Shown: positions 1-35,237 of the stretch, piece after piece | How positions within the stretch are numbered: position 1 is the first letter of the stretch | Layout of the letters: every line of letters begins with the position of its first letter | NCBI GenBank assembly: GCA_030606635.1 | Contig: JAUWGA010000001.1 | Coordinates: 1-35,237, forward strand | Direction: 5' to 3' | DNA from: Methanosarcinales archaeon | GTDB lineage: Archaea; Halobacteriota; Methanosarcinia; Methanosarcinales; Methanogasteraceae | Length of the DNA stretch: 35,237 nt | Made by a program: the position numbers and the translations under genes | The notes under the pieces: model-generated | What the model saw: the letters and a program-made list of their open reading frames with translations, nothing else | Told to the model about the DNA's origin: nothing | The model's database searches: none

Positions 1-1
1 C

Positions 2-721
2 GGAAGGGTTGGGGACGATGCCGATGGCGCATACCTGCGTTTTGAGATGGCAAAAGAAGGTGTAGACACGCAAGGGATCGAGGTCGCCCGGGGCAGAACC
101 GGCAGCGCGATCGTGCTTGTCGATCCAGGCGGCGAGCGCTCAATGTATGTGCATTCCGGTGTGAATGATGCGCTCTCAGTGACGCCAGAGAACCTATCCT
201 ACGTAAAAAGCGCGAGATACCTGCATCTGTCCTCCTTTGTCGACGAAACCGTAATCGATGTGCAGAGAGAGATTCTCGACCGGTCGAAAGCCGAGATATC
301 CTTTGCGCCCGGGATGCTCTATGTCAGGAGAGGGGTCGATACACTCAAGGAAATCATCTCAAAGACCCGTGTCATCTTCTTAAATCGCGATGAGATTGAG
401 ATCCTTACCAGGTCCGGCTACAGAAAGGGAGCGGGAGAGTTAAATGAGGTTGGAGCAGAGATTGTTGTGGTGACGCTCGGCGGAGACGGATGCTACATCC
501 GAACATCGGATGCAGAGGTTTCCATTCCTGGGCTTGCTGCGAGGGTCGTTGATACGACCGGTGCCGGGGATGCGTTCTGTGCCGGGTTTCTGTATGGGCT
601 GCTGATGGATGAGCCGCTTGGGGTGTGCGGGCGTCTCGGGAACTTTGTTGCCGCGAAGTGCATAGGCGCGGTTGGCGCGAGGGAAGGGCTGCCGAGAAAG
701 ATCGAGATTGCAGAGGGTTGA
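2..721 (+). CDS. PfkB-family carbohydrate/nucleoside kinase, N-terminus cut by the window edge
   Basis: The frame is open from nt 2 (GRVGDDADGAYLRFEMAKEGVDT...), so the listed Met at 47 is internal. The C-terminal PfkB/ribokinase signature DTTGAGDAFCAGFLYGL is present. Confidence 0.85.
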   Translation, partial: GRVGDDADGAYLRFEMAKEGVDTQGIEVARGRTGSAIVLVDPGGERSMYVHSGVNDALSVTPENLSYVKSARYLHLSSFVDETVIDVQREILDRSKAEISFAPGMLYVRRGVDTLKEIISKTRVIFLNRDEIEILTRSGYRKGAGELNEVGAEIVVVTLGGDGCYIRTSDAEVSIPGLAARVVDTTGAGDAFCAGFLYGLLMDEPLGVCGRLGNFVAAKCIGAVGAREGLPRKIEIAEG

Positions 722-754
722 AACTCGCGCCTTGGGCGTAGATGCCTGCACTCA

Positions 755-1336
755 TCAGCCGGTGAGCACGCCCTTCGTGCTTGGAATATCCGACCGCTCG
801 ACTGTGGCAGACCTGCGCAGCGCAATCCCGAACGCCTTGAAGATCGCCTCGATTACGTGGTGGTCGTTCTCGCCGCTTGCCGAGATGTGCGCGTTGATGC
901 CGGCACTCGAAACCAGCGAGTGGAAGAAGTGCGGCACCATCTGGGTCGTGAGATCGCCGACCACGTCTGAAGAGAAACCGACATCGAAGACCAGGTAACT
1001 CCTCCCGCTGAGGTCGAGGATCACGCTTGCACTCGCTTCATCCATCGGCACCCTGACATCGGCAAACCGCGCAATCCCTGCATGATCGCCGAGTGCCTGT
1101 GATATCGCCTGCCCGAGCACGATACCGACATCCTCGACCAGGTGGTGATCGCCGAGTTCGGTATCCCCTGCCGCGCTTAGGGTGAGATCGAACAACCCGT
1201 GCCTCGCAAACGAGTCCAGCACATGGTCGAGAAAGGCAACACCTGTGCCGATCTCTGATCTGCCGGTTCCCTCGATCACAAACGTCAGGTCGATCTCTGT
1301 TTCGTTTGTCTTTCGGTTAATGGTCGCTTTTCGCAT
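755..1336 (-). CDS. hisB: Imidazoleglycerol-phosphate dehydratase
   Basis: 193 aa. It starts RKTNETEIDL and carries the His-rich metal motifs FLDHVLDSFARHG and GENDHHVIEAIFKAFG, which are typical of HisB. Confidence 0.9.
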   Translation of the reverse strand: MRKATINRKTNETEIDLTFVIEGTGRSEIGTGVAFLDHVLDSFARHGLFDLTLSAAGDTELGDHHLVEDVGIVLGQAISQALGDHAGIARFADVRVPMDEASASVILDLSGRSYLVFDVGFSSDVVGDLTTQMVPHFFHSLVSSAGINAHISASGENDHHVIEAIFKAFGIALRRSATVERSDIPSTKGVLTG

Positions 1337-1342
1337 GGCTGT

Positions 1343-1660
1343 TTATCGATATAATCTGCCTGTGATCTCTTTTATGCTGGCTCTGGTCTCATTGGTCATG
1401 GCATCCAGTTTGCGATCCATACTCTCCTCCATGCCCTGAATATTTATCCGCAAGGATCGCTCCTTCGCCTCGATCTCGGATTCGATCCTCCTGAGCCGCG
1501 CATCCGCACCCAGGATCATCGCGGCGAGCGCAGCTACCAGCACCATCGCAGAGACATAGATCACAGGATCCTGGTTACCCAGGTAATTGAGCCATCTAAA
1601 CGTCAGTACAAATGCTGATACGACCATCAACGTTGCATATATCGTGTCTTTTGTATCCAT
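1343..1660 (-). CDS. Small membrane protein with a C-terminal coiled-coil-like tail (hypothetical)
   Basis: 105 aa. It has two hydrophobic segments (IYATLMVVSAFVLTF and VIYVSAMVLVAALAAMILG) followed by a charged helical tail. It lies 6 nt upstream of hisB on the same strand. Confidence 0.5.
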   Translation of the reverse strand: MDTKDTIYATLMVVSAFVLTFRWLNYLGNQDPVIYVSAMVLVAALAAMILGADARLRRIESEIEAKERSLRINIQGMEESMDRKLDAMTNETRASIKEITGRLYR

Positions 1661-1809
1661 TCCTGCACAACCTCTTGGTGGGTGATGTATTATCGTTCAC
1701 ACACATTTATAAATCTTAACATAAAATCCGGGATGTGCTTGGCGCGATCTCGGTGTTTTGTTTGAGACCTGAAACTGCTTACGATCAGGAAATAGCCCGA
1801 AAACCATCC

Positions 1810-3192
1810 CTACACCGCTACATGCATCCGCGTCTCTTCCTGCCCGCGCCATTCTCTATCTGTCGCAGTCCTGATCAGGATCTTATGCGCAGCGATCTCT
1901 GCCTTCTTTTTCGCATCGAACGCGTCTGCACCCATGGCAAGCGAGATCCCCATCCGCTCCTCAACGACCCACCTGCTGTGATACGAAAAAGGCTTTCCGA
2001 AGAGCTGGATGTTTGCGCCCGGCACAGACATCGCATCGAAGAGACCTTTGTACATCGGATCGAACCCCTGGGCTTGCGAGATGATCACGTGGGATGCCGC
2101 TGGCATCAGTGGGTCGAAGATGCGGTAACCCTCCTCGATCCTTGCCGGAACCGGAAGCCCTGTTATCGCACGAACATGCAAGCCACCCTCATTAAATCCC
2201 TGCGGATGCGAGATATACGTAACCATGCCGGTATCGTGCGGGCGTGGCGCGCATTCGTTGCCATAGATCTCGACTTTACCATCCCGGACGCGGACGAAGA
2301 GTTCGCATCCGAAGACGCCGACTCCACCCAGTTCGTCTGTGATCCGGCGTGCAGCATCGTAAATCTTCCTTTCCGCCTCTTTCGCAAGCTCGGGGTCCTT
2401 TTCGACAGACTTTCCGATATCATCCACGTTATACGGAAGATACTCCTCGATATTCGGACTATGCCACGATGAGTGGTAATCGCCATCGATCTGGTAGTGC
2501 CCGACCGGCTTTGGGAATGTGGTGACGATGTTACCGTCCTCGTCCAGATGCCTCACAGCAAGTTCTGTTACCTCGGTATTAAACGGGATATATTCCTCGA
2601 TGATCGCACGTTCGCCAGATCCGCGGGTCTCGTATCTGGCAGCGTCCATCGCTGCTTTGATGTCATCGCGGCTCTCGATGAAGTACGAGCCCTTGCCGCT
2701 GCTCGACATGATCGCCTTACTGAAGCACGGATACCCGATCTTCTCGACAGCATCTGTAAACTCAGAGAGGTCGTCTGTGCGGGTGTACGCGTAAGCTCCT
2801 GTTTTAACGCCTGATGCAACGATTAACTCCCTGATGCGCTCACGGTTCATCGCCGCATGAGTTGCCGCTGCGTTCGGCGTGACCAGATACCCGTCCTCCT
2901 CGAACTCGTTGAGAACATCGAGGTCGATCGCCTCGATCTCCGGTATGATGACGTCAGGTCGTTCCCGATCCACGATAGAACGCATCGCATTCGCATCCAT
3001 CATGTTGACGGTGTATGCCTTGTGCGCGACCTGTTGTGCTGGCGCCCGTTCGTACCGGTCCACAGCGACGACTTCCATACCGAGGCGCTGGGCTTCTATC
3101 GCGATCTCTTTTCCGAGTTCGCCCGCGCCGAAGAGGAGAAGCTTAAGCGACCTCTCTTCGAGCGGGGCTGCGAGAATCTCAAGTTGTCTCAT
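1810..3192 (-). CDS. purT: PurT-like ATP-grasp enzyme (formate-dependent GAR transformylase family), with insertions
   Basis: 460 aa. It is collinear with PurT as I recall it: LLLFGAGELGKEIAIEAQRLGMEVVAVDRY, PEIEAI, MNRE.IR, IGYPCF.K..MSSSGKG, GDY..SW, GVFG.ELF, PRPHDTGM, LFGKP. It is longer than the ~390-aa bacterial PurT. Confidence 0.8.
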   Translation of the reverse strand: MRQLEILAAPLEERSLKLLLFGAGELGKEIAIEAQRLGMEVVAVDRYERAPAQQVAHKAYTVNMMDANAMRSIVDRERPDVIIPEIEAIDLDVLNEFEEDGYLVTPNAAATHAAMNRERIRELIVASGVKTGAYAYTRTDDLSEFTDAVEKIGYPCFSKAIMSSSGKGSYFIESRDDIKAAMDAARYETRGSGERAIIEEYIPFNTEVTELAVRHLDEDGNIVTTFPKPVGHYQIDGDYHSSWHSPNIEEYLPYNVDDIGKSVEKDPELAKEAERKIYDAARRITDELGGVGVFGCELFVRVRDGKVEIYGNECAPRPHDTGMVTYISHPQGFNEGGLHVRAITGLPVPARIEEGYRIFDPLMPAASHVIISQAQGFDPMYKGLFDAMSVPGANIQLFGKPFSYHSRWVVEERMGISLAMGADAFDAKKKAEIAAHKILIRTATDREWRGQEETRMHVAV

Positions 3193-3436
3193 GGTATCCT
3201 ACTCCTGTACGGTGTTATGCGGCAAGGTACTTATTAGTATTTTAAGATGTGATTCACGTTACGGCTATCGATTTGTCTGGTTCTATAACGACATGGCAGA
3301 TCGCAGGAGCGCAGTCGAATCACTAAATTCCAGAGCAAATAAATTCGTGCAAATATGGGGTATGCGCCAGCATTCGTGATTTTATACCTTTTGGTCATGA
3401 CATTACAGAAACTTTTCGGAAACACGTTATAAAGAG

Positions 3437-3563
3437 ATATGCGAGCGGGAGTGTGGGGTTTGGGGGGGTAGTGTGGGGAGGGGGTAGTGTGGTAAAAAAA
3501 GAGGTTTTTTCAAAAACCCGCTCGCATATATGCCATATTGTGGTGTGATACTATTTAAACCTT
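3437..3563. repeat. Copy 1 of a composite element: 13-bp terminal inverted repeat enclosing a G-tract/AGTGTGG-repeat core, followed by a TATA-like box
   Basis: ATATGCGAGCGGG (3437-3449) pairs with CCCGCTCGCATAT (3517-3529). The core contains runs of G4, G7, G4 and G4 and repeated (T)AGTGTGG units. TGATACTATTTAAACCTT lies at 3546-3563. Confidence 0.85.
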
Positions 3564-3694
3564 ATGGTTTCAACAGAATATTCGTCATAATCCTGACATA
3601 TTCACAGCCAACATTGCCATACGGACCTACCACCCATTAGACCGTAGTCGTAGTCAAAACTGAAGCAATCGAAAGTGAAGAACTTGGTAGGGGG

Positions 3695-3806
3695 ATATGC
3701 GAGCGGGAGTGTGGGAAGTGGGGAGTGGGGGTTAGTGTGGTTAAAAAGAGTTTTTAGAAACCCGCTCGCATGTTACACCACTACTACCTGATACTATATA
3801 AACCTT
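3695..3806. repeat. Copy 2 of the same composite element
   Basis: ATATGCGAGCGGG (3695-3707) pairs with CCCGCTCGCAT (3761-3771). The G-rich AGTGTGG/AGTGGGG core is present. TGATACTATATAAACCTT lies at 3789-3806. On the minus strand this box reads TTTATATA, about 25 nt upstream of the hairpin. Confidence 0.85.
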
Positions 3807-3870
3807 GCGGCGCGGTGGGGCTGTCACGCCATGCCACCTTGCGCGAACATCCGCATAAGAGGTGGGGGGA

Positions 3871-4959
3871 TCACCGCTTCACCGCAAGCGCGTGCAACGG
3901 AAAGAGGGCGAGCGCGCCCACAGCGACTCCGGCGATTCCGAAGAGTGCTACGTAATCGGCATACAAGAGAATTCCTGCCGCAACTACCGGAAGTGCGGCA
4001 AATCCGGCATAAGTGCATGTATTAAAGACCCCCATCGCCATGCCGCGATCAGAACCGAGGGAGGCAACCCCCGCGACAAGCCCGACCATCGCAAACCCGG
4101 ATCCGGCGCCCATGATAGTAAGCCCGATCGGATGGTATATGGTCGCCACGATGCCGATTCCGGTTATCAGCGCACCTGCCCGGATCAGCCAGCGTTCAGT
4201 GGTACACGCACGACCGCCGATGAGCGAGGTCACCATCGCTCCAAAATAGACACCGGAAAGCGCAAGTCCCAGAGGGGACGGCGTTAAATCCGTGAAAGAT
4301 GGGAAATAAGCAACAAGAACCCCTGTCGCACCAAATAAGACGAAGGCGATCACCCATATCTGTAGATACCGCGCATCGGAAAGGATCGCGAATACACCCG
4401 AAATCCTCTGTGGTGCAGGCGGGATATCCGGATCATCGGGCTCCTGTTTCAGTGAAATCACAAGCACCAGTGCAGGGACTGCGAGCAAGGTAAATACCAG
4501 TATTCCACTTTTCAGATGGTAATACGTAAGTTCGGCAGCGGCTACAACACCGAGAGCAAGTCCGACATTGATCAGAAAAGTAAACTCTCCTATGTACTGC
4601 CTTCGATTCTTAAATTTCGTGAGCATCGAGAACGCTGCCGGAAAGAAAGCCCCGCAGGCGCACCCTTCGACAAAACGCGCAGACACGAGGATCTGCGGGG
4701 AGTCGGATAAGAAGAGCAGGACTCCGGATATGATCGTCAGAACGATACTGAGCAGGATAAACCGCGTATTTCCGTACCGGTCAGCAAGCATCCCGAGCGG
4801 GATCATCGAGACGAGTGCGCCTGCAAAGTACGCGGAGAAGATCATGCTCTGCACAAACGTTTCACCAGAGAGATCCGGGAGAATCGGCACAACCGCATCC
4901 GAGAGCCCCATGATCACGAAGACCGAGAGATAGAGACACGCGCGTATCCGGTTCATCAT
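3871..4959 (-). CDS. MFS-type transporter
   Basis: 362 aa with about 10-12 hydrophobic helices. An MFS loop 2-3 type motif is present (GMLADRYGNTRF, compare G-x-L-x-D-R-x-G-R). Confidence 0.8.
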   Translation of the reverse strand: MMNRIRACLYLSVFVIMGLSDAVVPILPDLSGETFVQSMIFSAYFAGALVSMIPLGMLADRYGNTRFILLSIVLTIISGVLLFLSDSPQILVSARFVEGCACGAFFPAAFSMLTKFKNRRQYIGEFTFLINVGLALGVVAAAELTYYHLKSGILVFTLLAVPALVLVISLKQEPDDPDIPPAPQRISGVFAILSDARYLQIWVIAFVLFGATGVLVAYFPSFTDLTPSPLGLALSGVYFGAMVTSLIGGRACTTERWLIRAGALITGIGIVATIYHPIGLTIMGAGSGFAMVGLVAGVASLGSDRGMAMGVFNTCTYAGFAALPVVAAGILLYADYVALFGIAGVAVGALALFPLHALAVKR

Positions 4960-5071
4960 TCAGATATCAGGATCGGATGGTTGTAAAGTTGTTGGGCAGA
5001 AACTCCTGGTCGTTTCAACCGGCAACTGATTCGCACGACTGAAAACAAAAAAGGATGGGTTTTGGCGCCCA

Positions 5072-5884
5072 TCACTCAGGAAGCGGGGGAAATCCGGGTC
5101 CGCCCGACGCTCCGTCAAGTATCTCGCCACCCATTTCGCCAAGCACTGTGAGATCAACGATCTCCGCACCGGCAGGGAGGTCAAACGTACTGTCCGGGAT
5201 ATTCGTATCCACATCAAACTCTGTGACCTCGTAGTGCACGCTCTCGGATTTGCCCTCGTATGTGCACTCATAGTCGAGCAGTAGCGTGAACCCGGTCTGC
5301 TTGTCCACGATCAGGTCAGCTCTTCCCATGCCGATATCTTCGCGGCCGAGTGCTCCGGCAGGTTGCCATACCTTGCTGTAGTCCAGTTTGACGGCCTTGC
5401 GACCCAGGCACGTTGTGTCGCTGTCTGTGATCCAGCTATCATCCCATGCGGAATCGTCGCTATAGCAACCATACGCCGCCCAGAACGGGTTTCCAAATCC
5501 GATGTTATCATCGGAACATTCCCCGGTTTTGATCACTGTGCCTTCCGCCTCGTCCACTATGTACATCCCATCCGCGTTCTGCAAGATGGTCATCGAATCC
5601 GCGCCATGGTTACTGCTGATCACCGACTTGAAGAACCAGACGTCTCCGGATTTCTTGCGCCATTCCTCAAATACGGCAGTATCCCCGTCATCGGTGGATA
5701 CGGTCGCTTTGTAGTGCAGGGAAGTCACATCGATCAGATCGAGATAATGTGCGATGCCGGATGGTACGCTCTCTTCTTGCGATTCATTCTGTTTGCTAGA
5801 ATCCGAGTCCACACAGCCGCACAACGTCACTGCGAGTACAAGAGCGAACACGACTGCGATTATTCTTACATGTTTCATTGCCAT
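5072..5884 (-). CDS. Secreted lipoprotein, hypothetical
   Basis: 270 aa. It has a signal peptide ending in the lipobox-like LCGC (MAMKHVRIIAVVFALVLAVTLCGC) and an acidic, Ser/Asp-rich mature part. Confidence 0.7.
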   Translation of the reverse strand: MAMKHVRIIAVVFALVLAVTLCGCVDSDSSKQNESQEESVPSGIAHYLDLIDVTSLHYKATVSTDDGDTAVFEEWRKKSGDVWFFKSVISSNHGADSMTILQNADGMYIVDEAEGTVIKTGECSDDNIGFGNPFWAAYGCYSDDSAWDDSWITDSDTTCLGRKAVKLDYSKVWQPAGALGREDIGMGRADLIVDKQTGFTLLLDYECTYEGKSESVHYEVTEFDVDTNIPDSTFDLPAGAEIVDLTVLGEMGGEILDGASGGPGFPPLPE

Positions 5885-6068
5885 ATCTCCTGTGTTTTAT
5901 GTTCGGTTTGAGCAGATTTGACTTGTTCTCTCCGCACTATAATAACTCTGCTTCTTTTTTTGGGCTCGTTTTATTGTCGCCTGAAGCGGTGCATCGCGTC
6001 GCGCTGAAGGGTGTTTGTAACGGGAATTTTTCTTAAATTATTCACCAACTATGCGAAGCTAAAAATCT

Positions 6069-6827
6069 CTAATCTTTGACCTTTATATAAAAAACATCAG
6101 GGCCATTTTTCATCTTAATATTTTTTAATTCAAATAAATTTGGATGCGCCTTAACAAGTAGGGATAATTGTTTGTATCCATAAGACCTTGGATCAAAACT
6201 CGGATCTAACTGGAGTAAACAATTTCCCACCGCGCCCAAATGCGCCCAACCATCCTCCCCTAAAGCCATTTCAAAAGCTTCTTTGAGCAATGGAATCGGA
6301 TCCGATATTTTCGCTTCTTCACCGGTTGTTAATAAACTCTTTAATTCCGTTTCATTTCCCCGGATGGACTCTTTAGGTGTTAGATTTTCAGTATAAATGA
6401 ATATGTTGCATGCATTTACGAATGCCTTCGGTGTTATGCTTTTACCAACCCCCATCACAAAAACACCGCTTTCACGAATTCTAGTTGCAAGTCTTGTATA
6501 ATCACTGTCACTGGAAACGATACAGAAACCTTCTACTGAATCGTCATGAAGGATATCCATTGCATCAATAATCATCGCACTATCTGTGGAGTTCTTGCCA
6601 ACCGTATAACGGAACTGTTGGATTGGTTGAATTGCAAGATTATTTAAAGTCTCTTTCCATCCATTCATATTTGGTGTAGTCCAGTCGCCATAGATACGCC
6701 TTATCGTAATTGGTCCGTGTTTACCCGTTTCAGCTAAGATCTTTTCAATTAAAGTCGGTTGTGCATTATCACCATCTATAAGTAAAGCAATTTTTATCTT
6801 ATTTGTATCATTAAACTGGTTGATCAT
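6069..6827 (-). CDS. NYN-domain (LabA/DUF88-like) predicted RNase fused to a C-terminal OST-HTH/LOTUS domain
   Basis: 252 aa. The NYN hallmark pattern is IALLIDGDN...YGDW...NSTDSAMIIDAMD...FCIVSSDSDYTRLATRIRESGVFVMGVG. The C-terminal ~70 aa (LLKEAFE...GWAHLGAVGNCLLQLDPSFDPRSYGYKQLSLLVKAHPNLFEL) is LOTUS-like. The gene is much more AT-rich than its neighbours. Confidence 0.8.
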   Translation of the reverse strand: MINQFNDTNKIKIALLIDGDNAQPTLIEKILAETGKHGPITIRRIYGDWTTPNMNGWKETLNNLAIQPIQQFRYTVGKNSTDSAMIIDAMDILHDDSVEGFCIVSSDSDYTRLATRIRESGVFVMGVGKSITPKAFVNACNIFIYTENLTPKESIRGNETELKSLLTTGEEAKISDPIPLLKEAFEMALGEDGWAHLGAVGNCLLQLDPSFDPRSYGYKQLSLLVKAHPNLFELKNIKMKNGPDVFYIKVKD

Positions 6828-7015
6828 ACTTGGATCACACTCCTGTTACCGTTCAATAAATTTAAAAACATTCTTCCAATAACTTTAAGGAATGGCGATT
6901 CACGTCCCCGGTCTATGAATACACTCATAAGTATTATACTTGGGAGGATACTATATATGCTGCTCTTGGCGGGAATGTAAGCCCACAACCCCGGCAGTTC
7001 CTGCACAATTGTCAT
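6824..7015 (-). CDS. Possible 63-aa linker ORF (hypothetical, may be non-coding)
   Basis: It has ATGA-type 4-nt overlaps at both ends, with the 388-aa gene upstream and the NYN gene downstream. I recognise no motif. It spans the GC-to-AT composition switch. Confidence 0.3.
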   Translation of the reverse strand: MTIVQELPGLWAYIPAKSSIYSILPSIILMSVFIDRGRESPFLKVIGRMFLNLLNGNRSVIQV

Positions 7016-8178
7016 GACGCGCTTGTCCCCAGTCCAAATGCATCCGCCAGTTCCGCGCCCGCTTCCCCGATCCCGAACAGACGATCCTTGACCGTCGAGA
7101 TCGACATGTATTTCTCAGTCCTTGTGCCGTCGTCCGATTCGATCTTTATCACGAATTCGTCCTTTGCCGCCCCGTGTGCGATACATTCGTTTGCGAATCT
7201 GCCGTATTCCGAGAGTATGACCTTCAGCGCATCAGAGACGTGCGGTTCCCTGATCACATTCATGCCATTAAACGTCAATCTCACAAGCGTCGCAACCTCG
7301 CGTCTTCTAGTATCCTTCACATAACCGGTCACCGCGTGCATGAGGTCTATAACCGCCTCGCTGTCGATCTCTTTTGAGACCAATTCATCTCTTGTCAGAT
7401 TGACCGGCTCTGCACCTTCATACACTATCGAATAATCATCGGTGGCAGTTTTCATCTCGATACGGACCATTTTTGCGCCCCTCCTATCCTTAAATTCTGC
7501 GGTTACCTGGTTATTTATGTAGTTAACGCCAGCCAAACGGTGATTCGACATGTCCATCATCTTCACCGCTTCCTCACTGTGGAATATCCCTGCCTTTCTC
7601 GGTACCGGAATTGCGAACGAACCTACCAGCTGCTTCACAGTGACCGCATCCTTAAACCGCAGTTCATAAGCGAATGATAGCTCGCCTAAATCTGCTTTAA
7701 ACTCGCCGTGGAGCCCCCTTTTCCCCTCCGAGTCGAGCGAATATGCAAATCTGGCGCCATATACGCCGAATTCGAGAAACGGACTGACTATCTTGCAGAC
7801 GCGCTCCGCGTTGAGGTCGATCTTCTCAGCCAGATCAGTTAGTGACGCACCAGACTCGGAATCGATCTTTGCCTTCTGCTGATCCACGCATGATGCACAC
7901 ACATCTATGATCGCATTCTTGCAGACCTGCATCTCATCGGTGCCGTCATCCCTGACGATCTCGTTCATCCGCCTCGTCACCTCGCTTTCGAATGTTCTCA
8001 GCCCGGAGATCTTCCTATCCTTTGCATGGTGGCTCTCTTCCACTTCGCTATTAGCCGAGATGATCTCGTTTTCAAGCGGAACTACCGCCTCGGTCATGTC
8101 CAGTAGCGCCTCCAGATCGTGAATGAAATCACGATCGGTTGGGAGTTTTACAGAGTCTTGATATAGATATTTCATCAT
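7012..8178 (-). CDS. Hypothetical protein, 388 aa
   Basis: Long ORF with protein-like composition. It overlaps the upstream gene by 4 nt. I recognise no family motif. Confidence 0.75.
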   Translation of the reverse strand: MMKYLYQDSVKLPTDRDFIHDLEALLDMTEAVVPLENEIISANSEVEESHHAKDRKISGLRTFESEVTRRMNEIVRDDGTDEMQVCKNAIIDVCASCVDQQKAKIDSESGASLTDLAEKIDLNAERVCKIVSPFLEFGVYGARFAYSLDSEGKRGLHGEFKADLGELSFAYELRFKDAVTVKQLVGSFAIPVPRKAGIFHSEEAVKMMDMSNHRLAGVNYINNQVTAEFKDRRGAKMVRIEMKTATDDYSIVYEGAEPVNLTRDELVSKEIDSEAVIDLMHAVTGYVKDTRRREVATLVRLTFNGMNVIREPHVSDALKVILSEYGRFANECIAHGAAKDEFVIKIESDDGTRTEKYMSISTVKDRLFGIGEAGAELADAFGLGTSAS

Positions 8179-8609
8179 AACACCATCCGTGCAATCCCGT
8201 ACATGTCGTCGTACACCCGTTCTGCAGCGATGCCCGATATCTCGAATATGATGGCTTCGGTGGTGAGGTACGTATCGACGCTATTACGCAGACAGCCGAC
8301 AGTCACGTCGCCCCCTTTGCCAAGCGCGGCATGCAGGTGGATGCTCGGGCTCCCATCCTTCCAGAGGATGTTTCCGATGCCGAGTATCTCGCAGGCGCCC
8401 GCGATCGAGTGCCACATCGGATCCGGCGGGACGGTGTCCTCCTTCGGTCCGGTTACGACCTGCATATTCTTAACAGCCCCGATCAGCATGAAGAATGCCT
8501 GCTTGATCTCTTCTGATCTTGCGAGTTTTACGAGTTCGTCGAGCAGATCCTCATCATGATCGATGCGTGCTAAGAACACCCGGCCAATCGAGCCCACTTC
8601 GTAGTCCAT
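8175..8609 (-). CDS. PPC/DUF296-like domain protein
   Basis: 144 aa. The pattern GRVFLARIDHDEDLLDELVKLARSEEIKQAFFMLIGAVKN...HLHAALG resembles the PPC (DUF296) fold family. Assigned from memory only. Confidence 0.55.
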   Translation of the reverse strand: MDYEVGSIGRVFLARIDHDEDLLDELVKLARSEEIKQAFFMLIGAVKNMQVVTGPKEDTVPPDPMWHSIAGACEILGIGNILWKDGSPSIHLHAALGKGGDVTVGCLRNSVDTYLTTEAIIFEISGIAAERVYDDMYGIARMVL

Positions 8610-8610
8610 C

Positions 8611-8988
8611 TCATCCGGTCCCTGGCAGGTGCTTTTTTATGCCATCGATCAACTCTCTGTGACCGAATGGCTTGGTGATGTATTCATCGACACCGACAAC
8701 ATGCAGACCGATCATCTTATCGATGGACTGCGCCTTTGCTGTGAGCATCACCACTGGAATATCCTTTGTTTCCTCGTTTTTACGGATTGATTCGTACACG
8801 CCCCAGCCATCGATATCTTCCATCATAATATCCAGCAGGATCAGATCGGGTTTTGTATCTTTGAGCATGTCCAGCGCATCTCTGCCGCTGTAAGCTGGCA
8901 GCACCTCATAACCCTCATTTTCAAGCACCAGTGTGATCAGGTCTACCGTATCCGGTTCATCGTCCACAGCCATAATCCTTACACTCAT
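8611..8988 (-). CDS. Stand-alone response-regulator receiver domain (CheY-like)
   Basis: 125 aa. The acidic pocket VDDE, the phospho-acceptor LILLDIMMEDIDG, and VVMLTAKA and KPF (conserved T and K) are all present. Confidence 0.9.
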   Translation of the reverse strand: MSVRIMAVDDEPDTVDLITLVLENEGYEVLPAYSGRDALDMLKDTKPDLILLDIMMEDIDGWGVYESIRKNEETKDIPVVMLTAKAQSIDKMIGLHVVGVDEYITKPFGHRELIDGIKKHLPGTG

Positions 8989-9080
8989 GTAATAGATACG
9001 TTTTGTACCAGATGCATAATAAAGTAACCCTTCATCTAAGGATAGAAACGTTTATGTGACATCGCCAGAGAGTAAGATCG

Positions 9081-9257
9081 ATGGCTAAAAAGAAAGCAAG
9101 TGGCAGCGGACTCATGTCTTCTGCGGGTCTGATGAGATATTACGAGGCAGACGAGACCGCGATACGCATCAAACCAAAGACAGTGGTCATAATTGCTGTC
9201 ATGGCTGGCATATTCGCGATCACTCTTGGGTTTCGGTACGGAACCTGGCCCGGTTAA
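9081..9257 (+). CDS. secG: Protein translocase subunit Sec61-beta (archaeal SecG); absent from the supplied ORF track because it is under 60 aa
   Basis: My own translation gives MAKKKASGSGLMSSAGLMRYYEADETAIRIKPKTVVIIAVMAGIFAITLGFRYGTWPG* (58 aa). It has the basic N-terminus, the GL.RY motif and a single C-terminal TM helix, as in archaeal Sec61-beta. A TTTATG box lies about 30 nt upstream. Confidence 0.8.
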   Translation: MAKKKASGSGLMSSAGLMRYYEADETAIRIKPKTVVIIAVMAGIFAITLGFRYGTWPG

Positions 9258-10960
9258 AGGCACTTCAACATGTATGCGCCTTCGCGTACATAACCGCGCG
9301 CCCTGTAATACTCGCGCACACCGATACCGCTTGTAACCGCGATTTTTGAAAATCCGTGCCCGGATGCAAGATCCTCTGCAGCAGCGAGCAGTTCACGCCC
9401 GTAGCCCCTGTGCTGCCACTGGTCACTGCGAGGGCTGGATTCTGCACCCAATGGCACCATCCTTCCGTACACCACCAGTTCACGCACGAGAGCCGCGCCC
9501 AGAAGTTCTATCCGGTGCGGAGAATCCGGGAACCGCAGCCGCAGAAAACCGATCAGGATACCATTTCCCCGATCTTCAAACGATATGAAGTGCTCGGTTC
9601 CGTCGCATGCACTGTACGTCTCGATCAACAGTTCGATCTTATCAGGCGCCATTCCGTGTAGCGATGCATGTCCGACCTCGCGGCACCTGATGCACCTGCA
9701 TGACCCGCCCCTCGACCTGAGCCGCTCTTCTGCAAGCTGGCGGATGTTGCTCTTTGTGACGCCTGCCGCGATCTGCTGCGCGGGAATGTCCCGCTGGATC
9801 CGCTGCAACCGCACCCATTTCGGAAGCACGCTCTTGATATCTGCGAGCAGCCCGATCGCCGATTCATTATCAAGCGAGTGGTAGCTGCCATCCTTCCACC
9901 ACCGGTGGAGCACGGTTCCCTCGGTGACGAGCGTGGGATAGATCTTCAGATGGTCAGGGCAGAATGCGGGATCGCTAAAGAGCGTCTTAAACATGTTGAG
10001 ATCGTCGTTGGCATCAGATCCGGGAAGTCCGACCATTATATGGAATCCGACCTTAAGCCCGCTGTCGCGCAGTCGCTTGTTGGCAGCGATCGAGTCCTGT
10101 ACGGTATGCCCGCGATCGATCTTTTCGAGCACGCGGTCATAGATGCTCTGAACACCTACTTCCACCTTCGTTGCACCCATCTCGAGCACGCGGTCGATCT
10201 CCTCCCTGGACAGATGATCGGGTCGGGTTTCGAAGGTGATCCCGATATTCCTGACCGCGGCAGTCTCGTTCGTGGCGATTATGGATTCGATATCGATATC
10301 GAGGTCGACATCCTGATCCGCCACGCCCGCGCCGCCGAAATCGTTCATAGCCGAAATCGACCGCCCGACAAACCACTGCTGGTAATCCGGCGGGCGGGCT
10401 GTGAATGTCCCGCCCATCACGATCAGTTCGACCTTGTCGACCGGATGCCCGATGCTCTGCAACTGCCGCAGCCGGACTGCCACCTGCTCGTACGGGTCGT
10501 AGCCGCACTGGATCGCACGCATCGTGGCGGGCTCTCGCCCCATGTAACTCTGCGGTGTCTGGAATACGGATGCAGGGCCGCCCGGGCATGGGATACATGC
10601 GCCATGCGGGCACGGGTATGGCGAGGTCATCACCGCAACCACGGCAACGCCTGATATCGTGCGGACTGACTTTCGCTGCAACAGATGGATCGCAACGGCA
10701 CGCTCATCCGCAGAGCAGAGCAGAAGGATCTCCGAATTCTTTGGGAGACTCGGGAGTTTGTACTTTGCGCTGACCCGCTTCTTGGCGGCATCGAGCTTGC
10801 GATCGCTCGTTATCTCGTGATTCAGGATCTGCTCAAGGATCTCACGGCAGGCTGGTTCGAACATTTGTGCATCTATATCATCGTGGTTGTATCTTAACGG
10901 TCGCGTGGGGTGGGTATCAACTACTAATAGGGACCTCGCCAAAGTGTTATATATCATCAA
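9254..10960 (-). CDS. elp3: Elp3-type radical-SAM + GNAT tRNA uridine(34) modification enzyme
   Basis: 568 aa. It has a radical-SAM core (SGVAVVAVMTSPYPCPHGACIPCPGG), the Elp3 mid-region and a C-terminal GNAT motif (QHRGYGRELLAAAE). The true start may be the internal Met (MFEPACREILE). Confidence 0.9.
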   Translation of the reverse strand: MMIYNTLARSLLVVDTHPTRPLRYNHDDIDAQMFEPACREILEQILNHEITSDRKLDAAKKRVSAKYKLPSLPKNSEILLLCSADERAVAIHLLQRKSVRTISGVAVVAVMTSPYPCPHGACIPCPGGPASVFQTPQSYMGREPATMRAIQCGYDPYEQVAVRLRQLQSIGHPVDKVELIVMGGTFTARPPDYQQWFVGRSISAMNDFGGAGVADQDVDLDIDIESIIATNETAAVRNIGITFETRPDHLSREEIDRVLEMGATKVEVGVQSIYDRVLEKIDRGHTVQDSIAANKRLRDSGLKVGFHIMVGLPGSDANDDLNMFKTLFSDPAFCPDHLKIYPTLVTEGTVLHRWWKDGSYHSLDNESAIGLLADIKSVLPKWVRLQRIQRDIPAQQIAAGVTKSNIRQLAEERLRSRGGSCRCIRCREVGHASLHGMAPDKIELLIETYSACDGTEHFISFEDRGNGILIGFLRLRFPDSPHRIELLGAALVRELVVYGRMVPLGAESSPRSDQWQHRGYGRELLAAAEDLASGHGFSKIAVTSGIGVREYYRARGYVREGAYMLKCL

Positions 10961-10998
10961 TGAGTCTATTATTATGAGGCAGAGGGAACCTGTGGGGC

Positions 10999-13900
10999 AT
11001 GAATATGACGATTAACCTCAGGACTGGCATCATCGCTATCAGCCTATTTATACTCTTACTAAGTCCCATCCTTCTTATCCATGCTCACGGCGTTTCAGAA
11101 CGATATCCAAATGACACACCCCTTTCGGTCGGTAAAGCAACGTATGCGCTTTGTGAGACGGTCTGCATCACTTTAACGGTTCTGCCAGAAGAGATTATTT
11201 TTTTCAATATAATAAGCCCAACAGGGATCATTTATACCGCGCTACCATCCACAGACCGTGAATACCAGTTCAAGCCAGATACCGCTGGCAATTACGTGAT
11301 AAATGTTCTGTTGCGCTCCGGTGATGGCGAAACGTTCTTGACTACCGGGTTTGCAGTAGCAGATCCGGAGATCGTCTTTGGCGAGCCAGAGCAAGGGGGG
11401 GTAGTGGTGGGCGAACCTGTCAACTGGTCACAGCACATCTCCATCACAAACCACGAGAGGTTTCCCATATCAAATTTCTCGGTTAGTATTCCCCTCCCCA
11501 CGGGGCATTCCAATCTCTCTTCCGATGCAGGGTTCACAATTATCGATTCGTCTATTCCGGTTGATCTGGCAGCCGGCGAAGGCGCAAGCTTTAACATATC
11601 CTATCAGACGCCCCCTGTCCGACTCGCTGTGATAGAAGAGGGCATTGGCATCCTCGACTTGATCCCGCATGACGCGTTTGACATCGGGGTCTACAAAGAA
11701 ATTGGTACGGATGAAGAGGAGCCAGAGCTAACAGCTGAGATTACCATAAAGCAGGTAAAAGTCTGGCATAACTCGTCCATATATTATCATAACATCCCTG
11801 TTGCCATAGACGCGGAGGAATGCGAGGGGATTGTCGAACTCTTGGATGGCGCGGGAATGATTGCGGAGACAACGGTGGAAAGAAACAATAAAACAATTTT
11901 GTGGACGATTCCACAACTTTCTGACCGGACGTATGCGGTTGTTGAGGTAACGCGGGAACAGGGGGACGCTGAAATTGATGAACCGATCGAATGGCAGCTC
12001 AATGTCTCTGGCATCATCGTAAGATACAAAACGCCAGCACCCTATAACTGTCAGGATGCCGCAAACGATGTTGTTGGTGTGAACATCACGAACTTTAGCG
12101 TGTTTGCACCGATGGCTACACCATATAATCCTCTCGTTGTAACCTTGAACAGACCATACAACGGTTCGAAAATCCCTAATAACTGGACTTTACTAAATGC
12201 AACGGTAACAGATGCGGATAATGACACTATGGCCGTCTGTTTCTACGCAAATAACAACAGTAATGGTTTAAATGCTTCCGAAGGTTTGGTTTATATTGCA
12301 GAGAATGTAGCCAATGGGACTACATTGACTTATAATTTAACCGCACTGCCGGTAAAACCATCAGAAGACGGTTTAGCTGTGTTAATGCACTTTGATAATA
12401 GGAGCGAGTATGGTGAAACTAACACACTTGTTTATGATTTTTCAGGGAATGGTAAGAATGGGACGATGCACGGCGATACGTTCATCAGTTTATCAGGCAA
12501 GTTTGGAGGAGCAGCGCAGTTTGACGGGAATGGAGATTATGTAAGTGTTACGGATGATGATGATGATGATGATGATCCAACTGCCTATACCATTTCTACC
12601 TGGGTTAAGCCAGAGAAGGGTATAACACGCGTAAATATCATAGTAAGGACAGATGCAAAAGGTCCTAAAAAGTCGTGGTCCCATCAATTACGAATTACAT
12701 CAAAACGTAAATTCGAGCATTATCTTTACGATGTTGACGCTGACAAGCCAGTGTCAGTAACAGGTTCAACGACAGTAGAGTCCGGGAAATGGTATCATAT
12801 AGTGGGAATAGCAGAAAACGCTGGAAATATGAGCTTATATGTTAACGGAAGAGAAGAAGGCACAACCACAATAGGCACGATGTGGACGGGTGGCGATAGG
12901 TGGTTTGTTGGTTCTAACGCGGGAAATGGAATGGCATATTACAACGGTCTCAGCGATGACGTCGCCATCTACAATAGAGCCATATCGGCAGAAGAAATCT
13001 TAGACCATTACCGCATGGGTGAAGGAGCGTATTACTGGAATGTCGATGCATCCGACCGAGTTTCAAGCAATGAATCAGGCGCATGGAACTTCACAATTAC
13101 GCCGATCAAACCGCCCGACATTCGAGTTGTCGATGTAGCGTTCGATCACTGGGATACTGATGAGAACAGATCATCTGTCTATGAGACCGGAACCGGCTAT
13201 CACGTCAAAGAAAGTAAGAACATCACAATCAATGCGACTATCGCGAACTATGGCGTCGGAAATGTAACTTCTGACTTCAAGGTCTCGTTCTTTGACTCCG
13301 CTGGCGCGTATGGTAACTGGAGCCTATGCTTTTGGAACTCTACGTATAACGTGTTAACAGAAGGCGAACTGGGAAGTAGAACCACCGGGTATCCCTACAA
13401 CACCACGTATGTAACCGGATACTGGGATCCATCGTTGGTTGGCACGCACAACATCGCGGTATGGGCAGACCCGGATGATTATATATACGAGTCGCAAGCA
13501 AACACCACAAACAACAATGCATCAGCATTGATAAACGTCTCCGCGTGGCAGAAATACTACGGGAATGCAAGCGGCAGCATCGCATTGACAGTCAGTGCTT
13601 CCGAATCGGTGTATGACTGGACGTGGGGTAATGAAACAGATGCCGGGTACGTTTATATCGTAAATGCGGGCGTAACTGTAAACTGGAGCGCTCTACACGC
13701 ACTTGGATGCGATAGTGACGATACACTAAACGCGAGCGGACATGACTTTCTCGATGCCGATACCAACCTTGCCACGGTTGTCGGCAGCAGCAATGCGACC
13801 GGATTTGCGAACAATAATATCACAGAGTTGTTCAGCAGCAATGATCCGAGCAATGCAACGAACAAAACAACATTCATTGTGTACGGGACCAGTATATCAC

Positions 13901-14166
13901 ATGTACCGATCGTGAACAGCACCATGATGACAAACCTTATGTCAGTCGAGAGTGCGAATTTCATCACAGGGCTATTATGGGACGCTACTTCGGATACCAA
14001 TGGCTACTATGATACGACAGACGATGAGAATCTCGTATTCGTCACAAAGATAAGAGTGGCTGCAGTAGGTATCGGCAGCACGGCGCATAATTATGAATTC
14101 GCAGCCCCTTGCACGCTTAATCCGATGTCCGGAGGCGATCTGGATATTTATATGGAGTTAAAATGA
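10999..14166 (+). CDS. Large secreted surface protein with a LamG/ConA-like lectin domain and a C-terminal WQxYYGN domain
   Basis: 1,055 aa. It has an N-terminal signal/anchor (IIAISLFILLLSPILLIHAHG) and many N-x-S/T sequons. The Laminin_G_3-like block is LVYDFSGNGKNGTMHGD...FDGNGDYV...WYHIVG...SLYVNG...DDVAIYNRAISAEEI. The C-terminal ~210 aa are paralogous to the next two genes. Confidence 0.85.
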   Translation: MNMTINLRTGIIAISLFILLLSPILLIHAHGVSERYPNDTPLSVGKATYALCETVCITLTVLPEEIIFFNIISPTGIIYTALPSTDREYQFKPDTAGNYVINVLLRSGDGETFLTTGFAVADPEIVFGEPEQGGVVVGEPVNWSQHISITNHERFPISNFSVSIPLPTGHSNLSSDAGFTIIDSSIPVDLAAGEGASFNISYQTPPVRLAVIEEGIGILDLIPHDAFDIGVYKEIGTDEEEPELTAEITIKQVKVWHNSSIYYHNIPVAIDAEECEGIVELLDGAGMIAETTVERNNKTILWTIPQLSDRTYAVVEVTREQGDAEIDEPIEWQLNVSGIIVRYKTPAPYNCQDAANDVVGVNITNFSVFAPMATPYNPLVVTLNRPYNGSKIPNNWTLLNATVTDADNDTMAVCFYANNNSNGLNASEGLVYIAENVANGTTLTYNLTALPVKPSEDGLAVLMHFDNRSEYGETNTLVYDFSGNGKNGTMHGDTFISLSGKFGGAAQFDGNGDYVSVTDDDDDDDDPTAYTISTWVKPEKGITRVNIIVRTDAKGPKKSWSHQLRITSKRKFEHYLYDVDADKPVSVTGSTTVESGKWYHIVGIAENAGNMSLYVNGREEGTTTIGTMWTGGDRWFVGSNAGNGMAYYNGLSDDVAIYNRAISAEEILDHYRMGEGAYYWNVDASDRVSSNESGAWNFTITPIKPPDIRVVDVAFDHWDTDENRSSVYETGTGYHVKESKNITINATIANYGVGNVTSDFKVSFFDSAGAYGNWSLCFWNSTYNVLTEGELGSRTTGYPYNTTYVTGYWDPSLVGTHNIAVWADPDDYIYESQANTTNNNASALINVSAWQKYYGNASGSIALTVSASESVYDWTWGNETDAGYVYIVNAGVTVNWSALHALGCDSDDTLNASGHDFLDADTNLATVVGSSNATGFANNNITELFSSNDPSNATNKTTFIVYGTSISHVPIVNSTMMTNLMSVESANFITGLLWDATSDTNGYYDTTDDENLVFVTKIRVAAVGIGSTAHNYEFAAPCTLNPMSGGDLDIYMELK
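12553..12576 (+). repeat. (GAT)8 trinucleotide microsatellite encoding Asp8 inside the LamG domain
   Basis: The run gatgatgatgatgatgatgatgat is read directly from the sequence. It translates as TDDDDDDDDPT. Confidence 0.95.
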
Positions 14167-14858
14167 TGAAAAGTGTGTGGATGAAATCTATGTAATCAGT
14201 GCAATCTGTGGTTAATAACTCTTATGCACGACGAGCAGCGGCGCAGCCATAACACAAGATTTCCACAGATTAAGAGTTATCTGCCCAACGTGAGATTTAT
14301 TCGGGAGGATTTCATACAGTATTCAGGCGTAGTCTTCTACATCGCCGAGGGGATACGACTCGGACACCGGCACCCGGGTTGACCGCCCCTGCACTTTGCA
14401 CGAAAGACTTAATATGCGAAAGTTGCAAGTAGGTTGCAGAGGCATGCATAAGCACATTCGTGTCTCGCGGGTTGAAAAGCATCTGAAAGCGTGTCAGGGT
14501 TGGTCACGCAGGAAATCGGATTGCACCACGCATCCCAAATGCGAAAAAAGGGGTACAATAGTGTCGGTACACAGAACCATCTTGACCGCTGTGCTGCAGC
14601 GTTCCGTCGCGGCGCATGCCAGAACGGCTCTCGCGGAATCTGTCGGATCTGAAGATGTGAGCGGTGCTGCCGCTGCCAGCCCGGATGTGACTGCTACGAA
14701 TCGCGAAGGTTGTGCAGCAACCTGGAACTTAAGCGTAAACGGCAGAGGGCCCATCTACAATCCAGTCCATGCCGGCACTCAAACGATAGCGCCCCTGGAC
14801 ACAGAGTCGTGACTGTGGAGGCTGAAGCAGACGCGGGTCCGGATCTCTTAATGGAGTC

Positions 14859-14974
14859 GGGGCGGGAAAAAGCACGAATGGAATCACGGTCATGGGAGGT
14901 CCCAAAATAAGTCTTGTGGCTAAAAGAGGCAAGGGGGCGGGTAAATAGAAGATAAAGAGTAATACAGGGGCGGG
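14859..14974 (+). promoter_or_regulatory. Three copies of GGGGCGGG-(A/T)AA upstream of the 241-aa surface-protein gene (candidate operator sites)
   Basis: GGGGCGGGAAAA at 14859, GGGGCGGGTAAA at 14934 and GGGGCGGGAACG at 14967. They lie 100-215 nt upstream of the ATG at 15073, and an AAGGAG RBS lies at 15058-15063. Confidence 0.2.
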
Positions 14975-15072
14975 AACGAGGGGCTGATCCCATGGATCTA
15001 AAACGTATCGAATAACGAACAACAGAACAGATTTGCAAAAGAGCAGATTTACACACAAAGGAGATAGAATAA

Positions 15073-15798
15073 ATGAAAATGAAAACAATTGAGGTGGCTA
15101 CGATCGTGATCGCTCTGGTGGTGGCATTCACAGGGATCGTGAGTGCAGATCCGGACGGTGTAGCAGGCAATGCTACTGATCCTGTAACGAAACCTACAGT
15201 AGCTGCAGGACAAGATGACGCACAAGGTGGCTATATTACAGGCTTTGATCTCACTGTAATGCAGCAGACTGCCAAGTGGCAAGGCTACTATGGCAACATA
15301 ACTGCTGAAATTACATTGGATGATGACAATAGTGCTACGTTGTACAATTGGACCACTGCTGCGCCTACCGGCGAAGTGTACGCAACAACACTAAACACAC
15401 TGCCTGTTTGGTCCAACTTTATCAACAATGCAAGTCTTAGCGCTGTAGACACTGCTTACGGCTTCGTGTCGGGTGAGTCAGATAATACGGCGGAAACTTT
15501 CTCACTTACCAACCATACCGCCTTCCATCTTGCAGGCAATGAGATTGCCGCAGGAGTGGGGCGATGTGCTAAGACATACGAGGGTCCAGGCAATACCGGC
15601 GACTGGGAAACCGTACTGCTATGGGATGACGATGGCACGGCTACAGACAACTATCTATTCGCAGGGATCATCAGAGATAATACGGCAAGTTACAAAAACA
15701 CAAACGAAACTCCGGATACTTGCGATTACCAGATGATCGTACCAGAGAACCCTTTGAACGGCACAACCACATACTACTTCTACGCGGAACTAACGTGA
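15073..15798 (+). CDS. Secreted protein consisting of one WQGYYGN domain
   Basis: 241 aa. It has a signal peptide (VATIVIALVVAFTGIVSA). DDAQGGYI...WQGYYGN...DNYLFAGI...CDYQMIVPENP...TYYFYAEL aligns with the N-terminus of the 664-aa protein and the C-terminus of the 1,055-aa protein. Confidence 0.85.
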   Translation: MKMKTIEVATIVIALVVAFTGIVSADPDGVAGNATDPVTKPTVAAGQDDAQGGYITGFDLTVMQQTAKWQGYYGNITAEITLDDDNSATLYNWTTAAPTGEVYATTLNTLPVWSNFINNASLSAVDTAYGFVSGESDNTAETFSLTNHTAFHLAGNEIAAGVGRCAKTYEGPGNTGDWETVLLWDDDGTATDNYLFAGIIRDNTASYKNTNETPDTCDYQMIVPENPLNGTTTYYFYAELT

Positions 15799-15822
15799 TC
15801 CGCGTAGAAGTATAAATACATA

Positions 15823-15855
15823 GGGAGTCTCTCCGACTCCCTCTTTCATTTCTTC
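15823..15855 (+). terminator. Hairpin plus T-rich tract downstream of the 241-aa gene
   Basis: GGGAGTC-tctcc-GACTCCC (15823-15841) is followed by TCTTTCATTTCTT. A second 8-bp hairpin, TACGCGGA/TCCGCGTA (15781-15806), brackets the stop codon. Confidence 0.4.
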
Positions 15856-16088
15856 CGCAGCCAAACCGGTAACAAAGATCATGACACCGACTACACCAAT
15901 TTCACCCACAACTTACTTGGGCCCGGGTTATAACAGTCCCCGTGCGATTGTGTCTGTCTGGCGCTGGTCTTCAAGTCACGCCCTTTGGTGGTGGGTATCC
16001 GAATGCGCCTCGAATATCATAAGAAAAGTTTTTTAGCCACAGATTACATGGCTAACGCTTTTGGAGTACCAGAGAAGGTATACAACCG

Positions 16089-18083
16089 ATGTCAGCAATC
16101 AAGAATGCAAGTATAATCCTGGTACTCCTGATCATCGCATTCTCATCAGGCGGCGGATGCGTGCAGGCAGATGATGCGCGTGGCGGATACATATTCACAA
16201 TCGACTTCGATACCAGTTCATCCACCGATTACTGGTACGGATACTACGGCAGCGTCATACCCGCATCGGAAAATCCGCACCGTCTCGATACCGAAACCCG
16301 GATACAGGAGATCGACATAAACCGGACCGGCGGATGTCTGCTTATAACCGATTCACAGGATGTGCCAAACCCGGCATACCTGATCGCTGGCAACCCTGCC
16401 ACGATCGATACCATCACCGGTACTGGCTATGATTCCGGGAGCAGGACGTTTACAGAAACTGCCGACTACACAATCTATGATCGGATCCTGCCTGCGCCAA
16501 CTGCATACATATTTGGGAACTGTTCCGAGTCCACGTTTAAGGAGGGGTTCTTCACAGAACAGGGCAAGGACAATCTCGTATTCATAGCCCCGGTCGTCGA
16601 GAGCGGCACCTGCTACAACGCGATGTCCTGCAATTTCCAGTTCATACTTCCGAATAACCCGGTAAGCCCGATGACCTACTATATGTACTATATTCCGGCA
16701 ATACCGCCGACCGAGCCATCCGCGATCTCTCTGACCGCAGACCCGGGTATCATCGAAGCGGATGGGACAAACAACTCAACAATAACCGCTACCGTTACAG
16801 ATGAGTCTGGCAGAATGATAAATGAGACCGAGGTTACATTCTCCACAACACTTGGGGGCATAACTCCACTGACGGCAGTAACTGCAAATGGCACCACAAC
16901 TACCATCCTGACCTCTTCAACTTCTCCGGGAACCGCGGTTGTAGAAGGAACCGTCGCAAACAAGACATCCGTAACGCAAGCGTCGACGCCGGAGGCGTTA
17001 CGCGATACCGTCCATATCCCATTCATAAGAACTGCTGAAGCCGGATGTAACGGAACACTGGAAAATGTTACTGTAACGGTAATAGGAACCGGGGTCAGGG
17101 TGGATGCTACAACGGTAACGATCAAAGACGGTGCTGTAACTATCACTACAACCAAAGAGAATGCAACACTACTCGCGGGTACTGCAACCGTGGGTATGGT
17201 TATTTCCATACCCATAAAAGGCGGCACTCTTGAGACAACGCTTAAAGATGACGCAACCGCAGTTACCGACACTGTTATCGGAAACATAAGCAAGACAAAA
17301 CTGAACACGCCTCCGGAAGAATACATAACATCGATGACCGAGGTTGGAACCGCTTCCGTAGACCTTGATGTTGAATTTCAAGCGACATTTACACCCTACA
17401 GAGGACTCTCCTTTACGACAACGCTGGTAGAACGATACGGAGATCTTAAACATCTGAATGTTTCTGACACCTCCCGACTGAAGGAAATGCTTGCTGACTA
17501 TTTCGGCGTTGATGCTTCTACAATCGCCAACAATACCCCTATCTTGGTATATTCTAAGCTGTCTGCAACGGACCTCACCCGGTCAGAGGTCACAGGAGTG
17601 CCGATCAGTATAACCCTGAACAAAGATTGGTTCGATACCGTGGCAGGAGGTGACCCGGGTAATGTCGTGCTCTTCAAGATCAATGAGACGACCGGCGAGA
17701 TAGAAGGCGACATAACCATGATACCGGAGTCTATCACTATAACCGGTAACCGGGTTACATTCCGCGCGACATTCGACCATTTCTCTGTATTCGCAATCAT
17801 TGCCCGACCACCAGCAGCCACCCCTCACAAAGGGGGCGGTGGCGGAACATATCCACCAGTTTTGACTGTGACACCAACAATCACCCCCACGCCCACTCCC
17901 GTGGAGCCGACCGTGGTAGCCGTGGGGACGCTGACGCCAACGGTAGCAGCGGCTTGGGCGGAACCGGAGGAAACCCCTGGGCAAGAAGAATGGTCCTATC
18001 CCATAAGGATAATCCTGCTCGCCATTGCTGCTGGCATCTTCATAATCTTTATATTATGGAGATCACGAAATGATGGTGGATGA
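16089..18083 (+). CDS. Anchored surface protein: WYGYYG domain + Big (bacterial Ig-like) domain + Thr/Pro linker + C-terminal TM anchor
   Basis: 664 aa with a signal peptide. The N-terminal domain (aa ~28-203) is paralogous to the 241-aa protein. The invasin/Big_1-like segment is SLTADPGIIEADGTNNSTITATVTDESG...TFSTTLGG...GTAVVEGTV. The C-terminus has PTPTPVEP, then the hydrophobic IRIILLAIAAGIFIIFILW, then RSRNDGG. Confidence 0.85.
   Translation: MSAIKNASIILVLLIIAFSSGGGCVQADDARGGYIFTIDFDTSSSTDYWYGYYGSVIPASENPHRLDTETRIQEIDINRTGGCLLITDSQDVPNPAYLIAGNPATIDTITGTGYDSGSRTFTETADYTIYDRILPAPTAYIFGNCSESTFKEGFFTEQGKDNLVFIAPVVESGTCYNAMSCNFQFILPNNPVSPMTYYMYYIPAIPPTEPSAISLTADPGIIEADGTNNSTITATVTDESGRMINETEVTFSTTLGGITPLTAVTANGTTTTILTSSTSPGTAVVEGTVANKTSVTQASTPEALRDTVHIPFIRTAEAGCNGTLENVTVTVIGTGVRVDATTVTIKDGAVTITTTKENATLLAGTATVGMVISIPIKGGTLETTLKDDATAVTDTVIGNISKTKLNTPPEEYITSMTEVGTASVDLDVEFQATFTPYRGLSFTTTLVERYGDLKHLNVSDTSRLKEMLADYFGVDASTIANNTPILVYSKLSATDLTRSEVTGVPISITLNKDWFDTVAGGDPGNVVLFKINETTGEIEGDITMIPESITITGNRVTFRATFDHFSVFAIIARPPAATPHKGGGGGTYPPVLTVTPTITPTPTPVEPTVVAVGTLTPTVAAAWAEPEETPGQEEWSYPIRIILLAIAAGIFIIFILWRSRNDGG
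16971..17001 (+). repeat. Dispersed palindromic repeat, copy inside the 664-aa CDS
   Basis: GTAACGCAAGCGTCGACGCCGGAGGCGTTAC. The termini GTAACGC/GCGTTAC are inverted and the core GCGTCGACGC is self-complementary. It matches 20259-20287 at 27 of 29 positions. Here it is read as VTQASTPEALR. Confidence 0.8.
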
Positions 18084-18153
18084 TCGCACGATAATCTTTT
18101 TATAAAAGCGTATTAAAGAGTAATGCCACTAACATAAATAAGGAGGTTGTGGT

Positions 18154-19932
18154 ATGGGTCAACATCTGAAGCAACAACTGAAATATATATTAATTATAGT
18201 ATGTGTCATCGCGTCTGTGCCGGCTGCGTGTGCAGAGAGGGGCCAGGTAGTTATCAACTCTGGCGACTGGAGGGATGTGTACTCTTCCATAATGTATGCA
18301 AACTTGCGCGGGATGCCTGCTTCGTTCATCACCGACGCACCACACGCAACCGCTCTGCCGAACTATCTCGACAAGGATCCGGATATCCTGCTTGTCGAGT
18401 CCGAAACGTCACCGTTCTTTGCAAATTACGAAGGGACGCTGACCAATGAGGGGTTTGTGGTTTCAGGGACATACAAGTCTCCGGGTGGGGTAGAAGCAAA
18501 CCTACATTTCATAAGAGAACTCCCTGATATAACGAACTTTATCGTACTGGATGATTCTTATGGGTATAACGCGATCTCTGTTGCGCCTTATTCCGTCAAA
18601 AGCAGGTCATGGGTCTTGTTTGCCGATCATGATAACATCGATGAGCTATCCGGTTTTCTTGGTGGGCGCACCGTTAACAATCTATTGATCTACGGTCGTG
18701 TGGACCGGCAGGTAAATGATTCGTTGAGCATATACAATCCTGAGATCGTCGATTATGGTGACAGGTTCGATAACAACATCGCAATCGTTGAGAAATACCA
18801 GGATATATCGGAAGCCAGCCAGATCGTCTTTACGAATGGAGAGTTCATCGAGAACGAGATCATGTCAGGAAGAGAGCCGGTGCTCTTCATCGGCACAAAC
18901 GTCATTCCCGAGCAGACGGTCAACTATCTGAATGGGAGCGGGATCGAGACCGGTGTGGTCATAGGCAATGCCCTGACCGATGCCGCAAGCATGATAACAG
19001 CACGCACCGATATGCATGTCTTCATCAAGTTCGGGCAGGGAAGAGCCGGAGGTGGCGGTGGCGGCTTCAGTCTTGTTGAGGCGCTCGATGAATTCCCGCT
19101 GCCGAAGTACGAGCTTATCATGTCTGTCGTCTCTGTGGACTACAATCAGGGCACCGGAGGACTGGAGGTCGTCTACCAAAACGATGCGAACATCGATATC
19201 TTCTCCAAATCCTCAGTAAGTGTATTCGTTGACGGTAACGCCTCCGGCGTCGACGCCCGGGACGGAGAAATTTTCACGGGCGTTACACAGGTCGCAACGG
19301 TCGGGGATGAAGAGGCGATCGTTATCACCGAAGGAACTACGTCCGGCGTTTCGTACGACTGCCCGGAACTGGCAGCGCAAGAATCGCTGGAGACCGCAAA
19401 CATCACGGCTGATGTGTATGCAGTCTTCGGGGAATCAGAAAGATCGCTTAATAGATTGTTGCAACAGACGCTTGGGGTTGGCGTAATCACCTTTGTGGAC
19501 CGATCGAGCATTGATGCAACAGAGGTACTCTACACCAAAAAGACAGAGCGTCTCTCGGTAACGGTCACCAATACAGGAGATGTGCCGTGCTATGTCTGTC
19601 CTGATGTTCTGTTGCGCATCGGTGGGCGAGAGCAATCGTATAGAGTGGTTGACGACCCCCTGTATCTGCCAGCTGTCGGGAGTGTGTCTCCATCTTGCAG
19701 GATCGATATGACCGATGCAGACATCGCAGACAACCCGATCGTCCCGGTACATATCTCTTACGGAGAGCGCGAGAAGATGCTTGGGAAGGGTCTGGACAAG
19801 GAGCTACCTCTGGAGATTGTTTCCACGTTTAACACAAAGCAACTCTTTGCCAACCCCGCGATCCTTGCAGGGCTTGCTATAGCCGTCATCATTTCGGCTG
19901 TGATCCTGCTGATGAGACGAAGAAAGAAGTAG
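18154..19932 (+). CDS. Anchored surface protein, hypothetical
   Basis: 592 aa. An AAGGAGG RBS lies 6 nt upstream. It has a signal peptide (LIIVCVIASVPAACA) and a C-terminal TM helix plus basic tail (ILAGLAIAVIISAVILLMRRRKK). Confidence 0.85.
   Translation: MGQHLKQQLKYILIIVCVIASVPAACAERGQVVINSGDWRDVYSSIMYANLRGMPASFITDAPHATALPNYLDKDPDILLVESETSPFFANYEGTLTNEGFVVSGTYKSPGGVEANLHFIRELPDITNFIVLDDSYGYNAISVAPYSVKSRSWVLFADHDNIDELSGFLGGRTVNNLLIYGRVDRQVNDSLSIYNPEIVDYGDRFDNNIAIVEKYQDISEASQIVFTNGEFIENEIMSGREPVLFIGTNVIPEQTVNYLNGSGIETGVVIGNALTDAASMITARTDMHVFIKFGQGRAGGGGGGFSLVEALDEFPLPKYELIMSVVSVDYNQGTGGLEVVYQNDANIDIFSKSSVSVFVDGNASGVDARDGEIFTGVTQVATVGDEEAIVITEGTTSGVSYDCPELAAQESLETANITADVYAVFGESERSLNRLLQQTLGVGVITFVDRSSIDATEVLYTKKTERLSVTVTNTGDVPCYVCPDVLLRIGGREQSYRVVDDPLYLPAVGSVSPSCRIDMTDADIADNPIVPVHISYGEREKMLGKGLDKELPLEIVSTFNTKQLFANPAILAGLAIAVIISAVILLMRRRKK
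19236..19267 (-). repeat. Dispersed palindromic repeat, inverted copy inside the 592-aa CDS
   Basis: TAACGCCTCCGGCGTCGACGCCCGGGACGGAG matches the reverse complement of 20203-20234 at 27 of 32 positions. It is read as NASGVDARDGE, the same peptide register as in fumA. Confidence 0.8.
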
Positions 19933-19984
19933 ATAGATAGTATAAGTCATAAACAGGAACGGAGGGCGGATGGATAAATTACCG

Positions 19985-20926
19985 TCATGCTCCATCCCCT
20001 CCCAGTTCCACGCTCGCTCTCCTGTTCGCCCAGCACTGGATGTTCACAGCAACAGGAAGCGATGCGGTGTGGCAGTGCGCATACTCGATATGCACGGCAA
20101 GCGCGGTGATATCTCCGCCAAGCCCCATCGTGCCGATGCCGAGTGAATTGATCGCATCGAGTATCTCCAGCTCGAAATCGTCCATAACGCAAGCGATCAA
20201 AACTCCGTCTCTTGCGTCGACGCCAAAGGCGTTAATGCAAGCATCGACGACAGAGCCGTTAACGCAAGCGTCGACGCCAGAGGTGTTATCGTAGATTTCA
20301 CGCAGTAGCGCCTTCTTTGCAAGGCGGGCTGCCTTGTCAAAGGATCCGCCGATCCCGACGCCAACAATAATCGGAGGACACGGCTTTCCTCCGGCATCTG
20401 CGACTGTCTCGAGGACGAACCGCTTGATATCCGCTACCTGCGAGGGGTTAAGCATCGCAAGCCGGCTCACATTCTCACTTCCAGCACCTTTCGGCAGCAC
20501 AGTAATCCTTATGCGGTCTCCCTCATTGATATCGAGAATAATGTCAGGAAGTCCGATTCCAACGTTTCCGGACGGCTCCCTCCTGGTCGGATGCACCGCG
20601 TTTGGTCTGAGCGGCACGATCTCGGTTGCTTTTTTAACACCGTCCCGTATCGCATCTTTGATGTCAAAATTAATCGCGCAGTCCCTGCCGATCTCGACAA
20701 AGAATATCAATATCCCGGTATCCTGACAGATCGGAACCTTCCGCATCGCTGCGAGTTCGATGTTCTCAAGAATCGCCTCGATCTGCGCTCTTGCGGTGGG
20801 ATCGGTCTCGCGCCCGTGTGCATCCTTTAGTGCTGCCGTCACGTCGTCAGGAAGCCGGGTCTCAGCCCTCAGGAGCAGGTCAACGACGCTCTGCGCCACG
20901 TCCTCGTACGTAATATCTCTGCCCAT
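19985..20926 (-). CDS. fumA: Class I (Fe-S) fumarate hydratase / tartrate dehydratase alpha subunit, with an internal repeat insertion
   Basis: It has the VPICQDTG motif and the ...LGIGTMGLGGDITALAVHIEYAHCHTASLPVAVNIQCW block. I start it at the internal Met (MGRDITYEDV), which matches family N-termini. The longest ORF runs to 21025 but overlaps the upstream gene by 146 nt. Confidence 0.85.
   Translation of the reverse strand: MGRDITYEDVAQSVVDLLLRAETRLPDDVTAALKDAHGRETDPTARAQIEAILENIELAAMRKVPICQDTGILIFFVEIGRDCAINFDIKDAIRDGVKKATEIVPLRPNAVHPTRREPSGNVGIGLPDIILDINEGDRIRITVLPKGAGSENVSRLAMLNPSQVADIKRFVLETVADAGGKPCPPIIVGVGIGGSFDKAARLAKKALLREIYDNTSGVDACVNGSVVDACINAFGVDARDGVLIACVMDDFELEILDAINSLGIGTMGLGGDITALAVHIEYAHCHTASLPVAVNIQCWANRRASVELGGDGA
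20177..20288 (-). repeat. Tandem 27-nt (9-codon) repeats of the palindromic element inside fumA
   Basis: The units 20258-20284, 20231-20257 and 20204-20230 encode TSGVDACVN, GSVVDACIN and AFGVDARDG. A fourth, degenerate unit at 20177-20203 encodes VLIACVMDD. Confidence 0.85.
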
Positions 20927-21950
20927 GCCCACGCCGCTCCCCCCTACTGCGTTTGTCTCTCCTGCTTCGCGGTCTTGCAAACTGCTTTCGTCCTCTATTT
21001 CTTCCGGATCTTGCATGTTTTTCATCCTTCGCTCTCTTTACACCTGATTTTGCTTCCGTTTCCGGCTTTCCCACCTCTTTTTGCTTTTCAACCGCTATCG
21101 GCTCTCTTGCTTCTTCCACCTCGCTTGCAGTCTCCTCGACCACGATGCCGCGGGGTGCGTCCATCGTGCCGTCCACTACCGCGCTGCGATGGATATTGAT
21201 AGCCCGTGCATGGAGATCGCCAAGTACGTGGTTGCCACTGCCGATGCTGATGTTGCCACTCGCATCGATATTTCCATGAACGGTACAATTTTCATGGATC
21301 GTGATGTCTTTAGCCCTGATGCTTCCGAATAAGGTTGTGTTGCTGCCCATAGATACCGATTCTGCACGGATGTTGCCTTGCAGCCGGCAGTCGTCTCCGA
21401 TATGTGCGGGCTTACCTGTTTCGATCGCGCTGAGCGTGATTCTGGATTTGGCAGGCAGTATCATCATTGGGGCATCGCCACTGTCCGAATCATCGGAAAA
21501 GAGATCATCCAATGCTTTTTCCACCTCTTCGTCCTTGCCGCTGCGTATCAGCTCACTCAGGTATAGATACAGGAAGATGATGAGCGGTATCGGGTTTCTG
21601 ATCGTGATCCAGCCCCTCGCCTCGAATCCGTCCTTGATCGATACATGATCTCCGATGTCAAGATTGCCTGCAACAGCGAGTTTGCCGTCGATCTTCGTAA
21701 ACTCTCCAAGATGGGCGTCGCCATTCGCACGCACTGTGCCTCCGATCTCAGACCTGCGGTCGATGTAAACATCCGAACGTGCAGAGACCTCACCATATAT
21801 CTTCACGTGCTCACCGATCGTGATCTCATCTGCGATGATGCCGTATTCGATGCTGGTGCCGCCACCGATGATCGCACCGCCGTCAACCACAATGGTACGC
21901 TCCTCCATCCTGGTGCCGTCAGGGACGACGAGTGTTTGTGGATCGAACAT
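20880..21950 (-). CDS. Bactofilin-like (polymer-forming, beta-helical repeat) protein with a central hydrophobic segment and an Arg-rich tail
   Basis: 356 aa. It has two blocks of degenerate I/V-x-G repeats (IGEHVKIYGEVSARSDVYI..., GDDCRLQGNIRAESVSMG...) typical of bactofilin/DUF583 proteins. The hydrophobic segment is PIPLIIFLYLYLSELI. The last ~45 aa are extremely basic. Confidence 0.65.
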   Translation of the reverse strand: MFDPQTLVVPDGTRMEERTIVVDGGAIIGGGTSIEYGIIADEITIGEHVKIYGEVSARSDVYIDRRSEIGGTVRANGDAHLGEFTKIDGKLAVAGNLDIGDHVSIKDGFEARGWITIRNPIPLIIFLYLYLSELIRSGKDEEVEKALDDLFSDDSDSGDAPMMILPAKSRITLSAIETGKPAHIGDDCRLQGNIRAESVSMGSNTTLFGSIRAKDITIHENCTVHGNIDASGNISIGSGNHVLGDLHARAINIHRSAVVDGTMDAPRGIVVEETASEVEEAREPIAVEKQKEVGKPETEAKSGVKRAKDEKHARSGRNRGRKQFARPRSRRDKRSRGERRGHGQRYYVRGRGAERR

Positions 21951-22144
21951 GTATGCCTCGATGTATGCGCTTTATGGACTTATAATTTTTGCATTTTGAG
22001 GGTTTTGAAGGCATGGGTTGATGGGATGAGGAACAAAAATAGGTAGGAGTATTATGAAACAGTCGCCAGAAAGATTGATGCCAGTAAGGAGTTCAGAGAT
22101 TTCAGAGATCATGGATACGTTGTCTTCGATCCGGAGTATAAAGG

Positions 22145-24859
22145 ATGAACCACACCAAAAAAGCACTCCAAAACGTCAGAGGTGAGGTGTACACCGATCT
22201 TGCGACGCTGTACTGCTATTCAACCGATGCGAGCATCTACCAGGTCATTCCGTCCGCCGTGGTCTGCCCAGGCGATGCAGAAGACGTCCGCGAGTGTGTG
22301 AAGGCGGCAAAGGAACTTGGAATTCCCGTCACAGCAAGGGCTGCCGGAACCAATCTCGCAGGAAGCTCTCTTGGTAGGGGGATTATTCTGGATATCTCAA
22401 AGAAGATGAACCGGATTCTTGGCATCGTGGAGAAAGGCGGTGAATTCTTTGTGGATGTGGAGCCAGGAGTCGTAATAAATGATCTTCAGGCGCATCTCGG
22501 TGAGAAAGGGTTATTTCTCCCGTCCGACCCGTCGAGTTCTGAGATCTGCATGGTGGGTGGCAATATCGGGACGAAGGCGAGCGGGGCTAAGTCTGTGAAA
22601 TATGGGACCACAGATGATTACGTGACTGATGTGGAGTTCGTATCAGCAGACTGCGAGATCATCGACACCGCCAGAGCAGAGACCATCCCGGACCGGATAT
22701 CATCCGGATTATTCGGACTAAAAAAGCGGATACTTGCTGACACCGATACAATAGCACGTCTCGAATCGAAAAGGGACGTAAAGACTGCAAGCGGATATAA
22801 TATCAGGGCGATGCTTGATCAGGACCGCATCGGCGGGATGATCGCACATCTGATGTCCGGAAGCGTCGGAACGCTTGGCATCTTCACACGGATACGGCTA
22901 AAGGTTCTCCCGATCGTATCGGGAACGGCTATCAGTGCGATATACTTCAAAAAGTTATACGATGCCGGCGATGCAGTCCAGCACATCAAGAAACTCGATC
23001 CTGTAAAGATCGAGATGATGGACTCGACTTCTCTTGAAATCGTCCGGGCAGAGCATCCTGACATGGGTATACCTGCGAATACGCGTGCGCTCTTCGTTGA
23101 ATTCGAGGGCGACGACCGAAAATCAAAGATAGACGATCTTGAGCGGATGATTCATGAGCGGTATGATGTATGCTCAATTTTTTCCGAATCAGAGGACGAA
23201 GAAGTACAGGAAAGGATATGGGCCGTCAGAAAAGCGCTCGTCCCGATCCTGACAAACTATGATGCGGATATGAAGCCGGATGCGTTCATCGACGACGTTG
23301 CTGTCAGAATACCTGATCTTGCACCGCTGATATGCGATCTGCATGAGATATTCGAGGAGTATGGCATAACTTCGGCAGTTTACGGACACGCAGGATCTGG
23401 GAATCTGCATATCAGACCGATGCTGAACTTAAACGACCCAAAAAACATCGATCTGCTGCCTGAACTGGTGGATCGTGTCTACGATATCGTATTCAAGTAC
23501 AACGGCACCATGACCGGCGAGCACGGGATGGGGCGACTCAGGACGATGTTCCTCAAAAAAGAGTGGGGTGGCGGGATATACGGCTACATGCAGCAGATAA
23601 AGGAGATTTTCGACCCTGATGACATCCTGAATCCTGATGTAATCTTCAGCGACAGGCAGATCACGGATGATATAAAATACCCGACAGAATATATAAATAG
23701 ATTTGAAAAAAAATGCATCAACTGCGGGTACTGCAAATCAGTCTGTCCGATATCGATCACACTGAAGGGGGAATCAGGTTCGAGGTCGTTTCTACAGCTT
23801 GCAAGGTTCCGAAAACTCGAAAATCCCGGACATGGCGAGTCGCGCATTGCAGGAAAGATGCTTGGCACGTGTCTCGGCTGCTTAAGGTGCGCGACCAGAT
23901 GCCCGAGCCATGCGAGTATCGGAGAACTGCTCTTTTCTCAGAAGACCCCGCCCCTTTATACCAGACAGGCGATGCGTACATGGGCATCTAATTACAACCG
24001 ATTCGAGCGGTATGCGCGGTTCTTTGGGAGGATCGCAATGCCGGCGGCAGAAACACTCCTCGGGAGGGAGCTTCCAAAGATCAGGAGAGCGCCGCTGGTA
24101 CTCGATGAGTGTGTGCAGGAACAGAATCCGGATGCGATGAACGTCGCGGTGTTTGTGGGGTGCGCATCCGCGCTCTTCGATGATCAGGTCGCCTGCTCGA
24201 TGATAAGGGTGCTTGTAAAGAGTGGATTCAATGTCTTTATCCCTGAGCAACAGTGTTGCGGGCTTCCGATGATCGAGGAAGGGATGTACGATCTGGTAAA
24301 GGAGACCGCAAGGAAGAACGTCGCCGCATTCGCTGACGAGAGGTACGACGCCATCGTGACCTCGTGCGCCTCCTGCACCATGATGCTTAAGAAATTCGGG
24401 GAACTGCTGGAAGGGGATGAACTGGGCGACGCCGCGGCGAGGGTGTCATCGATCACATACGATATCGGCGAGTTTCTTGTAAAGCATCTTGACGACGGCA
24501 TGTTGTCGGGAAAGAAACTTGATATCCGTGCAGCATATCACAATCCCTGCCATCTCGCCGCTGCTGGAGTTGGGAATGGGGGCGATATACTTAGAAGAAT
24601 CGTATCCGAGTTTGTCGAACTTGAGGACGGGTGCTGCGGCGGGGCTGGCACATACAGTTTCTTGCATTCGGACCTCTCTGCGAGGATATTCGAGCGGAAA
24701 CTTGACGACATCCGAAAGATCGACCCTGATGTGGTTGTCACCACCTGCCCGAGTTGCGAACTCCAGTTCAGGCACGGTCTCGAGAGGAACGGGGTGGACT
24801 GCGAGGTGCGGAATATCGTCGAGATTCTGGACCGGTATTATGAGGAGAACAGGGTTTGA
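22145..24859 (+). CDS. Fused FAD-linked oxidase (GlcD/D-lactate dehydrogenase-like) + 2x[4Fe-4S] ferredoxin + CCG-domain (GlcF/HdrD-like) oxidoreductase
   Basis: 904 aa. It has an N-terminal FAD_binding_4 region (ARAAGTNLAGSS) and the GEHGMG motif. The two Cys clusters are CINCGYCKSVCP and CLGCLRCATRCP. The two C-terminal CCG motifs are QQCCGLP and EDGCCGGAG. Confidence 0.85.
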   Translation: MNHTKKALQNVRGEVYTDLATLYCYSTDASIYQVIPSAVVCPGDAEDVRECVKAAKELGIPVTARAAGTNLAGSSLGRGIILDISKKMNRILGIVEKGGEFFVDVEPGVVINDLQAHLGEKGLFLPSDPSSSEICMVGGNIGTKASGAKSVKYGTTDDYVTDVEFVSADCEIIDTARAETIPDRISSGLFGLKKRILADTDTIARLESKRDVKTASGYNIRAMLDQDRIGGMIAHLMSGSVGTLGIFTRIRLKVLPIVSGTAISAIYFKKLYDAGDAVQHIKKLDPVKIEMMDSTSLEIVRAEHPDMGIPANTRALFVEFEGDDRKSKIDDLERMIHERYDVCSIFSESEDEEVQERIWAVRKALVPILTNYDADMKPDAFIDDVAVRIPDLAPLICDLHEIFEEYGITSAVYGHAGSGNLHIRPMLNLNDPKNIDLLPELVDRVYDIVFKYNGTMTGEHGMGRLRTMFLKKEWGGGIYGYMQQIKEIFDPDDILNPDVIFSDRQITDDIKYPTEYINRFEKKCINCGYCKSVCPISITLKGESGSRSFLQLARFRKLENPGHGESRIAGKMLGTCLGCLRCATRCPSHASIGELLFSQKTPPLYTRQAMRTWASNYNRFERYARFFGRIAMPAAETLLGRELPKIRRAPLVLDECVQEQNPDAMNVAVFVGCASALFDDQVACSMIRVLVKSGFNVFIPEQQCCGLPMIEEGMYDLVKETARKNVAAFADERYDAIVTSCASCTMMLKKFGELLEGDELGDAAARVSSITYDIGEFLVKHLDDGMLSGKKLDIRAAYHNPCHLAAAGVGNGGDILRRIVSEFVELEDGCCGGAGTYSFLHSDLSARIFERKLDDIRKIDPDVVVTTCPSCELQFRHGLERNGVDCEVRNIVEILDRYYEENRV

Positions 24860-24889
24860 GGTTTACGCCGTTTGAAAGGGGCTATCGAG

Positions 24890-27800
24890 TTATTCCAAAG
24901 AACGTTCGATTTCAGAGTGACACCATCCGGGTCTGCGCAGTAGGTTGAAAGTATCTATGTAACGGACTGATGCGCCCCCGGCAGCTGCAACAGCTTCATC
25001 AAGAATTCCCTGCGGATTCTGTGTGTCCCATAATGGATGAACGATAATAACCTTCATGATTCTGGTTTCAAATCCTGGCAGAGTTCCCCATGTTCGGGAC
25101 TGGTGGTCATCAAACTGTGATGCAAAGTTATCGGACAGTTTGGTAGCAAAATCTATCCAGCCATCCAATTCGGGCGTCGTGAACTGACCATCGAGCCCGC
25201 ACAAATACCGCGAGTCCTTGAGTATATGTAGATAAGCCAATGCAAGACGCCAGTCCAGAAGACCGTGATAATTCATGTTCCGGTACCTCATGAGACAAGC
25301 ATAACATGCAGAGTCACAGGAGGAACGATGCGACTCAGAAACAATCTTTGTAGGGAAGGAACCCGGATCATTCGGCGATACGATTCCATGCAACACTGAG
25401 TCCCAGTTATCAGATATCCAGCGCACAAAACCTGCCCCGTTGGCAAGGAAGTCGCTCAACGTGATAGCGCCCACATACATGCCGTCAACCTCCAGACACT
25501 GAAAATTACAAATTTCAATTTCATCAGGGTCTATATCCAGCCTCTCGGAAGCTGCCGCTCTCAAAAGGAATGCAGCAGAATAAATGGCTGCTTTGACACC
25601 ACCGCTGGAAGTGACCGGGTCAAGGTTTAAACCCGGAGGTACTGATAACGGTCTGAACCTTAAAACATCGGTCGTCTTACCTGCAGCAATGGCAATCCGC
25701 TGGATTTCTTCTGGTCGATCTTTGCTGACATAAGCAATGTAATCTGATGAAATCCACTGATTACCAAGAACGGGTTTTTCTGTTAGTGGATCCTTCGTAT
25801 CATGTCGGTACCCTCTTGTTGTAACCAATCCCCCCTCAAAAAGTTTTCCAGCGTTGTCGTTGATACGCCATACACGACACTCAGAGGAAAAACTTGTCTC
25901 GCAGTTAGAGCTTACTTTCGTGGAAAATTTTGATTCAGCGCTCTCCGCGACAGAGGTTGGTATTCCGTAAAGAATGTCTCCTCCTTCCTTAGCATCCTTG
26001 CCTCGTGATAGGTCTGTTCTGAATGCAAGCGGTACCGCTGCCAAGTAGCTTTTGAAGTACGGTCCTTGTGGTGTTTTGCAGTATTTGCACTCAGTTTCAG
26101 AGTGTTGCAGGTCGCTTACTATTATATTACCACATCTCAGACAGCGCACCATCCAGCGCGTGGAAAACGGGTCAGCAGCGAGAGGCGCCCACTGCCCGCG
26201 ACGGTTCACAAGAGGTGCTGTAAATCCAATGGCGGTATGAATGGCTTTATCCTTGGTTTTCTGAGCTCCTGGCGCAAATTCAGTAACCGCCAGCTCCAGA
26301 TCTCGATCTACTGTCGATTCTTTTCCGCGCAGTTGATGATAGAGCAGCCGGCTGCGTGACGGCATCCCATACATTGGCAGGATGCCGCCTTCAGCCAGTC
26401 GTTCTGCCAATCCTATTCCAGCTCCCGCGAGTTCTGGGTTAGTAGATGCCTGATCGATCGATTCAGGCAGTTTGTTGCTGAGATAGTCCAACCATTCCTC
26501 GATCTTTCGCTGGTCCACATTTCCAACGAGTGCTCTGATAACGTCCTCTCTTGAATCGTCTGTCCGCAGCCAATCCAATACCTGTTGCTGAACTTCATGC
26601 CACTTCTCGACAAACCCGAACTCACCATGGCTGTCTGGGGGCTTCTCGGGGCAGTCCCACCACCGCACTCCAGCATCCCAAAACGCTCTGCGCAGACATT
26701 CCCTTGCCAGCAGCCGCTGAACAATTCGCTCCTGTTTCATGGTGAGAAATGGCACCGGTGGGGCGCCGCCTGTAATCTGTTCTGGATTAGCAAAATAAAA
26801 CTCGTCGTGGCTGCGGCCGCGGCAGAGTGTGAGAACTGTTGCAAACGCCTGACCGCGTCGCCCAGCTCTGCCGACTCGCTGTTGATAGTTAAAACGCATG
26901 GGGGGCATGTTTGCGAGCATCACTGCCTGCAAGTCTCCGATGTCCACTCCAACCTCCAAAGTAGTTGTAACGCTGAGAACATCGATCTTATCAACCTTTT
27001 CAATAAGAACCTCTTCCTGTCCTGCAAGATCAACGAAAATGTCGCGAAAATGCCTCTGCCGTTTAGCCTGATCATCGGTCTGGGCTGTCAACTCTTCGCA
27101 GTGAAGTCTAATTGGAACGCGCTTCGCTTCTGCTGCTGCATAAGCCAGATAGTTGTGTTGCCAGAGATCCTTGCAGGTGTGGTTGGGCTGTTCTGGAAGC
27201 TGTTTGTGGCAGTTTGTACAGATTCCAGCAGAGTAATGCAGGTGTGGTCGGCGGCAGGTGTGGCATATCCACACGGGATCGTCTGGAAGAGCTACTTTTA
27301 CATCGAGACTGCTTGTTTGGATCATCCCGTTCTTATGCCCGGCTGTACGAAGTGCAGAGAATATTGCCGGACCGACGTCTCGTTCATTCAGCCCCCATTT
27401 TTGGCAGACGGCGCATACAAAGTCTCTGAAGCTGACACGGGCATCGCTATAGTCGGGCCAACCGTATTGTTTAAACTCAGATCCATCGTGGCGGTAGAGG
27501 TCGCCTAATATCCGCAAAGCAGAGTCGCATGCCTGCCGGAAACACTCTAACTGCTCCTGCTGGTGTCCTGCTTCAGATGCGTGGGTTTCAAGTTTCTGGT
27601 CATCAAGCCCCAATTTGAGATAACCAAGCCCTGAAGATTCCATGCTAAAATATAGGCGGCTGAAGAACAGGTCGCACAACCCTTCTCTAACCTTCTTGCG
27701 GAGTGTATTTTTAGCACGGTCCGTATCGGGTGGAAGCCCGTCTTTCCATCTCTTTTCTGTAAAATCGAAAAGTTCAGTCCAGCTGTGCCAGTTCTCTTCC

Positions 27801-30673
27801 CATTTGAAACGCTGTGCATCGAGGTCATTTCCAGCAGGATTCACTCCTGTACCGAGAAGTCTGCTGAGAAGCCTCCCGCATTCAGCAGTATTTCCTTTAT
27901 GAGGGTAGATCAAGTCGCTTACATGAACAACCCGCGACTTCCCTCGCTGCCTGATGATGTTGAGCCTTTGTTCGGCGTCATCCAAAGCATGTTGCAGAAC
28001 TATGTTGGCATGTTCAGGAAGTTCGACAGGGATGCCACCTCTAACCAATTCAACATCTCCACGGATCGCAGTATCAGATCCTGGGGTTTCTTCAACATAT
28101 TCTGCTGCAAGAGAACCGTATGTGGTACGGTTCTGTTCAATATCATCGAGCAATTGAGGTTCGCCCAGTGTTGCCATGAGCAGTTCGTGTATCACCGACT
28201 CACGGAGCAAATCCGAATAGTGGTTGCGCTCTACACCGTTGGAGATCTGTGCTGCATCTTCGCGGCTGTCAGAAAACGAAACAAGTTTGCGCCCTTCATC
28301 AGGTAACTGGTAGAACAGTTCTTTTGTGAGTATCTGGCTGACCTTGGAAAAACCAGTCCTGAAACCGCGTACAGGCGATCTCCGTGAGAGTTTTTTGGCG
28401 TAGTCTTTTGCGCAGCACGCACAGACCGAAGGAAGTGCGGTAAAGGACTCCCTCGCCTCATCACCTTCAGCATCTAATAGGGATCCGAATTTCTTTCCTT
28501 TTTTTGTGCCAATTTGAAAGAGATAGCCTTTCACCCAGTTATCCGGATCTTCTGAATATTTCTCATGCGACAGATCTACCCTCCCTGAACGTGTATCAAG
28601 ACTGGCAGGAGTCCACTGACCTTTTTTTACCGCCACCCCAATCCGGTTAGGTTGGCTCCAGATAGACGCGTCTTCATGAAGCTGTAAATTTCCAACAGGC
28701 CAGAACACAGCAAACTCCTTGTAAGTGCGGCGTTCGATAAAACGTGCTGCCTGTCGGTCAGGAATCCCCTCGATATCCGGATCTGATGGCAGCATTTCAA
28801 TGACACCCTCCCCGAGATCCAATCTGTTTCCACCAAAGTAAACAGCGCCGCAATGCTCGCAGAGGAGTAATTCTAGGACTCGACGTCCCTTTTTAGTAAT
28901 GATTCTCGGAGAAGAATATAATGTTCCGACTGGTCTTCCGTCTTCTGCGTATGCAGGCGGTTTGGTAGATGCCCACAACCCTTCAGTGCTGCGGAAAAAC
29001 CAGTGAAGGCGGAATGATGGTAGCGATGATTGTTCTCCTTCATCATCGCAAATACTACGAGCTGCAAGAAGTCCGCGGACAGCTTCCCGTCTATTTTCCC
29101 CTGATACTGCTGTTCCAAAGAGCTTCTCTGCAAAGTCATCGAGCGAAACAGCACGCGTTTCCCCCTCACACTCACATGCCTTCTGCGTTCTGGTGGCAAT
29201 GCGCATACCATCTGATTCCATCTGTTCTTTTAGAGCCAACTTTCCAGATGGTGCGTCTCCTCGGTACCCAAGAGAAACTGCTGCTTTCTGACAGGCATCA
29301 TCAGAAAAATCAGGCGCATCCTGACTGAGAGTAACGAACGGTTCGGATGGCAAAAAATCAGATCCGGCAATCTCTGGAATTTGATTTTGACGCCCCCGGA
29401 TTATCTCAAAGCTGTCTGCTTGAGCACCGAAGAAATCATGGAGAAATTCACGGCTTTTGGGATTGTCAGGGTCCAGCGAGGCGCTGGAGCTTAAGATGCG
29501 CAACTTAAGATGGTCTGGTGTAAGTCCCAGACGCAGGAGCAACAACCTCAAAAGATATGCCACCTCAGCGCCAGCCGTCCCCCTGTAGAGGTGCAGCTCG
29601 TCAATGATCAAATGAAACACTCTATCGTCCCCACCCGCCAACCACCGCCGCGTCTTCTCAAAGATGGGATCATCTATCTCGCGCATGAGCATGATGCTCA
29701 ACATCGAAAAGTTGGTTATCAGAATATCTGGCGGCGAGTCCTGCATGTCCCAGCGTGAACGCATCTCAGCACCATCAAGTTTGGGGAAATAGGACGTGAC
29801 ATCTGGCTTGTTGTTATCTTTGGCGTATCGCTCAGCAGCATCTGCGTCACGGTCCATGTCCATCAACACGCGAGTAAGTCTATCTATTCTCTTCCGGTCG
29901 GGGTTTCTGTTGCCATTGGCATTCGGCTCCTTAAATTCATGTCCCGGGATGGGTGTGCTGCCGTTGTAACGTCCAAAGTAGATTTTGTTCCCCTCTCGGT
30001 TATGCTGAAACCACTCCCTCGCGTCATCCGAGTCAAGAGCTTTGCGGAGGCGAGTAAGCTGGTCTTCAACCAGCGCATTCATTGGATAAATGATCAATGC
30101 ACGAACAGCAGCATCCCTCTGCTCGTGACCCCGCTGAGAAACTCTGTAAGAACGCTGTATCCGGTTGTGTTCGTTACAGCAGGAATCCTGCCACTGGCTA
30201 TCATTCCACCAGTTGTTAACGTGGGGGTCTGGCGTATCCGGGGCTACCCAGCCAGAAGACTCTCGTGCAAGGTAAGCGAATAGCGGAAGAAGGAATGCTT
30301 CAGTCTTGCCTGAACCGGTGCCGGCAGTAACCACACAGTTTGTACCTTCTAACACTCTTTTAAGCATTTCCGTCTGGTGGTCATACAGTTCGTAGTCTCC
30401 GAACAGACCACATGCAACCAACGACTTAAAATCGGATATTTCCTGATTGCTGAGTCCATGGAGGTCTTCTTCTTTTAAATCCTGAATAGTCTTCCCAGAT
30501 TTCTGGTATATTGGCAGCGGTTCAATCCAAGGTTCCTGACACAGGACCCCGAGCTCTCGCAGCAGTTCTTCCCTTTCAGCCTCTATGGATGGAAAACGGG
30601 TGCCGAATACAGTCTGTATGTACCGGATAAAGTTATCCCGGATAGTATCAAATGCGCCAACCGGGTCTTTCAT
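24890..30673 (-). CDS. Giant DEAH-box superfamily-2 helicase with internal Zn-ribbons and a C-terminal DUF1998/MrfA-type Zn-binding domain (DruE-like)
   Basis: 1,927 aa. Checked on the DNA: Q/Ia region LYDHQ, Walker A AGTGSGKT (30302-30325) and motif II DELH (29591-29602). Motif VI is QQRVGRAGRRGQ. The Cys pairs are CEHCG, CACC, CHTC...CTNC and CLRC...CKYC. The DUF1998-like signature is CDSACYACLMRYRNMNYHGLLDW (its first Cys codon at 25316-25318). Its ATG overlaps the upstream stop (ATGA). Confidence 0.9.
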   Translation of the reverse strand: MKDPVGAFDTIRDNFIRYIQTVFGTRFPSIEAEREELLRELGVLCQEPWIEPLPIYQKSGKTIQDLKEEDLHGLSNQEISDFKSLVACGLFGDYELYDHQTEMLKRVLEGTNCVVTAGTGSGKTEAFLLPLFAYLARESSGWVAPDTPDPHVNNWWNDSQWQDSCCNEHNRIQRSYRVSQRGHEQRDAAVRALIIYPMNALVEDQLTRLRKALDSDDAREWFQHNREGNKIYFGRYNGSTPIPGHEFKEPNANGNRNPDRKRIDRLTRVLMDMDRDADAAERYAKDNNKPDVTSYFPKLDGAEMRSRWDMQDSPPDILITNFSMLSIMLMREIDDPIFEKTRRWLAGGDDRVFHLIIDELHLYRGTAGAEVAYLLRLLLLRLGLTPDHLKLRILSSSASLDPDNPKSREFLHDFFGAQADSFEIIRGRQNQIPEIAGSDFLPSEPFVTLSQDAPDFSDDACQKAAVSLGYRGDAPSGKLALKEQMESDGMRIATRTQKACECEGETRAVSLDDFAEKLFGTAVSGENRREAVRGLLAARSICDDEGEQSSLPSFRLHWFFRSTEGLWASTKPPAYAEDGRPVGTLYSSPRIITKKGRRVLELLLCEHCGAVYFGGNRLDLGEGVIEMLPSDPDIEGIPDRQAARFIERRTYKEFAVFWPVGNLQLHEDASIWSQPNRIGVAVKKGQWTPASLDTRSGRVDLSHEKYSEDPDNWVKGYLFQIGTKKGKKFGSLLDAEGDEARESFTALPSVCACCAKDYAKKLSRRSPVRGFRTGFSKVSQILTKELFYQLPDEGRKLVSFSDSREDAAQISNGVERNHYSDLLRESVIHELLMATLGEPQLLDDIEQNRTTYGSLAAEYVEETPGSDTAIRGDVELVRGGIPVELPEHANIVLQHALDDAEQRLNIIRQRGKSRVVHVSDLIYPHKGNTAECGRLLSRLLGTGVNPAGNDLDAQRFKWEENWHSWTELFDFTEKRWKDGLPPDTDRAKNTLRKKVREGLCDLFFSRLYFSMESSGLGYLKLGLDDQKLETHASEAGHQQEQLECFRQACDSALRILGDLYRHDGSEFKQYGWPDYSDARVSFRDFVCAVCQKWGLNERDVGPAIFSALRTAGHKNGMIQTSSLDVKVALPDDPVWICHTCRRPHLHYSAGICTNCHKQLPEQPNHTCKDLWQHNYLAYAAAEAKRVPIRLHCEELTAQTDDQAKRQRHFRDIFVDLAGQEEVLIEKVDKIDVLSVTTTLEVGVDIGDLQAVMLANMPPMRFNYQQRVGRAGRRGQAFATVLTLCRGRSHDEFYFANPEQITGGAPPVPFLTMKQERIVQRLLARECLRRAFWDAGVRWWDCPEKPPDSHGEFGFVEKWHEVQQQVLDWLRTDDSREDVIRALVGNVDQRKIEEWLDYLSNKLPESIDQASTNPELAGAGIGLAERLAEGGILPMYGMPSRSRLLYHQLRGKESTVDRDLELAVTEFAPGAQKTKDKAIHTAIGFTAPLVNRRGQWAPLAADPFSTRWMVRCLRCGNIIVSDLQHSETECKYCKTPQGPYFKSYLAAVPLAFRTDLSRGKDAKEGGDILYGIPTSVAESAESKFSTKVSSNCETSFSSECRVWRINDNAGKLFEGGLVTTRGYRHDTKDPLTEKPVLGNQWISSDYIAYVSKDRPEEIQRIAIAAGKTTDVLRFRPLSVPPGLNLDPVTSSGGVKAAIYSAAFLLRAAASERLDIDPDEIEICNFQCLEVDGMYVGAITLSDFLANGAGFVRWISDNWDSVLHGIVSPNDPGSFPTKIVSESHRSSCDSACYACLMRYRNMNYHGLLDWRLALAYLHILKDSRYLCGLDGQFTTPELDGWIDFATKLSDNFASQFDDHQSRTWGTLPGFETRIMKVIIVHPLWDTQNPQGILDEAVAAAGGASVRYIDTFNLLRRPGWCHSEIERSLE

Positions 30674-31689
30674 GAGATCACTCCATTGCTGTCAGGTACG
30701 GTACTGTGGTCTATCAGGTTTTGCGATAGTTTCTCTGAAATCATCGTGGCGACAGGTGGGGGTACAGCACAGTAGATATCCATGGGATGTCCGGCAGGCA
30801 CCCCTCCTACTGACTGCTCACCCATGCGCGCTGGTGCTGGAGCCAGTCCGGTGCAGAGGGTAGCAGCTCTTGCCAGAAAGCGTGGAAGCGGCACATACGC
30901 GGGCACAGCCAGCTGATGGCGCCGTTTGTCATATAGCAAGACATCCGCCCCTTCGTCTGCAATAATCATATATCGCCCCCAGTCCCGATCCACTTCAGCC
31001 GCCCGGTTACTATCCCAGATCCAGTGACGTTTCTGCTGGCTCCTGGGATCGGTATATTCAACCAGTCCCTGCACGTTTTCAGTATTGTGGTTCTTGGAAA
31101 AGGTCAGAGTATTGGCAGAAAAAGTTCGTTTGAGCCAGTTGATATCGGCTCTATCCTCATAAGATAAGTTATGCCTGACATTTCCAATTCCTGCCGAAAA
31201 ATTAACCAGCGACCATGCAGCCGGCGCCGTTAGATGGCATCCTATCTGTGCGGCTTGAGCTACTTTCTGAAGATGATCGTGATCGACCGCCTCGATGTAG
31301 ATCGCTGGAGGAAGGAGGGGGTGCTCACTTCTCTGCAATTTGATGCTATGTGAAACAGAGTTCCGGTTACCTTTTGCAAAATCTTTCATCTTCTGAACCA
31401 TCGAGGGAGTCCTGGCACCTGTTAAAACCGCTTTGGGCAAACCATACGGCGGCAGGGCAACAAGAACAGGTGGGCAGGCAAAAACATGGCGTTTGTCAAA
31501 ATTGAACTCGCAATGGCCCAACGAGTCCAGATATCGGATAGTCTGGCGCCGGACGTGATTAAGATCGACTTCGCTTGTCGATATTCCGGGTAACTGGCAC
31601 AGTGCATCAAAGGCAGCATTGAACTTATCTATGCTCATCCGCCCACTCGTGCTGATGGCTTGCAGAAGTAACTTAGACACGTTTTGCAA
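30670..31689 (-). CDS. Hypothetical protein (~335-339 aa), middle gene of the helicase cassette
   Basis: Long ORF with a 4-nt ATGA overlap onto the helicase start. The listed start at 31689 is a TTG directly abutting GGGAGG. A GTG at 31680 sits 9 nt after that GGAGG and is the more likely start. I recognise no domain. Confidence 0.8.
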   Translation of the reverse strand: MQNVSKLLLQAISTSGRMSIDKFNAAFDALCQLPGISTSEVDLNHVRRQTIRYLDSLGHCEFNFDKRHVFACPPVLVALPPYGLPKAVLTGARTPSMVQKMKDFAKGNRNSVSHSIKLQRSEHPLLPPAIYIEAVDHDHLQKVAQAAQIGCHLTAPAAWSLVNFSAGIGNVRHNLSYEDRADINWLKRTFSANTLTFSKNHNTENVQGLVEYTDPRSQQKRHWIWDSNRAAEVDRDWGRYMIIADEGADVLLYDKRRHQLAVPAYVPLPRFLARAATLCTGLAPAPARMGEQSVGGVPAGHPMDIYCAVPPPVATMISEKLSQNLIDHSTVPDSNGVIS

Positions 31690-33733
31690 CCTCCCTGTAC
31701 TTATTCCATATGTCCCGGATTTTCGGAAGCGCTGGATATCCGGTCTTCTGATATTCAGTCTTCTTACGTTTGACCCATATCGCTTCCCTCCACCGTTTTA
31801 CAGCATGGAGATTGCTTATTGCATGGTTGGGGTTAGGTATGGTTCCTGCATCTTCAGGCTGCCCGCAGAAATGGACAGGCCATTTATCCGTCTCAGACTT
31901 GTCGACTGCCCAGACAGGCTGCCATTCATCTGGCAGATCCTCATCAGGCCAGTCTACTATTTCACCAGGTCTGGCACCTAAAAACGTGATTCTGCGTGAC
32001 AGGTATGTGGGAAGAGTCGGCGGAAGAACGGGGGGTGGACCAACGCCAGCAACAACTGCCCCTGTGGCGCATGGCATGGAAACATCGCCGATCAGCATCT
32101 GACCTGAACTGTCCCGCGATGGCACATCCTTAAACGATACCGGAAGTTCCGGTTCTTCCAGCCTTATCACATGCTTCTGCAAAGGATCCGGTCCATCTTT
32201 GAAGACCCGAATATTTAATGGGCAGTTAACGGGTGCATCGGCAGGGATGTGCCAGCGAGCAATGGACACATCTTCTCGCTTGAGTTCATCTTCGTTGAGC
32301 GTGACACGTTCACTTCCGTCACCGCCTTCTATGACGATTAGCGGAGGTCCGAACTTAAGATATCTGTTGCCCCGTCCGATCTTTATCCCGCCTTGAAGCC
32401 GGATACGCAACAGGCTGGAAAGCGTGAGTACGTCAACACCCTCGCAGGATTCATGCGCACTCCTGCCTTCAAATATCGCCCATCCAGAAGGTAGCCCTTG
32501 AAGCAACTGTTCTTCGAATTTTTCGCAGCAGTCAGTTCCCCACCGCTGCACATCCGCCACCCTGCTGTCGCTGCACGCTACCATAAACTCACAATTTCGT
32601 TCCAGACGTTGTGATTCAACCCACCCTGGAAGCCCTTCTCTATTTCCTAGCAGGAAAAGCCTCACATCAGTCCCTTTGAGGTGTGCTCTCCATTTGTTTT
32701 CTTTATCCTCAAACCTTACACCAGTAGACCAATTTACTGTTGCCGCATCCAATGGTCGTTGAGGTCGTATGTTGGTGTTCGTCAACTTTGTTGACCAGTT
32801 TGGCATAGTCTCTCTGCACGAAACCATTTGTCCAGCATATTCGAATTCAAGACCGTTATCTGGAAATGGACGGTTGGTTTTGAGCCGGAGAGTTGGTGCA
32901 ATTGTTCCTGAAACTCTGTTCAGTTCGAGACAGATGCGTAGTCCCACTTGTGAGGGGGTGTGATCTAAATCTGATATGGTGTACGAAATAACACTCCCAT
33001 CCCAGTCAACAAGTTCATTGAGTACAAGATCGATGAGTGCATTCACCATCTCAATGCTATCACCTTGTGTTCCGTCCAGAAGTTTCAAGGTGCGGTTTTC
33101 CAGCCCATCCTTACCGTAGCTCAATAGAACTCGCCTGATTACTGCATCAGAAGGGGTATCAGTCGGGTCAAGTTCTGCTTCACTGAAGATCAGAGGTAAA
33201 TAATTCCGCTCATCATCAGACAGGAGAGTTTGTGATAATGGACGCCCGACATGAACCTTGCCACCGCGAATGCGTGCAGCGAAGCGCCCCAATTCTTCAT
33301 GTTTGTCTTCTGTACTCCACTTTTGCAAGTCTTCCCACAGTTCCGCCATGTGGTCAAAGTGTAGCGGTGTGCCTGAACCACCAGGTTCGCCTAACAAGGG
33401 CCAGAGTTTGGGATAATAAGCTTTTGGATCATAATCCCCGCCTCTAGTTGCCGCTAAGACGAAAAGTGCTAAATATGCAATATACGGAGGATATTCCAGA
33501 TTTTTGATTCTCCAGCCACGATAAGATTGTAAAGCCTTATTGCATATAGCACCCTTTGTTGCCCAATCCGGACCGACTTTAACAGACTGTATAAAATCTT
33601 CAACGTCTGCGCCCGTCTCTACTCCTATCTGGTTTATAGTATCTTCATTAACATATAGCAGCACTTCCCGTCCAGCCATCATTTCATTGAAAAACTTGCG
33701 GGCTATAAGATTATTCCATTCTATGTAGTTCAT
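31673..33733 (-). CDS. Hypothetical protein, 686 aa, first large gene of the helicase cassette
   Basis: Uninterrupted ORF with an ATG start. It overlaps the next gene by 8-17 nt. I found no nucleotide-binding, nuclease or methyltransferase motif. Confidence 0.85.
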   Translation of the reverse strand: MNYIEWNNLIARKFFNEMMAGREVLLYVNEDTINQIGVETGADVEDFIQSVKVGPDWATKGAICNKALQSYRGWRIKNLEYPPYIAYLALFVLAATRGGDYDPKAYYPKLWPLLGEPGGSGTPLHFDHMAELWEDLQKWSTEDKHEELGRFAARIRGGKVHVGRPLSQTLLSDDERNYLPLIFSEAELDPTDTPSDAVIRRVLLSYGKDGLENRTLKLLDGTQGDSIEMVNALIDLVLNELVDWDGSVISYTISDLDHTPSQVGLRICLELNRVSGTIAPTLRLKTNRPFPDNGLEFEYAGQMVSCRETMPNWSTKLTNTNIRPQRPLDAATVNWSTGVRFEDKENKWRAHLKGTDVRLFLLGNREGLPGWVESQRLERNCEFMVACSDSRVADVQRWGTDCCEKFEEQLLQGLPSGWAIFEGRSAHESCEGVDVLTLSSLLRIRLQGGIKIGRGNRYLKFGPPLIVIEGGDGSERVTLNEDELKREDVSIARWHIPADAPVNCPLNIRVFKDGPDPLQKHVIRLEEPELPVSFKDVPSRDSSGQMLIGDVSMPCATGAVVAGVGPPPVLPPTLPTYLSRRITFLGARPGEIVDWPDEDLPDEWQPVWAVDKSETDKWPVHFCGQPEDAGTIPNPNHAISNLHAVKRWREAIWVKRKKTEYQKTGYPALPKIRDIWNKYREVAKRV

Positions 33734-33834
33734 ACTTTTCTGTCCTGTTCAGCAATTTCTAACCGCTTTCCACCACTGTTCAAGTACTTCATTGCGAAAT
33801 TGTCTATGGATATCTTTGCTTTTACTTTCACCAT
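33730..33834 (-). CDS. Candidate leaderless 34-aa micro-ORF at the head of the cassette
   Basis: My own translation gives MVKVKAKISIDNFAMKYLNSGGKRLEIAEQDRKV*. Its TGA overlaps the ATG of the 686-aa gene (ATGA). Its ATG lies 27-34 nt downstream of a TTTATAAT box, which is the spacing expected for a leaderless archaeal mRNA. Confidence 0.3.
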   Translation of the reverse strand: MVKVKAKISIDNFAMKYLNSGGKRLEIAEQDRKV

Positions 33835-33860
33835 ACCCTAAAACTTATAGAACTTCATGG

Positions 33861-33868
33861 ATTATAAA
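33861..33868 (-). promoter_or_regulatory. Archaeal TATA-box candidate for the helicase cassette
   Basis: The minus strand reads TTTATAAT (consensus is about TTTAWATA). It is centred about 30 nt upstream of the micro-ORF ATG and about 130 nt upstream of the 686-aa ATG. Confidence 0.35.
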
Positions 33869-34052
33869 GTTTGTTAGTGCTGCAGTTGTATTCGTGGTAA
33901 TCTGCTATGAACAATCGCCCATGGCAACGTTTGTGCGATAAACTCGCAGGACACCGTGAAAACTCCGAAAGCCCGATCTCTATCGAACACCTTTCAAGCT
34001 GACACAGCCTCTGAAGACTGTTACGGGCTCAGATCGTTCGAGGCGCGTCTGT

Positions 34053-34721
34053 CTACATCCACCTCGTAAGATACTCGACCGCCTCGACAACGCCTGCACC
34101 ATACTCGCCAGCGGTCACGAGATCGGCAGCACCCTTAAGTGCAGGATGCGCATTTCCGACAGCGACCCCAAATCCAGCTGCGGCAAGCATCTGTATATCG
34201 TTTTCAGAGTCCCCGATGGCAGCAAAGTCGCTTGCATCGATACCCATGAGACCAGCTATCCGGAAGAGTCCGGTTCCCTTGTCCACATCCTTGCTCTTCA
34301 GATGGATGGCGTAACCGGAATCCACAACATCGATCCCCTCGCCAACGATCTGCCGCGCATCCGCGGCATCAAAGTTCCTCCGAAGCGCTATATCGGTCTT
34401 CCTGTACTCTGAATCGAGTTTTTGGATGTGCACACCAAGATGTTCTGTCAATACATCAAACGCACGCTCACATGCATCGATATCGCCATCGTAGTACTCC
34501 TTGCCATCGTATTCAAGCGAGATTACGCCGCCGTTCTCTGCTATGATCTGCCCGCCGGTTCCGATCAGTTTTGCTGCTGCCCTTGCAAAGCAGAGCACGT
34601 TACCGGTGGCAAGCACGATCGGGATATTAAGCGAGCGAAGGCACGCAACTGCGCGGCAGTCGATGCTCCGGTCCTTATGCGTCAGCGTGCCATCGATATC
34701 GATCGCAATCGCCTTTATCAT
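34053..34721 (-). CDS. HAD-IIB phosphatase, archaeal phosphoglycolate phosphatase type
   Basis: 222 aa. HAD motif I is AIDIDGTLT, motif II is LATGN and motif IV is [11 protein letters not shown]. Length and layout match archaeal PGP/SPP-like enzymes. Confidence 0.8.
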
Positions 34722-35237
34722 ATATCGAATAGCCCCTCTGGTGTCACTGTGTATAGTGCCTCGCCGTCCGGAAGGTTGGGCGAGTCGACCAGTTTTGCAA
34801 CCCGTTTGTCACCTTTCGATTTCCGCAGGTATAGCCGGAATGTCGAGGTGTGCCCGAGAATGTGCCCGCCGATCGGTTTTGTCGGATCGCCGAAGAACGC
34901 ATCTGGCTTTGACATCACCTGGTTGGTCACAAAGACCATCGCATTGTGGAGGTCGCCAAATCGCATGAGGGCGTGCAGATGCTTGTTTAATTTCTGCTGC
35001 CGATCAGCAAGCGTGCCCCTGCCGACATACTCCGCCCGGAAGTGCGCTGTCAGCGAATCGACAATCAGGAGGCGTACCGGCTTATCAGTATCCCGGAGCG
35101 AATCCGCAAGTTCGGATGCGGTGTCCATGAGAAGGATCTGATGGTTGGAGTTGTATGCACGGGCAACATGGATGTTTTTTAGGAATTCCTCGGGATCGTA
35201 CTCGGTTTCGTATCTCTTCGCCGCCCCTTCCACCATG
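34718..35237 (-). CDS. radA: DNA repair and recombination protein RadA, C-terminal part (N-terminus lies beyond the window)
   Basis: The ATPase-core Walker B region is [19 protein letters not shown]. The ...NQV...[48 protein letters not shown] tail is characteristic of archaeal RadA/Rad51. The frame is open to the window end. Confidence 0.9.

Follow-up and report, generated by a model that had tools for sequence, protein, structure and literature searches.

The palindromic repeats that lie in frame within three unrelated genes of the window (the whole 35,237-nucleotide stretch of ANME-2c DNA that was analysed) belong, with high probability and as judged from sequence comparison, to a mobile DNA family that is specific to ANME-2c archaea and whose members are very small and non-autonomous. 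All copies follow one plan, i.e. TA, stem-loop 1, CG, stem-loop 2 and TA, built around GCGTCGACGC. The family occupies more than 30 independent, unrelated sites, almost all of them in ANME-2c (Methanogasteraceae) assemblies, and all three window genes have segment-free orthologues with exact TA-bounded junctions. The host genes and copies in the window are:

16089 to 18083, plus strand: host gene 1, encoding a secreted or membrane protein of 664 aa; residues 210–297 form a Big_1/Invasin_D3 domain
16972 to 17000, plus strand: S unit, 29 nt with its two TAs counted, net gain 27 nt, TAACGCAAGCGTCGACGCCGGAGGCGTTA; exact match to the family consensus
18154 to 19932, plus strand: host gene 2, encoding a protein of 592 aa that has a signal-like segment at the N-terminus and a membrane segment at the C-terminus
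19236 to 19285, minus strand (the consensus reads on the minus strand): L unit, 50 nt, net gain 48 nt; two mismatches to the L consensus
19985 to 21025, minus strand: host gene 3, the class I fumarate hydratase alpha subunit (fumA); PF05681, PDB 7xky
20185 to 20234, plus strand: L2-subfamily unit, 50 nt, first in the fumA array, TAACGCAAGCGATCAAAACTCCGTCTCTTGCGTCGACGCCAAAGGCGTTA; the subfamily also occurs at an unrelated locus (L066/L105)
20233 to 20261, plus strand: degenerate S′-type unit, 29 nt, second of the three in the fumA array; relatives have the S′ form here, ACGGC AGA GCCGT
20260 to 20288, plus strand: S unit, 29 nt, last in the fumA array; two mismatches

The core GCGTCGACGCC is found exactly at four sites of the window against 0.7 expected, a count that none of 100 shuffles reached, and the 29-nt consensus with up to three mismatches gives two matches against 0 expected. 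The original prediction of a repeat far beyond chance at these places therefore holds, but the boundaries had to be revised. The copy in the 664-aa gene is present and translates as (V)TQASTPEAL, yet it spans 16972–17000 and not 16971–17001. In the 592-aa gene the inverted orientation stands, whereas the proposed span of 19236–19267 is replaced by the 50-nt form at 19236–19285. The tandem repetition in fumA is likewise real, but instead of three to four copies at 20177–20288 there are three units of two sizes at 20185–20288; adjoining units share one TA, and the net insert amounts to 102 nt, i.e. 34 aa. For the 664-aa copy and the final unit in fumA, the stated identity of 27/29 is correct, whereas the figure of 27/32 for the inverted copy is better replaced by a perfect 22-nt inverted match plus a 50-nt match of 74% to the fumA array. 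As had been claimed, every copy in the window keeps the reading frame of its host ORF.

Two hairpins make up each unit and face a central CGTCGACG. Both stems have the form ACGNC/GN′CGT, and it is the stem junction that makes up the central palindrome. The stems measure 5 and 7 bp, the loops comprise 3 and 17 nt, and TA forms the tail. Each strand has a CGTC placed one base 5′ of a hairpin (hairpin 2 on one strand, hairpin 1 on the other), but its CGT belongs to the neighbouring stem. The GC-rich units comprise 29–50 nt including both TAs (25–46 nt for the core without TA) and have no coding capacity of their own. The net length added to the host is 27 nt for S, 30 nt for D and 48 nt for L, L2 and V, and all size classes are thus multiples of three. 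Stop codons are absent from four of the six reading frames of the element; the other two contain TAA. Single-hairpin units (15 nt) were not encountered in the 1.04 Mb scanned.

When the sequences are compared, only the ends TAACG/CGTTA are invariant. Pairing of the unit from end to end is not kept, the pair 6–24 between the ends being broken in 13 of 28 sequences. Within the hairpins, pair 18–24 of the S unit occurs as CG (n=15), GC (n=9), AU (n=1) and GU (n=1), a result reached by 0 of 500 shuffles. L units have three covarying pairs in stem 1, and there L2 and L are two compensatory pairs apart. This covariation corresponds to perhaps four to five independent events, and part of it could come from templated correction within quasi-palindromes or from recombination among units.

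Scans of genomes and metagenomes, for which metagenome-assembled genomes were the sole data source, revealed many further copies at unrelated loci. The 21-mer core matched 46 genome loci, 43 of them in ANME-2/Methanosarcinales assemblies, as well as 53 metagenome contigs, and the S′ core added 64 genome loci (about 52 from ANME-2c). Matches in Mycobacterium, Fibrobacter, Methylocystis, Streptomyces and a termite-gut gene lie inside unrelated conserved genes and were set aside as chance. Since viral contigs scanned with both cores and a plasmid search gave no matches, no vector is indicated. The distribution inside ANME-2c is patchy and the copy number per genome modest; many S′ copies ride as passengers within a larger MITE. 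The number of units also varies by site, i.e. 0–3 in fumA, 1–3 in carB, 0–2 in glmS and 1–6 in the MinD/Fer4 gene, and species can differ in whether an orthologous site holds S or S′. Inverted adjacent units are missing, which does not by itself point to strand-specific insertion, as long perfect palindromes would be unstable in any case. Older units drift mainly through amino-acid-changing substitutions. That the element seems better conserved than its flanks was dropped as a sign of function, because an exact 21-mer had served to find the loci, and the half of L outside this selection diverges at about the same rate as the flanks.

Insert-free orthologues were found for all three window genes, for glmS and for a larger MITE. 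In each case the filled site exceeds the empty one by 27 nt, 48 nt or a sum of such lengths, and the junctions are exact, with TA on both sides when filled and one TA (or CA/TG) when empty. The S insert of the 664-aa gene is missing from four orthologous genes (empty site ..gTAcac..), the L insert of the 592-aa gene from seven (..ggTAcac.., ggTGcac or ggCAcac), and a copy nested in a 150-nt MITE permits the same empty/filled comparison with exact TA junctions. TA flanks together with a single TA at the empty site are documented at five sites, where a true duplication and the insertion of a TA-ending element beside TA are inseparable by sequence alone. The target context is the palindromic CGR-TA-YCG; the base at −1 is R at 22 of the 24 sites, and that at +1 is Y at 19 of them. 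The S copy of the 664-aa gene and the L copy of the 592-aa gene would appear to be recent, lineage-specific insertions, and the fumA array seems older.

About three quarters of the sites are located inside ORFs, and some copies are intergenic, lying upstream of nadA and pyrD and within a MITE. Further hosts identified by Pfam are PolD DP2 (large subunit), CarB, GlmS, Nop5, SecF, a THUMP methyltransferase and a MinD/Fer4 protein, with essential genes among the hosts; a Pfam search of the 592-aa protein gave no match. Intragenic copies are each in a stop-free frame and never in the two TAA frames. Across different hosts all four stop-free frames are used, in both orientations, with the readings NASGVDAC/RDG.., TQASTPEAL, NASVDAGGV and TPPASTLAL. 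Such reading in all four open frames by different genes identifies the segment as a DNA element and not as a peptide motif. The L copy of the 592-aa gene translates as NASGVDARDGEIFTGV, and the predicted insert peptides include ...REIYDNTSGVDACV... and ...VTQASTPEAL.... We infer that the insert is translated as a tolerated loop. In the 664-aa protein, the Big_1/Invasin_D3 domain stops where the insert starts. In FumA, the true start of which is likely the ATG at 20926, the insert lies between the D of REIYD and the M of the following MDDFE; it coincides with a gap when the sequence is aligned to the solved structure 7xky, and in the predicted structure it forms a low-confidence coil (pLDDT 25–33) between two helices.

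That the segment is a shared ancient peptide motif, i.e. a conserved protein module (e.g. NASGVDA...) inherited or selected in several proteins, might be suggested by its commonest reading, which recurs in fumA, the 592-aa protein, GlmS and the MinD/Fer4 protein. We regard this explanation as exceedingly improbable, since one DNA is read in four frames and both orientations, close orthologues lack the segment, some copies are intergenic and the drift of older units mostly changes amino acids. Hardly more credible is a gene-conversion or recombination tract copied among three neighbouring genes, which the original prediction had offered as the other possibility. The sequences flanking the copies are not homologous between hosts, all boundaries are TA...TA, and the dispersed sites lie on different contigs. 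Moreover, conversion needs a homologous acceptor beforehand, but the empty sites show no element-like sequence. These points outweigh the proximity of the three window sites, which lie within 3.3 kb; the occurrence of S and S′ at one orthologous site in different species does suggest some conversion among existing copies.

The maintained stems of the hairpins can be accommodated in two other ways. The insert could remain untranslated: archaeal bulge-helix-bulge splicing could cut it from the mRNA, or the ribosome could skip it in the manner of yeast mitochondrial byp elements. However, neither removal nor bypass would impose the constraints that sizes of 27, 30 and 48 nt are all multiples of three and that intragenic copies keep to the four stop-free frames; a scan of the region against Rfam gave no match, and we consider this explanation improbable. 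Alternatively, the hairpins could be kept for the host as a domesticated functional module, e.g. for mRNA stability, pausing or as a protein-binding site. Stem covariation would agree with this, and REP-type repeats play such roles in bacteria (PMC3733652). Yet the presence, number and subfamily of units vary freely at the same site between close species, the hosts and positions are unrelated, old units decay and the distribution within ANME-2c is patchy, all of which makes domestication quite unlikely.

The original interpretation, i.e. a REP/MITE-like mobile palindrome of tiny size that hosts tolerate as additional peptide, is supported, and the refuting outcome named for it (no further copies genome-wide and the segment ancestral in all orthologues) is the opposite of what the scans and orthologues showed. 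The comparisons show that the element lands on the TA in CGR-TA-YCG, leaving TA on both sides, and that units accumulate head to tail and recombine at one site, giving rise to the differences in copy number and subfamily between species. In-gene insertions would survive as 9- to 34-residue loops or N-terminal extensions tolerated by the host protein, owing to lengths in multiples of three and open frames. As to the mover, stem covariation makes us lean, tentatively, to a trans-acting hairpin-recognising enzyme, probably acting on single-stranded DNA, by analogy with the REP- and IS200/IS605-linked tyrosine (HUH) transposases. A TA-duplicating DDE transposase of the IS630/Tc1-mariner type is a possible, somewhat less favoured candidate, although the symmetric target with TA on each side suits a DDE enzyme better than the HUH type; something else altogether would be rather unlikely. 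Comparison of the large ORFs with Pfam detected neither a transposase nor a longer parent element with matching ends in the window. No parent IS was found among TAACGC...GCGTTA pairs up to 3 kb apart, nor via lone hairpins outside known units, in about 1 Mb of fetched ANME-2c DNA, and no Y1 (HUH) transposase gene flanked by repeats was seen in the fetched loci. Since metagenome-assembled genomes often lack IS copies, this absence is weak evidence. A bolder proposal, which we hold to be doubtful, is that the element, a 25-nt core plus TA, may be smaller than any other mobile DNA for which exact empty and filled sites have been documented, that it is moved by an archaeal enzyme recognising two minimal hairpins, and that its 27/30/48-nt sizes and stop-free frames were selected for life inside protein-coding genes of a genome with little non-coding space. 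If true, loop insertions would continue to arise from it in essential enzymes of uncultured methane-oxidising archaea.

We rate the ANME-2c element as a new, very small archaeal variant of known intragenic palindromic/MITE-like repeats; a literature search for the sequence, the encoded peptides and the combination of ANME and MITE found nothing. It resembles the intragenic CGTC-tagged REP dimers, including RPE-4 and RPE-6 of Rickettsia conorii (Di Nocera et al. 2013, PMC3733652; RPE overview in PMC10969869), in that both are short stem-loop repeats beside a CGTC tetranucleotide, mostly head-to-head dimers, add about 20–30 aa in frame to unrelated housekeeping genes, those for replication among them, and are without a dedicated adjacent transposase. 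In the ANME-2c element, the central motif provides CGTC 5′ of a hairpin on each strand. The published families, however, are bacterial whereas the new host is archaeal, the sequences are unrelated, and a REP stem of 8–9 bp with a loop of 4–5 nt and the tail CCA (Table 1, PMC3733652) contrasts with 5–7 bp, 3 or 17 nt and TA. The tag is unpaired in REPs but overlaps the stem of the other hairpin in the ANME-2c element, which is further set apart by its exact TA-bounded empty/filled sites and palindromic target.

With TA-duplicating MITEs (IS630/Tc1-mariner, Stowaway-like) the element shares a non-coding, multicopy and dispersed nature, presence/absence polymorphism, short terminal inverted repeats (here TAACG...CGTTA, beyond which complementarity of the ends is lost) and a TA on each side with one TA when empty. 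MITEs are described as small, non-coding and multicopy, with terminal inverted repeats, target-site duplication and a related autonomous IS, AT-rich and mainly intergenic (PMC10969869). In contrast, the ANME-2c element is GC-rich, resides mostly in genes, covaries within each hairpin and not between the ends, and has no parent IS among the DNA searched. Its units also fall below every MITE recorded in a survey of 183,232 genomes, in which the minimum was 41 bp for archaea and 49 bp for bacteria and the median 104 (PMC11602168).

Rickettsia RPE-1 and similar repeats as well as the Coxiella QMITEs are, like the ANME-2c element, selfish palindromic DNA found in frame in many unrelated genes and tolerated as extra peptide. 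Those of the RPE-1 type measure about 100–150 bp; the ANME-2c element is three to five times smaller and differs in architecture and sequence, and their hosts are obligate intracellular bacteria whereas ANME-2c are free-living (syntrophic) archaea. Fungal mitochondrial double-hairpin elements, GC clusters and byp elements are also small mobile pairs of adjacent GC-rich hairpins that may occur in coding regions; they are, however, organellar and unrelated in sequence, and byps are bypassed in translation and not read.

Intragenic palindromic selfish DNA, known from Rickettsia and a few other bacteria, is hereby extended to archaea, at an element size well under what standard MITE finders consider and with unusually clean before/after sites that define the target as TA within CGR-TA-YCG. 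For ANME-2c, which are important in the methane cycle and still uncultured, the element represents a lineage-specific source of insertions in the core enzymes PolD, CarB, GlmS and FumA. The inserts explain why ANME-2c proteins differ oddly in length and contain low-confidence loops, and they are usable as strain and lineage markers. They can also flag misbinned contigs, such as one assigned to 'Fermentibacteria' that carries an ANME-2c carB with the element.

The core GCGTCGACGCC has four exact sites in the window; chance predicts 0.7 when one mismatch is tolerated, and the observed count was not reached in any of 100 shuffles. The 29-nt consensus gave two matches versus zero expected. The repeat is present in all three genes named in the original prediction, encoding a 664-aa protein, a 592-aa protein and the class I fumarate hydratase alpha subunit (fumA), and every unit keeps the host reading frame, as had been stated. 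The exact limits given for the copies were refined by a fuzzy scan and a repeat finder:

16972-17000: S unit, 29 nt, in the 664-aa ORF
19236-19285: L unit, 50 nt, on the other strand relative to S, in the 592-aa ORF
20185-20288: fumA array of three units (50 nt, 29 nt and degenerate, 29 nt), a TA being common to neighbours

Aligned copies follow the plan TA-[ACGNC..loop..GN'CGT]-CG-[ACGNC-3 nt-GN'CGT]-TA, in which the two stems meet at the central palindrome GCGTCGACGC and the first stem-loop distinguishes the size classes:

S class: TAACGCAAGCGTCGACGCCGGAGGCGTTA, adding a net 27 nt to the host
L class: TAACGCCCGTGAAAAAATCTCCGTCCCGGGCGTCGACGCCGGAGGCGTTA, net 48 nt
D class: a 32-nt form, net 30 nt
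L2 class: the first fumA unit, also found at an unrelated locus (L066/L105)
V class: at the N-terminus of a SecF-like gene

S corresponds to L2 shortened by a 21-nt deletion between GCG microhomologies. Well-preserved units all have GTCGAC at their centre (16983-16988, 19250-19255, 20217-20222 and 20271-20276), which has decayed to ATCGAC in the middle unit of the fumA array, and head-to-tail junctions are all GTTAAC. Both fit GTYRAC, a HincII-type site, and each reads CGT-NN-ACG, so that the internal CG junction mimics the TA junction between units.

Element-free orthologues were found for each window site, and their comparison with filled sites revealed exact TA junctions.

Filled and empty sites of the mini-element
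fumA, filled: gaTAACGCC...GCGTTAtgg; one or two S, a lone L, S+L or S+S+L, in every case between the D and M of REI(Y/C)D|MDDFE
fumA, empty: gaTAtgg or gaCAtgg; relatives at 84%, 78% and 70-75% identity and all Methanosarcinaceae
592-aa gene, filled (L): ggTAACGCC...GGCGTTAcac; window, MAG_107 and two metagenome contigs
592-aa gene, empty: ggTAcac, ggTGcac or ggCAcac; seven other species
664-aa gene, filled (S): window lineage only
664-aa gene, empty: gTAcac or aTAcac/aTAtat; four species
glmS, filled: ggTAAC...GTTAcat; 1 or 2 units, nine residues past the catalytic Cys
glmS, empty: ggCAcat; 0 units
Larger MITE, filled: attcTAAC...GTTAccg
Larger MITE, empty: attcTAccg

The flanks of 24 independent sites fit a palindromic CGR-TA-YCG target, with R at position -1 in 22, Y at +1 in 19 and C at +2 in 16.

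Further copies, which a genome-wide search had been expected to decide on, are plentiful: grouping by flanks left more than 30 independent sites, all sequences being from metagenome assemblies. In a first scan of one genome per prokaryotic species, the 21-mer core matched 46 genome loci, 43 of them in ANME-2, Methanosarcinales or Candidatus Methanogaster assemblies (Methanogaster is classified in the Methanogasteraceae, within the ANME-2 cluster); 53 metagenome contigs matched as well. The 43 include one contig binned as 'Candidatus Fermentibacteria' (QNDS01000321.1; L031, the same as L070), whose context is identical to an element-bearing ANME-2c carB locus and which is probably misbinned. 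The core of the variant S' (ACGGC..GCCGT) added 64 genome loci, about 52 from ANME-2c and some in genomes without the first core. Seven Methylocystis genomes (L115, L118, L120, L124, L126, L133 and L147) have a match to the S' 21-mer in a conserved gene, with identical flanks and without the element architecture; this looks like chance similarity within a gene unrelated to the element's hosts. Searches of viral contigs and plasmids gave no matches. The window itself is nearly identical to one contig of ANME-2 MAG_107.

Insertion polymorphism with exact TA junctions and a symmetric target, together with multicopy spread in one lineage, bears out the mobile palindrome originally proposed, and the comparative data point to mobility. 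Insertions survive in frame and their stems are maintained. All four stop-free frames are in use in different hosts (identities assigned by Pfam), which rules out a shared peptide motif and identifies a DNA element:

TQASTPEAL / TPVKNSPSRASTPEAL: 664-aa protein, PolD DP2, THUMP methyltransferase, Nop5, SecF, FAD oxidoreductase
NASGVDACV / NASGVDARDGDFFTGV: FumA, 592-aa protein, GlmS, MinD/Fer4 protein
TPPASTPGTEIFSRAL: CarB, 1056-aa protein
NASVDAGGV: the fourth stop-free reading

The two other frames, which start with TAA, occurred inside no intact gene among the sites examined. About a quarter of sites are intergenic, for instance those preceding nadA, lying 8 nt ahead of pyrD or inside a MITE. 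The FumA insert is modelled with low confidence as a coil between two helices (pLDDT 25-33) and lies in the stretch left unaligned when the protein is compared with the M. jannaschii enzyme structure 7xky. In the fumA array (20185-20288) and the family, the commonest frame creates N-x-S/T sequons (NAS, NGS, NTS) and adds one cysteine per S unit. This could have consequences for secreted hosts, through N-glycosylation, or for the Fe-S enzyme FumA. The PolD large-subunit (DP2) gene at L011:1127-6085 (minus strand) has an L unit within its central domain together with a LAGLIDADG intein (Pfam Intein_splicing, LAGLIDADG_3), so that a single essential gene contains selfish inserts of two different kinds.

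Units also turn over in place. Orthologous copies of a site may hold S or S' depending on the species, and one site has S'+L, a lone L' or four L' units. In carB the number is one or three, and one gene has six identical L units. Some ANME-2c genomes have an extra S-type unit that lies roughly 280 nt away from the insert in fumA (L015:6140-6168, L025:4199-4227, L063, L065), with an A-T stem pair (ACGAC AGA GTCGT); this unit is absent from the window. About half of the S' copies lie at one fixed TA within a ~150-nt MITE family, so the mini-element also spreads as a passenger. This separate MITE, with ends GGGCACTGTC...GACAGTGTC and an 8-bp duplication ATGCCCAC, is filled in L027 (about 560-720, minus strand) and empty in L043; further loci are L038, L078, L116, L121, L122, L137, L151, L153, L163 and others. 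In this MITE and its relatives, most copies have S' at that internal TA.

As to how the element moves, it would be mobilised in trans by an enzyme encoded outside it, and the insert is presumably translated as part of the host protein; no candidate mobilising gene was found in the window or the retrieved loci. A TA-duplicating DDE transposase would account for the TA on either side and the palindromic target. The tiny size and the invariant TAACG ends of only 5 nt speak for a hairpin-recognising single-strand transposase of the REP/IS200-IS605 kind, as does covariation inside each hairpin and not between the ends. As single-stranded DNA, L forms a pair of neighbouring hairpins (-12.6 and -14.5 kcal/mol, with z of -2 to -3) and S folds weakly. 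Across 28 distinct S-type units, 96% of cells in hairpin 2 are paired, and pair 18-24 (CG 15, GC 9, AU 1, GU 1) shows covariation reached by none of 500 shuffles; the termini do not stay paired, pair 6-24 being broken in 13 of the 28. In 24 L-type units both stems are 97-100% paired, with three covarying pairs in stem 1. The stem covariation reflects few independent events, perhaps four or five, and part of it could stem from templated correction or recombination between units. No single-hairpin unit occurred in 1.04 Mb of related DNA. If anything, we lean slightly towards the hairpin-recognising enzyme. The two lineage-specific copies (664-aa S and 592-aa L) lie 1-3 kb from the fumA array, and the window S copy in the 664-aa gene has exactly the sequence of the S unit in fumA of MAG_107; one may speculate that proximity and identity reflect local hopping.

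The nearest described relatives are the CGTC-tagged bacterial REPs, including Rickettsia RPE-4 and RPE-6, which are mostly head-to-head dimers, occur in housekeeping genes and have no dedicated transposase (PMC3733652). The mini-element shares the dimer layout, the intragenic copies and the lack of a dedicated transposase next to it, but differs in its stem and loop sizes, the overlap of its tag with a stem, its tail and the archaeal host. It agrees with most MITE criteria (PMC10969869). Its size falls below the minimum that a census of 183,232 genomes recorded for MITEs (archaea 41 bp, bacteria 49 bp; PMC11602168), and no parent IS is known for it. In the literature searched, neither the element sequence nor its peptides were mentioned, nor were MITEs in ANME. 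The feature is genuine and adds a new, very small archaeal form to the palindromic selfish DNAs that live inside genes.

Elsewhere in the window, GC falls to 0.38 at 6001-7000 around a 252-aa ORF (6069-6827), a 47-nt direct repeat (77%; 3419-3465 and 3677-3723) lies in an intergenic gap with a GGGAGTG tandem (3705-3730), and a 1927-aa ORF occupies 24890-30673 on the minus strand.

Follow-up and report, generated by a model that had tools for sequence, protein, structure and literature searches.

A probable minimal Druantia type IV operon, druF-druL-druE, on a horizontally acquired block of an ANME-2c archaeon

Comparison with described Druantia types

To our knowledge, work on Druantia types II and IV has not gone beyond cataloguing, and no Druantia activity has been demonstrated in archaea. 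Type III (DruH-DruE) is the only type for which we know of recent mechanistic or structural work, and the only DefenseFinder models that we know of cover types I-III. Druantia type II, said to have been described by Doron et al. in 2018, reportedly consists of DruM-DruF-DruG-DruE. Druantia type IV is defined by DruE, DruF and DruL with neither DruM nor DruG, and 168 instances in 11 phyla were counted in RefSeq v201 (Payne et al. 2021, PMC8565338). Bell et al. (2025, PMC12458937) group types I and II jointly as 'Type IV CoCoNuT', describe PLD nuclease domains in type III DruE and expect the DruE of types I and II to have an inactive Vsr-like C-terminal domain. Type III DruE is reported in 2026 preprints to recognise exposed single-stranded DNA (ssDNA) or forked intermediates (PMC13192584; 10.64898/2026.05.13.724758).

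The locus compared with these systems lies in an ANME-2c archaeon near Ca. Methanogaster, in a window (the whole stretch of DNA that was analysed) of 35,237 nucleotides. It is probably a minimal type IV operon on a horizontally acquired block of about 9.2 kb, acting by the mechanism proposed below. The operon is read on the minus strand as druF (31673-33733, 686 aa, ATG start), druL (30670-31680, 336 aa from a GTG at 31680) and druE (24890-30673, 1,927 aa, ATG start). Classification was carried out with PADLOC profile HMMs alone, without PADLOC's pipeline. All three proteins matched their profiles end to end with E-values of 0 to 1e-107, so chance matches are not an issue. DruF scored 741.3 bits on DruF4 (PDLC00054; residues 1-686 on profile positions 1-678 of 678), DruL scored 357.4 bits on DruL4 (PDLC00056; E 1.3e-107; residues 7-328 on profile positions 4-322 of 330) and DruE scored 1,867.5 bits on DruE4 (PDLC00051; residues 1-1924).

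The three genes are adjacent and co-directional, as type IV is delimited, and the window has the same three full-length proteins, order and strand as Druantia type IV and likewise neither DruM nor DruG; its host is an ANME-2c archaeon. The locus belongs to this already catalogued type and is not a new system. The original prediction had called the cassette Druantia-like but unclassifiable, with no described partner set, and a plausible new subtype or immune system; this was an over-call, since the set of DruF, DruL and DruE is the published type IV (PMC8565338), and assignment to an existing subtype removes the novelty, though not the defence role. No experimental report on Druantia type IV was found in the literature searched, so the defence role of the cassette rests on homology and association.

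The expectation that partners of other systems would be missing was borne out. The type I protein DruA (DUF4338) had no PADLOC or Pfam match, as was also the case for DruB, DruC and DruD. No DruM-like sequence, the methyltransferase of type II, occurs in the window (tblastn best E 0.63), the DruG profile matched none of the four cassette proteins (counting the product of a micro-ORF, below) or ten other window ORFs, and DruH, the type III partner, had no PADLOC match. From DISARM, neither DrmB, DrmC nor a methylase was found; a YprA-family helicase is common to both systems, and the match to DrmA is weak, being limited to fragments of the helicase C-domain (E 1e-9). More generally, no nuclease or methylase was recognisable in the cassette by Pfam, PADLOC or tblastn.

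DruM and DruG of type II are missing from the window. Its DruE has its best score on the DruE2 profile (PDLC00014; 1,917.7 bits, residues 1-1924), DruF scored 731 bits over its full length on DruF2, and DruL is matched by the C-terminal part of the long DruF2 profiles, corresponding to the last ~300 aa of DruF2 proteins of ~1,000 aa. Given these DruE2 and DruF2 scores and the place of DruL at the DruF2 C-terminus, the cassette resembles type II in a split-gene form, with one DruF divided into DruF and DruL. With type III it has in common a giant YprA-family helicase with a C-terminal C-x3-C-x2-C cluster and, plausibly, the logic of sensing ssDNA or forked intermediates, whereas DruH is absent, the match to the DruE3 profiles is fragmentary (341 bits, spread over 6 stretches) and no PLD nuclease domain was found in DruE by Pfam. 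The DruE1 match is likewise partial (616 bits in 4 stretches).

The terminal gene had been called a DruE-type helicase, as the DruE2 and DruE4 matches confirm. Its product is a YprA/MrfA-family SF2 helicase with an intact Walker A lysine (K123), DELH motif (358-361) and motif VI (QRVGRAGR, 1265-1272), and its DEAH core is matched by Pfam DEAD and Helicase_C. Searches of the PDB returned 9wae_A (E 1.4e-256), 9tu7_Y (E 1.2e-44) and MrfA (6znp, E 4e-10); 9tu7 appears to be a Druantia type III DruE, and no paper describing 9wae was found in the literature search. Eight CxxC motifs are present in DruE, and a C-terminal cluster (C1786-x3-C1790-x2-C1793), followed by a tail of ~130 aa, aligns with the same motif in the solved DruE-like structures 9wae and 9tu7. 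A DUF1998/MrfA-type cysteine cluster had been proposed for this end of the protein; the cluster is there, but PF09369 (DUF1998) was not detected by Pfam at E<=0.1. DruE has the SF2 DEAH core of MrfA/YprA and may also have its C-terminal Zn-Cys (DUF1998-type) module, the Pfam model for which stays below threshold in DruE; direct alignment with 6znp covered the helicase core only. With its many inserted domains, DruE reaches 2.5 times the size of MrfA; it is accessory and not core, and the window has no MrfB partner.

The two partner proteins had been described as carrying no recognised motif. Neither Pfam nor NCBIfam names DruF or DruL, even in scans extended to all members of the two alignments, and sequence and profile searches of the PDB returned nothing significant. 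In an AF2 model of DruF (pLDDT 83), a helical domain at the N-terminus (~1-245) is followed by a beta-rich region (~260-620) and then by helices at the C-terminus; DruL was modelled at pLDDT 91 and pTM 0.90. Foldseek returned no match at E<=0.001, with TM-scores <0.2, for DruF against the PDB or for DruL against the PDB and BFVD, using whole-protein queries that may miss single-domain matches. The sole lead, a marginal resemblance (E 0.067) between RNA-free RNase P (HARP) and residues 110-178 of DruL, gained no confirmation from Foldseek and was therefore rejected as evidence of a PIN-like nuclease. In two fusion proteins (P0420, 1,099 aa, and P0446, 1,006 aa), full-length DruF is followed by DruL in one polypeptide.

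Insertion site, selection and distribution

In order to delimit the insertion, the junctions were compared with three contigs in which the site is empty (L029, L030 and L031). In these, RadA and phosphoglycolate phosphatase are followed by the FAD-oxidase gene 28 nt on. The window carries an accessory insertion of ~9.2 kb at approximately 24882-34070 (minus strand), which at one edge takes the place of the final ~6 codons of phosphoglycolate phosphatase and at the other ends ~8 nt past the druE stop, with FAD-oxidase/CCG genes beyond. These neighbours are archaeal housekeeping genes, in agreement with the ordinary metabolic and repair surroundings noted originally. No tRNA, integrase or flanking direct, inverted or terminal repeat was found at the insertion; a possible short repeat at the junctions (CAGACG/CAAACG) was too weak to count. 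An exact-sequence look-up of the window proteins found none on record.

Flanks of the empty-site contigs L029 and L030 are 92.6-94.6% identical in nucleotide sequence to those of the window, compared with 90-92% for L002, a contig of Ca. Methanogaster (ANME-2c) that carries the cassette at the same site. The closest relatives are thus empty and a slightly more distant one filled, the patchy distribution for which a check had been proposed. Proximity to other defence genes, also proposed as a check, was not seen: the cassette is solitary, and the ten further window ORFs had no PADLOC match.

Close relatives of the cassette differ from it in several ways. Nucleotide identity to L001 is 94-99% in druF and druL and only 71-82% in druE, a contrast that points to mosaic recombination. 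In L002, an insertion of ~190 nt gives DruF a different C-terminus and abolishes the overlap of druF with druL, which could be a sign of decay in that lineage. A third locus, L003, has DruK, DruM and Mig and adjoins the phosphatase gene found beside the window cassette. The window copies of druF, druL and druE are full length on the profiles, with no stops or frameshifts. Compared with L002, dN/dS was 0.29 for druF, 0.30 for druL and 0.21 for druE at a dS of about 0.3. The housekeeping genes in the flanks gave similar dN/dS values (0.08-0.24), and by this measure all three genes are under purifying selection.

The trio is rare and widely scattered, with 27 loci in 185,579 species genomes, and its hosts include ANME-1, ANME-2, Bathyarchaeota, Planctomycetes, Cyanobacteria, Firmicutes and Chlorobium. 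The order F-L-E was kept in all loci long enough to show it (28 loci, archaea and bacteria), and flanks differed from those of the window everywhere except in L002. The trio was also found on two cyanobacterial plasmids (one MOBF plasmid) and on one viral contig, together with a major head protein gene. These carriers, the empty sites and the sparse cross-phylum loci agree with an accessory, patchy and mobile cassette.

The usual partners of the trio are a Cas4-like nuclease, an m5C methylase and T:G mismatch repair. DruK, a PD-(D/E)xK nuclease, directly follows DruE in 16 of the 28 loci, the C5 methylase DruM occurs in 16 (matching PDLC00030 at ~450 bits) and a Vsr or Mig mismatch-repair gene in 14. 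The window has none of these, in contrast to most of the homologous loci collected, and as most trio relatives carry DruM and DruK, its cassette is a reduced variant and not a new system. The form with three genes only recurs in several cyanobacteria and on plasmid pCENA543b.

Alternative readings and proposed mechanism

Several findings would fit a disarmed remnant, in which an ancestral five- or six-gene form (DruF-DruL-DruE-DruK-DruM-Mig, compare L003) lost its nuclease, methylase and mismatch glycosylase and is now decaying or retains residual activity: L003 has DruK, DruM and Mig and adjoins the same phosphatase gene, DruK directly follows DruE in over half of the loci, the druF 3' end is disrupted in L002 and no nuclease is detectable in the window cassette. 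A remnant is nevertheless unlikely, as the three ORFs are full length and uninterrupted with their catalytic motifs kept, their dN/dS of 0.21-0.30 matches that of the housekeeping flanks over a dS of about 0.3, and several cyanobacteria and a mobilisable plasmid have the three-gene form independently. The system could instead be completed in trans by a methylase and/or nuclease elsewhere in the genome, giving a normal restriction-modification-like Druantia. The methylase is detached from the operon in L012, L018, L019 and L022, where it lies upstream or on the other strand, so its linkage to the trio is loose; as no such gene is found in the 35-kb window or in 16 kb of L002, this arrangement is considered improbable.

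A role in housekeeping DNA repair or replication, as for the MrfA/YprA helicase, is very improbable. DruE does belong to the YprA/MrfA family by its 6znp match and radA is two genes away, but the latter reflects only the point at which the block inserted. The sites of the closest relatives are empty, a polymorphism that argues strongly against such a role, as do the extreme sparseness of a family that crosses phyla, its carriage on a plasmid and a viral contig, and its association with methylase, nuclease and Vsr genes. Least probable is the reading preferred originally, a new unclassified helicase-based immune system; Pfam and NCBIfam name neither partner protein, yet PADLOC-DB has dedicated profiles (DruF4, DruL4 and DruE4) that match over full length, and the gene set has been published as type IV since 2021 (PMC8565338).

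For the probable minimal type IV operon, the following mechanism is proposed. DruF and DruL would form one functional unit that binds to DruE as a docking partner or regulates it; in type II-like systems the long DruF proteins contain both in one chain, and the fusions found elsewhere are evidence for one acting unit. DruE would be an ATP-driven DNA helicase/translocase that loads on invader DNA and stops its replication. Because the window copy has neither DruM nor DruK, discrimination of self from non-self would not be based on methylation, and is more likely to rely on recognition of aberrant DNA structures, for example exposed ssDNA or forked replication intermediates. Here the type III mechanism would be carried over by analogy, with DruE3 profiles matching DruE only in pieces. 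Degradation would then fall to host nucleases or to an activity, as yet unrecognised, that resides in DruF, in DruL or in the tail of DruE.

More tentatively, the trio may be an autonomous immune module that works without methylation or a known nuclease, in which DruK, DruM and Vsr are an optional restriction-modification-like add-on and DruF/DruL, whose confident models have no counterpart in the PDB, are a new type of sensor or effector coupled to a giant helicase. If so, the ANME-2c copy would provide a naturally minimal version in which to dissect the mechanism of types II and IV, and an example of Druantia working in archaea. The locus is a compact three-gene version under purifying selection, and its filled and empty sites offer a clean natural comparison within populations of ANME-2c, archaea that are important in the oxidation of methane in the sea and whose defences against viruses have received little study. 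Together, the partner and fusion data frame testable hypotheses of self/non-self discrimination.

Operon junctions, promoter and leader

The coupled same-strand layout of three genes described originally is real, with stop and start codons overlapping at both junctions. The ATGA overlaps at 30670-30673 (druL/druE) and at 33730-33733 (micro-ORF/druF) were confirmed in the letters, and the druF/druL overlap, first given as 8-17 nt at 31673-31689, was retained and narrowed to 8 nt. This junction is most likely GTGTCTAA at 31673-31680, with druL starting at the GTG at 31680 and not at the alternative TTG at 31689 (30670-31689, minus strand, 339 aa). The GTG start is chosen because druL homologues begin at the corresponding MSELLLQ in the alignment, the close relative L002 has an ATG at this position and a Shine-Dalgarno sequence (AGGGAGGT) lies 7 nt upstream. 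Another (GGAGTGATC) lies ahead of the druE ATG. From these overlaps, druL is predicted to be translationally coupled to druF through the 8-nt overlap and to druE through ATGA.

A single TATA candidate had been placed at the head of the cassette, and a strict scan for TTTAWAWW bore this out: TTTATAAT at 33861-33868 (minus strand) is the sole match on the coding strand of the entire 9.2-kb block and is the likely operon promoter. The overlaps, the Shine-Dalgarno sequences and this single TATA box support the reading of the cassette as one operon. Homology to the differently located L001 starts ~10 nt upstream of the TATA box, which suggests that promoter and genes move together. Upstream of it, alignment and junction sequences delimit non-coding insert DNA (33869-34052, minus strand) that is common to L002 and L003, missing from the empty sites and not in L001. 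Bacterial promoter and terminator scans of the cassette were uninformative, the models being bacterial and the host archaeal.

Between the promoter and druF lies a 5' leader (33734-33860, minus strand). A structured RNA leader was rejected (folding z = -0.04, no Rfam match). The leader contains a micro-ORF of 34 codons (33730-33834, minus strand), which had been put forward as a possible fourth gene. Its frame is not conserved in the closest relatives: L001 has a +1 indel, L002 several indels whose lengths cannot be divided by 3, and L003 an in-frame TAG. The micro-ORF was rejected on these grounds and is probably no gene at all, although gene-calling software predicted one here in the near-identical contig L036, as a prediction only.

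Assignment to Druantia type IV

Pfam named DEAD and Helicase_C domains in the 1,927-aa protein of the cassette and no domain in its 686-aa or 339-aa partner, and NCBIfam was no better at naming the cassette proteins. When the three proteins were searched against the PADLOC-DB profiles, all were matched over their full length: the 1,927-aa protein to DruE2 (1,917.7 bits) and DruE4 (1,867.5 bits) over residues 1-1924, the 686-aa protein to DruF4 (741 bits) and DruF2 (731 bits), and the 339-aa protein to DruL4 (357 bits, E 1.3e-107). The published definition of Druantia type IV shares DruE and DruF with type II, leaves out DruM and DruG and adds the hypothetical protein DruL, with 168 instances reported across 11 phyla in RefSeq v201 (PMC8565338). 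Judged by these profile matches, the gene set is therefore exactly type IV as defined in PMC8565338, and the cassette is classifiable. The original prediction was right in proposing a Druantia-like defence system, but wrong in regarding it as unclassifiable, possibly new and without a described partner set. Mentions of type IV in the searched literature were PMC8565338 and one review, and no experimental test was found there. What is new is an archaeal, ANME-2c, minimal instance of an already known, predicted subtype.

The DUF1998 domain proposed for the helicase is rated as present by motif, though the Pfam profile did not confirm it. The Pfam model PF09369 (DUF1998) was not detected in the 1,927-aa protein, whereas two solved giant helicases, 9wae_A (1,970 aa; E 1.4e-256 against the whole window DruE) and 9tu7_Y (2,108 aa), show the same motif in alignment with its C-terminal cluster SSC-DSA-C-YA-C (C1786, C1790, C1793). 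The helicase core also matches MrfA/YprA (6znp, E 4e-10). Every DruE protein has been assigned to the YprA family and described as having an OB-CON-DUF1998 module plus many extra zinc motifs, and for DruE of types I and II a Vsr-like domain at the C-terminus, inactivated, is predicted (PMC12458937). Seven deposited structures (PDB 9wae / 9waf / 9wds-9wdy) are of a 1,970-aa 'Helicase' that aligns full-length to the window DruE; a describing paper was not found in the searched literature, and the structures are possibly the first for a DruE outside type III.

Operon anatomy and the DruF-DruL pair

The ORFs, overlaps, TATA candidate and helicase motifs were confirmed as originally described, and the layout is that of an operon. 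On the minus strand, the ORF list places druE at 24890-30673 (1,927 aa), druL at 30670-31689 (339 aa counted from TTG) and druF at 31673-33733 (686 aa), with ATGA overlaps at 30670-30673 and 33730-33733. DruE contains Walker A K123, DELH at 358-361, motif VI at 1265-1272 and eight CxxC motifs, and its ATG is preceded by the Shine-Dalgarno GGAGTGATC. Across the entire block, the coding strand has a single strict match to TTTAWAWW, TTTATAAT at 33868-33861. The druL start is likely the GTG at 31680, because homologues begin at the equivalent MSELLLQ, the close relative L002 (the cassette of Ca. Methanogaster sp. E20ANME2) has ATG there, and a strong Shine-Dalgarno (AGGGAGGT) lies 7 nt upstream; this start would give an 8-nt overlap (GTGTCTAA) with the druF stop.

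The micro-ORF (33730-33834, 34 codons) does not hold up as a gene. Approximately 130 nt upstream are kept as DNA in the three closest cassettes and the frame is not kept, being broken by a +1 insertion in L001, by several indels with lengths not divisible by three in L002, and by an in-frame TAG in L003. The region is most simply a 5' leader; unusual folding was not seen (z = -0.04) and Rfam gave no match. Homology between the window and L001, in which the cassette occupies a different genomic place, begins ~10 nt upstream of the TATA box, so the promoter seems to travel with the genes.

A DruL profile search of 1.84 billion representative proteins returned 1,278 relatives at E<=0.001. DruL forms the C-terminal part of long relatives, P0420 (1,099 aa, DruL at 766-1098) and P0446 (1,006 aa), and in both the ~700 residues at the N-terminus match DruF of the window along its entire length (30-31% identity; E 7e-104 and 9e-95). 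The window DruL also matches the C-terminal region of ~1,000-aa DruF2 profiles. Type II-like systems have a long DruF, whereas the window has separate DruF and DruL proteins; the fusions and the DruF2 match indicate that these are a split version of the long DruF, which argues that they work as a single physical unit.

Confident AlphaFold models were obtained for DruL (pLDDT 91, pTM 0.90) and DruF (pLDDT 83, pTM 0.72). Neither had a significant match in the PDB, nor had the DruL model, searched alone, in BFVD, and profile searches of PDB sequences with both proteins returned nothing significant. A marginal PDB profile match (E 0.067) of DruL residues 110-178 to RNA-free RNase P (HARP, a PIN-like nuclease) was unsupported by Foldseek and was rejected. 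Part of the value of the locus lies in the fusion evidence and in DruF and DruL matching no known fold.

Companion genes and proposed mode of action

Clustering of the neighbours of 28 loci gave three recurrent companions. A PD-(D/E)xK protein of ~360-390 aa, matching PADLOC 'DruK' and more weakly Cas4, immediately follows DruE in 16 of the 28 and often overlaps its stop. A C5 DNA methylase (DruM2 profile match, ~450 bits) was also present in 16, and a T:G mismatch repair gene in 14, either Vsr (nine loci, eight bacterial plus that of Bathyarchaeota) or an HhH-GPD glycosylase (five euryarchaeal loci, in ANME-1, Methanosarcinales and relatives). Companions lie downstream of druE at L001:9152-12108, L003:9188-12276, L027:11769-14789 and L009:9199-12417. 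Type IV was published without DruM, whereas most type IV-like loci here have DruK, a DruM2-like C5 methylase and a mismatch repair gene after druE.

All three companions are present in L001 and L003, which have the most similar DruF and DruL (87-93% aa), and the L003 cassette adjoins the same phosphatase gene as the window cassette. DruK, DruM and Vsr/Mig were found neither in the window nor in L002 throughout the available sequence; the window copy is thus a reduced, three-gene form. Several cyanobacterial loci and plasmid pCENA543b also have no companions.

DruE would be an ATP-driven DNA helicase of the YprA family with DruF-DruL as its partner complex. Where the full gene set is present, self DNA is probably marked by DruM, the nuclease role probably falls to DruK, and damage from m5C deamination is probably repaired by Vsr or Mig. 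The reduced copy would have no methylation mark, so that discrimination would need to depend on the structure of the DNA (ssDNA or forked intermediates, for instance), and either host enzymes or an activity not yet recognised would destroy the DNA. Such structure sensing is reported for type III DruE in two 2026 preprints (PMC13192584; 10.64898/2026.05.13.724758); for the window cassette, sensing and destruction are offered as analogy and not as a result.

Distribution, insertion site and exchange

A DruL pattern scan covering 185,579 species, each represented by a single genome, yielded 27 loci. Archaeal hosts were ANME-2c (Ca. Methanogaster), other Methanosarcinales, ANME-1 and Bathyarchaeota, and bacterial hosts were Planctomycetes, Aminicenantes, Omnitrophica, Latescibacterota, Firmicutes, Cyanobacteria and Chlorobium; all loci long enough to show it keep the order DruF-DruL-DruE. 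Two cyanobacterial plasmids, of which one is MOBF-mobilisable, encode DruL, as does an IMG/VR contig with major-head and head-tail adaptor genes; DruL is absent from the GenBank phage collection. The IMG/VR contig (L037, IMGVR_UViG_3300014204_013752, positions 772-18867) has DruF-DruL-DruE together with a DNA methyltransferase and a DruK-like exonuclease, ~5 kb from the major head protein and adaptor genes, which points to a (pro)virus as carrier or to host DNA within the contig. Two DruF-DruL pairs stand in tandem before a single druE in an uncultured Methanomicrobia contig (L012:3938-11002). One MAG (CBDUWK01) has two different type IV cassettes, L003 and L004 (DruL 93% and 67% identical to that of the window), either because the genome has two systems or because the bin is mixed.

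Look-up of close phosphatase homologues identified three empty-site contigs (L029, L030, L031), in which 28 nt separate the phosphatase stop from that of the convergent FAD-oxidase gene. L002 alone among the loci shares the window flanks, in the order RadA, phosphoglycolate phosphatase, cassette, FAD-oxidase/CCG gene, bactofilin-like gene and fumarase. Flanking genes are 92.6-94.6% identical (nt) to the window in L029 and L030 and 90-92% in cassette-bearing L002, so presence of the cassette does not track relatedness. The insert, ~9.2 kb long, runs from about 34070 to 24882 and has replaced the final ~6 phosphatase codons; at window 34053-34070 the phosphoglycolate phosphatase ends in ...YLTRWM before the stop in filled sites versus ...YLTSCKI in empty ones. 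No tRNA, integrase or terminal repeats were found at the insert, and its GC content is not deviant. The empty sites, the 27 loci, the plasmids and the viral contig bear out an accessory, patchy distribution, for which the original prediction had proposed a test, and refute the alternative that these are core genes. The locus also draws value from its clean filled/empty-site polymorphism and its minimal gene set.

The cassette is also mosaic. Identity to L001 is 94-99% (nt) over much of druF and druL and 71-82% from the druE start onward, and dS rises from ~0.1 (druF/druL) to ~0.75 (druE), a pattern that indicates modular exchange at the druL/druE boundary; modules seem to have been exchanged between ANME-2c lineages. 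Compared with L001 and L003, a recombination breakpoint falls near this boundary at window 30500-30700.

The three ORFs are full length relative to the profiles, with intact motifs. Between the window and L002, both without DruK and DruM, dN/dS was 0.29 for druF, 0.30 for druL and 0.21 for druE (0.08-0.24 for flanking housekeeping genes), and cassette dS (~0.27-0.34; druL 0.08) was comparable to that of the flanks; these ratios place the cassette under purifying selection over substantial time. At L002:5150-5340, a ~190-nt insertion with CTAAGT on both sides replaces the last DruF residues and pushes druF and druL apart. It is possibly a small mobile element or a first step of decay, and since it alters the DruF end, decay is possible in the L002 lineage.

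The region upstream of radA is variable too among L029, L030 and L031. In L030 a 982-aa TIR-WD40 protein (L030:3079-6027) is interposed between uvrC and a methyltransferase gene, which adjoin each other in L029, and a 749-aa SIR2_2 protein with a HicAB pair (L031:2491-5269) lies upstream of radA; both resemble additional defence-type insertions in this neighbourhood. Within the window, GC dips sharply to 0.38 at 6001-7000 (versus ~0.51 for the window) over a minus-strand gene (6069-6827) that has no PADLOC match and may be of foreign origin; its product joins an NYN nuclease domain to an OST-HTH/LOTUS domain.

Follow-up and report, generated by a model that had tools for sequence, protein, structure and literature searches.

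The druF-druL-druE cassette

The window analysed here, i.e., the whole stretch of 35,237 nucleotides, stems from an uncultured, methane-oxidising ANME-2c (Methanogaster-like) archaeon and contains three adjacent, co-directional genes in the order druF-druL-druE (Table 1). The druL stop codon overlaps the start codon of druE by 4 nt (ATGA) and druF, the most upstream gene, overlaps druL by 17 nt, so that the three genes are translationally coupled. Over residues 1-1924, the product of the third gene matches the PADLOC models for DruE2 (PDLC00014/15; 1917.7 bits, model positions 1-1925 of 1928) and DruE4 (PDLC00051; 1867.5 bits). Druantia type IV is defined by DruE, DruF and DruL in the absence of DruM and DruG (Payne 2021). 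Since DruF and DruL are encoded next to DruE, the genes constitute a Druantia type IV cassette, and neither the DruM methylase nor DruG is present in the window. We are thus nearly certain that the open reading frame is druE and encodes the signature helicase of this defence cassette. For the explanation as a whole, which combines this identity with the mechanism proposed further below, we estimate a probability of about 75%. DruF found no match in Pfam or the PDB, and comparisons of DruL with the same databases, including those with a DruL profile, yielded nothing usable, the best hit being a MarR-family chain with an E value of 0.62. A literature search retrieved no experimental test of Druantia type IV.

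Table 1 Features of the cassette and of the encoded DruE protein (aa, residues of DruE)
Feature	Position	Strand	Evidence
druF, 686 aa	31673..33733	-	PADLOC DruF4 2.6e-223, DruF2 4.2e-220
druL, 339 aa	30670..31689	-	PADLOC DruL4 1.3e-107
druE, YprA/MrfA-family SF2 helicase of Druantia type IV, 1,927 aa	24890..30673	-	Open frame, PADLOC DruE2/DruE4, PDB 9WAE
N-terminal region before RecA1, aa 1-95	30389..30673	-	AlphaFold2 pLDDT ~90
RecA1 lobe, aa 96-430 (Walker A 30302-30325, DELH 29591-29602)	29384..30388	-	Motifs, Pfam
RecA1 insert 1, aa 140-190, Trp-rich ordered loop module	30104..30256	-	Alignment, model, conservation
RecA1 insert 2, aa 240-305 (long helix 260-287, short helix 292-295)	29759..29956	-	Alignment, model
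Helical domain after RecA1, aa 431-553	29015..29383	-	Six helices, AlphaFold2 pLDDT 85-96
Beta-rich zinc-binding domain, aa 554-760 (C605/C608 28850-28861, C751/C754 28412-28423)	28394..29014	-	All-beta in AlphaFold2 model
Large helical insert inside RecA2, aa 804-1130	27284..28264	-	AlphaFold2 secondary structure
Cys4 site 2, aa 1137-1155 (CHTC...CTNC)	27209..27265	-	Conservation; weak Pfam DZR_2, E 0.0064
RecA2 C-terminal part, aa 1185-1320 (motif V TTTLEVGVD, motif VI QRVGRAGR)	26714..27121	-	Pfam Helicase_C 2.3e-07
Helical and OB/connector region, aa 1321-1700	25574..26713	-	Alignment to 9WAE and type III DruE
Cys4 site 3, aa 1511-1532	26078-26143	-	Weak zinc-ribbon Pfam matches
MZB/DUF1998 domain, aa 1701-1817 (zinc cluster 25295-25330)	25223..25573	-	Pfam, conservation, alignment
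C-terminal tail domain, ~110 aa (1818-1927)	24893..25222	-	AlphaFold2 pLDDT 92.1, pTM 0.85; motif conservation

The genes flanking the cassette serve housekeeping functions (RadA, a HAD phosphatase and an FAD oxidase), and the closest solved fold retrieved by Foldseek is that of Bacillus subtilis MrfA (6ZNQ, E 1.8e-6, probability 1.0 for residues 1-1200 against a PDB copy that reaches to April 2026 and includes neither 9WAE nor 9TU7). Both points would suit a DNA-repair helicase of the MrfA/YprA type that serves housekeeping and has no part in defence. We nevertheless consider such a role scarcely credible. The roughly 1,900 bits obtained with the DruE models compare with 41 bits against MrfA (6ZNP, phmmer, 4e-10), the gene is coupled to those for DruF and DruL, and homologues in other phyla adjoin methylase and nuclease genes. 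Furthermore, the gene is found in few relatives only: matches were present in nine of the 61 genomes searched, including that of the window, and only five of them were full-length, the others being fragmentary (two) or weak and partial (two). The assignment to DruE within the wider MrfA-like family, at which the initial annotation had guessed, is borne out by PADLOC, phmmer and Foldseek alike.

Domain architecture of DruE

Conservation was assessed across 77 full-length relatives with 34-87% identity, and AlphaFold2 models were available for all parts of the protein except residues 1201-1811. SF2 motifs I (GSGKT), II (DELH) and VI (QRVGRAGR) are all intact, and K123, D358/E359/H361 and Q1265/R1269/R1272 are invariant in every relative. 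The motifs listed in the initial annotation were all found exactly where it had placed them. It had also noted that Walker A (AGTGSGKT, residues 117-124) and DELH (residues 358-361) are about 235 residues apart and had ascribed this to one large insertion in the first RecA lobe. The spacing is indeed 235 residues, and it ranges from 215 to 266 across the relatives. However, alignment to type III DruE and the AlphaFold2 model show that the additional length is due to two separate inserts (approximately residues 140-190 and 240-305) rather than one. The Pfam DEAD match (1.2e-15) breaks at residue 215.

Both inserts are ordered (pLDDT 82-92) and conserved, and the suspicion that they might be low-complexity linkers could be dismissed. 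In the first insert, which is modelled with a pLDDT of 88-92, residues 140-181 find no equivalent in type III DruE; its length is 35-60 residues in all 77 relatives, and W142, W155, W156, R181, E184 and R186 are invariant. For the second insert, which was described as a coiled coil by Bell et al. 2025 (PMC12458937), the unmatched part spans residues 250-304 (pLDDT 75-90) and the length among the same relatives is 55-89 residues. No homologue of known function was found for either insert. Compared with its closest homologues, this DruE carries no insertion or deletion of more than four residues, and an in-frame mini-hairpin element, which was looked for, is absent.

An N-terminal region like the one preceding RecA1 has been described in the literature for all YprA homologues. 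The helical domain that follows RecA1 occupies the position of the domain for which the literature uses the names BrxA-like, WH or five-helix domain. The second RecA lobe is split by a long helical insert, with the motif IV-like sequence KLVSFSDSR just ahead of it and motifs V and VI behind. This insert comprises long helices at residues 804-846 and 887-913 along with winged-helix-like parts and corresponds to the region named stalk/dimerisation and MarR-like in the literature. The C-terminal part of RecA2 has a dN/dS of 0.04 relative to the syntenic Methanogaster orthologue.

Besides the MZB cluster, the initial annotation had proposed at least three additional zinc ribbons. In line with this, three conserved Cys4 sites that are predicted to be zinc-ribbon-like are present, and the Cys pairs are retained among the 77 homologues. 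The first site clasps the beta-rich domain through C605/C608 (CEHC, residues 605-608) and C751/C754 (CACC, residues 751-754). These four cysteines are invariant in 77/77 relatives and align to cysteines of the protein in PDB entry 9WAE, and C605/C608 also align to cysteines of type III DruE. The second site is complete in 57 of the 77 relatives (C1137, C1140 and C1155 kept in 57, C1152 in 76); it is present in 9WAE, and a clade centred on Bacteroidota has S-G-C-S in its place. The third (CLRC...CKYC, C1511/C1514/C1529/C1532) is kept in 75-76 relatives. It lies in the helical and OB/connector region, which can be aligned, Cys pairs included, with 9WAE as well as with the OB/zinc region found in type III DruE. 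A role of these ribbons in nucleic acid binding, which had been suggested as well, is only indirectly supported by analogy with E. coli type III DruE, where the literature reports DNA contacts for only two of the five zinc motifs.

The MZB/DUF1998 domain was detected by Pfam below threshold (E 0.039, profile positions 3-80 of 80). Its zinc cluster comprises H1782 and, within CDSACYAC (residues 1786-1793), C1786, C1790 and C1793, followed by YHGLLDW at residues 1802-1808. This H-C-C-C arrangement is kept in 74-75 of the 77 relatives, among which C1722 and C1726 of the same region are not conserved. Judging from the alignment, the first ligand appears to be a histidine and not a cysteine. The cluster aligns to E. 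coli DruE cysteines whose mutation abolishes defence; the MZB cysteines of type III DruE are essential according to the literature.

The initial annotation implied an unusual helicase. This did not hold, as the protein aligns from end to end with a characterised family (DruE2/DruE4, 9WAE and the 77 relatives), an outcome that had been set beforehand as its refutation. DruE proteins of Druantia types IV and II fall into the same length class (1,880-2,180 residues) and have the two RecA1 inserts, the three Cys4 sites, the H-C-C-C MZB cluster, the tail motifs and the partners DruF and DruL in common with the protein studied here. What sets the latter apart is its ANME-2c host and a locus that contains neither DruK nor DruM. 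The protein in PDB entry 9WAE (designated 'Helicase', 1,970 residues) aligns over residues 3-1915 (phmmer, E 1.4e-256) and likewise has the two inserts of RecA1, each of the three Cys4 sites, the MZB cluster and the tail motifs, here HPLW and DTFxLxRRP. It is a diverged relative with a shorter first insert and scores 858 bits, as against the roughly 1,900 bits obtained with the PADLOC models of DruE. Entries 9WAF, 9WDS and 9WDU-9WDY are grouped with 9WAE; our literature search found no paper on the latter.

Type III DruE and MrfA are more distant than 9WAE. The type III-A proteins (E. coli, 9TU7-9TUC; P. aeruginosa) have the YprA/MrfA core, a zinc-binding domain between the lobes, a helical dimerisation insert in RecA2, an OB domain that includes a zinc motif, and MZB in common with our protein, and several Cys pairs align. 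However, type III DruE lacks both RecA1 inserts, so that motifs I and II are only about 130 residues apart, possesses five zinc motifs and carries two C-terminal PLD-like domains in place of the 110-residue tail. The alignment to 9TU7 ends at MZB, 110 residues before the end of our protein, and the partner of type III DruE is DruH instead of DruF and DruL. Two C-terminal PLD-like domains and a DruH partner, the features of the type III helicase-nuclease, are both absent here. MrfA/YprA (6ZNP/6ZNQ/6ZNS), a repair helicase that works with the exonuclease MrfB according to the literature, has the SF2 core and the OB-connector-MZB canopy in common with DruE. At about 750 residues, it has none of the inserted domains, additional zinc sites or the tail.

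The architecture is already known and was fully described by Bell et al. 2025 (PMC12458937), whose description covers two inserts in RecA1, a helical domain and a zinc module of the beta-barrel type, further zinc modules in a MarR-like insert and in OB inserts, and a Vsr-like C-terminus that is inactivated. We thus state that the protein is an ordinary DruE, and that its inserts, zinc sites and tail are family features. The main value of the analysis lies in the clean annotation of a standard Druantia type IV system in an uncultured methane-oxidising archaeon. It is also modestly useful to know, residue by residue, how well the three Cys4 sites, the H-C-C-C MZB cluster and the motifs of the tail are conserved over 77 relatives.

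The C-terminal tail

About 134 residues follow the Cys cluster, which had originally been described as a tail of some 130 residues. Part of this stretch, approximately 24 residues (1794-1817), forms the terminal helix of MZB/DUF1998, and the separate domain is thus reduced to about 110 residues. On the basis of the AlphaFold2 model and the alignment, this remainder is a genuine conserved domain that is predicted to be devoid of catalytic residues. It contains IIVHPLWDTQNPQG at residues 1876-1889 and YIDTFNLLRRPGW at 1905-1917, corresponding to the motifs HP[LF]W and D[TS]FNLxRRP. Conservation among the 77 relatives is very high: H1879/P1880 and F1909 are kept in 76, W1882 and R1913 in 74, R1914 in 73 and D1907 in 70. 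The tail occurs in 312 cluster representatives. The long ones all have the length of DruE and carry it at or near the C-terminal end, and the short ones look like gene fragments.

In the model, the order of secondary structure elements is alpha-beta-beta-beta-alpha-beta (helix 28-40, strands 47-51, 54-58 and 63-67, helix 78-87, strand 92-96 in tail numbering), which is that of a restriction-endonuclease-like core. Bell et al. 2025 (PMC12458937) classified the tail as an inactivated Vsr nuclease domain. The 'inactivated' in this label fits the lack of the catalytic Asp and of the strand 3 motif: the position of the Vsr catalytic Asp is a gap or Gly in the tail alignment, strand 3 reads V-I-I-V-H and is free of acidic residues or Lys, and neither a conserved acidic residue nor (D/E)xK occurs in strands 2 and 3 across the 77 relatives. 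In agreement with the initial annotation, which had recognised no nuclease motif, none was found in DruE by Pfam or residue conservation. As described by Bell et al. 2025 (PMC12458937), ARMADA YprA-like helicases share with DruE the plan from the helical domain to RecA2 and end in a PD-(D/E)xK-type domain. For this C-terminal Vsr nuclease, activity is predicted, whereas the tail studied here has no catalytic residues.

Alternatively, the tail might not be dead at all. Its invariant His, Asp and Arg-Arg could make up a catalytic centre, be it that of a non-canonical nuclease or another one, and the protein would then be a helicase-nuclease like type III DruE. The very strong motif conservation can be read in this way, as can the weak fold matches, which are enriched in PD-(D/E)xK nucleases (XisH, VRR-NUC, DUF559 and restriction endonucleases), and a weak in-register alignment to the Vsr profile that places H1879 on the THG His and W1882 on the FWH Trp. 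We judge this improbable, however. Apart from the deleted or Gly-substituted catalytic position, the absence of (D/E)xK from strand 3 and the published prediction of inactivation, most relatives carry a separate nuclease, DruK. In addition, Foldseek searches with the tail returned nothing significant from the PDB (best hit XisH, E 0.17) and only E values of at least 0.07 from BFVD, many of these matches being PD-(D/E)xK proteins. Likewise, hhalign comparisons of the tail profile with 10 archaeal Vsr proteins (P 0.024) and 17 DUF559 domains (P 0.14) were not significant, whereas the control comparison of Vsr with DUF559 gave P 1e-6.

Gene complement and a possible mode of action

We propose that DruE acts as an ATP-driven 3'-to-5' DNA translocase, a mechanism modelled on MrfA and type III DruE for which, taken as a whole, we see even chances. 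On invading viral DNA, DruE would load at forks or exposed single strands and unwind the adjoining duplex, with the two RecA lobes as the motor. The OB/connector/MZB canopy would close over the strand, and the H-C-C-C zinc site would be needed for unwinding. The Cys4 sites may staple the inserted domains, i.e., the beta-rich domain where the DNA enters, the helical RecA2 insert at its end and the OB insert, and contact with DNA is probable for at least one of these sites. Dimerisation or the binding of DruF/DruL could take place at the RecA1 inserts and the long RecA2 insert. The C-terminal domain, with its restriction-endonuclease-like topology and lost catalytic residues, may act as a docking or DNA-guiding surface instead of a nuclease. 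In a locus without DruK and DruM, defence would have to rely on the helicase together with DruF/DruL, or on host nucleases. According to the literature, type III DruE proteins of E. coli and P. aeruginosa are 3'-to-5' helicases on single-stranded DNA or forks. E. coli DruE can do without its C-terminal PLD domains; P. aeruginosa, by contrast, requires the nuclease of DruE, and a nuclease-free mechanism is thus not established. Note also that type III, from which polarity, substrate and the roles of DruF/DruL are extrapolated, differs from type IV in its partner DruH and its C-terminus.

Among 72 relatives with their loci, the gene for the Cas4-like nuclease DruK lies immediately 3' of druE in 42, including an ANME-1 homologue with 68% identity, and a C5 methylase is encoded within 10 kb of druE in 59. 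That DruK was never seen beside these helicases without a C5 methylase is a useful observation in itself. Neither DruK nor a C5 methylase was found in the window or the remaining assembly (PF00145 had no match). As the genome is only 73% complete, DruK and DruM could be encoded on unassembled DNA.

These absences would be expected if the cassette were a decaying remnant that has lost its effector module, the DruK nuclease and the DruM methylase, and with it the ability to defend. We give this possibility a poor chance, because the three genes are intact, every catalytic and zinc residue is kept, and the form lacking DruK and DruM, which is PADLOC's own definition of type IV, accounts for 13 of the 72 loci and recurs in cyanobacteria, Bdellovibrionales and ANME-2c. 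Decay is also contradicted by the comparison with the Methanogaster orthologue at the same chromosomal site, which gave dN/dS values of 0.21 for DruE, 0.30 for DruL and 0.29 for DruF (0.17 for the flanking FAD-oxidase gene). Synonymous divergence of druE (dS 0.34) and druF (0.28) is close to that of the flanking gene (0.32), and that of druL is lower (0.08). As judged from these rates, the three-gene form is maintained under purifying selection. The persistence of a cassette with neither nuclease nor methylase is useful to know and, along with the other findings, sharpens the question of how Druantia types II and IV kill or clear viruses. A doubtful answer would be that the invariant HP[LF]W ... 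D[TS]FNLxRRP surface is a working site that, for example, senses DNA ends or flaps, serves as an allosteric switch or harbours a catalytic centre not recognised so far, and that it allows druF-druL-druE to clear viral DNA without DruK and DruM. If so, type IV would represent a nuclease- and modification-independent branch of Druantia operating in archaea.

Identity of the helicase and its cassette

The minus-strand ORF at 24890-30673 is uninterrupted for 1,927 codons, and its product matches two PADLOC profiles end to end, namely DruE2 with 1917.7 bits (residues 1-1924 on positions 1-1925 of 1928) and DruE4 with 1867.5 bits. The genes druF and druL reside upstream and overlap each other and druE. 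Because DruE, DruF and DruL are present without DruM or DruG, the cassette is, judged by its gene content, a Druantia system of type IV as defined by Payne et al. (2021, PMC8565338). DruF (~680 aa) and DruL (~335 aa) are encoded by separate genes in the window (30670-33733); in about half of the loci of DruE relatives (L029, L040-L075) a single fusion protein of ~940-1,150 aa takes their place. In addition, DruL gives a match to the C-terminal portion of the long PADLOC DruF2 models.

The host is archaeal: the cassette is surrounded by archaeal housekeeping genes (RadA, a HAD phosphatase, an FAD oxidase with CCG domains, ELP3 and fumarase), and the nearest DruE homologues stem from Candidatus Methanogaster (86-87% identity), followed by ANME-1 (67-68%). 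Bacterial homologues number in the hundreds at ~50-55% identity, every one full length. Most DruE homologues bear the precomputed Pfam label PF27116 (YjiV_N). A partial database protein (P0011), 87% identical to the archaeal DruE, is labelled as originating from a Nitrospiraceae bacterium (MAG), probably owing to faulty binning or to transfer in the very recent past.

Eight of 60 related genomes searched gave a match (four full-length, two fragments only, two weak and partial), a patchiness that is usual for defence genes. One full-length druE in a genome of the same order (G048:C3:52795-58521, 68% identical) contains an in-frame TGA, which may indicate a pseudogene or a sequencing error. In another Methanogaster MAG (L013/L077) the cassette occupies the same chromosomal site as window positions 22145-35237, with the common order RadA, HAD, druF-druL-druE and a convergent FAD oxidase. 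This site is older than the split of the two genomes.

Domain architecture and its conservation

All motifs quoted in the initial annotation were found at the residues given there. We modelled DruE residues 1-1200 with AlphaFold2 using 61 homologues as input (mean pLDDT 87.9), retrieved 80 genomic loci and built an alignment of 77 full-length relatives with 34-87% identity from many bacterial phyla, ANME-1, Methanogaster, Heimdallarchaeota and Methanobacteriota.

Features of the window cassette and of DruE, with conservation among 77 full-length relatives
Feature	Position	Strand	Observation
DruF	31673-33733	-	PADLOC DruF4, 2.6e-223; upstream of druE
DruL	30670-31689	-	PADLOC DruL4, 1.3e-107; upstream of druE
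Walker A	aa 117-124		235 residues to DExH; relatives 215-266, median 240
Insert 1	aa ~140-190		35-60 aa in relatives
Insert 2	aa ~240-305		55-89 aa in relatives
DELH	aa 358-361
Six-helix domain	aa 431-553		directly after RecA1 (AlphaFold2)
All-beta domain	aa 554-760		closed by C605/C608 and C751/C754 (AlphaFold2)
CEHC / CACC	aa 605-608 / 751-754		Cys4 site 1 (605/608/751/754), kept 77/77
First RecA2 elements			after all-beta domain (AlphaFold2)
Large helical insert	aa 804-1130		two very long helices (AlphaFold2)
CHTC...CTNC	aa 1137-1155		Cys4 site 2 (1137/1140/1152/1155), after helical insert (AlphaFold2); kept 57/77, S-G-C-S instead in Bacteroidota-centred clade
CLRC...CKYC	aa 1511-1532		Cys4 site 3 (1511/1514/1529/1532), kept 75-76/77
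CDSACYAC	aa 1786-1793		MZB site H1782-C1786-C1790-C1793, kept 74-75/77
Protein end	aa 1927
DruK/DruM2 in relatives	L015:11769-14082; L016:13736-14854 and 3442-4593		survey of loci L018-L097

The extra spacing between Walker A and DELH, ascribed earlier to one large insertion in RecA1, is real, but it is made up of two inserts. Insert 1 is mainly loop yet modelled confidently (pLDDT 88-92), and insert 2 contains a long helix (260-287; pLDDT 75-90). According to the model, neither is a disordered linker, so the reading as low-complexity linkers, which would have spoken against the proposed architecture, does not hold.

The best fold match of the model is MrfA (E 1.8e-6), in a PDB copy predating 9WAE and 9TU7. 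A sequence search of the PDB with DruE yielded three relatives. The closest, 9WAE with six sister entries ('Helicase', 1,970 aa; E 1.4e-256), covers residues 3-1915 and in piecewise alignments shares both RecA1 inserts, the three Cys4 sites, the MZB cluster and the tail motifs; our literature search found no paper describing it. E. coli type III-A DruE (9TU7, E 1e-44), in contrast, lacks a counterpart of either insert, residues 140-181 and 250-304 being unmatched in the alignment, and its motifs I and II (G118/G120, D251/E252) are only ~130 residues apart. MrfA/YprA (6ZNP) follows with E 4e-10.

Bell et al. (2025, PMC12458937) have already given the domain plan of the helicases of Druantia types I and II. 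It starts with an N-terminal strand and a RecA1 lobe that carries two small inserts, of which the second forms a coiled coil; a helical domain of BrxA-like type and a zinc-binding beta-barrel module come next. RecA2 bears a MarR-like insert with a further zinc module and is followed by a helical domain, by the OB-connector-DUF1998 portion, whose inserts carry zinc modules, and by an inactivated Vsr-like domain at the C-terminus. The initial interpretation was right in part, but the features it singled out are ordinary hallmarks of a family that is already known and includes a relative of solved structure. Nor is any of the architecture lineage-specific. Compared with its closest homologues, window DruE shows no insertion or deletion exceeding 4 aa. 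Conservation among the 77 relatives does not extend to C1722 and C1726. Cys4 site 2 (window 27209-27265) is lost in ~20 relatives (among L040-L074), mostly Bacteroidota, with segment length unchanged, so one clade can do without this zinc site.

The C-terminal tail domain

The tail of ~130 aa noted earlier contains a distinct domain only from residue 1818 to 1927, residues 1794-1817 forming the last MZB helix. Modelled alone (pLDDT 92.1, pTM 0.85), it consists of a helix, three strands, a helix, a strand and further helices, in the model the core order of restriction-endonuclease-like (PD-(D/E)xK) folds. It is strongly conserved, with motifs HP[LF]W and D[TS]FNLxRRP, and occurs in 312 of 1.84 billion representatives searched; all long ones are of DruE length and carry it at or near the C-terminal end. 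Foldseek gave no PDB match below E 0.17, the best being the PD-(D/E)xK protein XisH, and weak matches to viral models (E >= 0.07) rich in VRR-NUC, DUF559, restriction endonuclease and resolvase entries. With hhalign, archaeal Vsr matched with P 0.024 in a plausible register (LPG--F on lpGkPDiv; IVHPLWD on IFvhGCFWH) and DUF559 with P 0.14, as against P 1e-6 for the control of Vsr with DUF559. These comparisons did not confirm the tail as a Vsr domain. In the Vsr register the catalytic Asp is missing, and strand 3 has no (D/E)xK; the earlier statement that DruE carries no recognisable nuclease motif therefore stands. The tail most plausibly represents a non-catalytic remnant whose surface is conserved.

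Neighbouring genes, proposed mode of action and selection

In the loci from ANME-1 and Geosporobacter, the gene directly after druE encodes a 361-378-aa PF12705 protein, identified by PADLOC as DruK, a Cas4-like PD-(D/E)xK nuclease, and a C5 methylase (DruM2, 1.8e-127) is encoded nearby. We surveyed 72 loci whose sequence extends at least 1.5 kb past druE on the downstream side. DruK adjoins the 3' end of druE in 42 of them, 59 have a C5 methylase no more than 10 kb away, and DruK was never seen without the methylase. This co-occurrence looks like restriction-modification logic and suggests an optional module of that kind on Druantia II/IV. Both are absent from 13 loci (the window, its Methanogaster orthologue, seven cyanobacteria, three Bdellovibrionales and one other), and a search of the rest of the window's 73%-complete assembly detected no DruK and no PF00145 methylase.

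As a helicase, type III DruE works in the 3'-to-5' direction, loading on single-stranded or forked DNA; neither its MZB cysteines nor its helicase motifs can be dispensed with, and two of its five zinc motifs contact DNA. C-terminal PLD domains were dispensable for defence in two E. coli studies, and the PLD nuclease was essential in a P. aeruginosa study. By analogy with its relatives, window DruE would drive the system as its motor, with the Cys4 sites stapling the inserted domains. Dimerisation, binding of DruF/DruL or DNA contacts could involve the RecA1 inserts, the helical insert of RecA2 and the tail, all of them candidate interfaces. With no DruK at this locus, killing or clearing would depend on helicase action with DruF/DruL or on host nucleases. 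These final steps are extrapolation, because our literature search found no type IV system tested experimentally.

Relative to the syntenic Methanogaster orthologues, dN/dS is 0.21 for DruE, 0.30 for DruL and 0.29 for DruF, compared with 0.17 for the flanking FAD-oxidase gene; on these substitution rates, the three-gene form does not appear to be decaying. The corresponding dS values are 0.32 (FAD oxidase), 0.34 (druE), 0.28 (druF) and only 0.08 (druL). Within druE, the tail-coding segment (24893-25222) has a dS of 0.09 against the Methanogaster orthologue L077, and the remainder of the gene 0.25-0.57. The three- to fourfold lower synonymous divergence of druL and this segment could reflect recent recombination patches or nucleotide-level constraint.
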